NCBI GenBank assembly: GCA_036172245.1
Contig: JAYWIR010000024.1
Location: forward strand, 1-64,000
Reading direction: 5' to 3'
Length of the DNA stretch: 64,000 nucleotides
Origin: Raillietiella orientalis
Lineage: Eukaryota
In this document: positions 1 through 64,000 of the stretch, in pieces
Position numbering within the stretch: the first letter of the stretch is position 1
Layout: each line of letters starts with the position of its first letter
Program-made: the position numbers and the translations under genes
The notes under the pieces: model-generated
The model's database searches: none
What the model was told of the DNA's origin: nothing
The model's input: the letters and a program-made list of their open reading frames with translations, nothing else

Positions 1-837
1 GGTTTTCCTTGGTGTTTCCATCTGGTGCACGCCGCACCATGCCTCTTCATGCTCGCAGCGGGTAAGAGAGGTCAACCATGCTCAAGACGGTGGCTTGAAG
101 GTTGTCTCCTGGTCCGCAGTGCGGCCTGCAGATCCGCTGGCATCTCGACAGGCGTGCAGAGCAACAACCAGAGTCAAGAGGGCATCCGACAGTCAGCTTA
201 GTGCCCTTCCGGTACTCCGGCCTTCCCTCACGGGCCTAGCAGCTGCTCGCGTCAGCTTAGTGGCTGATTGACCGTTCTCAACAAGTGGAGCACGCGTGGC
301 TTGCCGTACAGAGGAACGCTTCTTCATTGTATAGAACGATGTAAGCCGGTGTCTTCAAGATGCATCCGAAGATTCTTCGTGGCTGAAGGCAATCTGCCGG
401 GAGTCAGATTCGTCTGACACATGCCCGCACTCCTATCAGACTCCAGTTGCATCCTCCCCTCACCTTGCCGAGTGGTCTCCAAGAGCCTCCTGCACATTCC
501 GTTCTACGATCGGCCAAAGCGGACGCACGCGTTTGGCATGAGAGAGAGCATGTGAGAGAGCATTCCCTGCTCGATGATCCTCTGCGGCGAGCGAGGGAGT
601 TCCAGCACTTCCCACGTCCCGTCGCAGCTGCTACACCTCAGAGAATAACAAGCCTTCTGTTGGCCAACGAAGCCTGGAGGCTCAGGTGGAACAGTAGCGG
701 AGCAGGGCGAAGAGAATGCGATGCAACGAGGAACGCGCGTCAGGAAAAGTTCGCACTGGAGAAGTGCACGCGGTCGCGTAGGCGGGGAGCTGCCTTGCGA
801 AAGTGTCACAAAAAGTGCCTTGTAGGGAAAGGCCTCC

Positions 838-956
838 GTTCACGGCCACACCACGCTGAAAGCACCGTCTCTCGTTCGATCGGCGAAGTTAAGCAGCGTC
901 GGGCCCGATCAGTACTTGGATGGGCGACCGCCTGGGAACCCCGGGTGCCGTGGACC
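838..956 (+). rRNA. 5S rRNA gene (eukaryotic type), copy 1
   Basis: GTTCACGGCCACACCACGCTGAAAGCACC...GAAGTTAAGCAG (box A)...AGTACTTGGATGGG (box C)...GTGCCGTGGACC. It is 119 nt, the 5' and 3' ends pair, and a TTTTT Pol III terminator follows. Confidence 0.95.
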
Positions 957-2817
957 AATTCTTTTTGGCCGCGTCTGTCTAGCAGAACGCTTCCGAAAGA
1001 GTGGTTGCTCGTTGAAGCTGGTCGCCGTCCTGCATGCAGCGTGGCGCCGCCCCCACCCACTCCTTCTTTTCAGTATCAAGAAGAATCCTAAAGCTGCAAC
1101 ACAGGAAGCGATCGCTAGGAGCTTTGCTCTGTCCCTGCTCCACAAATCCCTGCGATGCTTCTTGCACTGCCCGGAAACCAGACTTCAAGTTGCGGGAATC
1201 CTCCGTCGCATTTAAGCTGGTGCGTCCACTCGACCCAATCACCCACCCTACACCTGACCTTCCCTCTACTTAGCTCCCCCCCTCCAAATATGGGTATCCG
1301 TTGCGAATCCCCCACCCATCCTTCCCCCATTTCCCATCCCAACACCACCCTCTTCCCGGAGAACATCCCCGTGGATATGTCTGCAACCTCGAAAGAAGCA
1401 CGTGTCTCGCAAGCCACACACTTCCCACGCAGCCCAACTTCAAGTCGCAAATTGAGAGCACCCTTTTCACCTGGTCAGTGCTGTGGTAGGGCGAAATGGA
1501 AACAGAATGCACACAACTGCGTGCTCGAATGCTTATGTGGTAGCCATGCGAACGGGAGTGGTTTATTCCAGGGAAAGAAGAGAACCAGCACAAGATTGTC
1601 TCCACTCTGAAACGACGGTGTCATTCCTCGTGGCCACCTCCTTGTCCTCATCACGAAGGCTCTTTTGAGAATGTCGAGTAACTGCTTGCAGCATCGTTTG
1701 CCAAGGATACTCCAGAAGCAGCATCACAAGAGCTCCACATGTCGCAGAAAATCAGGTGGTGTACTGGTTCTGAAGTGAGGGTTGAGAGGAATTTGGTTCT
1801 CCTCTCAACCACCTCGCATGGAGCGTGCTGGTCCGCGGATACGCGAAGTATTCACTTTTTCATGCTTTTGCAACTTCCGAGAGGAAAGCTTCGTGCACTT
1901 TCGTGGTCAAATTCCTTCCCGCCATCCCAGTTCTCTCCTCTGTTTTACATGGGAACATCTTCAGCGCAAGGTTTACCCGAGACCAGTTGTGAAGCCAGTG
2001 ATCCCTTGTGGACACGAATGTCCTTGGCGGGAAATTGCCCAGTGAAGCAGTGGGAGTGAGCCGAAATCTATCGCCGAGACTAATAGATTGCCCAACACGT
2101 AAACGAATCGATGATTCGCAGCTGCGTGTCACAATGACGTCATCTAGGAACTTGCGCTGTTCCCCCCTGACAATTGAAAAGGTAAAAGACCACGATTTCA
2201 GACAGTTGCGTGGGCGAGGCTGGAGATACATTTTCCGGGCACGTTCTGTGAAGGTTCGCCGGCATCTTCCTTGGAATGACTTCCACCCTCGAATGAGGAA
2301 GGAATCGAAGACTCGAAGCCGCTTCTTCGTCAAACAGGAGCATTCGTAGGAATTCCAATGCCTCAGCTGTGGAAATGGTGCCTACCTCCCGAAATATTCT
2401 TGCCCCCGCCCAGCAATAAATTCTATTTCGTAATGGAGATATATCATTGGATTTAAAATAATCCGAAAAATACATTCGTTAGAGAAGGAGAACTTAATGA
2501 AGGGAGCGTCATCCATAGCTCGGAAAGTAAGCACATTTCAGTGTCGGTTCGGTCGTTTCTGAGTAAAGTGAGTCCAAATATTTGCAAACGTTTATGAAAA
2601 TCAGTGTCGCACATGTGGAGAAGCAAAGAAGGCAAAGTTATGCTCGCCAGCGGAGACAGGCAGTGAAAGGTAACCACACGCGATTGAAGCGGATCCAAGT
2701 TGAAACTTTGAATCCGGGGATAAATTTGGTCGATCGACATCGCTTCGTTCCATTGGTGGAAGCCGCCACAAGGGGAGCACAGTGAGGGCGAAGGACTCCA
2801 TGAGGCAAAAAATTGAA

Positions 2818-2948
2818 CGATCGAACGAGAGGCGGTGCCGCCACTACGGGCCACCGCCATGCTTTCCATTGGCGAAGTGAAGCAACTCCACACCAGGTCA
2901 GCTACTTGGATGGACGACGACCTCCTGGGAACCCCACGTGCTGCGAAC
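2818..2948 (+). pseudogene. Scrambled, degenerate 5S rRNA pseudogene
   Basis: ggcgaagtgaagca...cagctacttggatgg...cctgggaacccc...gtgctgcgaac is on the + strand, followed by a T-tract. The internal 5S block gcaccgcctctcgttcgatcg lies inverted at 2818-2838. Confidence 0.7.
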
Positions 2949-5344
2949 AATAATTTTTCCCAAAGCTGGAATTTCTGGCGGCAGAAGGCTGGAGTGCCGG
3001 TCCGTCTCTTTCGGAGTGCGCCCAGAGGAACTGCGATCGCTGCACAAACTCCCATGCAAACCGCTGGGAAATATCCCGCACGATTGGACGCAGTGGTCCC
3101 GGATAGCCGTCAAATCGCTTGCTGCAGCACTGTCTTCCATCAGGGCAAGCAAGGACAGCAGCCAACCGGGGTGATGGGAGTTTTTGGCAAAACGGCAGCA
3201 GTCGAAGCATTCCTGGAAGGCTGCAATACGATCGAGTAGGTGTACGTCGCCACCCCTCGTTTTCGGGCGAAGGGACCGCTTCATTAGAGTGACCTACTTG
3301 ATGTGCCTCCAGAAATATTCGTGGTCCCACCCCTGTGTGTGGTGGACACCTCCGTGTTCGCGCTCCGTAGGCAGCAGGATGCCATCTGCTTTCCTCAGTT
3401 GGGGAATTCGGATGCAACCAGAGAAGGCACATGGTTTCCGGAAGAGTTGTCTCCCCGAACTGTTGAAGGTGCAGAACGACGGAATCCCTCCCTCACCTTT
3501 TGCTGGACTTCGGTTTCGTGGAGGGCTTGAGGCGGAAACTCCTTTCGGCGCTCAGACAACCGCAGGATCTATCGTGCTTCGGACTTGCCGCGAGACTTGT
3601 TCGCGGGAGGCTGAGTGAAGAAGAGCGCTGTGATTTCACACCCGGGTGCGCCGGAGAGTTTATTCCCCTTGCAGAAATTGATGGAGCCAAAGGGCTCACC
3701 GATTGCAATTATAACACTAAAACTAGGGAGAGGTGGGAGAGGTCGATCACGTCCACGAAGAAGAAGGATAAAACAAAACTAGAAAAACAATCAAACAAAC
3801 TATAACGGACTGGAAAAAACAACATAAATTAGTTGGGGGGAATGGAAGGGATCAGCTTTCGTGGTGGGTGAGGCCTCTGCATCCGTTGAAGGATGCCGGC
3901 GAGCTCCTCCTTCTCCCTTTCCAGATGGCACCATCTCAAAGCTGTGTGTAGGAAGCGGATGGCGTGTAGGGCCGACCCCCGTCGCTCCTGTCTCTCTCGG
4001 AGTTGTACTTGGCTGCGACGACACCGCGCCTGCAGCACCGAGCTGCAATTGCAGCAACGGGCGTCATGGCGTCTCCCACGAAGAGATGCCCCAAAGAGTA
4101 ACGTGGATCATCAACGGAGTGAGAAAGGGACGCCGACATTCCCACAGGACACGGAGGGCGAAGCATTGCGCTAATGAGTGGGGGAAAGTCTCCTCCTCTC
4201 CTCACCTGGCGCAGTTCGGCAATGAGCTTCCCCTCGCCCAGTGGTGCCGACGCGCATTGCACGGGAGACGCGCAGTACAGTATCAGCTGCGCCGATTGCA
4301 GCCAATTGAGATGAAGCAGGTTACTATCCCTAAACACAGGGGGCACTTCCAACTCTTAGGGCCGAATGGAAAAGAGTTCCGCTGCAACGTTGCATTTCTT
4401 GGGAGAGGGTTCTTCGTGTTGCTGTGTCAGCAGTATTCCAGCCACCCATAGGCTTTATGAGGAATAAGATCCCGCAGCAAACCTCCCACTTCGCCGGAAG
4501 TCAGGTGACATGTACCCTGACAGCGGAGGACACCGCTGCGGCGAAGGGGCTGGCTGGTGGCTAGCCCAGCAAAGTCAGCTAGCTTACTACCCACCTCCTC
4601 CAATGTTCTTCCGTTCTCCCGAAACGATCGGCTGCAGGATTCGGGTGAGCTGGAGCCTACATCCTCACTTTCTTCTGCCGCCAGACCAGAGCATTCCCAG
4701 GGGGGCGCGAAATCCACATGTTCGCTCTCTGCGGAGTAGCGACGAACCGGAAGGGGAATCTGCTAGATGTGAGTCGGCGATGATGGCACGCAAACAGGGT
4801 TGCGAGTCCTTCGCCACCGACCGACAGCCGGAAGAGCGAACGAGCGCTGTGATTGCAGCAATCTGTTACATCCGTGCCACGATGACAGCTCGCCGCGTAT
4901 TGGACTCAGATTCGCGGCTAATTAAGGCCACTTTCATGGCATGAGCACCCAACTATGCTTTCCGTAGGAGGCGCGTCGTCCAGGTCTTCACGAAAGAAGA
5001 GGGCGGAAATACAAAAAATAGGGACGGAGGAGGGGAGTTCGACATGTCACGGCTTCCTTTCCCTCGGCGAAGGTGCGTATGGTCCCCGAAGCAGGAGACT
5101 TCCGCCATTTGGACAACTTGCGCCGAATCACCCTGGTGAACTCGGACTTCAAGTTGTTTTCCAAGCTGTGACATCTTTTGTCGAGGAAGCTTCCAGTGTT
5201 TCTATATTGCCATTACTTTGGGATGTTCCGGAGGTGCCATCTGCCCGGAGCAGTCGCCGGAAAGGGTCTGCGCACTGAAGATAATTGGAGGGAGAATAAG
5301 CAGGAAACAAAAAATTATTAACGTTTCCCCAAGTCCTGCAAGGG

Positions 5345-8265
5345 TTTGGGGTGAATTTATTTTCTCTTTCACACTACAATCTCATGCATACAAATTGCAC
5401 AAAGATTGCACTTCCTATCGCTGGGGTTCACTTGAAGTCTGCTTCTTGGGGTCTCTGGAAAGTTCGCTGCATTAATCAGCTGGGTGTCGTTTGGGCCTGG
5501 GTTCCTCCTCCAATCCTTTTCAGGATGTTTCGGTAGTTCCAGACCTGCACTGGTCCGCAGTTTTTAATGCCAATCTCTTTCTGGATGAGCCCTATCAGGT
5601 TTCCTAGGGGAGATATTGTGGTCCTCGTGGTCTTCATCTTCCACCACCTTACAATAATGGCGGTGATGAAAACGGCGATCGTCACTCTTACCATAGGGTT
5701 ATAGCGGGAAACCGTTCCAGTTCTTTGGAACTTCTCTGCCCAAACCTCCATCGTCGAGGAGCTGGACAGCCCGATGGCCCTTTTCAGAGTAGTCCACTAG
5801 GCTTGCAGGGGGGGGAAGTCAGTACGTGACGTCTTGTATCTATTCCACCACACTTCCTGCAGATTTCTTCGTCTCCTATTCCCGTGAAGTGCTTCATCCT
5901 GGAACCACTCATGATACCTCCATGGAAGAACCTGAGGAGATTATCCTGAGTTTCCGGTGCTAAATCACTCCTCTAGAGCACCGTCTCAATCGCCAGTGGA
6001 TTAAATCCACTACTAGCGTAGCGGTCGGCGGCATCTTGGAGGGCGCTGAAGTCTTCTTCTCCTAATAGCTGGCGAATGTTCCTCTTCGTTACTCTGGACC
6101 ATGCGAAGTTGCGATGATTCTTCCACACTTCGCGTGTCCTGAATGCGAAGCTGCCAGAAATCCTTTCGACATAACGCAGCACCCGAGAATGATGCAGGTG
6201 TCGTCGTCGTGCCCATGATTCATTATCACGAAAAGTCACTCCGGTCCTCTGGTTTATCCTGGTCCTCGTGTCATCCTGCACGGGGAGCATCCACGGGATA
6301 ACCTGGATGGATTCCTCCTGCCAAAGTTCCTTGCTCTTCGGGATCATTTTCAAGAAATGTTTCTTGACGTGTTCCTGTTTCCTTCGACACGACGGGTCGA
6401 TGGTGGACCATTCACCAACTCTGCCGACCAGCGCAGTCATCAGGCCTCTCGAGTTGTTCCGCAACAGCGAGTACGCCCTGTGCGTGGCGTACGGCCAGTC
6501 GTCTCAGTTGGAATACATTTCCAGGATTTGTCGCATGTCCATGACGTCCACGGCGTATGCAGACGACTTCATACCGGATCCTCCTTCTTCCTTAGGACGA
6601 CACAGTGGCTTAAGGCGTACTCTCGGTCGACATTTTCCCCAGTGGGTTCTCCGCTAAAGCTTTTCCATTTCGCGCTCGGTGTTCTGGGATGTTGTAGAGA
6701 AGGCCGCTCCAAAGAGTATCTTTGAAAGGAGAACTCCGTTCCAAAGATTGACCCTCTTCTTCATATTGAAGTCCGAGCGGCTGTACTTCGCTCCTTGCTC
6801 TGCTGTTCTCCCCAGGACTTCCTTCCACAGTAATTGGGGTGCCGAAGCATCTCCGATGTGGACACTCAGGTACGTAATTCGATCCACCGTACGGAATCCT
6901 CTCCTCTTGAGTGTAGAGAGGTCCAGGATTCCGACGGGCAAAAGCTGGCTCTTCTGGGCGTTGATCTTCAAGCCCAATCCTTCCCTCATAAGCTCCACCA
7001 CATGCAGAAATCCTTGCTGGTCTCTCTCCTTTTTCAAGAAGAAGAGAAGGTCGTCTGCGTAGGCCAGATGGGTGAACCTTTCAATGTCCACTTTGATTCC
7101 TTGGAGGTACTCAGTTCTCTCGATGAACGACGAGACGGCCTCCATATAGATAACGAACAGCATCGGACTTACAGCATCGCCCTGATGGCCTTCGCGTTCC
7201 ATGCGAATAGCTGCTGTCGTTTCCCCGTTTATCTTGATGTGGAAATGTTGTTGTTCGAGTATCATCTTCACGAAGTTGCCGAAGTATTCCAGGAGGTCCA
7301 GTCTTTCTAGAATCTTCAGCAGCATCTCATGGTCCACCGTATCGAAAGCCTTCTCCGTGTCAGTGAAGCCTAGCACCAAGTTCTCGCCGATATATCGGCT
7401 GAGTCCAATGGTAGCTTGGGCACACTTGACCTTGGCCGACATGTGACGTCCAGGCACCGCACATTTTTGGACCGGAGAGATCAGCCTCGGCAAGACCTTG
7501 CCTAGGCGGTTGGCCCGTATGTTCGCCAATTACTTGGCATCGAAGTTGAGGATCGAGATTGGCCTCCATTGGGTGACCTGCGTGAGTTCGCCTCCTCTTG
7601 GCAACAATCTCATCCTACTCTCATAGAAGGATTGCAGTAGTCGTCCGTCTTCCATGATGCGTAGCGTCAGCTGGTAGAACAAATGCTTGTAGGCATGCAG
7701 GTACCGTTGATAGTGTGAGATGGGAACATTATCAGGACCCTGTGCCACATCCTTGCGAAGATCCTTAAACGTAGCTTTCGCTTTTTTTCATCGACTCTTT
7801 TCTCCAGATGTTTCAGGAAGCTATTTTCGTAAAATTTGCACAGATGTCTGCGTTGGAAGTGTTCCACGTAATGCCTCTGGAAGGCTTCAGTGATGTCTTC
7901 CGACCAGTGGCTGGCACGACCATCGTAATGGATACAGAACATATCTGTTGCCAGATTCCTCTTCTCCAACACTTCCACTTCTCCCTTGATGTTTAGGAAG
8001 ACGTACCGACTCTCGTACTCTTGCCAGTGTTTCGAGAGGGAGCGATCTTGAATGTTCAGCTCCCGGTACGCTTATTGCCTCAGTCTCCTGTCTCCGAACT
8101 ACATGTTGCAGAGGAGGTGGACACGGTGTTTCATGCTATCCCAGTCGGCGATTCTGCTGATGGTGGTCGACTGCAGCACCGCCTTCACGAGCTCTTGGTG
8201 ATAGGGCAGCGTTTCAAACCAGGAGCGCCGCCTTGGGTTTTTCACCCCGGTGAGCCGGGGCTTTT
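5345..8265 (-). mobile_element. Mirror copy of Tx1/L1-like element A
   Basis: ORFs 7530..7748, 6654..7529, 5973..6464 and 5476..5751 on the minus strand. Confidence 0.9.
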
Positions 8266-8316
8266 ATTATTAAAATTTTTCGAAATACACAAAAAAAATT
8301 TCATAATACAGTCATG

Positions 8317-10242
8317 ATTTGTTTTTTTTTTTTTTTGTTGTTGTTGTTGTTCTTGTTTTTCAGTCGGGACATATGGCCCGAATGTCTTGAGGCACTTGTC
8401 CTTACCGACCCGAAGGACGATAAGGTCCTCTACACTGGTGAAGGGGCGAAGAAAACCGAAAATAAACAAAAACAAGAAAACGCCTGGGGGGGCAATGTTC
8501 TTTGGGAGGGGGAGGGAAGGGAAGGAATCCCGGTACGCCGTGAGGAGGCCTCTGCATCCGGTCACGGATGCCTGTAAGTGTTTTCCAAGTCGGCGCCAAC
8601 GGCAGGCCTTCTCCAAGGAGATGGTTGCCCAGTGGATGGCATTCCGACTGGCATGTCCTCTCCTTGACGCGGTCCACTTGTCCAGTATTCCGCGTACGCA
8701 ACAGAGCACTGCTACACACCCGGAAGCTGGCAAGGCGTCCCGCATCAGGAGTCGAAAAATGTTCTTCGGGTCGCGCCGCGGAATGTTCAAGATCGACGAG
8801 TGTCGGTTCCACATATCGCGAAGGGCAACGCACTCAATGATCAAGTGAGCAAAGGTTTCTCTTTCCCCACAGTCTGGGCAACTAGCATCCACACTCCCTT
8901 GTGTCCAGTGAGACAAGCGCGCTCTGCTTAACAGTCCCCAATGGAGCAGAAGCAACGCCGTCTCCTGCCACTGCAGGGGAAGGGTGCCGTTATTCCACGA
9001 CACCGGGGGCCACTTTACCTCCTCCGGAGGTACTTCGAGCAGCGCGCCCCAGCGTGAAAGTCCATTTGGCGGGACACTCGGGGTACTAGCTTCCGCTAGT
9101 TCCCGGGACGTCCACGCCTTCAATAATTTTTTCCTGCCTCCGATGAGGCAGGACACTTCCCACGATGCCTCCTGCTGGCTGTCCCGAACTTCCCTAAGGG
9201 AGGGCAGCACTGGGGCAAGGGGGGTAAAGGAGGCCCACAGAAGCTTCCATGGGTTGCTGACGATCTCCTGCAGTGGCTGACCAGCGTACCTGCCTCTACG
9301 GAGGCAGGAGAAGTCCTCATCGCTGGAGCCGTTGATTTTAGCCCATGCGGAAACGGATTCCTGGAGCCAGGTAATCCAGTCCGCTGGGATGCAGGAGATC
9401 CACGGATTGTCTCTCAACAGGGAAACCAATTCCCGCAGCTGAAAACCACAGTGGTTAAGGCTGCGGTCGTTGGCTACTAGGATTGAGGTCAATCCATGGC
9501 AGCCGGTTGCCCTCTGAGCCAGGATTCGTGAAGGTGCACACCAGGGTGCGGTCCAGTACTTTGCCACAAATGCAAGTTTGCGGAATCGGAGCTGTCGCTT
9601 CATGCGCTCCAGCGTCAGGAGACCAAGTCCACCGTCCCTGCGTGGAGCGCACAAGTCTTTAAGACGGACGAGGGGCCTCCGATTGCCCCAGAGGGCTTTT
9701 CTAATGAGGCCCCTCGTCCTTTGTCGAATTCGGGGAGGTATGGGGCATACAAAAAGTAGGGGGCGGAGGAGGGGGGCCGCAAAAGCGTTCCACACCGCCA
9801 CCCGTTCCTGCAAGTAAAACTTGCCGTCCCGAAACGGGCCGATCGCCAACTCCACTTTTGGAGACGGTCGGACCAGGCTTCTGCAGCGCAGAAGTCCCCC
9901 AACGGAACGCCCAGGTACTTGAAGTACCCGCCCGTGGGGATCCCCAAGCGGATCCAGCCTGACCGTCCTGCCCGCAACGAGTCCGGAGAAATGATTGACG
10001 ACTTCGCCCTGTTTACCTCGAAGCCCGTCCCACGGTTTGTCTTGGTGGGGTCCGTAAACATTCACCAGAAACTGGTGAAAAAATTTGCGGACCAGAACAA
10101 ACCGTAAGGCGATGACTCTTTCAGGTACGGGACAGAAGGTTTCCAGAATGGTGGCGGCAAGCTCGTTTTTGATAAAGATCGCCACCTTGATATTGATCGA
10201 AGTCATCAGCCCTAGCGAAGGATAGGCCTCAGGAGAGGCCAC
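8317..10242 (-). mobile_element. Mirror copy of Tx1/L1-like element B
   Basis: ORFs 8242..10242- and 9615..10061-. Confidence 0.85.
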
Positions 10243-10571
10243 CGTGATAATAATAGGCGGTAACTTTTTCGACGTCCTTCAGGCGATGTTCGGAAACCAT
10301 GCTGGTGCGGAGGGAGGTGGGGCGAGCGCCGCGACCTTGAGAACTGATCCTCTTTTCGCAGCTTCCCCCTCTTTTTTTCCCTCTCTTTGTGCCGCACAAG
10401 TCGAGCGGCAGTTCTTCACCACGCGTGACATCCGAGTGCGAACGCCTCCCAGGTGTCACCCTCTCCTAGAAATCGGATCACTTCCTAAGAGGGGCTCCCT
10501 GCCCCTTCGCCTACATACATCCCACCGTCTCACTCGCTGAACCCACCAACGATCACGGTATTCACAGACTG

Positions 10572-11385
10572 TCAAAGCTCATACAGAGGCATCCAGGAGA
10601 TACCGAGAAGCTGCCAGAGAAGATCATCTTGAAGAGTGCGGCCATCGATGCTCTTGCCAACTTTCCTTGCCGCATTGCTGCTCTCCCTTCGAGAACATAT
10701 GGGCAGCAACCTGTCCGTGAAATAGGGAGTCAGTGCCGAAATCTCCAGAAGAAGAGAATGACTAGTTGAATGGACGACGGGCCAGCTAACGGACGCTGCG
10801 ACCCCGAGTGCCCACCCTCGACGACTCTTTAGCGAGACACTGGGAATTCTGGTGAAAGATCTGCAGACATCCCGGTGCTCTTGGACACCTGCATCTTCCC
10901 CTTGAAGTGGCAGGAGTCGGTGCAAATGCTGCTGCACTGGGGCCTCCTGTGCAACGCCCGCCGGCATTACTGGACACGAAAGTGTGTGGAAGCGAACTGT
11001 GCAATGTGCGGGGAGCTGGAATCTTTTCCTCACCGGCTAGTGGACTGTTTCCTTTGGTCCCATTCGGACCAAACACGCTAGCCTTGGAAGCCTCGACATC
11101 AACTCCAGAAATGATTGACTCTTTTTGCGAGACGCCCTGAAGCCAGTCGTAGCCCTTGCAGCACTTTGCTGCCTCCGCAGGGTCGTGGATCGGGAAACAA
11201 TGCGAACTCAACCGCTTGGCTCCTCGCTTTCTGTGGATAGCGGTCAGACCTTGACAGCAATATCCAGCAACACCTTGCCGCCATCCTTCAAAGGATGCAG
11301 AGGACCACCTTCTGCTGACAATGATCAGTTTTTGCACCCCACCCCTTCAAATTCTTTTCTATTTATTTTGTTTCTTTAACTTTTT
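10572..11385 (+). mobile_element. 3' fragment of a B-family LINE (element C); mirror at ~37162-37975 on the minus strand
   Basis: FPLKWQESVQMLLHWGLLCNARRHYW...CAMCGELESFPHRLVDC aligns with LPLQWQETALLLLHWGLLSRARLSHW...CPDCGERETFAHLIIEC of element B. C-rich then T-rich tail. Confidence 0.8.
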
Positions 11386-12165
11386 CATTGCACCTTTCTT
11401 ACGTCAGCTTCCTTAACGGACCTAGCAAAGACGCTGCACAATATGGGGCGAGCGAAGAGCTGTCTCTCACGAATCCAAGATCTCCAGCAATCGACAACAT
11501 GTCTGGCGGGATGGCGGGTTTCAACAGGTACTTGCGTCCGGGACATTCTTGGAGCAGACTGGAGCGTAGAAGACTGTTGGATGGATCGCAGGCAGACTAA
11601 CGAGAAAGGTCCGAGGAGATGCGCATCTTCCAGCACTAGAAACAGCTACCCGTCTTCCCACAGGCCCTTAGCGCACTTCTTGTCCACTTTTGTACGTTCG
11701 AACTAGGATCATCGCTGCCCACTCCGTGCACCAGAATCAACCCTTTCGACCTGCCCGCTTGCAACACCCAGAAGCACGGAGACACCTTCATAACTTCGGC
11801 GAAATGATGTCGCCCACTGCCAACAACATGAGCGGACTTTGAACCAGGCACTTGAACGCTCTAAAGCGCGACTGACTGGCTGAGGCAGGTTTGCGGAAGG
11901 ATCACTTGACAGCGGCGAAATAAAAGTTTTTCTGCAACGTCGCGGGCAGGAACAACCTCCTTGAAGGCTAGATGGTGCGTAAGTTGGTGGATGTTACCAG
12001 TACACGTGCTGCGGCAACAAGACTCCTTCAGTGAAGTAAACTTTTGAGTCTAGTCCCCGAAGACCATGCACTCCCTCCCCTGTGTCTGGATACTTTTGTG
12101 TCCCCGCTCTCTTGGAAACAGGTTATGTTGCTCTTTCTGCATTGGAGATTACAGTGAAATGAGCG

Positions 12166-12950
12166 TTGGCACCGTCTTTCCTCAAGATGTTACTTCGCTC
12201 ACAAACGATTCCAAAGAAATGGGAAGCGATAACGGCGCAGGCACCCATCAATAAAGAAGACAAGAAACCACAGTTTATCATCGAACGAAAGGATTTTCGT
12301 ATCTATTCAAAGTTGGAATCGGAAGATCCTTCAGTTATTTCAGAATGTTCGGCGGGTGATTGGGTCACTTGCGAGCTGTGTTTAGAAGCCTTGCATTTTA
12401 GACACTCATGGAAGAGGGAACGACAAATCCAAAACACATTCCGTTCAAACATTCCTTCATGAGAGCACAGCAACAAATGAGATGTAGGGCTTCACCTAGA
12501 GGCTTCTTCGTGAAAACAGCCAGCCTGGACCAAGAGGAATCCCAGAAAATGGTTCATTTCCACTCCCTTGCTGCTTCCCTGTCTCCTCCTGCAAACGAAA
12601 ACGGATGAGAAATGGCGGAAGCACTTGAAATGGTGCTTCGAACGGGAACGCTGCGCCAGCCACAGCGAGAAGTGGTGGGAAACGAAATTTCCAGGAATGC
12701 CGTTGCGACCATCAAAGGTTCGCTTCACGGATGAACTCGGTTCCTAAGAGAGCTCAAAGTCCGAGTTGCACTTCAAGTTGACCGGGAGAACGACACCACT
12801 CCCGTTCCAGGAGGACCGGTTGAACTTTCGGGTGTTACACGAATCGAGAAAAGGCCTCATGAAAGATGCTGTTCTTTGCTTCTCCCACGCGGTTGTTCCG
12901 GCTCAATAGGTGCCGTTCTTGGAGAATTTGCTGCGCTTCCTTTGAAAGTG
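12166..12950 (+). mobile_element. Possible degenerate DNA transposase (BED-finger/hAT-like); mirror at ~35597-36381
   Basis: WVTCELC...RH and a later CASH (CxxH) motif. The match is weak and broken. Confidence 0.25.
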
Positions 12951-13086
12951 ATCGAACGTAACTTAACGTACGATGTTTACTGCCAACGAGGCTGACTTCT
13001 CTGCTAATGAGAACAGAAGAGAAAATTTCGCCGACCAGCTGTCCCATAAGGAGCGCGAATGCGACCTTCAAGAGGGCATGACATTT

Positions 13087-13190
13087 TCCATCTCCCTGCT
13101 TGTGATGCAATACATGCACGTATACATGAACACGTATGTATGAGCATACATATAGAGAAAGATACATGTGTGCACATATGCGTGTGTGAA
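13087..13190. repeat. Degenerate alternating purine-pyrimidine (TA/CA/TG) low-complexity tract; mirror at ~35357-35460
   Basis: atacatgcacgtatacatgaacacgtatgtatgagcatacatat...gtgtgcacatatgcgtgtgtg. Confidence 0.55.
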
Positions 13191-13254
13191 AGTTTCCTTG
13201 TTTATTGTGAATCGATGATAAACGTATTTGTTAATCCTTTTGAGAACGTTTTTT

Positions 13255-13600
13255 CACATTTCCCTGAAAATGGTTTGCCGATCAGAGTGATGGACGCCGC
13301 TCCTGCTCATCCTCCGAATTTCGAGTAACATTCGGTGGGTGAATCTATTTTCATAAAGATAAAGTTTTCGCTGGCCAATAGCACTTCCCTCACACAGCCC
13401 ATGGACCAGCAAATCATTTCGAACTTGAACACAGCGCACACTAAGGCCACGTTTTGAAAATGCTTTGAAATCACCCATGACACAGAACTGACTCTCAAAG
13501 AATTTCTGCGAAGGAGCTTCACAGCATCCTTCACTGCTTAGCGATCATCGACAAGGCATGGAAAGAATGGAATTTTTTGCTTGGAAAAACCTCTGTCCAG
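13255..13600 (+). mobile_element. Tigger/pogo (DDE_1) transposase remnant; mirror at ~34947-35292 on the minus strand
   Basis: ENGLPIRVMDAAPAHPP...IKFSLANSTSLTQPMDQQIISN...KCFEITHDTELTLKEF matches the pogo/Tigger pattern DNAP.HP...P.NTTS.IQPMDQ.VI. Confidence 0.75.
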
Positions 13601-14361
13601 GTTGCATTTCAGTCGGAGAAATAGAAAGCTGTGAAGAACAGTCTGTTGTAAATGAAATTGTGTCTTTGGGTAGAGCTGTGGGATTCGAAGTGAGGATGCA
13701 CAGGAGATGATCACATTGCCGGACTCTGCACAGAAGAACTTCAACATCTTCACGTTCAACAAGAAGAAGAAGTGGGAGAAGGAATTTTGTTGGAAGAGAA
13801 GGGCGTCAAGGGATGCATTTCCCATTCTGACCTCGAAACTCTGTTCTCCGTTTGGGCCAGAGCACAAGCCATCGAGGAAAAATGGCACCCTGATAAGACG
13901 GTGGTTACCAGGAGTATCAACTTATTTGATCACAATCAGTTAGGCTATTTCGAAAACATCGAAAAAAGCCGTCAGACCAAACAACACGAGAGAAATTCCC
14001 CTCGGGAGAAAAAAAGAAAACCAACATCCTCCACCGTAGCTAAGAATCAGGAAGGAGTCGCTTAGCAACAACATATCTTCATCTTTGCGATTTTCATAGG
14101 GAAAACTGATTTTTCATTCTTCCTTTGAGGTTGCCATAATGAAAACGAATAAAATAAACGAGAAAACATTTCGTTTCATTTTTCGAGGCTTCTGAACGTT
14201 CTATGTTATTCACGTCCAAATTAATAAAATGGGTGCAGTAAAGAGACCGTTTTCTTGGAATTTTTTCGGGTGTGGGAGCGAATTATTTCACCTTTTATTA
14301 TTCCTTACGTAAAATCTCGATTCGGAAATCAAACAGGTTTCCGGAACGAGTTAAATGCAGT

Positions 14362-14470
14362 CATAATTTAACGGAAATTGGAAGAATTCTCGTTTGGAGA
14401 TTACATTATGGAATAATGTAATTGCACCTTGAAATGTAATGATGGAGAAAACGGAGGTGCAAAATGGCAA
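14362..14470 (+). pseudogene. Possible remnant of the 50S ribosomal protein L9 C-terminus
   Basis: Frameshifted HNLTEIG...RLHYG..VIAP*NVMMEK loosely resembles the L9 C-terminus. rplI lies directly upstream of dnaB in Firmicutes and Mollicutes. Confidence 0.35.
14453..14458 (+). promoter_or_regulatory. Relict Shine-Dalgarno site (GGAGGT) of dnaB
   Basis: acGGAGGTgcaaaATG: 5 nt upstream of the dnaB ATG. Confidence 0.7.
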
Positions 14471-15328
14471 TGAAAGTGCAAAAGCTTTATGTTTTAGCTG
14501 AAGCTGAACAAACTATTTTGGCGCTTGCAGCACATTCAATGTCAGCAGCAGAGGAAATTTTTTCCAATCTCAACTGATGGAGATATGAATTATTTCACAG
14601 TAATGAATTATGGAGTCATCTTGAAAGCTTTTTGCGTGACTTGTTTGCCAGCAAAGTTGCAATTGGTGTATCAACCTGAAGTAATTGCATGTTGAAAAAT
14701 AAAGAGTTCAATAGAATGGGAAGAATTGAATGTCCAACTTACTTATTTCAATCATCTACAAGAGATGCTCGCTTGGAGATTGATTTGGATGATGATTTGA
14801 TATAAAAATAGTAAAAATCACGAAGATTCAAAGGATGAATTGAAGAAATCAGTAAAGAAATCATTTCGAACCAATCAATTGCAGAGGTTGCAAGTAAAGC
14901 TGAAAAATTGGGTGATACTCTCAATCGGAAAGATAATATATTCAAAAAATCACTTGCTGACGTGGACAAAGTATCAAACCAAATTTGAATGTCAGGAAAC
15001 TCAGGCAGTGTTAATACTGGCAGTGCAGGTGGATTTGATGATGATTTAGATGGAATCACTTCTGGTCATCAAAAGGGTGAACGTATTATTCGAAACGCTC
15101 GTCCATCAATGGGGGAAACAGATTTAGCATTAAAGTTTGCTTTTGATTGTTCTGGGAAATGATCTAATGCTGTAGGGATTTTTTCAGTTCAGAGCCAAAC
15201 CAAAAAAACCAATTCAAAGAACGATAGGGGCAACTTCCACTGTTGACTGAACCAAGGTTCAACGTCAAATAGAATTGCAAAATAAAAACAAAAAAGTGAA
15301 CAGCTACAAAAATAAAAGCAACCTCAAA
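14464..15328 (+). pseudogene. dnaB: Bacterial replicative helicase pseudogene (N-terminal domain to just past Walker A), truncated
   Basis: Hand translation from ATG 14464: MAMKVQKLYVLAEAEQTILALAAHS...DLDGITSGHQKGERIIRNARPSMGETDLAL...AVGIFS. The canonical DnaB pattern is LD.IT.G.Q.GDLIILAARPSMGKT...V.IFS. In-frame TAA/TAG/TAA at 14803-14814, several TGA, frameshifts, and Walker A K replaced by E. Confidence 0.88.
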
Positions 15329-16639
15329 ATGAGAATGTTGGATTTAATTGAAATGAAAAAGAATGGACAAGAACTTTCAGAGGAAGAAATAAAATATATT
15401 ATCGACGGATATACAAACGGTGAAATTCCAGACTATCAAATGTCAGCATTTTTGATGGCTGTTTATTTTCAATCCATGTCAGTCAAGGAAATCTCCTATT
15501 TAACACATGCAATGATTGCATCCGGTGAAACATATGATTTATCAAGTATTGAAGGATTTAAGGCAGATAAGCATTCATCTGGTGGTGTTGGTGATAAAGT
15601 TAGTTTAATCTATGCACCATTAGTAGCTAGTTTTGGCTTAAAGGTTACTAAAATGTCTGGCCGTGGTTTAGGCCACACTGGAGGAACAGTTGATAAATTA
15701 GAAAGCTTCAAAGGTTTTCAAGTAGAAATTTCATTTGAAGAATTCAAACGGATTATTAATAAAGTGAATATGTCAATTATGGCTCAATCAAGCAACATTG
15801 TTCCAGCAGACAAAAAGATTTATGCTCTAAGAAATGCAAGTGCAACTGTGAATTCAATTCCATTGATGGCTGCAAGTATCATGTGTAAGAAAATTGCCAC
15901 AGGTAGTGAAGGAATTGTTTTGGATGTTAAATGTGGAAAGGGGGCATTTATGAAATCAGTCCCTGAAGCAAAACAACTGGCACAGATCATGGTTGGAATT
16001 GGGAAACATTTTGATAAAAAAATTGCAGCTCAAATTACTAATATGGATCAACCGTTGGGTCGGGCAATTGGAAACGCAATTGAAATCTATGAAGTTGTGA
16101 AAACTTTACAGGGGAATGGATCTGAAGATTTGCATAGTATTGTGTGTGAATCAGCAGCACTAAGTTTGTGTCAGAGTGAAAAATATAATGATTTGGATGA
16201 AGCATTTAAGGCATGTGAAGCTAAATTGAAAACAAAGGAACCACTGGAATATTTTATGAACTTTATCAAAGAGCAAGGTGGAGATTTATCTTTATTGGAT
16301 CATGTGGATAATCTTGATTTAATGTTAAATACTGAAAAGAAAATTGAAATTCAAGCTAAAACAACAGGGTACGTTGAAATAGTTGATACGAATGAACTCG
16401 GATTACTAGCAGTTGGTTTAGGTGCGGGCAGAAACACAAAAGAAGAAGCAATTGATCATATGGCAGGAATTTATCTAAATAAAAAGACCGGTGAAAAAGT
16501 GGAAGCCGGCGAAGTCGTTATGACATTATATACCAATCGTGATATTGGAGATATGCTTTATGAATGGGCTGAAAAAACCTTCCAGATTTCATCGAGTCCA
16601 CCAAAACCCGTGAAATTAGTATACGAAATCATTCAATAG
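15329..16639 (+). CDS. pdp: Pyrimidine-nucleoside phosphorylase / thymidine phosphorylase, bacterial type, intact (436 aa from ATG 15329)
   Basis: N-terminus MRMLDLIEMKKNGQELSEEEI...IPDYQMSAFLMAVYF. Family motifs DKHSSGGVGDK, KMSGRGLGHTGGTVDKLES, YALR, ASIMCKK, LDVKCGKGAFMK, MDQPLGRAIGNA and LGAGR. No stops or introns; AT-rich relative to the flanks. Confidence 0.95.
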   Translation: MRMLDLIEMKKNGQELSEEEIKYIIDGYTNGEIPDYQMSAFLMAVYFQSMSVKEISYLTHAMIASGETYDLSSIEGFKADKHSSGGVGDKVSLIYAPLVASFGLKVTKMSGRGLGHTGGTVDKLESFKGFQVEISFEEFKRIINKVNMSIMAQSSNIVPADKKIYALRNASATVNSIPLMAASIMCKKIATGSEGIVLDVKCGKGAFMKSVPEAKQLAQIMVGIGKHFDKKIAAQITNMDQPLGRAIGNAIEIYEVVKTLQGNGSEDLHSIVCESAALSLCQSEKYNDLDEAFKACEAKLKTKEPLEYFMNFIKEQGGDLSLLDHVDNLDLMLNTEKKIEIQAKTTGYVEIVDTNELGLLAVGLGAGRNTKEEAIDHMAGIYLNKKTGEKVEAGEVVMTLYTNRDIGDMLYEWAEKTFQISSSPPKPVKLVYEIIQ

Positions 16640-16849
16640 AATCCATAGCTGCTTCAAATCAAAATCGAAGGAGACGAAAATTATGTTCTCTGCCAAGAGA
16701 AGAATTCCCTGCAATAATAGCTTTGTTTTCTCTTTCGAACATTATTTGTGTTTTGATTGTATGTTTTTTCTTTTTCCTTGAATAATATTGCTTTTGACTT
16801 TTGGGGTGCTTTTCTTTGGCGTTTCAGTAACATCAAATAGAGGATTTTT

Positions 16850-16851
<2 letters not shown>

Positions 16852-16888
<37 letters not shown>

Positions 16889-18692
16889 GTTCGAACCGTC
16901 ATTTCGGGTAGAGGAGAGACTTCCTGAGCCTCCATCTTCCGTGCCTGGAACAACGGATTCCCTGAATGGATTCACGGGAACGACGCTTCAGCAAACGAAT
17001 GGAAAAATGCAAAGTGTTTGACCACCCCGAAGACATGAACTCGATTTCTGATGCAGAAGGGCTCTGGACTATCGTTCACACTTTTTTCTCTGTCCACTTG
17101 GGGCACTCTTCACTCTTCTTCAGGGTGCTCCCATCCTCCACTCCCTGGCTTTCGTATGGTGAGAAAAGACTGTCTGGATTCTCCGGCTGGCTGGATGTTT
17201 TCCTTACGATGTGGACGGCATAGATCTCACTCGAGAACCGCGTAGGCACCGGCTGCCGTCCGGTGCCTCCGTTCCACCAGCTTCTTCTTTGGCATTCCCG
17301 GATCTTGTAATACTTCTTCATTACCAGGATAATACCACGCCTTCAGAGAGCCAACGATGAACGCGTGTACTTTGCTTTCATTTCCACCTTTTCCCAGCTG
17401 TACTGCTACGTCCTTGTGTTTTCCTTCCTGCATCCTCCTGTCTGTGCTGAACGCCTCTTTTCCATTCTCATGTGGACAGCAGACGTCTAGCACACATGTT
17501 TAGTTTCCTCTTTTCATGACCCGATCCGGTTCTAAGGTGGAAGTTGCTCTCTGGTACTCTCTGGTTTCTTTACACAAGACTCCACTTTGCTTCATGCACT
17601 GCGGCCTTTCTGATAATCTCCTGAGCCGCGTCGTGGCGTGCCACGGACAAAGGAACCGGTCCCTTGCATCTATTCAGTATGTGGGACAACGTTCTGTTTT
17701 CTGTCCAGCAACGCACTTCCACTCTTGTTTCTGGAATTCGACGAAATCCGTTCAAAATTCGTTAAGCATTGTGGTGAGCATCTTTGCTTAAATGGAGATA
17801 GGTCTATTGCAGATGCTGCCTGGCTTCTTCTCCGCAGTACCGTCCAGGGAAGTCCTTGGTCTGATCTGTATTTCCAACTCCTTTTCAAAATGCTCTTTTA
17901 CCGTCTCAAGCTCTAACTTGCAAGTTTGGTCCTGCTGACCTAGAATGGCTCGAACTGCTCTTCCGTTCATATTGTAGAGTTCCTGGATGGACGATCTCCT
18001 CAGCGAGGCCCTTCTCCATCCAGGATCTTCTGGAGATGGATTCTTTCTTTGTTGAATTTCATGGAATAATTCGGTCTTTGCGTCCATTTTTCTTTCCTGC
18101 TTGGTTTCGCATATCTCTTATATTGCTGCTGTTTTGCTCGTGTTTTCTGGTGATGGCTGTTCTCACTGGCTCTCCTGAGCGACCGTGGCTAGGGGAAGCT
18201 GTCCCAGGAGGAGAGGGCAATTATTATACCGTACTTTGCAGTCGATGGGAGCAGGTTGTCTTTGCTTCTTTTCCGTGTCTTCCTTTAGTGCATGTTCGAT
18301 CAGAGGGTCTACAATTGCTTCCACATTGCCAAAAAGCCCTCCTTCCTCCTCTTCTTCTAGTTGGGGCATCGCGGGTGGTATTCCAACTGAAGTGCTCTCT
18401 TCCCTCTCATCTTCTGGCTTGTCCGCTGCTTTCTTGTCTTTCTTCTTGACCCATCCATTAATGAGTATATTAATGGACGGGGCTTCCTCCGTGGCCAGTC
18501 TCTTTCCGTTGGCAGGTTGCGGCGTCTCCGTTCGTTGCCGTCGGACCCGACATGGTTTCGCAGGGCTTTTCTTGTGGAAGAGGTCATGCTGCACTCCGGT
18601 CTGGTACAGAACAGTCTCGTCGAGAGTTGTACCGTGACCACGCGGGTAAGTGAGGAAGATTCTTCATCGCAGACGTGTTGCGAAATCTTACT
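16852..18692 (-). mobile_element. Mirror copy of the NeSL/R2-like element
   Basis: T34 at 16852-16885; ORFs 17227..17493-, 17570..17755-, 17788..18087- and 18357..18641-. Confidence 0.8.
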
Positions 18693-21600
18693 TGTTGTTT
18701 TTCCACTTGGAAACTGAAGCGCAATTTCCTTGGATTCTTTGAGGGAATTCTTTGAAACTTATGTATGCTCATTTGAGGGAAGATCGATACTTAATTCGGA
18801 TGTATGCTTATCTCATCGCGAATGTGGTTTCTACTTTTGAATGGATTAGGTGGAAGGACGCTACCGTTAAAGAGATTTGAGGAAACAAGAAGTAGTGAAG
18901 TGAGGATGTGAAAAGCAATTCAGCAAAAGTGCACTGCACCATTTTCTTACTTTTGGACGACAGTCTTCTGATGTGTGGTGTAAGGTAACGTCTTCTCGGT
19001 CTCTGAAGAAACTCCGGCGGTACCTCGATTGCGTTGCTGCAGCATAAGGACGTCATATCCATTTGGTAGCGTGGGTGAAAGACTGCAATTCGTGGAGCAG
19101 TTTCCTTTCATATTTTTGATATGATGTATTTTAGAGAAACACTGACAGTGAGCTTTTTCCCACTCTCAAGTACTCTGCAAACTGGAACAACACATTGTGT
19201 GTCGAAAATAACATGCCCCTGGAACTTCACCTGAAGCTCGTGGAGCACGTTGTCTGTGACACAGAATGAAGAACGCATCTGCATGGTTTAGACGTTAGTC
19301 GCCGTGCAGCGGTGACCAAGAAGAAGAGAAAAAAGAATAACCATAAAATGGCAACGTAATACAACGGAAGAGTAGCGATTGCTGTCGAGAATTGCGACCT
19401 CGATGCTCAATTGCTTAGGTAGGCTTGCCGCATGGAAGATTTCTTCAACTAAGGATCCTGCCTGATTAGAAAGGAGATCGGTATAAAGCAAACGGTTTTT
19501 CACTTTGAGCTGGTGAGATACTTTTTCATCACGAAAGGATTGGGAAGATGGGAAATTTTTTAGTTACGAACGATTGTGAAACGTGTTGATAGTGATGCGA
19601 CGGGTTTGCGTGGTGACCATGGTATCGTATTGACCGAGACCAATGTTATTTTGCTCAGCGCTGAATTCAAGGGAGGGTGCGATGGAGAATGGGAGAACCT
19701 GAGGGAAGGATGGAGCCTGTGCAGCCCCCAAGGGAGGAAGGAGAGTTGCTAGGTAAGGGAAATTATGAACTGCCTGGTCGTAATCAGATTCGATAGAAAT
19801 TGGGTCTTCTAGTTACGTTGCGAATGATATGCACGTGTTTCGTTCTGAAGGTAGGAGAGTGGGTAGGAAAAGAATAGGGCTGAATATTGTTTGTGTGCTC
19901 TTGAAAAGGAAGGGCGTTTCTTCTATGAGCGCGAGGCGGGTCAGGGAAGAGCTGGCAATCATGGATTTGCACTGTCGACTCTGCAGCCGAGAAAATTTGT
20001 GCTTAGGCGTGGATGCTTTAGCAGAGGACGAGTCCGAACTGGTCTGGCATTCTATGTAGAGTATGGATGTGCAATCATTACGTCTGCACTTCTGTAGAAA
20101 GATTAGTAGTGAGTGAAACTTGGATAGAAGACAGTTCCTTGAGGGAGAAATGGGATGGTCAACTCATTATCTAAAGCAGCAGAGTTTTCGAATTTCTTTC
20201 GTTCAATGAAGCTTAGCAGTAGGAGCATTGTCTAATAATTCGGTGATAATGGGTAAAAATCGGTTTGCTCCAAACAAGCGTGATTGATTGAACCACAATT
20301 TAGTTGGCATGCGAGAGATTTTTCTTCCGGTGTTGCGGATGCAGCACAGCGTTGATAGTGACTGATCGGAGCAATAGGCCGTGTGCCGCGAAACTGAGGA
20401 TGGTGCAGCGGAACGAACGAATGGTCCCATTTCGAATGAACGGTATTCGTTCCTCGGTCATTATTTTCATGTGTCGTGCGAGGTTGCTCGGAAAGAATTG
20501 CTGCTTATTGCTATATAGTGGAAATTTATTTGCACCCTATATGCCAGAAGGGTATGATCGTCGGTACAGGATGAGGAAGAGGAATCCGTACGGAACACCT
20601 GTGAAGTGTCCGTATCAAAAGGAAGATGGAGGCAGTGAAGTGAGAATTTGAAATAGGGAGTCGGATAAGGCAAGCAATCGGGTGAAGACCATGGAATGTT
20701 GCGTCAACAAAAAGAGGTGATGTAATGGAGAATTTAAGCAGGAAAGATTCTCGTGAATAGGAGACAAATGGGGATGGTAATGATTAGGGAAGTCGACGAA
20801 AAAGGAACACCTTTTTTGAATAAAAGGAAACACGGACTTTTCGCCACAGTATTTGTTCCCACGAGAAAAATTGTGTCGAGGTGGGGTGCTGCTAAGGTGT
20901 GTAGTGTGGTTTCATCAAGAGAGTTTGAGGAAAAGTTGAGTTGTGGGTGAATCTCACCTGGGAAGAAATTGGCAGAAGATGAAAACGAGTTAGAAGCTTT
21001 CTGAGAAAATAAATGCAATGATTGGAAATTGGAAAGTTTTTATTTTTGTGCAAAGGGTGCTCGGAAATCCATACTCTCGTTTCAATTCTTTCTTTTCCAC
21101 TCAACTTACCAATGTAGATACCCTGAAGAGTGTATGTTGAGTGCTGATTGCATGCGTAAACAGGTTGGAGAGAGGGGTATGAATGGTGCTTAAGAGAATG
21201 AAGGATGAATCATGGATGTGCATTGGTGAAGGAGGAATGGTTGGTGGATTGGTATTGCATGGATATTTTCATGTACATGCGGGTTCTGTTAGTGAAGTTG
21301 TAAGTTTGGATGGGAACTATGGCTGATTTTAGGGATATGCTTGAGAGGGATAGTGATGAGATTACTAGAGGTATTTGAGATTGTAACAATTTGGACATAT
21401 ATGCCAGGTAATGTGGTCACATGTGACTGATTCTCAGAGGGATATCCGTTGAATGAGGATGTTAAGGTTTCGAAAAGTAGAAGAAAAGACACAGGGTCAG
21501 GGTATGTAGATTGGTAAGTGATATGAACCTTGAATGCTTCAGCAAGCTTGCATTGAAAGTGAAAATAGAAGGATGTAAGGAAATGAGCAGATGGAAATAT

Positions 21601-23968
21601 TTATGGGACAAATGTGGATTGATTTTAGATAATGATGAAAAATAGGGCAATGAAGATGTTGATTGAAAGGGCATTTGAGGAGTCATCAAAGTTAATGCTA
21701 ATGGTTTTTGATTTCATTATAGTTGTAAATGCACAGAGGACCTTTATGTAGGGATAGTCAAAGTCCTGGGGACTAAGGTTTCTATAGGTGGATGGTGATG
21801 GATGTAGTAAGATGGAATATCTGTGGAGGGTGGATTGATGGAACATGGACAGTGAAGAGGAGATGGTGTTTACCATGAGCTTTCTGATTCTGTGAGCGGT
21901 ATTGAGGCAGACATATGTACAAAATGGGATGTAAAGAGCATGATTAGATGGCAGATGGCAAGTCTGGAAAAGAGAAGGACCTAAAGCCAACATGTGGGTA
22001 CTATGTGTGGAATAGAATCAGTTACTTGATTGTCAAAGTGTCGGTGTTCCCACTCGACAAGGTTTGTTTCTTAGCAGTCGTCTGTTCATGGTAGTCATTT
22101 AGGTTGTTGAAGTCAAAGGTTTCACTAGGATCGAGGTGAGTGAGCACAAATCTGTGCCGCATGCCGCAGAGCATTTTCGAAATAGAATTCCTCGTCTAGC
22201 TAAGGTGGTAGATTGTCGGATCCACAGACAGGGCATCGATCTGGATTCCAAGGAAGGGGCTAGCTCGTTAGTGCAATACGTCTTTCGACGCATTGACCAT
22301 GCGATTCGTGCTGGGAAGTGGTACGAGAAGAAAAGCAATGGCGGTGATCCATTTCGTATTGTAAGTGGATTGAATAATCAGTGTCCGTCTTTCTGAATAG
22401 GGGATGCAGTTGTGGCGGCAAAAAAACAAAAATTCTGTGGGCTACGATGTTGCAAAAAGAAATTCCAATGTGTTGCTCTAACGCCTATAGCGATGGCCGA
22501 TTGAGAACAGTATGAGCAAGGTGGCTCAGTTTCAAATTTAGAACAAAATCCCATTCCCACGGGAACAAAATCCCAATCCCATTCCCATTGGAAATCAACA
22601 CAAAACCGAGAAATGACGTTGATGACGAGATTCAAACTACTTTGACTCCTTAGGCTCCTTGGCGGACTTTGACTTACGGGATTCCCCGAAAAAAAAAAGA
22701 CAATCTGCCCGCGTCGGAGGCTTTGTGGTTAAGGCTTCCGCGCGTGGCACCATGCGTCGCGGGTTCGAATACTTCGGCAGATAACTGACGCCACTGCGTC
22801 GTTGGGTTCCGAGTTTCTCCTGCAAGATGGAGCTGGTTGGCCGAGACATTCGGGCATGGCCCTGGCGGTGGATAAAGCCCGGAGGCCTCCCGATGAAGGC
22901 CGGAACAATGGGAGTCGACCTTCGGGTCCTCCCAGGAATAAAGGAGTGGGGAGTTCCTCCTCCAGTCGTGCAACGGAGAGCGGACCCCCATCACCGGGGG
23001 ACCGCCTCCGGTTTCAAGATGTAGCAGGAGCCCTCACGGGCACCTCTCCAGTTGTTCAAAGGAGCGGACCCCCCCCCCCCGGTTGAGGGGTCCCTCCGAG
23101 TCGTCGCCTCTCCAGAAGAGTGCAAGGAAGCAAGCGAAAACATCCCCATTCGGGAAGCAGCAGCGCCCCTTCTGAGTTTCGGAAGCGTCCCTTCGGGGTT
23201 CTCTTCAGAGTAGTGAAAAGGAGCGGTTCCCTTGCAGGTTCCCTCCGGAGAAGAAAGTCCTACAAGAGGATCCTTTCCGGGTTCCCTTGGGAGAAGTTAA
23301 AATGGAGAGGACCACCCCACATTGCGGGGCGCGTCCCTCCGGAGAGAATGAGGAACGAGATTCCCTTCGGGGTTCCCCTTCGGAGACAACCAGGGTGGGA
23401 GGTGAGATCCCCCCGTCTGGGGGGGATCCCTCCCCAAGCGTGAGAGGAACGGACTCCGAGCCCTTCCTGGATTCAATAGGGCGGACCCCATCCCGGGGTG
23501 CCCCCTATCCTGAAGAATATTACACTGAAGAATTACACGCCCCCCCCTGCGGGTTGCCGCGGACAGGTGTGGAAACAAAACAGTGTGTTAATGTTTGAAA
23601 AGAGCCACGCGCGCCGCGAGGCACGCGACCGGCTCTGAGGTACTTAGCGAACCAAAAAAAAGAAAACTCTTAAAAAGAAAAAAAAAAAAAAAAGCTGGAA
23701 GGAAAACAGCGAAGACAGAAGAAAAAGAAGTACCCAAGGATTACCATCGTCCTAGGCCAATAGTAAGGATCTCCTCGTGGGGTCGCTACTGGCCTTATAA
23801 AAAAAAAAAAGACAAAAACAGGGGAATCTGCGGCACGTGGGATGGCAATCCCTCGTCAAGACGCGGCACTCCTTTACTTCCTCGAAGGACGTGTTTTTTG
23901 GGTGCTCCCTTTAATGGCGGTTTCAGGTGGTGTTTGTGTGGGTTTTGCGCGGCTGTTTGAGGGCAGAA

Positions 23969-25000
23969 ATGTCTGAGGACGCCGCCAGTACGGCGGGGGG
24001 GGGGGGATGGATGTGGGGACCATCTCCCCCACAGAAGCGTCCCCCACCCGGCGTGGGCTTGGAGCGCGCTGGTGGCGGCGCCTGCGCCGCCCACCGCAGA
24101 ACAGCGGGCGTGCCAGGCCGACAGATACAACTCGGCCCTGTTGTACAAGGTAAGTGGCCTGTACTCCCCCGCTATTGTGCGCTCGTTCGCGCTTGAATTC
24201 TCCCCCTCTCCTCGGGGAGTTTCAAGCGCCGAGAAGCGCTTGAAACTTCCCGAGGAGAGGTGCTTGACCTGTCCATTCGCAGCGGGGGGCAGCTCGCTGA
24301 GCTAAACTTCAGGACCGCAGAGATGGCTCAACAGCTTCTGCGCACGCCGGTGATCGTGATCGGTCAAAGGATCTTCCCGTTCACGGCGGACAACTCCATC
24401 GTTGTCCACTTCATCGGTATCACCATGAGAATGGCAAAGAACGCCGTTAGGGAGGAGCTAGAAAAGTGTCCACGAGGGACTGTCCACGCGCTGTGGGCTC
24501 GCCTCTTGTCGCCGATTGCGTGTTACCGGTTGGAACGTCAACGGGTTGCGCGACGACGGCGAGAGGCGAGACGTAGCTGCCATACTGCGAGACTTCGACC
24601 TGGCGCTCCTGCAAGATACGCACATTCTCAGAGTAGATGTCCAGGAAATCGAAAGGATCGCAGGAGGGCTTCTACTGTGGAGGAACGGGAGCGAAGAAGA
24701 CCACTCCTGCAGAGTGGCCTTTTTACTGAGGGATTCCCGGCAGTGTTCCAGTCCTACCTGCGCTCCTGCTGGCGTGACGCGTTAATAAATATTCGTTTCA
24801 GCGGCCGGCACTGTACGGCGTGCCAGTGCGCTGCGGCATCCGGCAGGGAGACAGCCTGAGCCCCTTGCTCTTCAGCATCTACTTCGAGTTGGTGCTGAGA
24901 GCATACAGGGAGACTTTGGCTACCCTGCCGAGCTTGCAATGTGTCGGCCTATGCCGACGATCTTCTGCTGCTGCTCCCCGGGTCCACCGCGGCGCGTGCG
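23969..25000 (+). mobile_element. Heavily deleted Tx1/L1-like element E in the palindrome 1 spacer (ORF1-like piece, endonuclease N-terminus, RT core)
   Basis: RVTGWNVNGLRD...LALLQDTH (APE endonuclease) followed within ~100 bp of the endonuclease fragment by GIRQGDSLSPLLF and SAYADDLLLLL (RT). Confidence 0.8.
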
Positions 25001-28000
25001 CGGGGATGGGGATCCCCCGGGATGGGGTCCGCCCTATTGAATCCAGGAAGGGCTCGGAGTCCGTTCCTCTCACGCTTGGGGAGGGATCCCCCCCAGACGG
25101 GGGGATCTCACCTCCCACCCTGGTTGTCTCCGAAGGGGAACCCCGAAGGGAATCTCGTTCCTCATTCTCTCCGGAGGGACGCGCCCCGCAATGTGGGGTG
25201 GTCCTCTCCATTTTAACTTCTCCCAAGGGAACCCGGAAAGGATCCTCTTGTAGGACTTTCTTCTCCGGAGGGAACCTGCAAGGGAACCGCTCCTTTTCAC
25301 TACTCTGAAGAGAACCCCGAAGGGACGCTTCCGAAACTCAGAAGGGGCGCTGCTGCTTCCCGAATGGGGATGTTTTCGCTTGCTTCCTTGCACTCTTCTG
25401 GAGAGGCGACGACTCGGAGGGACCCCTCAACAGGGGGGGGGGTCCGCTCCTTTGAACAACTGGAGAGGTGCCCGTGAGGGCTCCTGCTACATCTTGAAAC
25501 CGGAGGCGGTCCCCCGGTGATGGGGGTCCGCTCTCCGTTGCACGACCGGAGGAGGAACTCCCCACTCCTTTATTCCTGGGAGGACCCGAAGGTCGACTCC
25601 CATTGTTCCGGCCTTCATCGGGAGGCCTCCGGGCTTTATCCACCGCCAGGGCCATGCCCGAATGTCTCGGCCAACCAGCTCCATCTTGCAGGAGAAACTC
25701 GGAACCCAACGACGCAGTGGCGTCAGTTATCTGCCGAAGTATTCGAACCCGCGACGCATGGTGCCACGCGCGGAAGCCTTAACCACAAAGCCTCCGACGC
25801 GGGCAGATTGTCTTTTTTTTTTCGGGGAATCCCGTAAGTCAAAGTCCGCCAAGGAGCCTAAGGAGTCAAAGTAGTTTGAATCTCGTCATCAACGTCATTT
25901 CTCGGTTTTGTGTTGATTTCCAATGGGAATGGGATTGGGATTTTGTTCCCGTGGGAATGGGATTTTGTTCTAAATTTGAAACTGAGCCACCTTGCTCATA
26001 CTGTTCTCAATCGGCCATCGCTATAGGCGTTAGAGCAACACATTGGAATTTCTTTTTGCAACATCGTAGCCCACAGAATTTTTGTTTTGTTTGCCGCCAC
26101 AACCGCATCCCCTAGCCAGGAATACGGACACTGATTATTCAATCTACTCACAATACGAAATGGAGAATGTGGTTCACCGCAATTGCTTTTCTTCTCGTAC
26201 CATTTCCAAGCACGAATCACATGTCAATGCGTCAAAAGACGCATTGCACTAACGAGCTAGCTTCCTTGGTATCCAGATGGATGCTCTCTCTGTGGACTTC
26301 TTAATCGAGAATCTACCACCGTAGCTAAACGAGAAATTCTATTTCGAAAATGCTCTGCGGCATGCGGCACAGATTCGTGGCCATTCAACTCGATCCCAGT
26401 CAACCCTTTGACTTCAACAACCTAAATGTCAACAGATGTCAACCTAAATCAACCAACAGATGACTGCAAAGAAACAAACCTTGTTGAGTGGCAACACCGA
26501 AACTTTCACATTCAAGTGACTGATTCTATTCCACACCGAGTACCCATTTGTTGGCTTTAGTTCCTTCCTTTTTCTAGAGCTGCCATCTGCCTTCTAATCA
26601 TGCTCTTTACATCCCATTTTGTACATATGTCTGCCTCAATACCGCTCACAGAATCAGAAAGCTCATGGTAAACACCATCTCCTCTTCACTGTCCATGTTC
26701 CATCAATCCACCCTCCACCAGATATTCCATCTTACTACATCCATCACCATCCACCTATAGAAACCTTAGTCCCCAGGACTTTGACTATCCCTACATAAAG
26801 GTCCTCTGTGCATTTACAACTATAATGAAATCAAAAACCATTAGCATTAACTTTGATGACTCCTCAAATGCCCTTTCAATCAACATCTTCATTGCCCTAT
26901 TTTTCATCATTATCTAAAATCAATCCACATTTGTCCCATAAATATTTCCATCTGCTCATTTCCTTACATCCTTCTATTTTCACTTTCAATGCAAGCTTGC
27001 TGAAGCATTCAAGGTTCATATCACTTACCAATCTACATACCCTGACCCTGTGTCTTTTCTTCTACTTTTCGAAACCTTAACATCCTCATTCAACGGATAT
27101 CCCTCTGAGAATCAGTCACATGTGACCACATTACCTGGCATATATGTCCAAATTGTTACAATCTCAAATACCTCTAGTAATCTCATCACTATCCCTCTCA
27201 AGCATATCCCTAAAATCAGCCATAGTTCCCATCCAAACTTACAACTTCACTAACAGAACCCGCATGTACATGAAAATATCCATGCAATACCAATCCACCA
27301 ACCATTCCTCCTTCACCAATGCACATCCATGATTCATCCTTCATTCTCTTAAGCACCATTCATACCCCTCTCTCCAACCTGTTTACGCATGCAATCAGCA
27401 CTCAACATACACTCTTCAGGGTATCTACATTGGTAAGTTGAGTGGAAAAGAAAGAATTGAAACGAGAGTATGGATTTCCGAGCACCCTTTGCACAAAAAT
27501 AAAAACTTTCCAATTTCCAATCATTGCATTTATTTTCTCAGAAAGCTTCTAACTCGTTTTCATCTTCTGCCAATTTCTTCCCAGGTGAGATTCACCCACA
27601 ACTCAACTTTTCCTCAAACTCTCTTGATGAAACCACACTACACACCTTAGCAGCACCCCACCTCGACACAATTTTTCTCGTGGGAACAAATACTGTGGCG
27701 AAAAGTCCGTGTTTCCTTTTATTCAAAAAAGGTGTTCCTTTTTCGTCGACTTCCCTAATCATTACCATCCCCATTTGTCTCCTATTCACGAGAATCTTTC
27801 CTGCTTAAATTCTCCATTACATCACCTCTTTTTGTTGACGCAACATTCCATGGTCTTCACCCGATTGCTTGCCTTATCCGACTCCCTATTTCAAATTCTC
27901 ACTTCACTGCCTCCATCTTCCTTTTGATACGGACACTTCACAGGTGTTCCGTACGGATTCCTCTTCCTCATCCTGTACCGACGATCATACCCTTCTGGCA

Positions 28001-29849
28001 TATAGGGTGCAAATAAATTTCCACTATATAGCAATAAGCAGCAATTCTTTCCGAGCAACCTCGCACGACACATGAAAATAATGACCGAGGAACGAATACC
28101 GTTCATTCGAAATGGGACCATTCGTTCGTTCCGCTGCACCATCCTCAGTTTCGTGGCACACGGCCTATTGCTCCGATCAGTCACTATCAACGCTGTGCTG
28201 CATCCGCAACACCGGAAGAAAAATCTCTCGCATGCCAACTAAATTGTGGTTCAATCAATCACGCTTGTTTGGAGCAAACCGATTTTTACCCATTATCACC
28301 GAATTATTAGACAATGCTCCTACTGCTAAGCTTCATTGAACGAAAGAAATTCGAAAACTCTGCTGCTTTAGATAATGAGTTGACCATCCCATTTCTCCCT
28401 CAAGGAACTGTCTTCTATCCAAGTTTCACTCACTACTAATCTTTCTACAGAAGTGCAGACGTAATGATTGCACATCCATACTCTACATAGAATGCCAGAC
28501 CAGTTCGGACTCGTCCTCTGCTAAAGCATCCACGCCTAAGCACAAATTTTCTCGGCTGCAGAGTCGACAGTGCAAATCCATGATTGCCAGCTCTTCCCTG
28601 ACCCGCCTCGCGCTCATAGAAGAAACGCCCTTCCTTTTCAAGAGCACACAAACAATATTCAGCCCTATTCTTTTCCTACCCACTCTCCTACCTTCAGAAC
28701 GAAACACGTGCATATCATTCGCAACGTAACTAGAAGACCCAATTTCTATCGAATCTGATTACGACCAGGCAGTTCATAATTTCCCTTACCTAGCAACTCT
28801 CCTTCCTCCCTTGGGGGCTGCACAGGCTCCATCCTTCCCTCAGGTTCTCCCATTCTCCATCGCACCCTCCCTTGAATTCAGCGCTGAGCAAAATAACATT
28901 GGTCTCGGTCAATACGATACCATGGTCACCACGCAAACCCGTCGCATCACTATCAACACGTTTCACAATCGTTCGTAACTAAAAAATTTCCCATCTTCCC
29001 AATCCTTTCGTGATGAAAAAGTATCTCACCAGCTCAAAGTGAAAAACCGTTTGCTTTATACCGATCTCCTTTCTAATCAGGCAGGATCCTTAGTTGAAGA
29101 AATCTTCCATGCGGCAAGCCTACCTAAGCAATTGAGCATCGAGGTCGCAATTCTCGACAGCAATCGCTACTCTTCCGTTGTATTACGTTGCCATTTTATG
29201 GTTATTCTTTTTTCTCTTCTTCTTGGTCACCGCTGCACGGCGACTAACGTCTAAACCATGCAGATGCGTTCTTCATTCTGTGTCACAGACAACGTGCTCC
29301 ACGAGCTTCAGGTGAAGTTCCAGGGGCATGTTATTTTCGACACACAATGTGTTGTTCCAGTTTGCAGAGTACTTGAGAGTGGGAAAAAGCTCACTGTCAG
29401 TGTTTCTCTAAAATACATCATATCAAAAATATGAAAGGAAACTGCTCCACGAATTGCAGTCTTTCACCCACGCTACCAAATGGATATGACGTCCTTATGC
29501 TGCAGCAACGCAATCGAGGTACCGCCGGAGTTTCTTCAGAGACCGAGCAGACGTTACCTTACACCACACATCAGAAGACTGTCGTCCAAAAGTAAGAAAA
29601 TGGTGCAGTGCACTTTTGCTGAATTGCTTTTCACATCCTCACTTCACTACTTCTTGTTTCCTCAAATCTCTTTAACGGTAGCGTCCTTCCACCTAATCCA
29701 TTCAAAAGTAGAAACCACATTCGCGATGAGATAAGCATACATCCGAATTAAGTATCGATCTTCCCTCAAATGAGCATACATAAGTTTCAAAGAATTCCCT
29801 CAAAGAATCCAAGGAAATTGCGCTTCAGTTTCCAAGTGGAAAAACAACA

Positions 29850-31653
29850 AGTAAGATTTCGCAACACGTCTGCGATGAAGAATCTTCCTCACTTACCCGC
29901 GTGGTCACGGTACAACTCTCGACGAGACTGTTCTGTACCAGACCGGAGTGCGGCATGACCTCTTCCACAAGAAAAGCCCTGCGAAACCATGTCGGGTCCG
30001 ACGGCAACGAACGGAGACGCCGCAACCTGCCAACGGAAAGAGAATGGCCACGGAGGAAGCCCCGTCCATTAATATACTCATTAATGGATGGGTCAAGAAG
30101 AAAGACAAGAAAGCAGCGGACAAGCCAGAAGATGAGAGGGAAGAGAGCACTTCAGTTGGAATACCACCCGCGATGCCCCAACTAGAAGAAGAGGAGGAAG
30201 GAGGGCTTTTTGGCAATGTGGAAGCAATTGTAGACCCTCTGATCGAACATGCACTAAAGGAAGACACGGAAAAGAAGCAAAGACAACCTGCTCCCATCGA
30301 CTGCAAAGTACGGTATAATAATTGCCCTCTCCTCCTGGGACAGCTTCCCCTAGCCACGGTCGCTCAGGAGAGCCAGTGAGAACAGCCATCATCAGAAAAC
30401 ACGAGCAAAACAGCAGCAATATAAGAGATATGCGAAACCAAGCAGGAAAGAAAAATGGACGCAAAGACCGAATTATTCCATGAAATTCAACAAAGAAAGA
30501 ATCCATCTCCAGAAGATCCTGGATGGAGAAGGGCCTCGCTGAGGAGATCGTCCATCCAGGAACTCTACAATATGAACGGAAGAGCAGTTCGAGCCATTCT
30601 AGGTCAGCAGGACCAAACTTGCAAGTTAGAGCTTGAGACGGTAAAAGAGCATTTTGAAAAGGAGTTGGAAATACAGATCAGACCAAGGACTTCCCTGGAC
30701 GGTACTGCGGAGAAGAAGCCAGGCAGCATCTGCAATAGACCTATCTCCATTTAAGCAAAGATGCTCACCACAATGCTTAACGAATTTTGAACGGATTTCG
30801 TCGAATTCCAGAAACAAGAGTGGAAGTGCGTTGCTGGACAGAAAACAGAACGTTGTCCCACATACTGAATAGATGCAAGGGACCGGTTCCTTTGTCCGTG
30901 GCACGCCACGACGCGGCTCAGGAGATTATCAGAAAGGCCGCAGTGCATGAAGCAAAGTGGAGTCTTGTGTAAAGAAACCAGAGAGTACCAGAGAGCAACT
31001 TCCACCTTAGAACCGGATCGGGTCATGAAAAGAGGAAACTAAACATGTGTGCTAGACGTCTGCTGTCCACATGAGAATGGAAAAGAGGCGTTCAGCACAG
31101 ACAGGAGGATGCAGGAAGGAAAACACAAGGACGTAGCAGTACAGCTGGGAAAAGGTGGAAATGAAAGCAAAGTACACGCGTTCATCGTTGGCTCTCTGAA
31201 GGCGTGGTATTATCCTGGTAATGAAGAAGTATTACAAGATCCGGGAATGCCAAAGAAGAAGCTGGTGGAACGGAGGCACCGGACGGCAGCCGGTGCCTAC
31301 GCGGTTCTCGAGTGAGATCTATGCCGTCCACATCGTAAGGAAAACATCCAGCCAGCCGGAGAATCCAGACAGTCTTTTCTCACCATACGAAAGCCAGGGA
31401 GTGGAGGATGGGAGCACCCTGAAGAAGAGTGAAGAGTGCCCCAAGTGGACAGAGAAAAAAGTGTGAACGATAGTCCAGAGCCCTTCTGCATCAGAAATCG
31501 AGTTCATGTCTTCGGGGTGGTCAAACACTTTGCATTTTTCCATTCGTTTGCTGAAGCGTCGTTCCCGTGAATCCATTCAGGGAATCCGTTGTTCCAGGCA
31601 CGGAAGATGGAGGCTCAGGAAGTCTCTCCTCTACCCGAAATGACGGTTCGAAC

Positions 31654-31695
<42 letters not shown>
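29850..31695 (+). mobile_element. NeSL/R2-superfamily (restriction-like endonuclease) non-LTR retrotransposon lacking RT, with poly(A) tail
   Basis: N-terminal C2H2-like CTRPECGMTSSTRKALRNH; IQELY...RAVRAILG...C...EHF; TLSHILNRC...RHD; EPD...LDVCCPHENG...FIVGSLKAW..PGN. A39 at 31657-31695. The 5' boundary is approximate. Confidence 0.8.
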
Positions 31696-31697
<2 letters not shown>

Positions 31698-31907
31698 AAA
31701 AATCCTCTATTTGATGTTACTGAAACGCCAAAGAAAAGCACCCCAAAAGTCAAAAGCAATATTATTCAAGGAAAAAGAAAAAACATACAATCAAAACACA
31801 AATAATGTTCGAAAGAGAAAACAAAGCTATTATTGCAGGGAATTCTTCTCTTGGCAGAGAACATAATTTTCGTCTCCTTCGATTTTGATTTGAAGCAGCT
31901 ATGGATT

Positions 31908-33218
31908 CTATTGAATGATTTCGTATACTAATTTCACGGGTTTTGGTGGACTCGATGAAATCTGGAAGGTTTTTTCAGCCCATTCATAAAGCATATCTCC
32001 AATATCACGATTGGTATATAATGTCATAACGACTTCGCCGGCTTCCACTTTTTCACCGGTCTTTTTATTTAGATAAATTCCTGCCATATGATCAATTGCT
32101 TCTTCTTTTGTGTTTCTGCCCGCACCTAAACCAACTGCTAGTAATCCGAGTTCATTCGTATCAACTATTTCAACGTACCCTGTTGTTTTAGCTTGAATTT
32201 CAATTTTCTTTTCAGTATTTAACATTAAATCAAGATTATCCACATGATCCAATAAAGATAAATCTCCACCTTGCTCTTTGATAAAGTTCATAAAATATTC
32301 CAGTGGTTCCTTTGTTTTCAATTTAGCTTCACATGCCTTAAATGCTTCATCCAAATCATTATATTTTTCACTCTGACACAAACTTAGTGCTGCTGATTCA
32401 CACACAATACTATGCAAATCTTCAGATCCATTCCCCTGTAAAGTTTTCACAACTTCATAGATTTCAATTGCGTTTCCAATTGCCCGACCCAACGGTTGAT
32501 CCATATTAGTAATTTGAGCTGCAATTTTTTTATCAAAATGTTTCCCAATTCCAACCATGATCTGTGCCAGTTGTTTTGCTTCAGGGACTGATTTCATAAA
32601 TGCCCCCTTTCCACATTTAACATCCAAAACAATTCCTTCACTACCTGTGGCAATTTTCTTACACATGATACTTGCAGCCATCAATGGAATTGAATTCACA
32701 GTTGCACTTGCATTTCTTAGAGCATAAATCTTTTTGTCTGCTGGAACAATGTTGCTTGATTGAGCCATAATTGACATATTCACTTTATTAATAATCCGTT
32801 TGAATTCTTCAAATGAAATTTCTACTTGAAAACCTTTGAAGCTTTCTAATTTATCAACTGTTCCTCCAGTGTGGCCTAAACCACGGCCAGACATTTTAGT
32901 AACCTTTAAGCCAAAACTAGCTACTAATGGTGCATAGATTAAACTAACTTTATCACCAACACCACCAGATGAATGCTTATCTGCCTTAAATCCTTCAATA
33001 CTTGATAAATCATATGTTTCACCGGATGCAATCATTGCATGTGTTAAATAGGAGATTTCCTTGACTGACATGGATTGAAAATAAACAGCCATCAAAAATG
33101 CTGACATTTGATAGTCTGGAATTTCACCGTTTGTATATCCGTCGATAATATATTTTATTTCTTCCTCTGAAAGTTCTTGTCCATTCTTTTTCATTTCAAT
33201 TAAATCCAACATTCTCAT
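31908..33218 (-). CDS. pdp: Mirror copy of the pyrimidine-nucleoside phosphorylase gene
   Basis: Translation is identical to 15329-16639 in the ORF track. Confidence 0.95.
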   Translation of the reverse strand: MRMLDLIEMKKNGQELSEEEIKYIIDGYTNGEIPDYQMSAFLMAVYFQSMSVKEISYLTHAMIASGETYDLSSIEGFKADKHSSGGVGDKVSLIYAPLVASFGLKVTKMSGRGLGHTGGTVDKLESFKGFQVEISFEEFKRIINKVNMSIMAQSSNIVPADKKIYALRNASATVNSIPLMAASIMCKKIATGSEGIVLDVKCGKGAFMKSVPEAKQLAQIMVGIGKHFDKKIAAQITNMDQPLGRAIGNAIEIYEVVKTLQGNGSEDLHSIVCESAALSLCQSEKYNDLDEAFKACEAKLKTKEPLEYFMNFIKEQGGDLSLLDHVDNLDLMLNTEKKIEIQAKTTGYVEIVDTNELGLLAVGLGAGRNTKEEAIDHMAGIYLNKKTGEKVEAGEVVMTLYTNRDIGDMLYEWAEKTFQISSSPPKPVKLVYEIIQ

Positions 33219-34083
33219 TTTGAGGTTGCTTTTATTTTTGTAGCTGTTCACTTTTTTGTTTTTATTTTGCAATTCTATTTGACGTTGAACCTTGGTTCAG
33301 TCAACAGTGGAAGTTGCCCCTATCGTTCTTTGAATTGGTTTTTTTGGTTTGGCTCTGAACTGAAAAAATCCCTACAGCATTAGATCATTTCCCAGAACAA
33401 TCAAAAGCAAACTTTAATGCTAAATCTGTTTCCCCCATTGATGGACGAGCGTTTCGAATAATACGTTCACCCTTTTGATGACCAGAAGTGATTCCATCTA
33501 AATCATCATCAAATCCACCTGCACTGCCAGTATTAACACTGCCTGAGTTTCCTGACATTCAAATTTGGTTTGATACTTTGTCCACGTCAGCAAGTGATTT
33601 TTTGAATATATTATCTTTCCGATTGAGAGTATCACCCAATTTTTCAGCTTTACTTGCAACCTCTGCAATTGATTGGTTCGAAATGATTTCTTTACTGATT
33701 TCTTCAATTCATCCTTTGAATCTTCGTGATTTTTACTATTTTTATATCAAATCATCATCCAAATCAATCTCCAAGCGAGCATCTCTTGTAGATGATTGAA
33801 ATAAGTAAGTTGGACATTCAATTCTTCCCATTCTATTGAACTCTTTATTTTTCAACATGCAATTACTTCAGGTTGATACACCAATTGCAACTTTGCTGGC
33901 AAACAAGTCACGCAAAAAGCTTTCAAGATGACTCCATAATTCATTACTGTGAAATAATTCATATCTCCATCAGTTGAGATTGGAAAAAATTTCCTCTGCT
34001 GCTGACATTGAATGTGCTGCAAGCGCCAAAATAGTTTGTTCAGCTTCAGCTAAAACATAAAGCTTTTGCACTTTCATTGCCAT
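33219..34083 (-). pseudogene. dnaB: Mirror copy of the dnaB pseudogene
   Basis: Reverse complement of 14464-15328. Confidence 0.88.
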
Positions 34084-37000
34084 TTTGCACCTCCGTTTTC
34101 TCCATCATTACATTTCAAGGTGCAATTACATTATTCCATAATGTAATCTCCAAACGAGAATTCTTCCAATTTCCGTTAAATTATGACTGCATTTAACTCG
34201 TTCCGGAAACCTGTTTGATTTCCGAATCGAGATTTTACGTAAGGAATAATAAAAGGTGAAATAATTCGCTCCCACACCCGAAAAAATTCCAAGAAAACGG
34301 TCTCTTTACTGCACCCATTTTATTAATTTGGACGTGAATAACATAGAACGTTCAGAAGCCTCGAAAAATGAAACGAAATGTTTTCTCGTTTATTTTATTC
34401 GTTTTCATTATGGCAACCTCAAAGGAAGAATGAAAAATCAGTTTTCCCTATGAAAATCGCAAAGATGAAGATATGTTGTTGCTAAGCGACTCCTTCCTGA
34501 TTCTTAGCTACGGTGGAGGATGTTGGTTTTCTTTTTTTCTCCCGAGGGGAATTTCTCTCGTGTTGTTTGGTCTGACGGCTTTTTTCGATGTTTTCGAAAT
34601 AGCCTAACTGATTGTGATCAAATAAGTTGATACTCCTGGTAACCACCGTCTTATCAGGGTGCCATTTTTCCTCGATGGCTTGTGCTCTGGCCCAAACGGA
34701 GAACAGAGTTTCGAGGTCAGAATGGGAAATGCATCCCTTGACGCCCTTCTCTTCCAACAAAATTCCTTCTCCCACTTCTTCTTCTTGTTGAACGTGAAGA
34801 TGTTGAAGTTCTTCTGTGCAGAGTCCGGCAATGTGATCATCTCCTGTGCATCCTCACTTCGAATCCCACAGCTCTACCCAAAGACACAATTTCATTTACA
34901 ACAGACTGTTCTTCACAGCTTTCTATTTCTCCGACTGAAATGCAACCTGGACAGAGGTTTTTCCAAGCAAAAAATTCCATTCTTTCCATGCCTTGTCGAT
35001 GATCGCTAAGCAGTGAAGGATGCTGTGAAGCTCCTTCGCAGAAATTCTTTGAGAGTCAGTTCTGTGTCATGGGTGATTTCAAAGCATTTTCAAAACGTGG
35101 CCTTAGTGTGCGCTGTGTTCAAGTTCGAAATGATTTGCTGGTCCATGGGCTGTGTGAGGGAAGTGCTATTGGCCAGCGAAAACTTTATCTTTATGAAAAT
35201 AGATTCACCCACCGAATGTTACTCGAAATTCGGAGGATGAGCAGGAGCGGCGTCCATCACTCTGATCGGCAAACCATTTTCAGGGAAATGTGAAAAAACG
35301 TTCTCAAAAGGATTAACAAATACGTTTATCATCGATTCACAATAAACAAGGAAACTTTCACACACGCATATGTGCACACATGTATCTTTCTCTATATGTA
35401 TGCTCATACATACGTGTTCATGTATACGTGCATGTATTGCATCACAAGCAGGGAGATGGAAAATGCCATGCCCTCTTGAAGGTCGCATTCGCGCTCCTTA
35501 TGGGACAGCTGGTCGGCGAAATTTTCTCTTCTGTTCTCATTAGCAGAGAAGTCAGCCTCGTTGGCAGTAAACATCGTACGTTAAGTTACGTTCGATCACT
35601 TTCAAAGGAAGCGCAGCAAATTCTCCAAGAACGGCACCTATTGAGCCGGAACAACCGCGTGGGAGAAGCAAAGAACAGCATCTTTCATGAGGCCTTTTCT
35701 CGATTCGTGTAACACCCGAAAGTTCAACCGGTATTCCGGGAACGGGAGTGGTGTCGTTCTCCCGGTCAACTTGAAGTGCAACTCGGACTTTGAGCTCCCT
35801 GAGGAAGCGAGTTCATCCGTGAAGCGAACCTTTGATGGTCTCAACGGCATTCCTGGAAATTTCGTTTCCCACCACTTCTCGCTGTGGCTGGCGCAGCGTT
35901 CCCGTTCGAAGCACCATTTCAAGTGCTTCCGCCATTTCTCATCCGTTTTCGTTTGCAGGAGGAGACAGGGAAGCAGCAAGGGAGTGGAAATGAACCATTT
36001 TCTGGGATTCCTCTTGGTCCAGGCTGGCTGTTTTCACGAAGAAGCCTCTAGGTGAAGCCCTACATCTCATTTGTTGCTGTGCTCTCATGAAGGAATGTTT
36101 GAACGGAATGTGTTTTGGATTTGTCGTTCCCTCTTCCATGAGTGTCTAAAATGCAAGGCTTCTAAACACAGCTCGCAAGTGACCCAATCACCCGCCGAAC
36201 ATTCTGAAATAACTGAAGGATCTTCCGATTCCAACTTTGAATAGATACGAAAATCCTTTCGTTCGATGATAAACTGTGGTTTCTTGTCTTCTTTATTGAT
36301 GGGTGCCTGCGCCGTTATCGCTTCCCATTTCTTTGGAATCGTTTGTGAGCGAAGTAACATCTTGAGGAAAGACGGTGCCAACGCTCATTTCACTGTAATC
36401 TCCAATGCAGAAAGAGCAACATAACCTGTTTCCAAGAGAGCGGGGACACAAAAGTATCCAGACACAGGGGAGGGAGTGCATGGTCTTCGGGGACTAGACT
36501 CAAAAGTTTACTTCACTGAAGGAGTCTTGTTGCCGCAGCACGTGTACTGGTAACATCCACCAACTTACGCACCATCTAGCCTTCAAGGAGGTTGTTCCTG
36601 CCCGCGACGTTGCAGAAAAACTTTTATTTCGCCGCTGTCAAGTGATCCTTCCGCAAACCTGCCTCAGCCAGTCAGTCGCGCTTTAGAGCGTTCAAGTGCC
36701 TGGTTCAAAGTCCGCTCATGTTGTTGGCAGTGGGCGACATCATTTCGCCGAAGTTATGAAGGTGTCTCCGTGCTTCTGGGTGTTGCAAGCGGGCAGGTCG
36801 AAAGGGTTGATTCTGGTGCACGGAGTGGGCAGCGATGATCCTAGTTCGAACGTACAAAAGTGGACAAGAAGTGCGCTAAGGGCCTGTGGGAAGACGGGTA
36901 GCTGTTTCTAGTGCTGGAAGATGCGCATCTCCTCGGACCTTTCTCGTTAGTCTGCCTGCGATCCATCCAACAGTCTTCTACGCTCCAGTCTGCTCCAAGA

Positions 37001-38304
37001 ATGTCCCGGACGCAAGTACCTGTTGAAACCCGCCATCCCGCCAGACATGTTGTCGATTGCTGGAGATCTTGGATTCGTGAGAGACAGCTCTTCGCTCGCC
37101 CCATATTGTGCAGCGTCTTTGCTAGGTCCGTTAAGGAAGCTGACGTAAGAAAGGTGCAATGAAAAAGTTAAAGAAACAAAATAAATAGAAAAGAATTTGA
37201 AGGGGTGGGGTGCAAAAACTGATCATTGTCAGCAGAAGGTGGTCCTCTGCATCCTTTGAAGGATGGCGGCAAGGTGTTGCTGGATATTGCTGTCAAGGTC
37301 TGACCGCTATCCACAGAAAGCGAGGAGCCAAGCGGTTGAGTTCGCATTGTTTCCCGATCCACGACCCTGCGGAGGCAGCAAAGTGCTGCAAGGGCTACGA
37401 CTGGCTTCAGGGCGTCTCGCAAAAAGAGTCAATCATTTCTGGAGTTGATGTCGAGGCTTCCAAGGCTAGCGTGTTTGGTCCGAATGGGACCAAAGGAAAC
37501 AGTCCACTAGCCGGTGAGGAAAAGATTCCAGCTCCCCGCACATTGCACAGTTCGCTTCCACACACTTTCGTGTCCAGTAATGCCGGCGGGCGTTGCACAG
37601 GAGGCCCCAGTGCAGCAGCATTTGCACCGACTCCTGCCACTTCAAGGGGAAGATGCAGGTGTCCAAGAGCACCGGGATGTCTGCAGATCTTTCACCAGAA
37701 TTCCCAGTGTCTCGCTAAAGAGTCGTCGAGGGTGGGCACTCGGGGTCGCAGCGTCCGTTAGCTGGCCCGTCGTCCATTCAACTAGTCATTCTCTTCTTCT
37801 GGAGATTTCGGCACTGACTCCCTATTTCACGGACAGGTTGCTGCCCATATGTTCTCGAAGGGAGAGCAGCAATGCGGCAAGGAAAGTTGGCAAGAGCATC
37901 GATGGCCGCACTCTTCAAGATGATCTTCTCTGGCAGCTTCTCGGTATCTCCTGGATGCCTCTGTATGAGCTTTGACAGTCTGTGAATACCGTGATCGTTG
38001 GTGGGTTCAGCGAGTGAGACGGTGGGATGTATGTAGGCGAAGGGGCAGGGAGCCCCTCTTAGGAAGTGATCCGATTTCTAGGAGAGGGTGACACCTGGGA
38101 GGCGTTCGCACTCGGATGTCACGCGTGGTGAAGAACTGCCGCTCGACTTGTGCGGCACAAAGAGAGGGAAAAAAAGAGGGGGAAGCTGCGAAAAGAGGAT
38201 CAGTTCTCAAGGTCGCGGCGCTCGCCCCACCTCCCTCCGCACCAGCATGGTTTCCGAACATCGCCTGAAGGACGTCGAAAAAGTTACCGCCTATTATTAT
38301 CACG

Positions 38305-40228
38305 GTGGCCTCTCCTGAGGCCTATCCTTCGCTAGGGCTGATGACTTCGATCAATATCAAGGTGGCGATCTTTATCAAAAACGAGCTTGCCGCCACCATT
38401 CTGGAAACCTTCTGTCCCGTACCTGAAAGAGTCATCGCCTTACGGTTTGTTCTGGTCCGCAAATTTTTTCACCAGTTTCTGGTGAATGTTTACGGACCCC
38501 ACCAAGACAAACCGTGGGACGGGCTTCGAGGTAAACAGGGCGAAGTCGTCAATCATTTCTCCGGACTCGTTGCGGGCAGGACGGTCAGGCTGGATCCGCT
38601 TGGGGATCCCCACGGGCGGGTACTTCAAGTACCTGGGCGTTCCGTTGGGGGACTTCTGCGCTGCAGAAGCCTGGTCCGACCGTCTCCAAAAGTGGAGTTG
38701 GCGATCGGCCCGTTTCGGGACGGCAAGTTTTACTTGCAGGAACGGGTGGCGGTGTGGAACGCTTTTGCGGCCCCCCTCCTCCGCCCCCTACTTTTTGTAT
38801 GCCCCATACCTCCCCAAATTCGACAAAGGACGAGGGGCCTCATTAGAAAAGCCCTCTGGGGCAATCGGAGGCCCCTCGTCCGTCTTAAAGACTTGTGCGC
38901 TCCACGCAGGGACGGTGGACTTGGTCTCCTGACGCTGGAGCGCATGAAGCGACAGCTCCGATTCCGCAAACTTGCATTTGTGGCAAAGTACTGGACCGCA
39001 CCCTGGTGTGCACCTTCACGAATCCTGGCTCAGAGGGCAACCGGCTGCCATGGATTGACCTCAATCCTAGTAGCCAACGACCGCAGCCTTAACCACTGTG
39101 GTTTTCAGCTGCGGGAATTGGTTTCCCTGTTGAGAGACAATCCGTGGATCTCCTGCATCCCAGCGGACTGGATTACCTGGCTCCAGGAATCCGTTTCCGC
39201 ATGGGCTAAAATCAACGGCTCCAGCGATGAGGACTTCTCCTGCCTCCGTAGAGGCAGGTACGCTGGTCAGCCACTGCAGGAGATCGTCAGCAACCCATGG
39301 AAGCTTCTGTGGGCCTCCTTTACCCCCCTTGCCCCAGTGCTGCCCTCCCTTAGGGAAGTTCGGGACAGCCAGCAGGAGGCATCGTGGGAAGTGTCCTGCC
39401 TCATCGGAGGCAGGAAAAAATTATTGAAGGCGTGGACGTCCCGGGAACTAGCGGAAGCTAGTACCCCGAGTGTCCCGCCAAATGGACTTTCACGCTGGGG
39501 CGCGCTGCTCGAAGTACCTCCGGAGGAGGTAAAGTGGCCCCCGGTGTCGTGGAATAACGGCACCCTTCCCCTGCAGTGGCAGGAGACGGCGTTGCTTCTG
39601 CTCCATTGGGGACTGTTAAGCAGAGCGCGCTTGTCTCACTGGACACAAGGGAGTGTGGATGCTAGTTGCCCAGACTGTGGGGAAAGAGAAACCTTTGCTC
39701 ACTTGATCATTGAGTGCGTTGCCCTTCGCGATATGTGGAACCGACACTCGTCGATCTTGAACATTCCGCGGCGCGACCCGAAGAACATTTTTCGACTCCT
39801 GATGCGGGACGCCTTGCCAGCTTCCGGGTGTGTAGCAGTGCTCTGTTGCGTACGCGGAATACTGGACAAGTGGACCGCGTCAAGGAGAGGACATGCCAGT
39901 CGGAATGCCATCCACTGGGCAACCATCTCCTTGGAGAAGGCCTGCCGTTGGCGCCGACTTGGAAAACACTTACAGGCATCCGTGACCGGATGCAGAGGCC
40001 TCCTCACGGCGTACCGGGATTCCTTCCCTTCCCTCCCCCTCCCAAAGAACATTGCCCCCCCAGGCGTTTTCTTGTTTTTGTTTATTTTCGGTTTTCTTCG
40101 CCCCTTCACCAGTGTAGAGGACCTTATCGTCCTTCGGGTCGGTAAGGACAAGTGCCTCAAGACATTCGGGCCATATGTCCCGACTGAAAAACAAGAACAA
40201 CAACAACAACAAAAAAAAAAAAACAAAT
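38305..40228 (+). mobile_element. Tx1/L1-like element B, internally deleted (APE endonuclease fragment joined to RT thumb, C-terminus and CCHC), with (CAA)n/A tail
   Basis: VAIFIK...LVNVYGP (endonuclease). In another frame GFEVNRAKS...FKYLGVPLG, then PRRDGGLGL and CPDCGERETFAHLIIEC. A T-rich 3'UTR and caacaacaac(A)n tail follow. Confidence 0.85.
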
Positions 40229-40279
40229 CATGACTGTATTATGAAATTTTTTTTGTGTATTTCGAAAAATTTTAATAAT

Positions 40280-43200
40280 AAAAGCCCCGGCTCACCGGGG
40301 TGAAAAACCCAAGGCGGCGCTCCTGGTTTGAAACGCTGCCCTATCACCAAGAGCTCGTGAAGGCGGTGCTGCAGTCGACCACCATCAGCAGAATCGCCGA
40401 CTGGGATAGCATGAAACACCGTGTCCACCTCCTCTGCAACATGTAGTTCGGAGACAGGAGACTGAGGCAATAAGCGTACCGGGAGCTGAACATTCAAGAT
40501 CGCTCCCTCTCGAAACACTGGCAAGAGTACGAGAGTCGGTACGTCTTCCTAAACATCAAGGGAGAAGTGGAAGTGTTGGAGAAGAGGAATCTGGCAACAG
40601 ATATGTTCTGTATCCATTACGATGGTCGTGCCAGCCACTGGTCGGAAGACATCACTGAAGCCTTCCAGAGGCATTACGTGGAACACTTCCAACGCAGACA
40701 TCTGTGCAAATTTTACGAAAATAGCTTCCTGAAACATCTGGAGAAAAGAGTCGATGAAAAAAAGCGAAAGCTACGTTTAAGGATCTTCGCAAGGATGTGG
40801 CACAGGGTCCTGATAATGTTCCCATCTCACACTATCAACGGTACCTGCATGCCTACAAGCATTTGTTCTACCAGCTGACGCTACGCATCATGGAAGACGG
40901 ACGACTACTGCAATCCTTCTATGAGAGTAGGATGAGATTGTTGCCAAGAGGAGGCGAACTCACGCAGGTCACCCAATGGAGGCCAATCTCGATCCTCAAC
41001 TTCGATGCCAAGTAATTGGCGAACATACGGGCCAACCGCCTAGGCAAGGTCTTGCCGAGGCTGATCTCTCCGGTCCAAAAATGTGCGGTGCCTGGACGTC
41101 ACATGTCGGCCAAGGTCAAGTGTGCCCAAGCTACCATTGGACTCAGCCGATATATCGGCGAGAACTTGGTGCTAGGCTTCACTGACACGGAGAAGGCTTT
41201 CGATACGGTGGACCATGAGATGCTGCTGAAGATTCTAGAAAGACTGGACCTCCTGGAATACTTCGGCAACTTCGTGAAGATGATACTCGAACAACAACAT
41301 TTCCACATCAAGATAAACGGGGAAACGACAGCAGCTATTCGCATGGAACGCGAAGGCCATCAGGGCGATGCTGTAAGTCCGATGCTGTTCGTTATCTATA
41401 TGGAGGCCGTCTCGTCGTTCATCGAGAGAACTGAGTACCTCCAAGGAATCAAAGTGGACATTGAAAGGTTCACCCATCTGGCCTACGCAGACGACCTTCT
41501 CTTCTTCTTGAAAAAGGAGAGAGACCAGCAAGGATTTCTGCATGTGGTGGAGCTTATGAGGGAAGGATTGGGCTTGAAGATCAACGCCCAGAAGAGCCAG
41601 CTTTTGCCCGTCGGAATCCTGGACCTCTCTACACTCAAGAGGAGAGGATTCCGTACGGTGGATCGAATTACGTACCTGAGTGTCCACATCGGAGATGCTT
41701 CGGCACCCCAATTACTGTGGAAGGAAGTCCTGGGGAGAACAGCAGAGCAAGGAGCGAAGTACAGCCGCTCGGACTTCAATATGAAGAAGAGGGTCAATCT
41801 TTGGAACGGAGTTCTCCTTTCAAAGATACTCTTTGGAGCGGCCTTCTCTACAACATCCCAGAACACCGAGCGCGAAATGGAAAAGCTTTAGCGGAGAACC
41901 CACTGGGGAAAATGTCGACCGAGAGTACGCCTTAAGCCACTGTGTCGTCCTAAGGAAGAAGGAGGATCCGGTATGAAGTCGTCTGCATACGCCGTGGACG
42001 TCATGGACATGCGACAAATCCTGGAAATGTATTCCAACTGAGACGACTGGCCGTACGCCACGCACAGGGCGTACTCGCTGTTGCGGAACAACTCGAGAGG
42101 CCTGATGACTGCGCTGGTCGGCAGAGTTGGTGAATGGTCCACCATCGACCCGTCGTGTCGAAGGAAACAGGAACACGTCAAGAAACATTTCTTGAAAATG
42201 ATCCCGAAGAGCAAGGAACTTTGGCAGGAGGAATCCATCCAGGTTATCCCGTGGATGCTCCCCGTGCAGGATGACACGAGGACCAGGATAAACCAGAGGA
42301 CCGGAGTGACTTTTCGTGATAATGAATCATGGGCACGACGACGACACCTGCATCATTCTCGGGTGCTGCGTTATGTCGAAAGGATTTCTGGCAGCTTCGC
42401 ATTCAGGACACGCGAAGTGTGGAAAAATCATCGCAACTTCGCATGGTCCAGAGTAACGAAGAGGAACATTCGCCAGCTATTAGGAGAAGAAGACTTCAGC
42501 GCCCTCCAAGATGCCGCCGACCGCTACGCTAGTAGTGGATTTAATCCACTGGCGATTGAGACGGTGCTCTAGAGGAGTGATTTAGCACCGGAAACTCAAG
42601 ATAACCTCCTCATGTTCTTCCATGGAGGTATCATGAGTGGTTCCAGGATGAAGCACTTCACGGGAATAGGAGACGAAGAAATCTGCAGGAAGTGTGGTGG
42701 AATAGATACAAGACGTCACGTACTGACTTGCCCCACACTGCAAGCCGAGTGGACTACTCTGAAAAGGGCCATCGGGCTGTCCAACTTCTCGACGATGGAG
42801 GTTTGGGCAGGGAAGTTCCAGGGAACTGGAACGGTTCCCCGCTATAACCCTATGGTAAGAGTGACGATCGCCCTTTTCATCACCGCCATTATTGTAAGGT
42901 GGTGGAAGATGAAGACCACGAGGACCACAATATCTCCCCTAGGGAACCTGATAGGGCTCATCCAGAGGGAGATTGGAATCAGAAACTGCGGGCGAGTGCA
43001 GGCCTGGAACTATCGGCATATCCTGAAAAGGATTGGAGGAGGAACCCAGGCCCAAACGACACCCAGCTGATTAATGCAGCGAACTTTCCAGAGACCCCAA
43101 GAAGCAGACTTCAAGTGAACCCCAGCGATAGGAAGTGCAATTTTTGTGCAATTTGTATGCATGAGATTGTAGTATGAAAGAGAAAATAAATTCACCCCAC
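40280..43200 (+). mobile_element. Tx1/L1-clade non-LTR retrotransposon A: 5'-truncated, decayed ORF2 (RT plus C-terminal CCHC)
   Basis: GPDN, WRPISILNFDAK, DTEKAFDTVDH, QGDAVSPMLF, AYADD, GLKINAQKS, PKEEGGSG, CRKCGGIDTRRHVLTC. In-frame stops present; AATAAA at 43185-43190. Confidence 0.9.
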
Positions 43201-45699
43201 CCCTTGTGGGAATTGGGGAAAATCGATCAATATCAATGTGGCCGCCCAGCAGCATAGGGCCACTGGTTCTCAGCTAGTTGCGGCAACTGGCTTCAGACGG
43301 TCCTCAGAAGACCACCAAGGTTTATAAGAAGTGGATCGCATGCTCTGTCGTATTCATCCAGGGAGCACCACTTTACTTCCGGTGACAGATTCTCTTGAAC
43401 TTGGCCCCCAGATTGAATTCCACAGATTCTCAGCAACTTACTGTGGATGTTGACTGCTTGTTGTTTTGGGATTTGGGCCTATTTTGGGATCGATTCCAAG
43501 GCTGCTTCGAGGATAATCTCGGGAAGATTATAGCAGCAAGGCGATCAGAGATGAAAAGATGAAACAAGTGCTCATGGCTTCCGTCAAATTCGCCTGCTTC
43601 CTGCCTGTGCCTCTGCGCAAGGGCGGCTGCCATGGTTTCTTTGGTCATCTCGTTTTTGTCAGCTATCCAAAGCTCTCGCAGAGCGAGTGGACGAGAGTGA
43701 CCACCCCTGCATGACCCAGTGTCTCAGAATCCGGGCTGGAGCAAGAGGAAACCGTTAGCGTCAAGGTGAGCTCGCGACATCCTAAACGTGAGTGTCGAAC
43801 CACAGAAAGGACACGACAGGTCTCCAAGGATCCCCATCACTATCGCTCTCTGGGGAAGGGGAGGCACGCTGATGACTCCGATTTCTCCGTGGAACGGATG
43901 GCAGCGCACCGCGCCGCAGAGAGTAATTCGGAACCACCATCGCAATTCGGAAAAGGGGGATGGCGAGGGCGACCCTCCTCGTAGTGTGCACAAGGACTGA
44001 GGTCCGCAGCCACGGGGTCGACGGGAGCAAAGCGACTCTAGCGATCTGCGCGAGACTGTTCTTGTCCTCCTGCGAGAGGTCCGCCGCTTTCCCAGCCAGA
44101 TGGCGACGGGGAACCAGGTGCGCTGGGCTGTTTGTCCGTGCATTACCGCGGCCATCGGCATCACCTTATCTCGGGTCTTCTGACCCACAGGCCGGCAACC
44201 TGAGGAAAGGCGAGAGTGACGCTCCCAGTAAGAAGGGAGATGAAATAAAATGCAAATGCATAAATATAAATTACATACAAGACGGGGAAGGTGTTTATCG
44301 GGAAGAAGTTCTTAGTGTTCCTTTCTCGATGATGCACGCCGGAAGAGAGGCACCTTGTGCGCCGCCCTTGGCTTTCCGTGCTCGTAACTTTGCAGAAACA
44401 CCGCGCAAAGTCGCTAACGCACCGGCTGGCAATGGAGCGTTTTATAATCATCAGTTGGTCACCCAGAAGCCAACGCGAGGTGTCCTCGAGGAAAGCAGCA
44501 TCCCCATAGCCGACGAAGGGTCCTTTCCGCTTCTTGCACCCTTTTCAGTTGCAACAACCGGTCCCGCATCGATTGCGATGGTCGCGGTGCTGAAACACCA
44601 TTCCCGTCGGACGCGCTCCATGCCTGGAACATCGCCCTCCCAATCATAGGTGGGATGAATCGTGCAGGACCCCAGGAGAGGTGGCGTTTTATTAAGGTTC
44701 TGGGGGTTCCACTGCGCGCTGGCGCTGGGTGGCAAGCAGGATATGCTGGCGCAGCTCGTACTCTTGCTCCACGTTCACCTCGTTTTGGCACGGTTGGGAG
44801 CCCTTCGCGCCACTTACGTCCAGCTCCGGTTGCTGCCCTAGTCGTAACGCAGCTACGGGTCGCAGCACTCTATATGTTGAAGTCCAGGCAGCTCACGATG
44901 TTTCGGACCTGATGTCAGGTAGTCAAATCCCCATGCCGTGGCACGCGTACAGGCTCTTCCCAAGCACTAGGTTCAGGGCTCCGTACAGGCACGGCATCTT
45001 TTCCATGCAGCTGCAGATAGGTCTCCTGGTGCTTCTCGTGCGGCTAGGTCATGGTGACTCTGCAATAGCCTGCATCACAGACTCCCCGAAGACGAGCGCT
45101 GACTGCCTCACGGGTAAATCTTAGGGTGCAAGTGACCGACGTGAGAGTATCGGAACTGCAACGGCCAGCTCCGCACATCGTTACCTGGAGACGAGAGCAC
45201 TGCGAGGTTCTCGGTCGTCAGAGGGAGGGCGCTCAATCGGCGCCCACCTACAGCTGGCGCGTACGGCGCCTGTATTCCGGAAGGCGCACGGAGCGAAGAA
45301 AGAGCCCGGCGCTTTGGGTGGCGGTCGCGAGCGCTTCCCGTCCGGCCGTCCTTGCTCGCACGCGCATCGACTGAGGTCGTCAGGAGCTCCACAGCCGTCG
45401 AACGGTGCTGGTGCGGAGCAACGCCGTGGGAAACGCTGCTGCTGCTTTCGTTTAGCGGGCCGCGTGTACTCGCGTACCCCTGAGCTTTCCTCGCAGCCCA
45501 TCCGGCCAACGAGGGACGAGGAGAGAAAGACGCTCGCTGGTTGGAGGCTGAGCAGCACTTCAGAGAGAACTGCTGGTTGGAGGTTGACGAACAAAAGAGG
45601 CAGAGTAAGGCCGATCCGATTCAGTCATCTCAGCATCGACTTGCAACTGAAAGAGGAACCTCTCTGAATGTGGGGATGCAAGCGGAAGGTCGCTCCAGC

Positions 45700-47480
45700 G
45701 ATCCGAAAGTCGCAGATGAAATCCGTGCTTTCCTCCGTAGCATTCAACCACCAGTCTCGAGGTTCGAAACGACTCCTAAGGCTTCGCGACCCCTGTGTGC
45801 CGAAGTTATATTTCTAAGGCTTCGAGGAAGGCAGTGGAATCAGCCCCGCTTTTTTCACAAGCGCAAACCAGCTCCAGATGTCCACATATGCGCAGATGAT
45901 CAACTGCGCAACAAGTCTGTCAATGCTATGAGAGACACCGGAGAGTTCGGCTCCCGAGGAAGGGAGAACTCTTGCAGCATCATCCAGGTACGCGCGAAAA
46001 AAATGTTCGCGTCCATGGACCTCCCTGGAACAGCGTAGATCTGTCCCGGACCTACCACAGATTCTGCAATCCTTCCTAACCGCACAACCCACAGCTTGGA
46101 AAACAACTTCTAGTCCGAGTTCACCAGGGTGATTCGGCTCCAGTTGTTCAAATGGCGGAAGTCTCCTCCTTCGGGAACCATACGCACCTTCGCCGAGGGA
46201 AAGGAAGCCGTGACATGTCGAACTCCCCTCCTCCGTCCCTATTTTTTGTATTTCCGCCCTCTTCTTTCGTGAAGACCTGGACGAAGCGCCTCCTACGGAA
46301 AGCCTAGTAGGGTGCTCATGCCATGAAAGTGGACCCAATTCGCGTTGAATCTGAGTCCAATACGCGGCGAGCTGTCATCGTGGCACGGATGTAACAGATT
46401 GCTGCAATCACAGCGCTCGTTCGCTCTTCCGGCTGTCGGTCGGTGGCGAAAGACTCGCAACCCTGTTTGCGTGCCATCATCGCCGACTCACATCTAGCAG
46501 ATTCCCCTTCCGGTGCGTCGCTACTCCGCAGAGAGCGAACATGTGGATTTCGCGCCCCCCTGGTAATGCTCTGGTCTGGCGGCAGAAGAAAGTGAGGATA
46601 TAGGCTCCAGCACACCCGAATCCTGCAGCCGATCGTTTCAGGAGAACGGAAGAACATTGGAGGATGTGGGTAGTAAGCTAGCTGACTTTGCTAGGCTAGC
46701 CACCAGCCAGCCCCTTCGCCGCAGCGGTGTCCTCCGCTGTCAGGGTACATGGCACCTGACTTCCGGCGAAGTGGGAGGTTTGCTGCGAGATCTTATTCCT
46801 CATAAAGCCTATGGGTGGCTGGAATACTGCTGACACAGCAACACGAAGAACCCTCTCCCAAGAAATGCAACGTTGCAGCGGAACTCTTTTCCATTCGGCC
46901 CTAAGAGTTGGAAGTGCCCCCTGTGTTTAGGGATCGTAACCTGCTTCATCTCAATTGGCTGCAATCGGCGCAGCTGATACTGTACTGCGCGTCTCCCGTG
47001 CAATGCGCGTCGGCACCACTGGGCGAGGGGAAGCTCATTGCCGAACTGCGCCAGGTGAGGAGAGGAGGAGACTTTCCCCCACTCATTAGCGCAATGCTTC
47101 GCCCTCCGTGTCCTGTGGGAATGTCGGCGTCCCTTTCTCACTCCGTTGATGATCCACGTTACTCTTTGGGGCATCTCTTCGTGGGAGACGCCATGACGCC
47201 CGTTGCTGCAATTGCAGCTCGGTGCTGCAGGCGCGGTGTCGTCGCAGCCAAGTACAACTCCGAGAGAGACAGGAGCGACGGGGGTCGGCCCTACACGCCA
47301 TCCGCTTCCTACACACAGCTTTGAGATGGTGCCATCTGGAAAGGGAGAAGGAGGAGCTCGCCGGCATCCTTCAACGGATGCAGAGGCCTCACCCACCACG
47401 AAAGCTGATCCCTTCCATTCCCCCCAACTAATTTATGTTGTTTTTTCCAGTCCGTTATAGTTTGTTTGATTGTTTTTCTA
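45700..47480 (+). mobile_element. Degenerate B-family LINE (element D); the mirror at ~3780-5170 (minus) is shorter
   Basis: LHLNWLQSAQLILY and, in another frame, ARRHHWARGSSLPNCAR*GEEETFPHSLAQC. Possible YADD relic HICADD near 45890. C-rich then T-rich tail. Confidence 0.65.
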
Positions 47481-48311
47481 GTTTTGTTTTATCCTTCTTC
47501 TTCGTGGACGTGATCGACCTCTCCCACCTCTCCCTAGTTTTAGTGTTATAATTGCAATCGGTGAGCCCTTTGGCTCCATCAATTTCTGCAAGGGGAATAA
47601 ACTCTCCGGCGCACCCGGGTGTGAAATCACAGCGCTCTTCTTCACTCAGCCTCCCGCGAACAAGTCTCGCGGCAAGTCCGAAGCACGATAGATCCTGCGG
47701 TTGTCTGAGCGCCGAAAGGAGTTTCCGCCTCAAGCCCTCCACGAAACCGAAGTCCAGCAAAAGGTGAGGGAGGGATTCCGTCGTTCTGCACCTTCAACAG
47801 TTCGGGGAGACAACTCTTCCGGAAACCATGTGCCTTCTCTGGTTGCATCCGAATTCCCCAACTGAGGAAAGCAGATGGCATCCTGCTGCCTACGGAGCGC
47901 GAACACGGAGGTGTCCACCACACACAGGGGTGGGACCACGAATATTTCTGGAGGCACATCAAGTAGGTCACTCTAATGAAGCGGTCCCTTCGCCCGAAAA
48001 CGAGGGGTGGCGACGTACACCTACTCGATCGTATTGCAGCCTTCCAGGAATGCTTCGACTGCTGCCGTTTTGCCAAAAACTCCCATCACCCCGGTTGGCT
48101 GCTGTCCTTGCTTGCCCTGATGGAAGACAGTGCTGCAGCAAGCGATTTGACGGCTATCCGGGACCACTGCGTCCAATCGTGCGGGATATTTCCCAGCGGT
48201 TTGCATGGGAGTTTGTGCAGCGATCGCAGTTCCTCTGGGCGCACTCCGAAAGAGACGGACCGGCACTCCAGCCTTCTGCCGCCAGAAATTCCAGCTTTGG
48301 GAAAAATTATT

Positions 48312-48442
48312 GTTCGCAGCACGTGGGGTTCCCAGGAGGTCGTCGTCCATCCAAGTAGCTGACCTGGTGTGGAGTTGCTTCACTTCGCCAATGGAAAGCA
48401 TGGCGGTGGCCCGTAGTGGCGGCACCGCCTCTCGTTCGATCG
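48312..48442 (-). pseudogene. Mirror copy of the scrambled 5S pseudogene
   Basis: Reverse complement of 2818-2948. Confidence 0.7.
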
Positions 48443-50302
48443 TTCAATTTTTTGCCTCATGGAGTCCTTCGCCCTCACTGTGCTCCCCTTGTGGCGGCTT
48501 CCACCAATGGAACGAAGCGATGTCGATCGACCAAATTTATCCCCGGATTCAAAGTTTCAACTTGGATCCGCTTCAATCGCGTGTGGGTTACCTTTCACTG
48601 CCTGTCTCCGCTGGCGAGCATAACTTTGCCTTCTTTGCTTCTCCACATGTGCGACACTGATTTTCATAAACGTTTGCAAATATTTGGACTCACTTTACTC
48701 AGAAACGACGAACCGACACTGAAATGTGCTTACTTTCCGGGCTATGGATGACGCTTTCTTCATTAAGTTTTCCCTCTCTAACAAATGTATTTTTCGGATT
48801 ATTTTAAATCCAATGATATATCTCCATTACGAAATAGAATTTATTGCTGGGCGGCGGCATGAATATTTCGGGAGGTAGGCACCATTTCCACTACTGAGGC
48901 ATCGGAATTCCTACGAATGCCCCTGTTTGACGAAGAAGCGGCTTCGAGTCTTCGATTCCTTCCTCATTCGAGGGTGGAAGTCATTCCAAGGAAGATGCCG
49001 GCGAACCTTCACAGAACGTGCCCGGAAAAAGTATCTCCAGCCTCGCCCACGCAACTGTCTGAAATCGTGGTCTTTTACCTTTTCAATTGTCAGGGGGAAC
49101 AGCGCAAGTTCCTAGATGACGTCATTGTGACACGCAGCTGCGAATCATCGATTCGTTTACGTGTTGGGCAATCTATTAGTCTCGGCGATAGATTTCGGCT
49201 CACTCCCACTGCTTCACTGGGCAATTTCCCGCCAAGGACATTCGTGTCCACAAGGGATCACTGGCTTCACAACTGGTCTCGGGTAAACCTTGCGCTGAAG
49301 ATGTTCCCATGTAAAACAGAGGAGAGAACTGGGATGGCGGGAAGGAATTTGACCACGAAAGTGCACGAAGCTTTCCTCTCGGAAGTTGCAAAAGCATGAA
49401 AAAGTGAATACTTCGCGTATCCGCGGACCAGCACGCTCCATGCGAGGTGGTTGAGAGGAGAACCAAATTCCTCTCAACCCTCACTTCAGAACCAGTACAC
49501 CACCTGATTTTCTGCGACATGTGGAGCTCTTGTGATGCTGCTTCTGGAGTATCCTTGGCAAACGATGCTGCAAGCAGTTACTCGACATTCTCAAAAGAGC
49601 CTTCGTGATGAGGACAAGGAGGTGGCCACGAGGAATGACACCGTCGTTTCAGAGTGGAGACAATCTTGTGCTGGTTCTCTTCTTTCCCTGGAATAAACCA
49701 CTCCCGTTCGCATGGCTACCACATAAGCATTCGAGCACGCAGTTGTGTGCATTCTGTTTCCATTTCGCCCTACCACAGCACTGACCAGGTGAAAAGGGTG
49801 CTCTCAATTTGCGACTTGAAGTTGGGCTGCGTGGGAAGTGTGTGGCTTGCGAGACACGTGCTTCTTTCGAGGTTGCAGACATATCCACGGGGATGTTCTC
49901 CGGGAAGAGGGTGGTGTTGGGATGGGAAATGGGGGAAGGATGGGTGGGGGATTCGCAACGGATACCCATATTTGGAGGGGGGGAGCTAAGTAGAGGGAAG
50001 GTCAGGTGTAGGGTGGGTGATTGGGTCGAGTGGACGCACCAGCTTAAATGCGACGGAGGATTCCCGCAACTTGAAGTCTGGTTTCCGGGCAGTGCAAGAA
50101 GCATCGCAGGGATTTGTGGAGCAGGGACAGAGCAAAGCTCCTAGCGATCGCTTCCTGTGTTGCAGCTTTAGGATTCTTCTTGATACTGAAAAGAAGGAGT
50201 GGGTGGGGGCGGCGCCACGCTGCATGCAGGACGGCGACCAGCTTCAACGAGCAACCACTCTTTCGGAAGCGTTCTGCTAGACAGACGCGGCCAAAAAGAA
50301 TT

Positions 50303-50421
50303 GGTCCACGGCACCCGGGGTTCCCAGGCGGTCGCCCATCCAAGTACTGATCGGGCCCGACGCTGCTTAACTTCGCCGATCGAACGAGAGACGGTGCTTT
50401 CAGCGTGGTGTGGCCGTGAAC
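50303..50421 (-). rRNA. 5S rRNA gene, mirror copy of 838-956
   Basis: Reverse complement of copy 1, including the T-tract. Confidence 0.95.
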
Positions 50422-51583
50422 GGAGGCCTTTCCCTACAAGGCACTTTTTGTGACACTTTCGCAAGGCAGCTCCCCGCCTACGCGACCGCGTGCACTTCTC
50501 CAGTGCGAACTTTTCCTGACGCGCGTTCCTCGTTGCATCGCATTCTCTTCGCCCTGCTCCGCTACTGTTCCACCTGAGCCTCCAGGCTTCGTTGGCCAAC
50601 AGAAGGCTTGTTATTCTCTGAGGTGTAGCAGCTGCGACGGGACGTGGGAAGTGCTGGAACTCCCTCGCTCGCCGCAGAGGATCATCGAGCAGGGAATGCT
50701 CTCTCACATGCTCTCTCTCATGCCAAACGCGTGCGTCCGCTTTGGCCGATCGTAGAACGGAATGTGCAGGAGGCTCTTGGAGACCACTCGGCAAGGTGAG
50801 GGGAGGATGCAACTGGAGTCTGATAGGAGTGCGGGCGTGTGTCAGAGGAATCTGACTCCCGGCAGATTGCCTTCAGCCACGAAGAATCTTCGTATGCCTC
50901 TTGAAGACACCGGCTTACATCGTTCTATACAATGAAGAAGCGTTCCTCTGTACGGCAAGCCACGCGTGCTCCACTTGTTGAGAACGGTCAATCAGCCACT
51001 AAGCTGACGCGAGCAGCTGCTAGGCCCGTGAGGGAAGGCCGGAGTACCGGAAGGGCACTAAGCTGACTGTCGGATGCCCTCTTGACTCTGGTTGTTGCTC
51101 TGCACGCCTGTCGAGATGCCAGCGGATCTGCAGGCCGCACTGCGGACCAGGAGACAACCTTCAAGCCACCGTCTTGAGCTTGGTTGACCTCTCTTACCCG
51201 CTGCGAGCATGAAGGGGCATGGTGCGGCGTGCACCAGATGGAAACACCAAGGAAAACCTCGCGTGGGACCACGACGTGCCTGCACGCACCTCTCGGTTGA
51301 CAACTGTGAGAGGTCGATAGGAAGTTTGAACGGTGGGTCGTCCCCCGGACGGATAAGAGGGAGTGAGGAGCAGAAAGAGCGGCAAAGGGTGCGAGGGAAC
51401 TCTGCAGCGAGAGCCGTCGTCGTCGCTCAGGAGGAAGCGTAGCGGACCACGGCGGAGAGAATCCGAAGGCAGGACGAACGTTCGTAAGCAAAACACTCGC
51501 ACTGGAGGAGAATACGCTGCCACGAGGGCGGGGAGCGCCCTTGCGGGAGTGTAACAAAGAGCGCCATCAAGGATACGGCCGTT

Positions 51584-51705
51584 GTGGACGGCCAATTTTT
51601 CCAGAAAAGCATCAGTTTCTCTCTTCCGATCGGCGAAGTTAAGCAACATCGGGTGCGGTTAGTACTTGGATGGGCGTACGCCTGCTAACTCCGGGCGCCG
51701 TGACC
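51584..51705 (+). pseudogene. Diverged 5S rRNA paralogue or pseudogene
   Basis: gtggacggcc...cgatcggcgaagttaagcaacatcggg...ttagtacttggatgggcg...gccgtgacc followed by a T-tract. Boxes A and C are kept, but the stems have diverged. Confidence 0.8.
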
Positions 51706-52027
51706 TTACTCTTTTTTCCTTTTCTGTGCGCTGTGCGTCTCTGAGCAAGAAGACTTCCAAGTTGAACGCGAACTTGCTGATTGTCCTTTCGGTTTGGATA
51801 AGCAGTTCCTCCGACATGCGACTTGCCCTTTGCAAAGCCTTCGGGGCAGCAGATGAGAGGACGCGTGTGCTTTTGCTGGTACGATGCTCGTGGCCTCGAG
51901 GCACCGTCTCCGTTTTGTGCTGCTCCATTGGATGCCCGCCCGCGCGGGTGCAAACTTCTGACCGCCTGGTGCCTCGTAAGTTAGGCCGCTTTAGCGTAAG
52001 AAAAGAGCCGTTAACGGAATGCTTGTC

Positions 52028-52146
52028 GTTCACGGCCACACCACGCTGAAAGCACCGTCTCTCGTTCGATCGGCGAAGTTAAGCAGCGTCGGGCCCGATC
52101 AGTACTTGGATGGGCGACCGCCTGGGAACCCCGGGTGCCGTGGACC
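52028..52146 (+). rRNA. 5S rRNA gene, copy with different flanks
   Basis: Same 119-nt sequence as copy 1, followed by aatcTTTTT. The flanks differ from those of copy 1. Confidence 0.95.
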
Positions 52147-54167
52147 AATCTTTTTGCGCCCGCGCCTGTCCAGAAAATTCCCACTTGTCGTAACCAACCC
52201 ACGATTTTTTGCACACTTTTCCTTTCATACTTTCGTTGTGCTCTTCTGTGCACTGATTCTTGACTTCTCAACTTTTCGTAGTCTCTCTAGAAAACCTGCC
52301 ACCCCTCTTCCGTTTCGAAATTCAAATGTCTTCTTGGGCAGAGTGATGGTGGAAGCTCTTTTTCTGCTCCTCGTTTAGCGCTGCCTTTGAGTCCTCCTGT
52401 CATTCGTCCTTGAATCCGTCCGCTGTCTGTCTCCAAGGATGCTGCGGGTGCTGTTCCTCTGCGTGCAAAGCCACGTGGAAATTGGCATGGAAAGCACAAC
52501 TCCAATGGAGCTTTTCGAGCCGCTTGCCACCGTGGCAACCAACGGTTTCACTCCATGGAAATGCATTTAGAAATCTTCCATTGTAACTTTTAACCAGGAA
52601 ATAGTTTCACAGTGACTATGATGATCATCCCGTAAATTGGCGGGAGCGGAGCGCATCCAACGCCGGTTCAAAGAAGGGAACGCCCGAAGCCAAAGACCCC
52701 AACCCTGCTCCCCCCCGCATTTGTGTTTTTTTGTTTAATATTTCTTATATATTTATTGGTGGTCCCCTCCATGCGTTTCGGACTTTCGGTGTTACCGATC
52801 TGCGTGTTGGGGAGCCCTTTCTTCGTATTTCTGTGTTCTTTGTCTGGGAACTTTGTTCTCGGACATCTTAGAAAGAAAAGTCCCGGCCCACGCGGGTGAA
52901 AAAGAGCTTGTCGCGATGTAGCCGCTGAATCGCCCGGAGTCCTTCACATGCTGTGTGCCAGCAACTTGTGATTCTCCTACAGAGCTGCAGGACGGTGACT
53001 TCCTCTCGTGTCTTACCGGCGCTGCTCAGCCGAAAGCAGCACGCGAATCCCGACATGAATGCTGAGAAGGTGGCGATGCTGCTTCCACGTCCTCCTCGGA
53101 CAGGTTGCATCTCGGGAGTCGGGGAATAAACTCATCAGTTGCGGTCCTCTCCTTCCCATTCCTTCTGTCGGGTTAAAGAGGACTCCTCGACCTTGTTGAC
53201 GTGCGACGTCAGGCGCTCGAGGGCCTCCCTCAGCGGGCCGATGCTCTTGGAGTTGGTGCCCTCGGCGACCTCGCCTGACACCTCTCCGAGACGCAGTGCC
53301 AACTGACGGAACTGACGAGCTGCTGCAATGTCTCCCTGGGCATCGCGGGCCGCCGCCGCCCGACGACCACAGCAGCAGACGACTGCTGCTGCGCTGCCAC
53401 ACGACAGAAGCACCCCGGTTCCTGCCACCGCCGCCGAGCTGTCACGCCTCCGGGCGGCAAGGAAAAGCCTGCAGGAGAAGCAGCAGCAACTGGACCGCCA
53501 CCTGGAGTCGCTGTGTTTCAGCGCGGTGGTGGCCGACACCCTCTCCAGGACTCTCGACGCCCAGCTGGGGATGGTCTTCTTAGGCGAGCAGCCCGTCGTC
53601 CCGCTCTCATCGCATCCGGACGATGGCTCATCTCCTTCTGGAGATGTCCCATCGTCCTTTTTCACAATCGTATTATTTTTGATATAGAATTCGAGGAATC
53701 TCATTTGAATTTTTTTTCACCCATCTCAGTACAAACATCTCAGACGACAGTGTGAAAGAGCACATGACTCAAAAGCTACAAAAGCAAAAGCATGAAATAA
53801 TAGGCTTCTTAACCTCCGTGTGCTTTGCTGTTCAGTGCTTATCCCATGTATAAAAAAACTTTGCTCATTGCTAAATTCCTTTCACCCATATGTCTTATTA
53901 TTAAGGACGAATGACAGGAGGACTCAAAGGCAGCGCTAAACGAGGAGCAGAAAAAGAGCTTCCACCATCACTCTGCGCAAGAAGACATTTGAATTTCGAA
54001 ACGGAAGAGGGGTGGCAGGTTTTCTAGAGAGACTACGAAAAGTTGAGAAGTCAAGAATCAGTGCACAGAAGAGCACAACGAAAGTATGAAAGGAAAAGTG
54101 TGCAAAAAATCGTGGGTTGGTTACGACAAGTGGGAATTTTCTGGACAGGCGCGGGCGTAAAAAGATT

Positions 54168-54286
54168 GGTCCACGGCACCCGGGGTTCCCAGGCGGTCGC
54201 CCATCCAAGTACTGATCGGGCCCGACGCTGCTTAACTTCGCCGATCGAACGAGAGACGGTGCTTTCAGCGTGGTGTGGCCGTGGAC
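54168..54286 (-). rRNA. 5S rRNA gene, mirror of 52028-52146 (5' end GTCCAC instead of GTTCAC)
   Basis: Reverse complement of the 52028 copy with one 5' substitution that perfects stem I. Confidence 0.93.
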
Positions 54287-54608
54287 GACAAGCATTCCGT
54301 TAACGGCTCTTTTCTTACGCTAAAGCGGCCTAACTTACGAGGCACCAGGCGGTCAGAAGTTTGCACCCGCGCGGGCGGGCATCCAATGGAGCAGCACAAA
54401 ACGGAGACGGTGCCTCGAGGCCACGAGCATCGTACCAGCAAAAGCACACGCGTCCTCTCATCTGCTGCCCCGAAGGCTTTGCAAAGGGCAAGTCGCATGT
54501 CGGAGGAACTGCTTATCCAAACCGAAAGGACAATCAGCAAGTTCGCGTTCAACTTGGAAGTCTTCTTGCTCAGAGACGCACAGCGCACAGAAAAGGAAAA
54601 AAGAGTAA

Positions 54609-54728
54609 GGTCACGGCGCCCGGAGTTAGCAGGCGTACGCCCATCCAAGTACTAACCGCACCCGATGTTGCTTAACTTCGCCGATCGGAAGAGAGAGACG
54701 ATGCTTTCAGAGAGACGTGGCCGTCCAC
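54609..54728 (-). pseudogene. Diverged 5S rRNA paralogue or pseudogene, mirror of 51584-51705
   Basis: Reverse complement of the 51584 copy, differing in the 5' third. Confidence 0.8.
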
Positions 54729-55882
54729 AACGGCCGTATCCTTGATGGCGCTCTTTGTTACACTCCCGCAAGGGCGCTCCCCGCCCTCGTGGCAGCGTAT
54801 TCTCCTCCAGTGCGAGTGTTTTGCTTACGCACGTTCGTCCTGCCTTCGGATTCTCTCCGCCGTGGTCCGCTACGCTTCCTCCTGAGCGACGACGACGGCT
54901 CTCGCTGCAGAGTTCCCTCGCACCCTTTGCCGCTCTTTCTGCTCCTCACTCCCTCTTATCCGTCCGGGGGACGACCCACCGTTCAAACTTCCTATCGACC
55001 TCTCACAGTTGTCAACCGAGAGGTGCGTGCAGGCACGTCGTGGTCCCACGCGAGGTTTTCCTTGGTGTTTCCATCTGGTGCACGCCCACCATGCCCCTTC
55101 ATGCTCGCAGCGGGTGAGAGGTCAACCAAGCTCAAGACGGTGGCTTGAAGGTTGTCTCCTGGTCCGCAGTGCGGCCTGCAGATCCGCTGGCATCTCGACA
55201 GGCGTGCAGAGCAACAACCAGAGTCAGAAGGGCATCCGACAGTCAGCTTAGTGCCCTTCCGGTACTCCGGCCTTCCCTCACGGGCCTAGCAGCTGCTCGC
55301 GTCAGCTTAGTGGCTGATTGACCGTTCTCAACAAGTGGAGCACGCGTGGCTTGCCGTACAGAGGAACGCTTCTTCATTGTATAGAACGATGTAAGCCGGT
55401 GTCTTCAAGAGGCATACGAAGATTCTTCGTGGCTGAAGGCAATCTGCCGGGAGTCAGATTCCTCTGACACACGCCCGCACTCCTATCAGACTCCAGTTGC
55501 ATCCTCCCCTCACCTTGCCGAGTGGTCTCCAAGAGCCTCCTGCACATTCCGTTCTACGATCGGCCAAAGCGGACGCACGCGTTTGGCATGAGAGAGAGCA
55601 TGTGAGAGAGCATTCCCTGCTCGATGATCCTCTGCGGCGAGCGAGGGGAGTTCCAGCACTTCCACCGTCGCAGCTGCTACCACTAGAGGAATAACAAGCC
55701 TTCTGTTGGCCAACGAAGCCACCAGGCTCCAGGTGGAACAGTAGCGGAGCAGGGCGAAGGAATGCGATGCAACGAGGAACGCGCGTCAGAAAAGTTCGCA
55801 CTGGAGAAGTGCACGCGGTCGCGGGGCGGGGAGCCACAAAAACACAGAAAGTGTCCCAAAAGTGCTTTGTAGGAAGGCCTCC

Positions 55883-55998
55883 GTTCGGCCACACCACGCT
55901 GAAAGCACCGTCTCTCGTTCGATCGGCAAAGTTAAGCAGCGTCAGGCCTGGTTAGCATTTGGATGGGCGACCGCCTGGAACCCCGGGTGCCGTGGATC
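55883..55998 (+). rRNA. 5S rRNA variant or pseudogene (or low-quality consensus)
   Basis: Same flanks as copy 1 but with small indels and substitutions (gttcggcc start; caggcctggttagcatttgg). Confidence 0.7.
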
Positions 55999-57599
55999 AA
56001 TTCTTTTTGGCCGCGTCTGTCTAGCAGAACGCTTCCGAAAGAGTGGTTGCTCGTTGAAGCTGGTCGCCGTCCTGCATGCAGCGTGGCGCCGCCCCCCCCC
56101 ACTCCTTCTTTTCAGTATCAAGAAGAATCCTAAAGCTGCAACACAGGAAGCGATCGCTAGGAGCTTTGCTCTGTCCCTGCTCCACAAATCCCTGCGATGC
56201 TTCTTGCACTGCCCGGAAACCAGACTTCAAGTTGCGGGAATCCTCCGTCGCATTTAAGCTGGTGCGTCCACTCGACCCAATCACCCACCCTACACCTGAC
56301 CTTCCCTCTACTTAGCTCCCCCCCTCCAAATATGGGTATCCGTTGCGAATCCCCCACCCATCCTTCCCCCATTTCCCATCCCAACACCACCCTCTTCCCG
56401 GAGAACATCCCCGTGGATATGTCTGCAACCTCGAAAGAAGCACGTGTCTCGCAAGCCACACACTTCCCACGCAGCCCAACTTCAAGTCGCAAATTGAGAG
56501 CACCCTTTTCACCTGGTCAGTGCTGTGGTAGGGCGAAATGGAAACAGAATGCACACAACTGCGTGCTCGAATGCTTATGTGGTAGCCATGCGAACGGGAG
56601 TGGTTTATTCCAGGGAAAGAAGAGAACCAGCACAAGATTGTCTCCACTCTGAAACGACGGTGTCATTCCTCGTGGCCACCTCCTTGTCCTCATCACGAAG
56701 GCTCTTTTGAGAATGTCGAGTAACTGCTTGCAGCATCGTTTGCCAAGGATACTCCAGAAGCAGCATCACAAGAGCTCCACATGTCGCAGAAAATCAGGTG
56801 GTGTACTGGTTCTGAAGTGAGGGTTGAGAGGAATTTGGTTCTCCTCTCAACCACCTCGCATGGAGCGTGCTGGTCCGCGGATACGCGAAGTATTCACTTT
56901 TTCATGCTTTTGCAACTTCCGAGAGGAAAGCTTCGTGCACTTTCGTGGTCAAATTCCTTCCCGCCATCCCAGTTCTCTCCTCTGTTTTACATGGGAACAT
57001 CTTCAGCGCAAGGTTTACCCGAGACCAGTTGTGAAGCCAGTGATCCCTTGTGGACACGAATGTCCTTGGCGGGAAATTGCCCAGTGAAGCAGTGGGAGTG
57101 AGCCGAAATCTATCGCCGAGACTAATAGATTGCCCAACACGTAAACGAATCGATGATTCGCAGCTGCGTGTCACAATGACGTCATCTAGGAACTTGCGCT
57201 GTTCCCCCTGACAATTGAAAAGGTAAAAGACCACGATTTCAGACAGTTGCGTGGGCGAGGCTGGAGATACTTTTTCCGGGCACGTTCTGTGAAGGTTCGC
57301 CGGCATCTTCCTTGGAATGACTTCCACCCTCGAATGAGGAAGGAATCGAAGACTCGAAGCCGCTTCTTCGTCAAACAGGGGCATTCGTAGGAATTCCGAT
57401 GCCTCAGTAGTGGAAATGGTGCCTACCTCCCGAAATATTCATGCCGCCGCCCAGCAATAAATTCTATTTCGTAATGGAGATATATCATTGGATTTAAAAT
57501 AATCCGAAAAATACATTTGTTAGAGAGGGAAAACTTAATGAAGAAAGCGTCATCCATAGCCCGGAAAGTAAGCACATTTCAGTGTCGGTTCGCCATTGC

Positions 57600-58800
57600 T
57601 AGGTGACACCTGCGGCCCACGTATTTGCGATCTGCAAACTCACGAGCATAGTGAATGGAAAATCCCGATTGAAGCACACAAATGGAATACTGGGAGCGAA
57701 AGTACGCCGGCAGACATCGGCGCGTGTTATGAAATTCCAGACCATTTCGTGGAGACTCAATTCGTCTTTTTCTACTCTACCTGCTGAGGCACGCTTAGTC
57801 TCACGTTCCTCCAGTGTGAACTTGCCCTCATCCTTCTTTCTAAAAGAAGACCACCACAAGGGATGCTGCGAGAATGGGGGCATTCCCTACCGAAAGCAGA
57901 AGGAAGGGGTCAAGCTGGGCGTTTCAAGGAACTCGTGGTTTCGGATAATCGTTGCGCAGCGCATGCTTTGGTTGCACCTTAAGATGGATGCTCGCCGTGC
58001 GCACTCATGTACCCGTGCATCCGATGGAAGCTTCACATTTGCTACCTTGGAATGGGTTGTAATAAAACTGATCTTCCCATCGGTAGGAGAAAAAATCTAC
58101 TACCAGATTGGGTAGATTGGATTTCCAATCCTTCATGTATGATACGTATGTCATGAATTTCGTGAGCAAGCCAATATACATCACCGTAACGAGGCCTCCT
58201 TACTTGAGCATTGGATCCCATTAAGCTATCTCTGAAATGATCACTTGTAAAACACAAGGGCGACTGTGGTTTCACTTCCAGCAGTCCCTTGTCCATCCCC
58301 GGTCGGTTTAGATGGAACTCGTGGCATCCAAGTGTTAGCTGAATGCATTGGAATGCTCCTCCGTGAGGTGACCGGGATGATCAGGCACAGTTGTCGAAAC
58401 CGCAACACGACCACATCGGTGAAAGTTCCAGGTGTGCCGCATACCGGGATCATGATATCCAGAAGTGCTGCACGAGTCGCAAGCAGCTGGTGCACCAAGA
58501 GCGCACCGATAGCTTAGGAGGTTTACACAGTTCTGAAGCACCAACTCCGTCGATTCCTGACACGCCATTTGCCAGGTCAGTTGGCGACCTTCAATTGGAA
58601 GGTTCCGTACCATTCTTCTGCATCGTCCTTTGCTGTGGATGGAACCAGATCATGCGGTATGCCTCAACCAAGACATCCGTTGACTTCACCCAAGACAAGA
58701 AATTCGCGTGATTTCCACGCGGTTGTAGACGCATTATCGGGACGTGGACTTCGCAGTGGAACCGTTGGAGTTTTGGCACCGCGGCACCCGACACCCTGTT
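57600..58800 (+). mobile_element. Degenerate Ty3/gypsy pol remnant (RNase H end to integrase start)
   Basis: AHVFAICKL...GILGAK...SARVMK (RNase H-like), GMLLR...HTGIMISRSAARV..W (HHCC region), then PSIPDTPFARSVGDL (integrase start). Confidence 0.45.
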
Positions 58801-60079
58801 GCTGCGAAGTCCTTTCACTCACGATGGTTCCATGTCGAAAGGGCATTATCGTGTCCTCATCCTTGGTAGCCATCTAAAGTTTAGATGTGCGACATTTCTA
58901 AATAAAAGTATGAATGCTCGATTGTTACTGATTACTTCCGTTGGACCACTTGTCGGAAAAAACGCTTGAGATGGGAAACGAAATTTTCGGCAGACAGTCT
59001 GCTCGTTAGGAAAGCACAAGAAGTTCTCATTATTCTTTCTTTCTTTATGTTGCATGGGTACGATAACAGTCAGCAGAGACGATCACATGCAGCCCGTGGC
59101 AGCTCTTCTCAGCACGAACATGCGCCCAGGCGCGCCATGCTGGGAATTTGCAAACCCTTTGTGAGTTTCACTGCGGATTTCCCAGGATAAGGCAGCCAAC
59201 GTAGGATGGGGCGCTACTTTGCGGAGGAGAATTTTTGAAGTTGCAGGAAAATGGGCACTGTTTCACGATGCTTCCACAGGGATGCCCAGGATGGTTGCCC
59301 GACGTTCCGGCGTCAAGTGGGTCGACAGGAGTGAACACCCCGTCGAGTAGCACCCAATGTCCTCCATGGTATTTCTTTTACTCATTTCACATGACTTTCT
59401 TATGTTCTTTTTATTCTGTTTTTGCGCCTCTTATCCTCTGCCTTCTTCATAGCGGCCACCAGGAGGACGGATAGCTTGTACTGCAACACGTCCATTTGCT
59501 TCCCCCTTTAAAAGACCAGAGCCAGCCCACGATAGCAGGGGGCGTCGTCTTTACAGATGGCGCATTCCGACGCAGTGCGCAACAGATGCGCGGCTTCCTC
59601 ACGTTCCAAAGATCACGGTGTTTTCGTCACCGGCTTGCAGCATTGCAGCAGCCCTCCATCCCGCGCCCGGTGATGTGCGAGTCTGCTAGCCCTGTGAACA
59701 TCACCTCGACTCCAGGCAACGGACCGCTTCCCCTACAGAGCTTGTACCGTGCCGAAGACGGCAGTCTAAGTCTTCGGTTACCATGGTTGCCTGCAACAGG
59801 TATTGATCGGGACCTGAATCTTTGCAGATGAGTTCGATGTTTACTTCCAGTGGGGAACGAAAGTCCTTCAATCCCCTGCTTTCTGATCTTAAGCTATTGC
59901 AGTTCTCGAGTCGAGTTCTCATGAAGAAAAGCTGGAAAGCTCAAACGGCAAGCACAGGGAAGTCTCCTCCTCCACAAAAAATGCCGCTGCGGCAGCAGTG
60001 ACCAGCGAGGAACCACCGGGAAGCGTGGAAACGCAGGTCATACTTGGACCAGGACTACAAACCCATAGTCTGTTATCAG

Positions 60080-60720
60080 GGAAGTCTCTTCGCCACAGAG
60101 ATGCAACGCGAGAGATGGACAGGGTCGGCGTCCGCGAGTCCTTCATAGTTCTTTGTACTGTACATGGAGGTAGTGAGCGCCTTCGTCAATAAAGAGAGCC
60201 GCCTCAAGGACGTCACCCTTGAGCCTGAAAGAGGAGACTATCACGCACCGGGGGTACACTGACGACCTGCTCTTCGCCATGTCGGATGAGAGGGATCGGG
60301 AGGCGTTCTTGGACATCGTGAGAACCATGAAGTGCAGTCTTGGACTCAAGGTGAATCCCAGCAAGTCCTATCTGCCCGCCGTGGGAATATCGGACGTCTC
60401 CGTCTTCCACTCCCACGGGTTCCAGATCGCGGACCAAGTGAAGTATCTGGCAGTACTGAGGGGCGACGAAACGCCAGTCCTAGAGAAGCAGCAAGAGAGC
60501 AGCATCCTGGCCAAGCTAAGAGAAGAAATCAGCCAGTACTTCGAAGACTTCTTCTCGCAGAAGGAACAAGGCCAACATCTGGAACGTGGTGATGGCGCCG
60601 AAGTTTCTCTCCGCCGTGTCCTTCCTCCCGAATTCCCCAAGGACGACCAAAGAGCTAGCCGCCATCCAGGGCAAGCGCGTCTGGAGAGGTAGAAGGCCAA
60701 AGGGGAAGTCGATTGTGTTC
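60080..60720 (+). mobile_element. RT fragment of an A-family Tx1/L1-like element
   Basis: FVLYMEVVSAF...THRGYTDDLLF...SLGLKVNPSKSYLPAVG...KYLAV aligns with THLAYADDLLF...GLGLKINAQKSQLLPVG...TYLSV of element A. Confidence 0.8.
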
Positions 60721-63700
60721 CTCATGTAGTAGCAACGGAGTAGCATACAAGAATGATAACTTTGCTGTTTGCTGCTGTCTGCCTTTGCTCAATTTTAAAA
60801 AAAGCTAATGCAACCACTGGCATTTTTTGCTGCAAGAAATAAACATGAGTTCAGTTTAGCTCACATTGTTCCCTAAAGAGAAACTCCAGCACCTCTGCTT
60901 CCAATCTTGGTAGCCATGTCATCTAAAGTTCCGAGATAACCCAAAAGTCTTAGCTCAAAAAGAACTCGATGCTTCCATCTAATCGGTAGCAACATGAAAA
61001 TACTTTGACTCATAGCAGCAAGAAACGAGGATGCACAGCAACGGATTTCGGTTCCACCGGATCGCTTGTGACATAACCCTTCTTCAGCATTTTTGTGCAT
61101 TCCTTCTGTGTGCCTGCATCCTTTTTAAACAGATTTCCCGAGATTTGCATCTGCGTTGTATTTTAGAGTTGCACTTGTTGGACCTGGAGGCTAGAGAAGA
61201 CTCTGCTGTTGCTCTGATAGCCACTACTAGAGTTCTGTGTCGACCGAACACTCACTCTTGAAGAAGCTATACGTTGATACAGATGCAGCCAGTGTCCGTA
61301 AATGAACAAGAACTGCAATTGGAATCATTGAGTACGTTCCCAAAGAACTGCATATAATGAAGACTGCATATAATGAAGAGTGCTGTGAGGAGAATTTACT
61401 CATCATGAATAGAGAAATGCTCACTTGTCTTCATCTTTCTGTTGTCTTCATTAGTAAATGGCAGTTTTCTCAACATTATAAGAATTATAGGAGTTCTCCT
61501 CTCTTTTTCTTGGAAAGCAAGCCTTGCTTCGAGAAATGGTTACTGCAAACTGTGACGATGCAATGGCTGCAGGAGTAAACCGTGTGCAGCTTGAATTGCT
61601 ATTCTGAGAAATCGCAAATGGGATGTGGTGCTGCTGGAAACGAAGCAGATCATTCCTTCTGCCTGGACCTTTCGAAATTCAAGAGAACGCGATATCCGAT
61701 GTTATGCAGCTGTCATCACGACGATCCGTGCGAATTTGCGAAAGCTTCATGCAGCTGTAACCATAGAAATTCAAAGTCCACCCTCGTTTTTTCCCACTAG
61801 AGGATAAAACTTGTACAGTAAAAAATCAAAGTTTTGGAAATCATGATCATCGAGTAGTTTTTGAATGTTTCATTTTAAAAATGTGAGTGCGGGGACCATC
61901 ATAACCGCCAACCGAGGAACGCAGCAGTCAACACCATTGTGAAACGTTGCATTGCAAACTGGTCGGCGTGCTACAAGCAGAAATTCTTAGAAAAAGGAGG
62001 CACTGCGTGAATTCGGAACACTCTTCTTTACTGGAATATGTACCTTAATTTTGCAAATGGAGGAGACTTTGAAGGAGATGCAGATGAGACGGTGTCTCGA
62101 GTTGGCAACTAGGAGCTCTTCGTGATGAAGTTCCCGTTTGTAGTGTTTGAAACCATGAGCATATCTGCGGTTCATCTCCAAACCGATCGGATGCGGAAGA
62201 AGATTCAGTTCCGCACATCGAAGTGGCACGCTTGAGCTCTTCAGCTTCTCCCTGACACGGAACAATTTTTGACACGGAACGATTTCCTGACTTTCTCATC
62301 TCGATTATCAAAATGTCTTATCCTACTCAAATGTGGAAGACTCGGATATAGTTGGATCAGAAATCGGAGACGTCATGAGTGATCTTCTACAGAGGTATTC
62401 GCATTCAAGAACAAAAGATAAGTTCGAAATGTTTTTCTTGGAGTAGCTGGAGGTGAGAGAATCCGTGTAGTCTCATCTTGGAAGATGGGAAATCAGCTGC
62501 ATCCAAACAGTGCTACTGTGTTCAAACCGGAATGTCCATTGTATGTGTGTGTGTGTGTGGGGGGGGGGGGCCGCCATACATCTGCATTCGAGAAGACAAG
62601 GGAAAATACCATGCAACAGGGTGAGGTTACTGAATGGACACCACATCAGCAAGAATGTGAAAGCAGAGACCAAGGAAGCCCGCGTTCGCTTCCTTGGTCT
62701 CTGCTTGGAGCAGAGCCTTTTGCATCGTGGTTCTCTTTCCTGATCCTGCTCTCGTGATTCTTGCAGCATCCACAAACTTCATCATGAGGATGGAAAAACT
62801 GCCTTTCTGGGATGGCATCATGCTCGTTCTCGGCAAAGAAAATGTCTCAACCGTGTTGCTTTCACGCCCAACACGGACTGCTTCGTTTTCTTTTCCCTCT
62901 CGGTTCGCTGATTTGCTTCCGTCTCTCTTGACGACTCGGTGCTTCCCTGTACATTTGTGGAAGCTGTTGGGGTAACTGAAAAGCGCTACGCAACTGGGAT
63001 GCAGATGCATCAAAGACTTAATTATTCTGCTCTCGTGAAAAACAGCATCTCGTACCACGGCTGGCAATTTCACTTTGTGGTGACAGTTTCCTGATGATGC
63101 CCTCAGTGGAATAGCCATCTGAAACACGGGCAACGAGAATAACGGTCTCCACACTCTTATTCCCTCGCATTCCAAGCGCAATTCTACACTACCATTTTCC
63201 TGCTATGGTCTTTTCCGGTTCTCGACGCTCACGACCAGCCACTGGGGGTGGAGACGGGAAGGAGGAAACGGATCATTGGGAATGTTCACACCTCACGCAT
63301 CTTGCCGGAAAGTCCGTCCACTCTCTAAAAAGCGCGTTTTGATGACACCGTCCCTCAGACACGAGCATCCCGAGATGCAGGTCTTTGGCAACCGGTTCGC
63401 GTTGATGGCGACGCCGAGTGCTGTCTGTGGAAACGCCAAAGAGAGCTGCCGAGAAGCACGTGCCCAATAGGAATCAGTTTGGAAGAGGACGAGCATGAAT
63501 TTGGATGCGCCGTGCCCGAGTGAGCCCGCTTCCTTCCCCACTTTTCCAGTTACCCTGAGCCCGGAAGAACATTCGAACCTGACTCCATTCCCCCGGGAAC
63601 CATTCTTCTCAGTGCCTTCGGGGGATTCTCCAGCGCGAAGCTGCCGCTGCTCGGGTGGCAGCTGTCACTGTCAGCTGGGAAACGCACCCTCTGCGTTTCC

Positions 63701-64000
63701 TGTTACGAACCGTTGCGCTCTTTCGCCGCAGGGCGATCGCTTCGAGCGTCGTGGAGAACCGAGAACTCAGCAGCAGGCCTCCCTCTTGTTTCCGCAGCGC
63801 GCAGTTCTACGTCAGACTCTCGTGCTATCCTTCTTCAGCTGCAACTGCACCGCTTTGCTGGAGCTGCGGCACGCCCAAGTTCCACCTCTGCGCGGACGTT
63901 CTCTACGCAAGGGGAGCCGGACTGTGTGAGCAACGGGTGGCAGGGAACCCACAAGCAACATGCGCTGCTGCTCTCGGAAGCGGGAGATGCCGTCCGCGGT

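Follow-up and report, generated by a model that had tools for sequence, protein, structure and literature searches.

Transfers from heritable symbionts into animals are exemplified by the Wolbachia inserts of insects and nematodes, functional bacteria-to-animal transfers being few and most of their known donors being Wolbachia and other Proteobacteria. Arthropods commonly harbour Mollicutes inside their cells or in the haemolymph, and these bacteria read TGA as tryptophan, so that most of their genes would be unreadable after transfer. Gene transfer from bacteria to eukaryotes is a known kind of event, and a Mollicute donor is an unusual one. The expression of bacterial genes in aphids is treated in one report (PMC2662799), and at the level of abstracts the literature yielded no account of a eukaryote carrying a Spiroplasma pdp. 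The locus described here lies in a 64,000-nucleotide stretch of DNA (the whole of it hereafter called the window) and resembles the symbiont-to-animal transfers in being a small rearranged bacterial fragment in apparently nuclear DNA, mostly decaying and with one gene intact, but it differs from those named in the TGA-reading Mollicute nature of its donor.

The intact gene, pdp, is most readily compared with the bacterial Pdp/PyNP enzymes (EC 2.4.2.2), such as those of Geobacillus stearothermophilus (1BRW) and S. eriocheiris, with which its product shares the same three-domain layout. The KHS, KMSGRGLGHTGGT, YALR and S..K stretches are unchanged relative to 1BRW, whereas the gene, unlike those of bacterial PyNP, sits in eukaryote-like DNA and has its tryptophan codon as TGG instead of TGA. 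The eukaryotic TYMP proteins (2J0F, 1UOU) share the fold family and type of reaction of the window protein (E about 1e-70); however, bacterial PyNP is a much better match to it (E 1e-129) and it nests within Spiroplasma, which ruled out a vertically inherited TYMP. The neighbouring gene is a remnant of the replicative helicase gene dnaB, essential in bacteria. What it shares with DnaB is the N-terminal domain together with ~60 positions at the start of the ATPase domain, with 45–53% identity to Spiroplasma DnaB, but its sequence breaks off after about residue 265, it carries stops and frameshifts and it has lost the Walker A lysine.

Anatomy and donor of the island

Both genes lie in an AT-rich island of Spiroplasma origin on the plus strand (14075..16890, ends approximate), which was delimited by its GC content of 0.28–0.41 against 0.44–0.55 outside. 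An earlier note, made from the letters of this DNA, had described an AT-rich segment of ~2.3 kb starting at 14362; the AT-rich island does exist, but its real size is ~2.8 kb, and the proposed start falls upstream of the dnaB homology, which begins at 14443. Within the island, DNA matches to Spiroplasma were restricted to 14469-15258 and 15328-16641, and no Spiroplasma-like DNA was detected in the flanks at 1-14100 and 16860-31700, neither stretch being matched by any of four genomes. The claim that the bacterial segment lies amid eukaryotic 5S genes and transposons was upheld by six 5S rRNA matches in the GC-rich DNA around the island and by 3 of the 13 ORFs of the flanks, whose Pfam matches were all to RVT_1 and zf-RVT. 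A 678-aa LINE ORF in the flank had one protein match only, in JGI, with 49% identity. These LINE and 5S rRNA surroundings suggest that the host would probably be an animal. Neither tRNA genes nor tandem repeats were found in the analysed DNA. The right edge of the island is occupied by a poly-T run (16851..16886, no strand assigned), which on the minus strand would read as a poly-A tail.

The dnaB pseudogene (14443..15262, plus strand) covers DnaB residues ~1–265 of 455 with the 3′ end missing (tblastn E 6e-54), and its region is 66–67% identical at the DNA level to three Spiroplasma genomes. The alignment resolved it as the N-terminal domain followed by the beginning of the ATPase domain; the Pfam DnaB_C match spanned profile positions 7-62 of 255 only, and NCBIfam TIGR00665 gave 41 bits where its cut-off is 385. 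Its frame is interrupted by three in-frame stops within TAA, (AAA), TAG, TAA (14803..14814, plus strand) and by 3–5 frameshifting indels near 14563, 14629, 14792/14818 and 15200, and the Walker A lysine codon (15115..15117, plus strand) became GAA, turning GKT into GET by comparison with the DnaB of Spiroplasma sp. DGKH1 (ARPSMGKTALAL). The stops, frameshifts and Walker A K>E change had all been reported in the earlier note and were all recovered; moreover, since none of the stops is TGA, the frame is shifted and the Walker A motif lacks its lysine, the gene is broken under the Mollicute code 4 as well, a point absent from that note. The remnant is a non-functional DnaB in which an open frame, a complete ATPase domain and an intact Walker A motif are all missing.

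In each of the five relatives searched, one dnaB match was found, and in the four with both matches (G001, G031, G073 and G009) dnaB and pdp are separated by 150–190 kb, while the 31 pdp loci examined in relatives all lacked DnaB homology beside pdp. The A-rich stretch that links the truncated dnaB to the start of pdp (15263..15328, plus strand) had no Spiroplasma match and, in view of this separation, marks a rearrangement. The single dnaB match per relative, the lack of adjacency at the 31 pdp loci and the decay under code 4 strengthened the argument, already put forward, that such a decayed dnaB does not fit a contaminant. A search with a 57-aa query for a dnaB-fragment ORF from a locus like that of the protein P0001 returned no candidate, which carries no weight either way.

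A remnant of the rplI (L9) 3′ end was considered upstream of dnaB (14362..14457, plus strand), where HNLTEIG resembles by eye the HNLTSIG of DGKH1 L9 and the position is co-linear with the Spiroplasma gene order rplI-dnaB. This candidate is weak, as its local DNA alignment score of 26 was not significant, shuffled sequences scoring 22.7 on average and up to 33; BLASTP and Pfam returned no match for the segment.

By contrast with dnaB, pdp (pyrimidine-nucleoside phosphorylase; 15329..16639, plus strand) comprises 436 codons plus TAG with no internal stop in the standard code. The ORF at 15275-16639 is open under table 11, and the ATG at 15329 yields 436 aa, which together with the family assignments substantiated the uninterrupted pdp described earlier. 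Three Pfam domains were identified, all above the gathering score: PF02885 (Glycos_trans_3N, 5-66), PF00591 (Glycos_transf_3, 79-301) and PF07831 (PYNP_C, 348-420). The protein reached 550 bits for NCBIfam TIGR02644 (cut-off 409) and 484 for NF004490 (cut-off 269), and 537.8 against 559 for the narrower equivalog NF004747, below its cut-off. The motifs listed in the earlier note (KHS, KMSGRGLGHTGGT, PLVASFGLKV and KKIATGS..LDVKCG) are all present in the translation. Aligned over its full length with the PyNP 1BRW (E 3.6e-129), the protein has identical residues at the phosphate and pyrimidine sites (K-H-S; K-x-S-GRGLGHTGG-T; Y..R; S...K), the catalytic residues and the residue numbers being those of the 1BRW literature. 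The enzyme is predicted to be a homodimer of the cytosol, a pyrimidine-nucleoside phosphorylase that would use phosphate to split uridine, thymidine or deoxyuridine and release the base and (deoxy)ribose-1-phosphate.

The donor clade is Spiroplasma. The window Pdp is 77% identical to the proteins of Spiroplasma eriocheiris and Spiroplasma sp. DGKH1 and 81% identical to P0001. In a tree of 32 rows it was recovered inside Spiroplasma as sister to P0001 (SH-aLRT 99), both of them near the S. eriocheiris/sp. DGKH1 group, and the best matches of the dnaB fragment were the same Spiroplasma. These placements agree with the Mollicutes-like (Spiroplasma/Mycoplasma) origin suspected from the motifs.

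Decay of dnaB and constraint on pdp

The two genes of the island differ in their substitution patterns. Relative to G031, codon-position distances of the window pdp were 0.188/0.106/0.466, close to the 0.207/0.113/0.412 of a bacterial pair (G009-G031), whereas those of dnaB were 0.273/0.242/0.480 for the window and 0.171/0.078/0.388 for G009, the second positions thus standing at 0.106 in pdp versus 0.242 in dnaB. Similarly, NG86 estimates gave a dN of 0.156 and an omega of 0.09 for pdp, and a dN of 0.328 and an omega of 0.30 for dnaB. Moreover, the window Pdp has changed at 3 of the 101 columns invariant across 30 bacterial Pdp (K9M, P128K and T171S). This shows that pdp has the pattern of a functional gene and dnaB a relaxed one. 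A dN/dS near 1 in pdp was looked for against donor relatives and an omega of 0.09 was obtained instead, although the dS of pdp to the nearest genome, 1.7, is saturated, so that dN/dS cannot isolate the time spent in the host and most of the measured constraint was exerted in bacteria.

The persistence of the open frame provided a further line of evidence. For a neutral pdp accumulating substitutions alone, at 0.10 substitutions per site the frame remained open with a probability of 0.002, and at 0.15 it did so in 0 of 4000 cases. The 3–5 frameshifts in 790 nt of dnaB, scaled to pdp, predicted 5–8, with a probability of none between 0.007 and 0.00025; had pdp decayed as dnaB did, the chance of an open frame would be ~1e-5 or less. 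Codon-position distances, omega, invariant columns and open-frame probabilities all agree with the contrast between a decayed dnaB and a retained pdp that the earlier note had drawn. Selective retention of pdp is supported by these sequence comparisons, and the purifying selection may have acted in the host. The decay of dnaB probably post-dates the transfer, given the one dnaB match per relative, the 150–190 kb separation and the lack of DnaB homology at the 31 pdp loci, and part of it could be older.

The explanation that best accounts for these observations, with a probability of roughly 0.6 for the whole, is that a Spiroplasma fragment integrated into a eukaryote, where pdp was kept, dnaB decayed and the locus was duplicated. 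A fragment of the chromosome of a Spiroplasma lineage sister to P0001, and close to S. eriocheiris and sp. DGKH1, would have entered the repeat-rich nuclear DNA of its host. The insert would join regions distant in the donor, namely the 5′ ~58% of dnaB (possibly with the rplI tail) and the whole pdp. The helicase fragment, presumably useless from the start, would have decayed, while purifying selection would have kept pdp, and the locus would later have been duplicated within a large inverted repeat. Host expression of pdp and activity of its enzyme are predictions of this explanation.

A recent integration, in which the donor Spiroplasma already carried a decaying, rearranged partial dnaB beside a working pdp, and in which pdp owes its intact frame solely to selection in the bacterium up to the transfer and has no role in the host, is an unlikely history, though the likeliest of the alternatives. 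The composition of pdp is fully Spiroplasma-like, with a GC3 of 0.254 against 0.253 in DGKH1 and no shift towards host composition; the bacterial history dominates the pairwise path (dS 1.7); and pdp pseudogenes are known in Spiroplasma relatives themselves (G061, G043 and G067). A mutation-spectrum test (W>S versus S>W), aimed at a host-like bias in the decay of dnaB, did not separate host from bacterial decay: the window dnaB gave 81 W>S and 28 S>W changes and an equilibrium GC of 0.54 by a method biased by conditioning on conserved sites, while the functional controls stood at 0.46–0.66 and two bacterial pdp pseudogenes at 0.46 and 0.11. However, such a history would have to be reconciled with the single dnaB match in each of five relatives, with the 31 pdp loci devoid of DnaB homology and with the rarity of tryptophan TGG in the family. 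Moreover, the GC content of the dnaB fragment (0.359) exceeds that of all five functional orthologues (0.268–0.332), an unexpected direction for an AT-biased Mollicute, although the bacterial pseudogenes compared with functional relatives differed by +0.007, −0.010 and −0.038, so that one of the three members of this weak control (n=3) rose slightly too.

The inverted repeat and the evidence for integration

In this assembly, a second copy of the island (31662..34472, minus strand) is identical to the first apart from the length of the poly-T run, which is 5 T longer, and it holds a second pdp (31908-33218) and a second dnaB (33285-34104), both on the minus strand and with coordinates obtained by mirroring. 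Comparison of the arms revealed that the two copies are carried by an imperfect palindrome (1..51258, no strand assigned), in which 1-5170 pairs with 51258-46090 at 99.03% identity and 5324-23498 with 43221-25015 at 99.19%, around a spacer at 23499-25014 and with ~2.9 kb of extra DNA at 43222-46089. The arms differ by 98 substitutions, which are clustered and include 56 transitions, and the island junctions are identical in both arms. Neither the large palindrome nor the second island copy had been mentioned in the earlier note.

Contigs of the DNA run X1 (share 0.12) matched the island and its flanks at 99.6–100% identity, with a word depth of 2–4.2, similar for island and flanks and low for both. 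Integration into eukaryotic DNA is suggested by one assembly and by these low-depth contigs, none of those listed bridging either junction. Run X1 may be the sample that was assembled.

An assembly artefact, in which a host contig took in misjoined reads of an infecting Spiroplasma and a fold-back or a haplotype mis-join gave rise to the inverted repeat, is improbable. The near-perfect palindromic shape of the window is one that long-read artefacts can yield, two haplotypes could have been joined in the assembly to form it, and among the X1 contigs listed no piece bridges a junction. Nevertheless, the bacterial piece is just ~2.8 kb with host-like DNA on both sides, and a free-living contaminant would not have a dead essential gene fused to pdp. 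In addition, the arms are unlike a fold-back read in their 2.9 kb insertion, their 1.5 kb spacer and those clustered substitutions, and the X1 depth is similar for island and flank pieces. Finally, an old genuine insert whose pdp is also neutral junk, open by luck, has no specific support and serves as the null; it is scarcely credible at the level of decay of dnaB, with probabilities of an open frame of 0.002 or less (substitutions) and 0.007 or less (indels), the lower second-position distance of pdp and its few changed invariant columns.

The tryptophan codon of pdp and the genetic code

The sole tryptophan codon of the window pdp, codon 413 (16565..16567, plus strand), is TGG, versus TGA in 17 of the 17 Spiroplasma relatives with tryptophan at this position. 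As neither TGA, TAA nor TAG occurs inside the 436 codons, the gene is readable by the standard code, and because its tryptophan codon is not the Mollicute TGA, a full 436-aa Pdp is possible on a eukaryotic ribosome. The gene would have had a single TGA to lose, at the codon that is now TGG, while the neighbouring essential gene rotted, and the locus would thereby offer a clear case in nature of the genetic code filtering gene transfer.

Taken jointly with the duplication, the codon allows a tentative and more specific reading, in which pdp was repaired from TGA to TGG after the transfer and the host runs a Spiroplasma-type enzyme from two palindromic copies. It is proposed that TGA at codon 413 acted as a premature stop removing the last 24 residues until the change to TGG. 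The host would then gain an enzyme of nucleoside salvage and catabolism acting on metabolites that Spiroplasma must take from it. To our knowledge, Mollicute symbionts and pathogens are without de novo pyrimidine synthesis, and a host Pdp may control the nucleoside pool that they need.

The TGG could also have been the state of the donor already. Among 30 bacterial pdp ORF stretches, three TGG codons were counted in all, and 29 of the 30 contained 1–6 TGA codons. The residue of P0001 at the position of codon 413 is arginine, which indicates that this codon was already changing in the lineage; under the post-transfer repair, this arginine, one step from TGA, could represent a second independent repair in another host.

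The island and its two genes

The bacterial island proposed in the earlier note at 14362-16690 corresponded to a real AT-rich patch, although its limits were somewhat wider (~14075-16890). The 5S and transposon setting also proposed was found in the flanks (44-58% GC), which presented six 5S rRNA matches and LINE-type reverse-transcriptase ORFs (RVT_1, zf-RVT). A DNA search against four Spiroplasma genomes revealed no Spiroplasma-like DNA in 1-14100 and 16860-31700.

The only long ORF of the region (table 11) was pdp, at 15275-16639 on the plus strand, encoding 436 aa counted from the ATG at 15329. All three nucleoside phosphorylase family domains were matched (PF02885, PF00591 and PF07831; Pfam), and the protein reached 550 bits against the NCBIfam model TIGR02644 (pyrimidine-nucleoside phosphorylase; cut-off 409), falling just below the cut-off of the narrower equivalog NF004747 (537.8 vs 559). 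Moreover, it aligned end to end with Geobacillus PyNP of solved structure (1BRW; E 3.6e-129), with the KHS, KMSGRGLGHTGGT, YALR and S..K stretches being the same in both. The uninterrupted frame and intact motifs read earlier were confirmed.

Upstream of pdp, the fragment at 14443-15262 presented homology to DnaB residues ~1-265 of 455; its ATPase domain broke off after ~60 positions, all beyond being missing. Since Mollicutes read TGA as tryptophan, it was translated again under code 4. The dead dnaB of the earlier note remained broken, with in-frame stops (TAA, TAG, TAA) at 14803-14814, frameshifting indels near 14563 (+1), 14629 (+2), 14792/14818 (+5/+1) and 15200 (+1), and GET in place of GKT in the Walker A, in addition to in-frame indels (+9, -6, +3).

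Donor lineage and genetic code

The Mollicutes-like donor first suggested was traced to Spiroplasma by the Pdp phylogeny and by the dnaB fragment, which shared 66-67% DNA identity with its best genomes, the same ones as for pdp. S. eriocheiris and Spiroplasma sp. DGKH1 were the best named Pdp relatives (77% each), and the closest of all was the Logan protein P0001 (81%). In an ML tree of 32 rows, P0001 and the window Pdp paired as sister sequences (SH-aLRT 99) within Spiroplasma, close to the group of the Spiroplasma-family genomes G073, G031 and G001, and the two had 7 identical changes in common at positions that did not vary among 17 close relatives.

In these three genomes and in a fourth one, G009, dnaB and pdp were 150-190 kb apart, and DnaB homology was found at none of the 31 pdp loci of 30 relatives, indicating that the A-rich joint of 66 nt (15263-15328) marks a rearrangement specific to this locus. 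In DGKH1, pdp was placed between a plsC-like and an scpA-like ORF (named from translations).

The sole Trp codon of pdp, number 413 (16565-16567), was TGG. In this column, the 17 Spiroplasma relatives with Trp all used TGA, whereas P0001 presented Arg; among 30 bacterial ORF stretches, TGG totalled only 3 and 29 carried 1-6 TGA. With a single Trp codon, one change at most was needed for standard-code reading, and pdp has that change. Bacterium-to-eukaryote transfer is of a known kind; the unusual features here are a donor from the Mollicutes and recoding at a single codon, and no prior report of a Spiroplasma pdp transfer was found among the literature listings and abstracts searched.

Selection on pdp and the decay of dnaB

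The reading with the best support is a transfer from Spiroplasma in which pdp was selectively retained, with a probability of about 0.6. Relative to G031, DNA identity was 74.7% (window) and 76.1% (G009) for pdp, and 64.8% and 77.3% for dnaB. The p-distances at codon positions 1/2/3 were 0.188/0.106/0.466 (window) and 0.207/0.113/0.412 (G009) for pdp, and 0.273/0.242/0.480 and 0.171/0.078/0.388 for dnaB, with NG86 dN of 0.156 and 0.182 for pdp, and 0.328 and 0.138 for dnaB. The dN/dS check put forward in the earlier note gave, with dS of the window pdp saturated relative to the nearest genome, omega values of 0.09 for pdp and 0.30 for dnaB (G009, 0.19 and 0.16). Both genes had similar rates between actual Spiroplasma genomes; in the window, pdp followed a functional-gene pattern and dnaB a relaxed one. 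By our estimate from these values, the excess in dnaB would amount to some 0.12-0.2 substitutions per site under neutrality.

Only 3 of the 101 columns without variation among 30 bacterial Pdp sequences were changed in the window (K9M, P128K, T171S). Under dnaB-like drift, 0.10 substitutions per site would leave pdp free of a premature stop with a probability of 0.002 (0/4000 with 0.15), and the probability of escaping a frameshift was 0.007 to 0.00025. These figures, together with the distances, indicate purifying selection on pdp all through dnaB decay, and an ORF left open by chance is scarcely credible. The enzyme is dispensable in some bacterial lineages, since three of the genomes sampled from the Spiroplasma family carried pdp as a pseudogene (L122-L124; G061:C1:150031-151344, with 12 TAA and 1 TAG stops, G043:C1:149103-150149 and G067:C1:1363642-1364081).

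A recent insert that inherited this pattern from the donor is unlikely. dnaB is essential, it gave a single match per genome in each of 5 relatives searched, and upstream of the fragment lay a weak, possible remnant of the rplI 3' end, co-linear with the order in the bacterial chromosome; therefore, the fragment was most likely derived from the functional dnaB of the donor and lost its function upon transfer. Composition was less one-sided: the GC of the fragment (0.359), above all 5 functional orthologues (0.268-0.332), was counted for decay in the host, and the lack of compositional drift in pdp (GC3 0.254 vs 0.253) and the saturated dS against it or as neutral. Equilibrium GC (polarised W>S vs S>W), 0.54 for the window dnaB compared with 0.46-0.66 in functional genes and with 0.46 and 0.11 in two bacterial pdp pseudogenes, did not separate decay in the host from decay in a bacterium. 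We infer that dnaB decayed, and pdp was retained, in the host.

Palindrome, reads and surroundings

The first 51,258 nt (1-51258) form a large imperfect palindrome, overlooked in the earlier note, with inner arms 5324-23498 and 43221-25015 (99.19% identical), outer arms 1-5170 and 51258-46090 (99.03%), a 1.5 kb spacer (23499-25014) and ~2.9 kb of extra DNA in one arm (43222-46089). Besides the spacer and the extra DNA, 98 substitutions separate the arms, with clusters around 5.3-6 kb and 22-23.5 kb. The arms provide a second island copy at ~31662-34472 on the minus strand, the same as the first but for five more T in the poly-T. Given these differences, the palindrome resembles a genuine inverted duplication, or a pair of haplotypes, more than it does a fold-back read, and may be such a duplication or a haplotype mis-join.

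An assembly artefact is improbable. Low-depth contigs of the one DNA sequencing run found, X1, which may be the assembly's own sample, matched the flanks (11508-11658, 12535-12688, 17764-17961) and the island (15936-16181, 16563-16713, 16716-16838) at 99.6-100% identity and similar depth (2-4.2), with no junction-bridging piece among the X1 matches listed.

The right edge of the island carries a 36-nt poly-T (16851-16886; 41 nt in the other arm, 31662-31700), which on the minus strand looks like a retroelement poly-A tail abutting the insert. The ~120 nt after it (16910-17026) matched only a diverged X1 contig, differing at 16 letters, and may thus belong to a dispersed repeat. In the spacer, LINE-like endonuclease (..NVNGLR..LLQDTH..) and RT (..IRQGDSLSPLLF..) motifs were seen by eye at 24530-24720 and 24800-24900, supporting an animal-type retrotransposon setting. 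The 19000-22000 segment and its mirror (26000-29000) were markedly asymmetric between strands, the plus strand being G/T-rich (GC skew reaching 0.50; GC ~0.39-0.46), with no tandem repeat call and no family match. A second repeat set (48709-57592) comprised 48709-52415, inverted relative to 57592-53900 (98.3%), and 1-2551, direct relative to 55054-57592 (97.3%). The 5S rRNA genes were located in these repeat units in both orientations, and two copies had weak scores, of 41 bits (54608-54728) and 75.5 bits (55881-55996).
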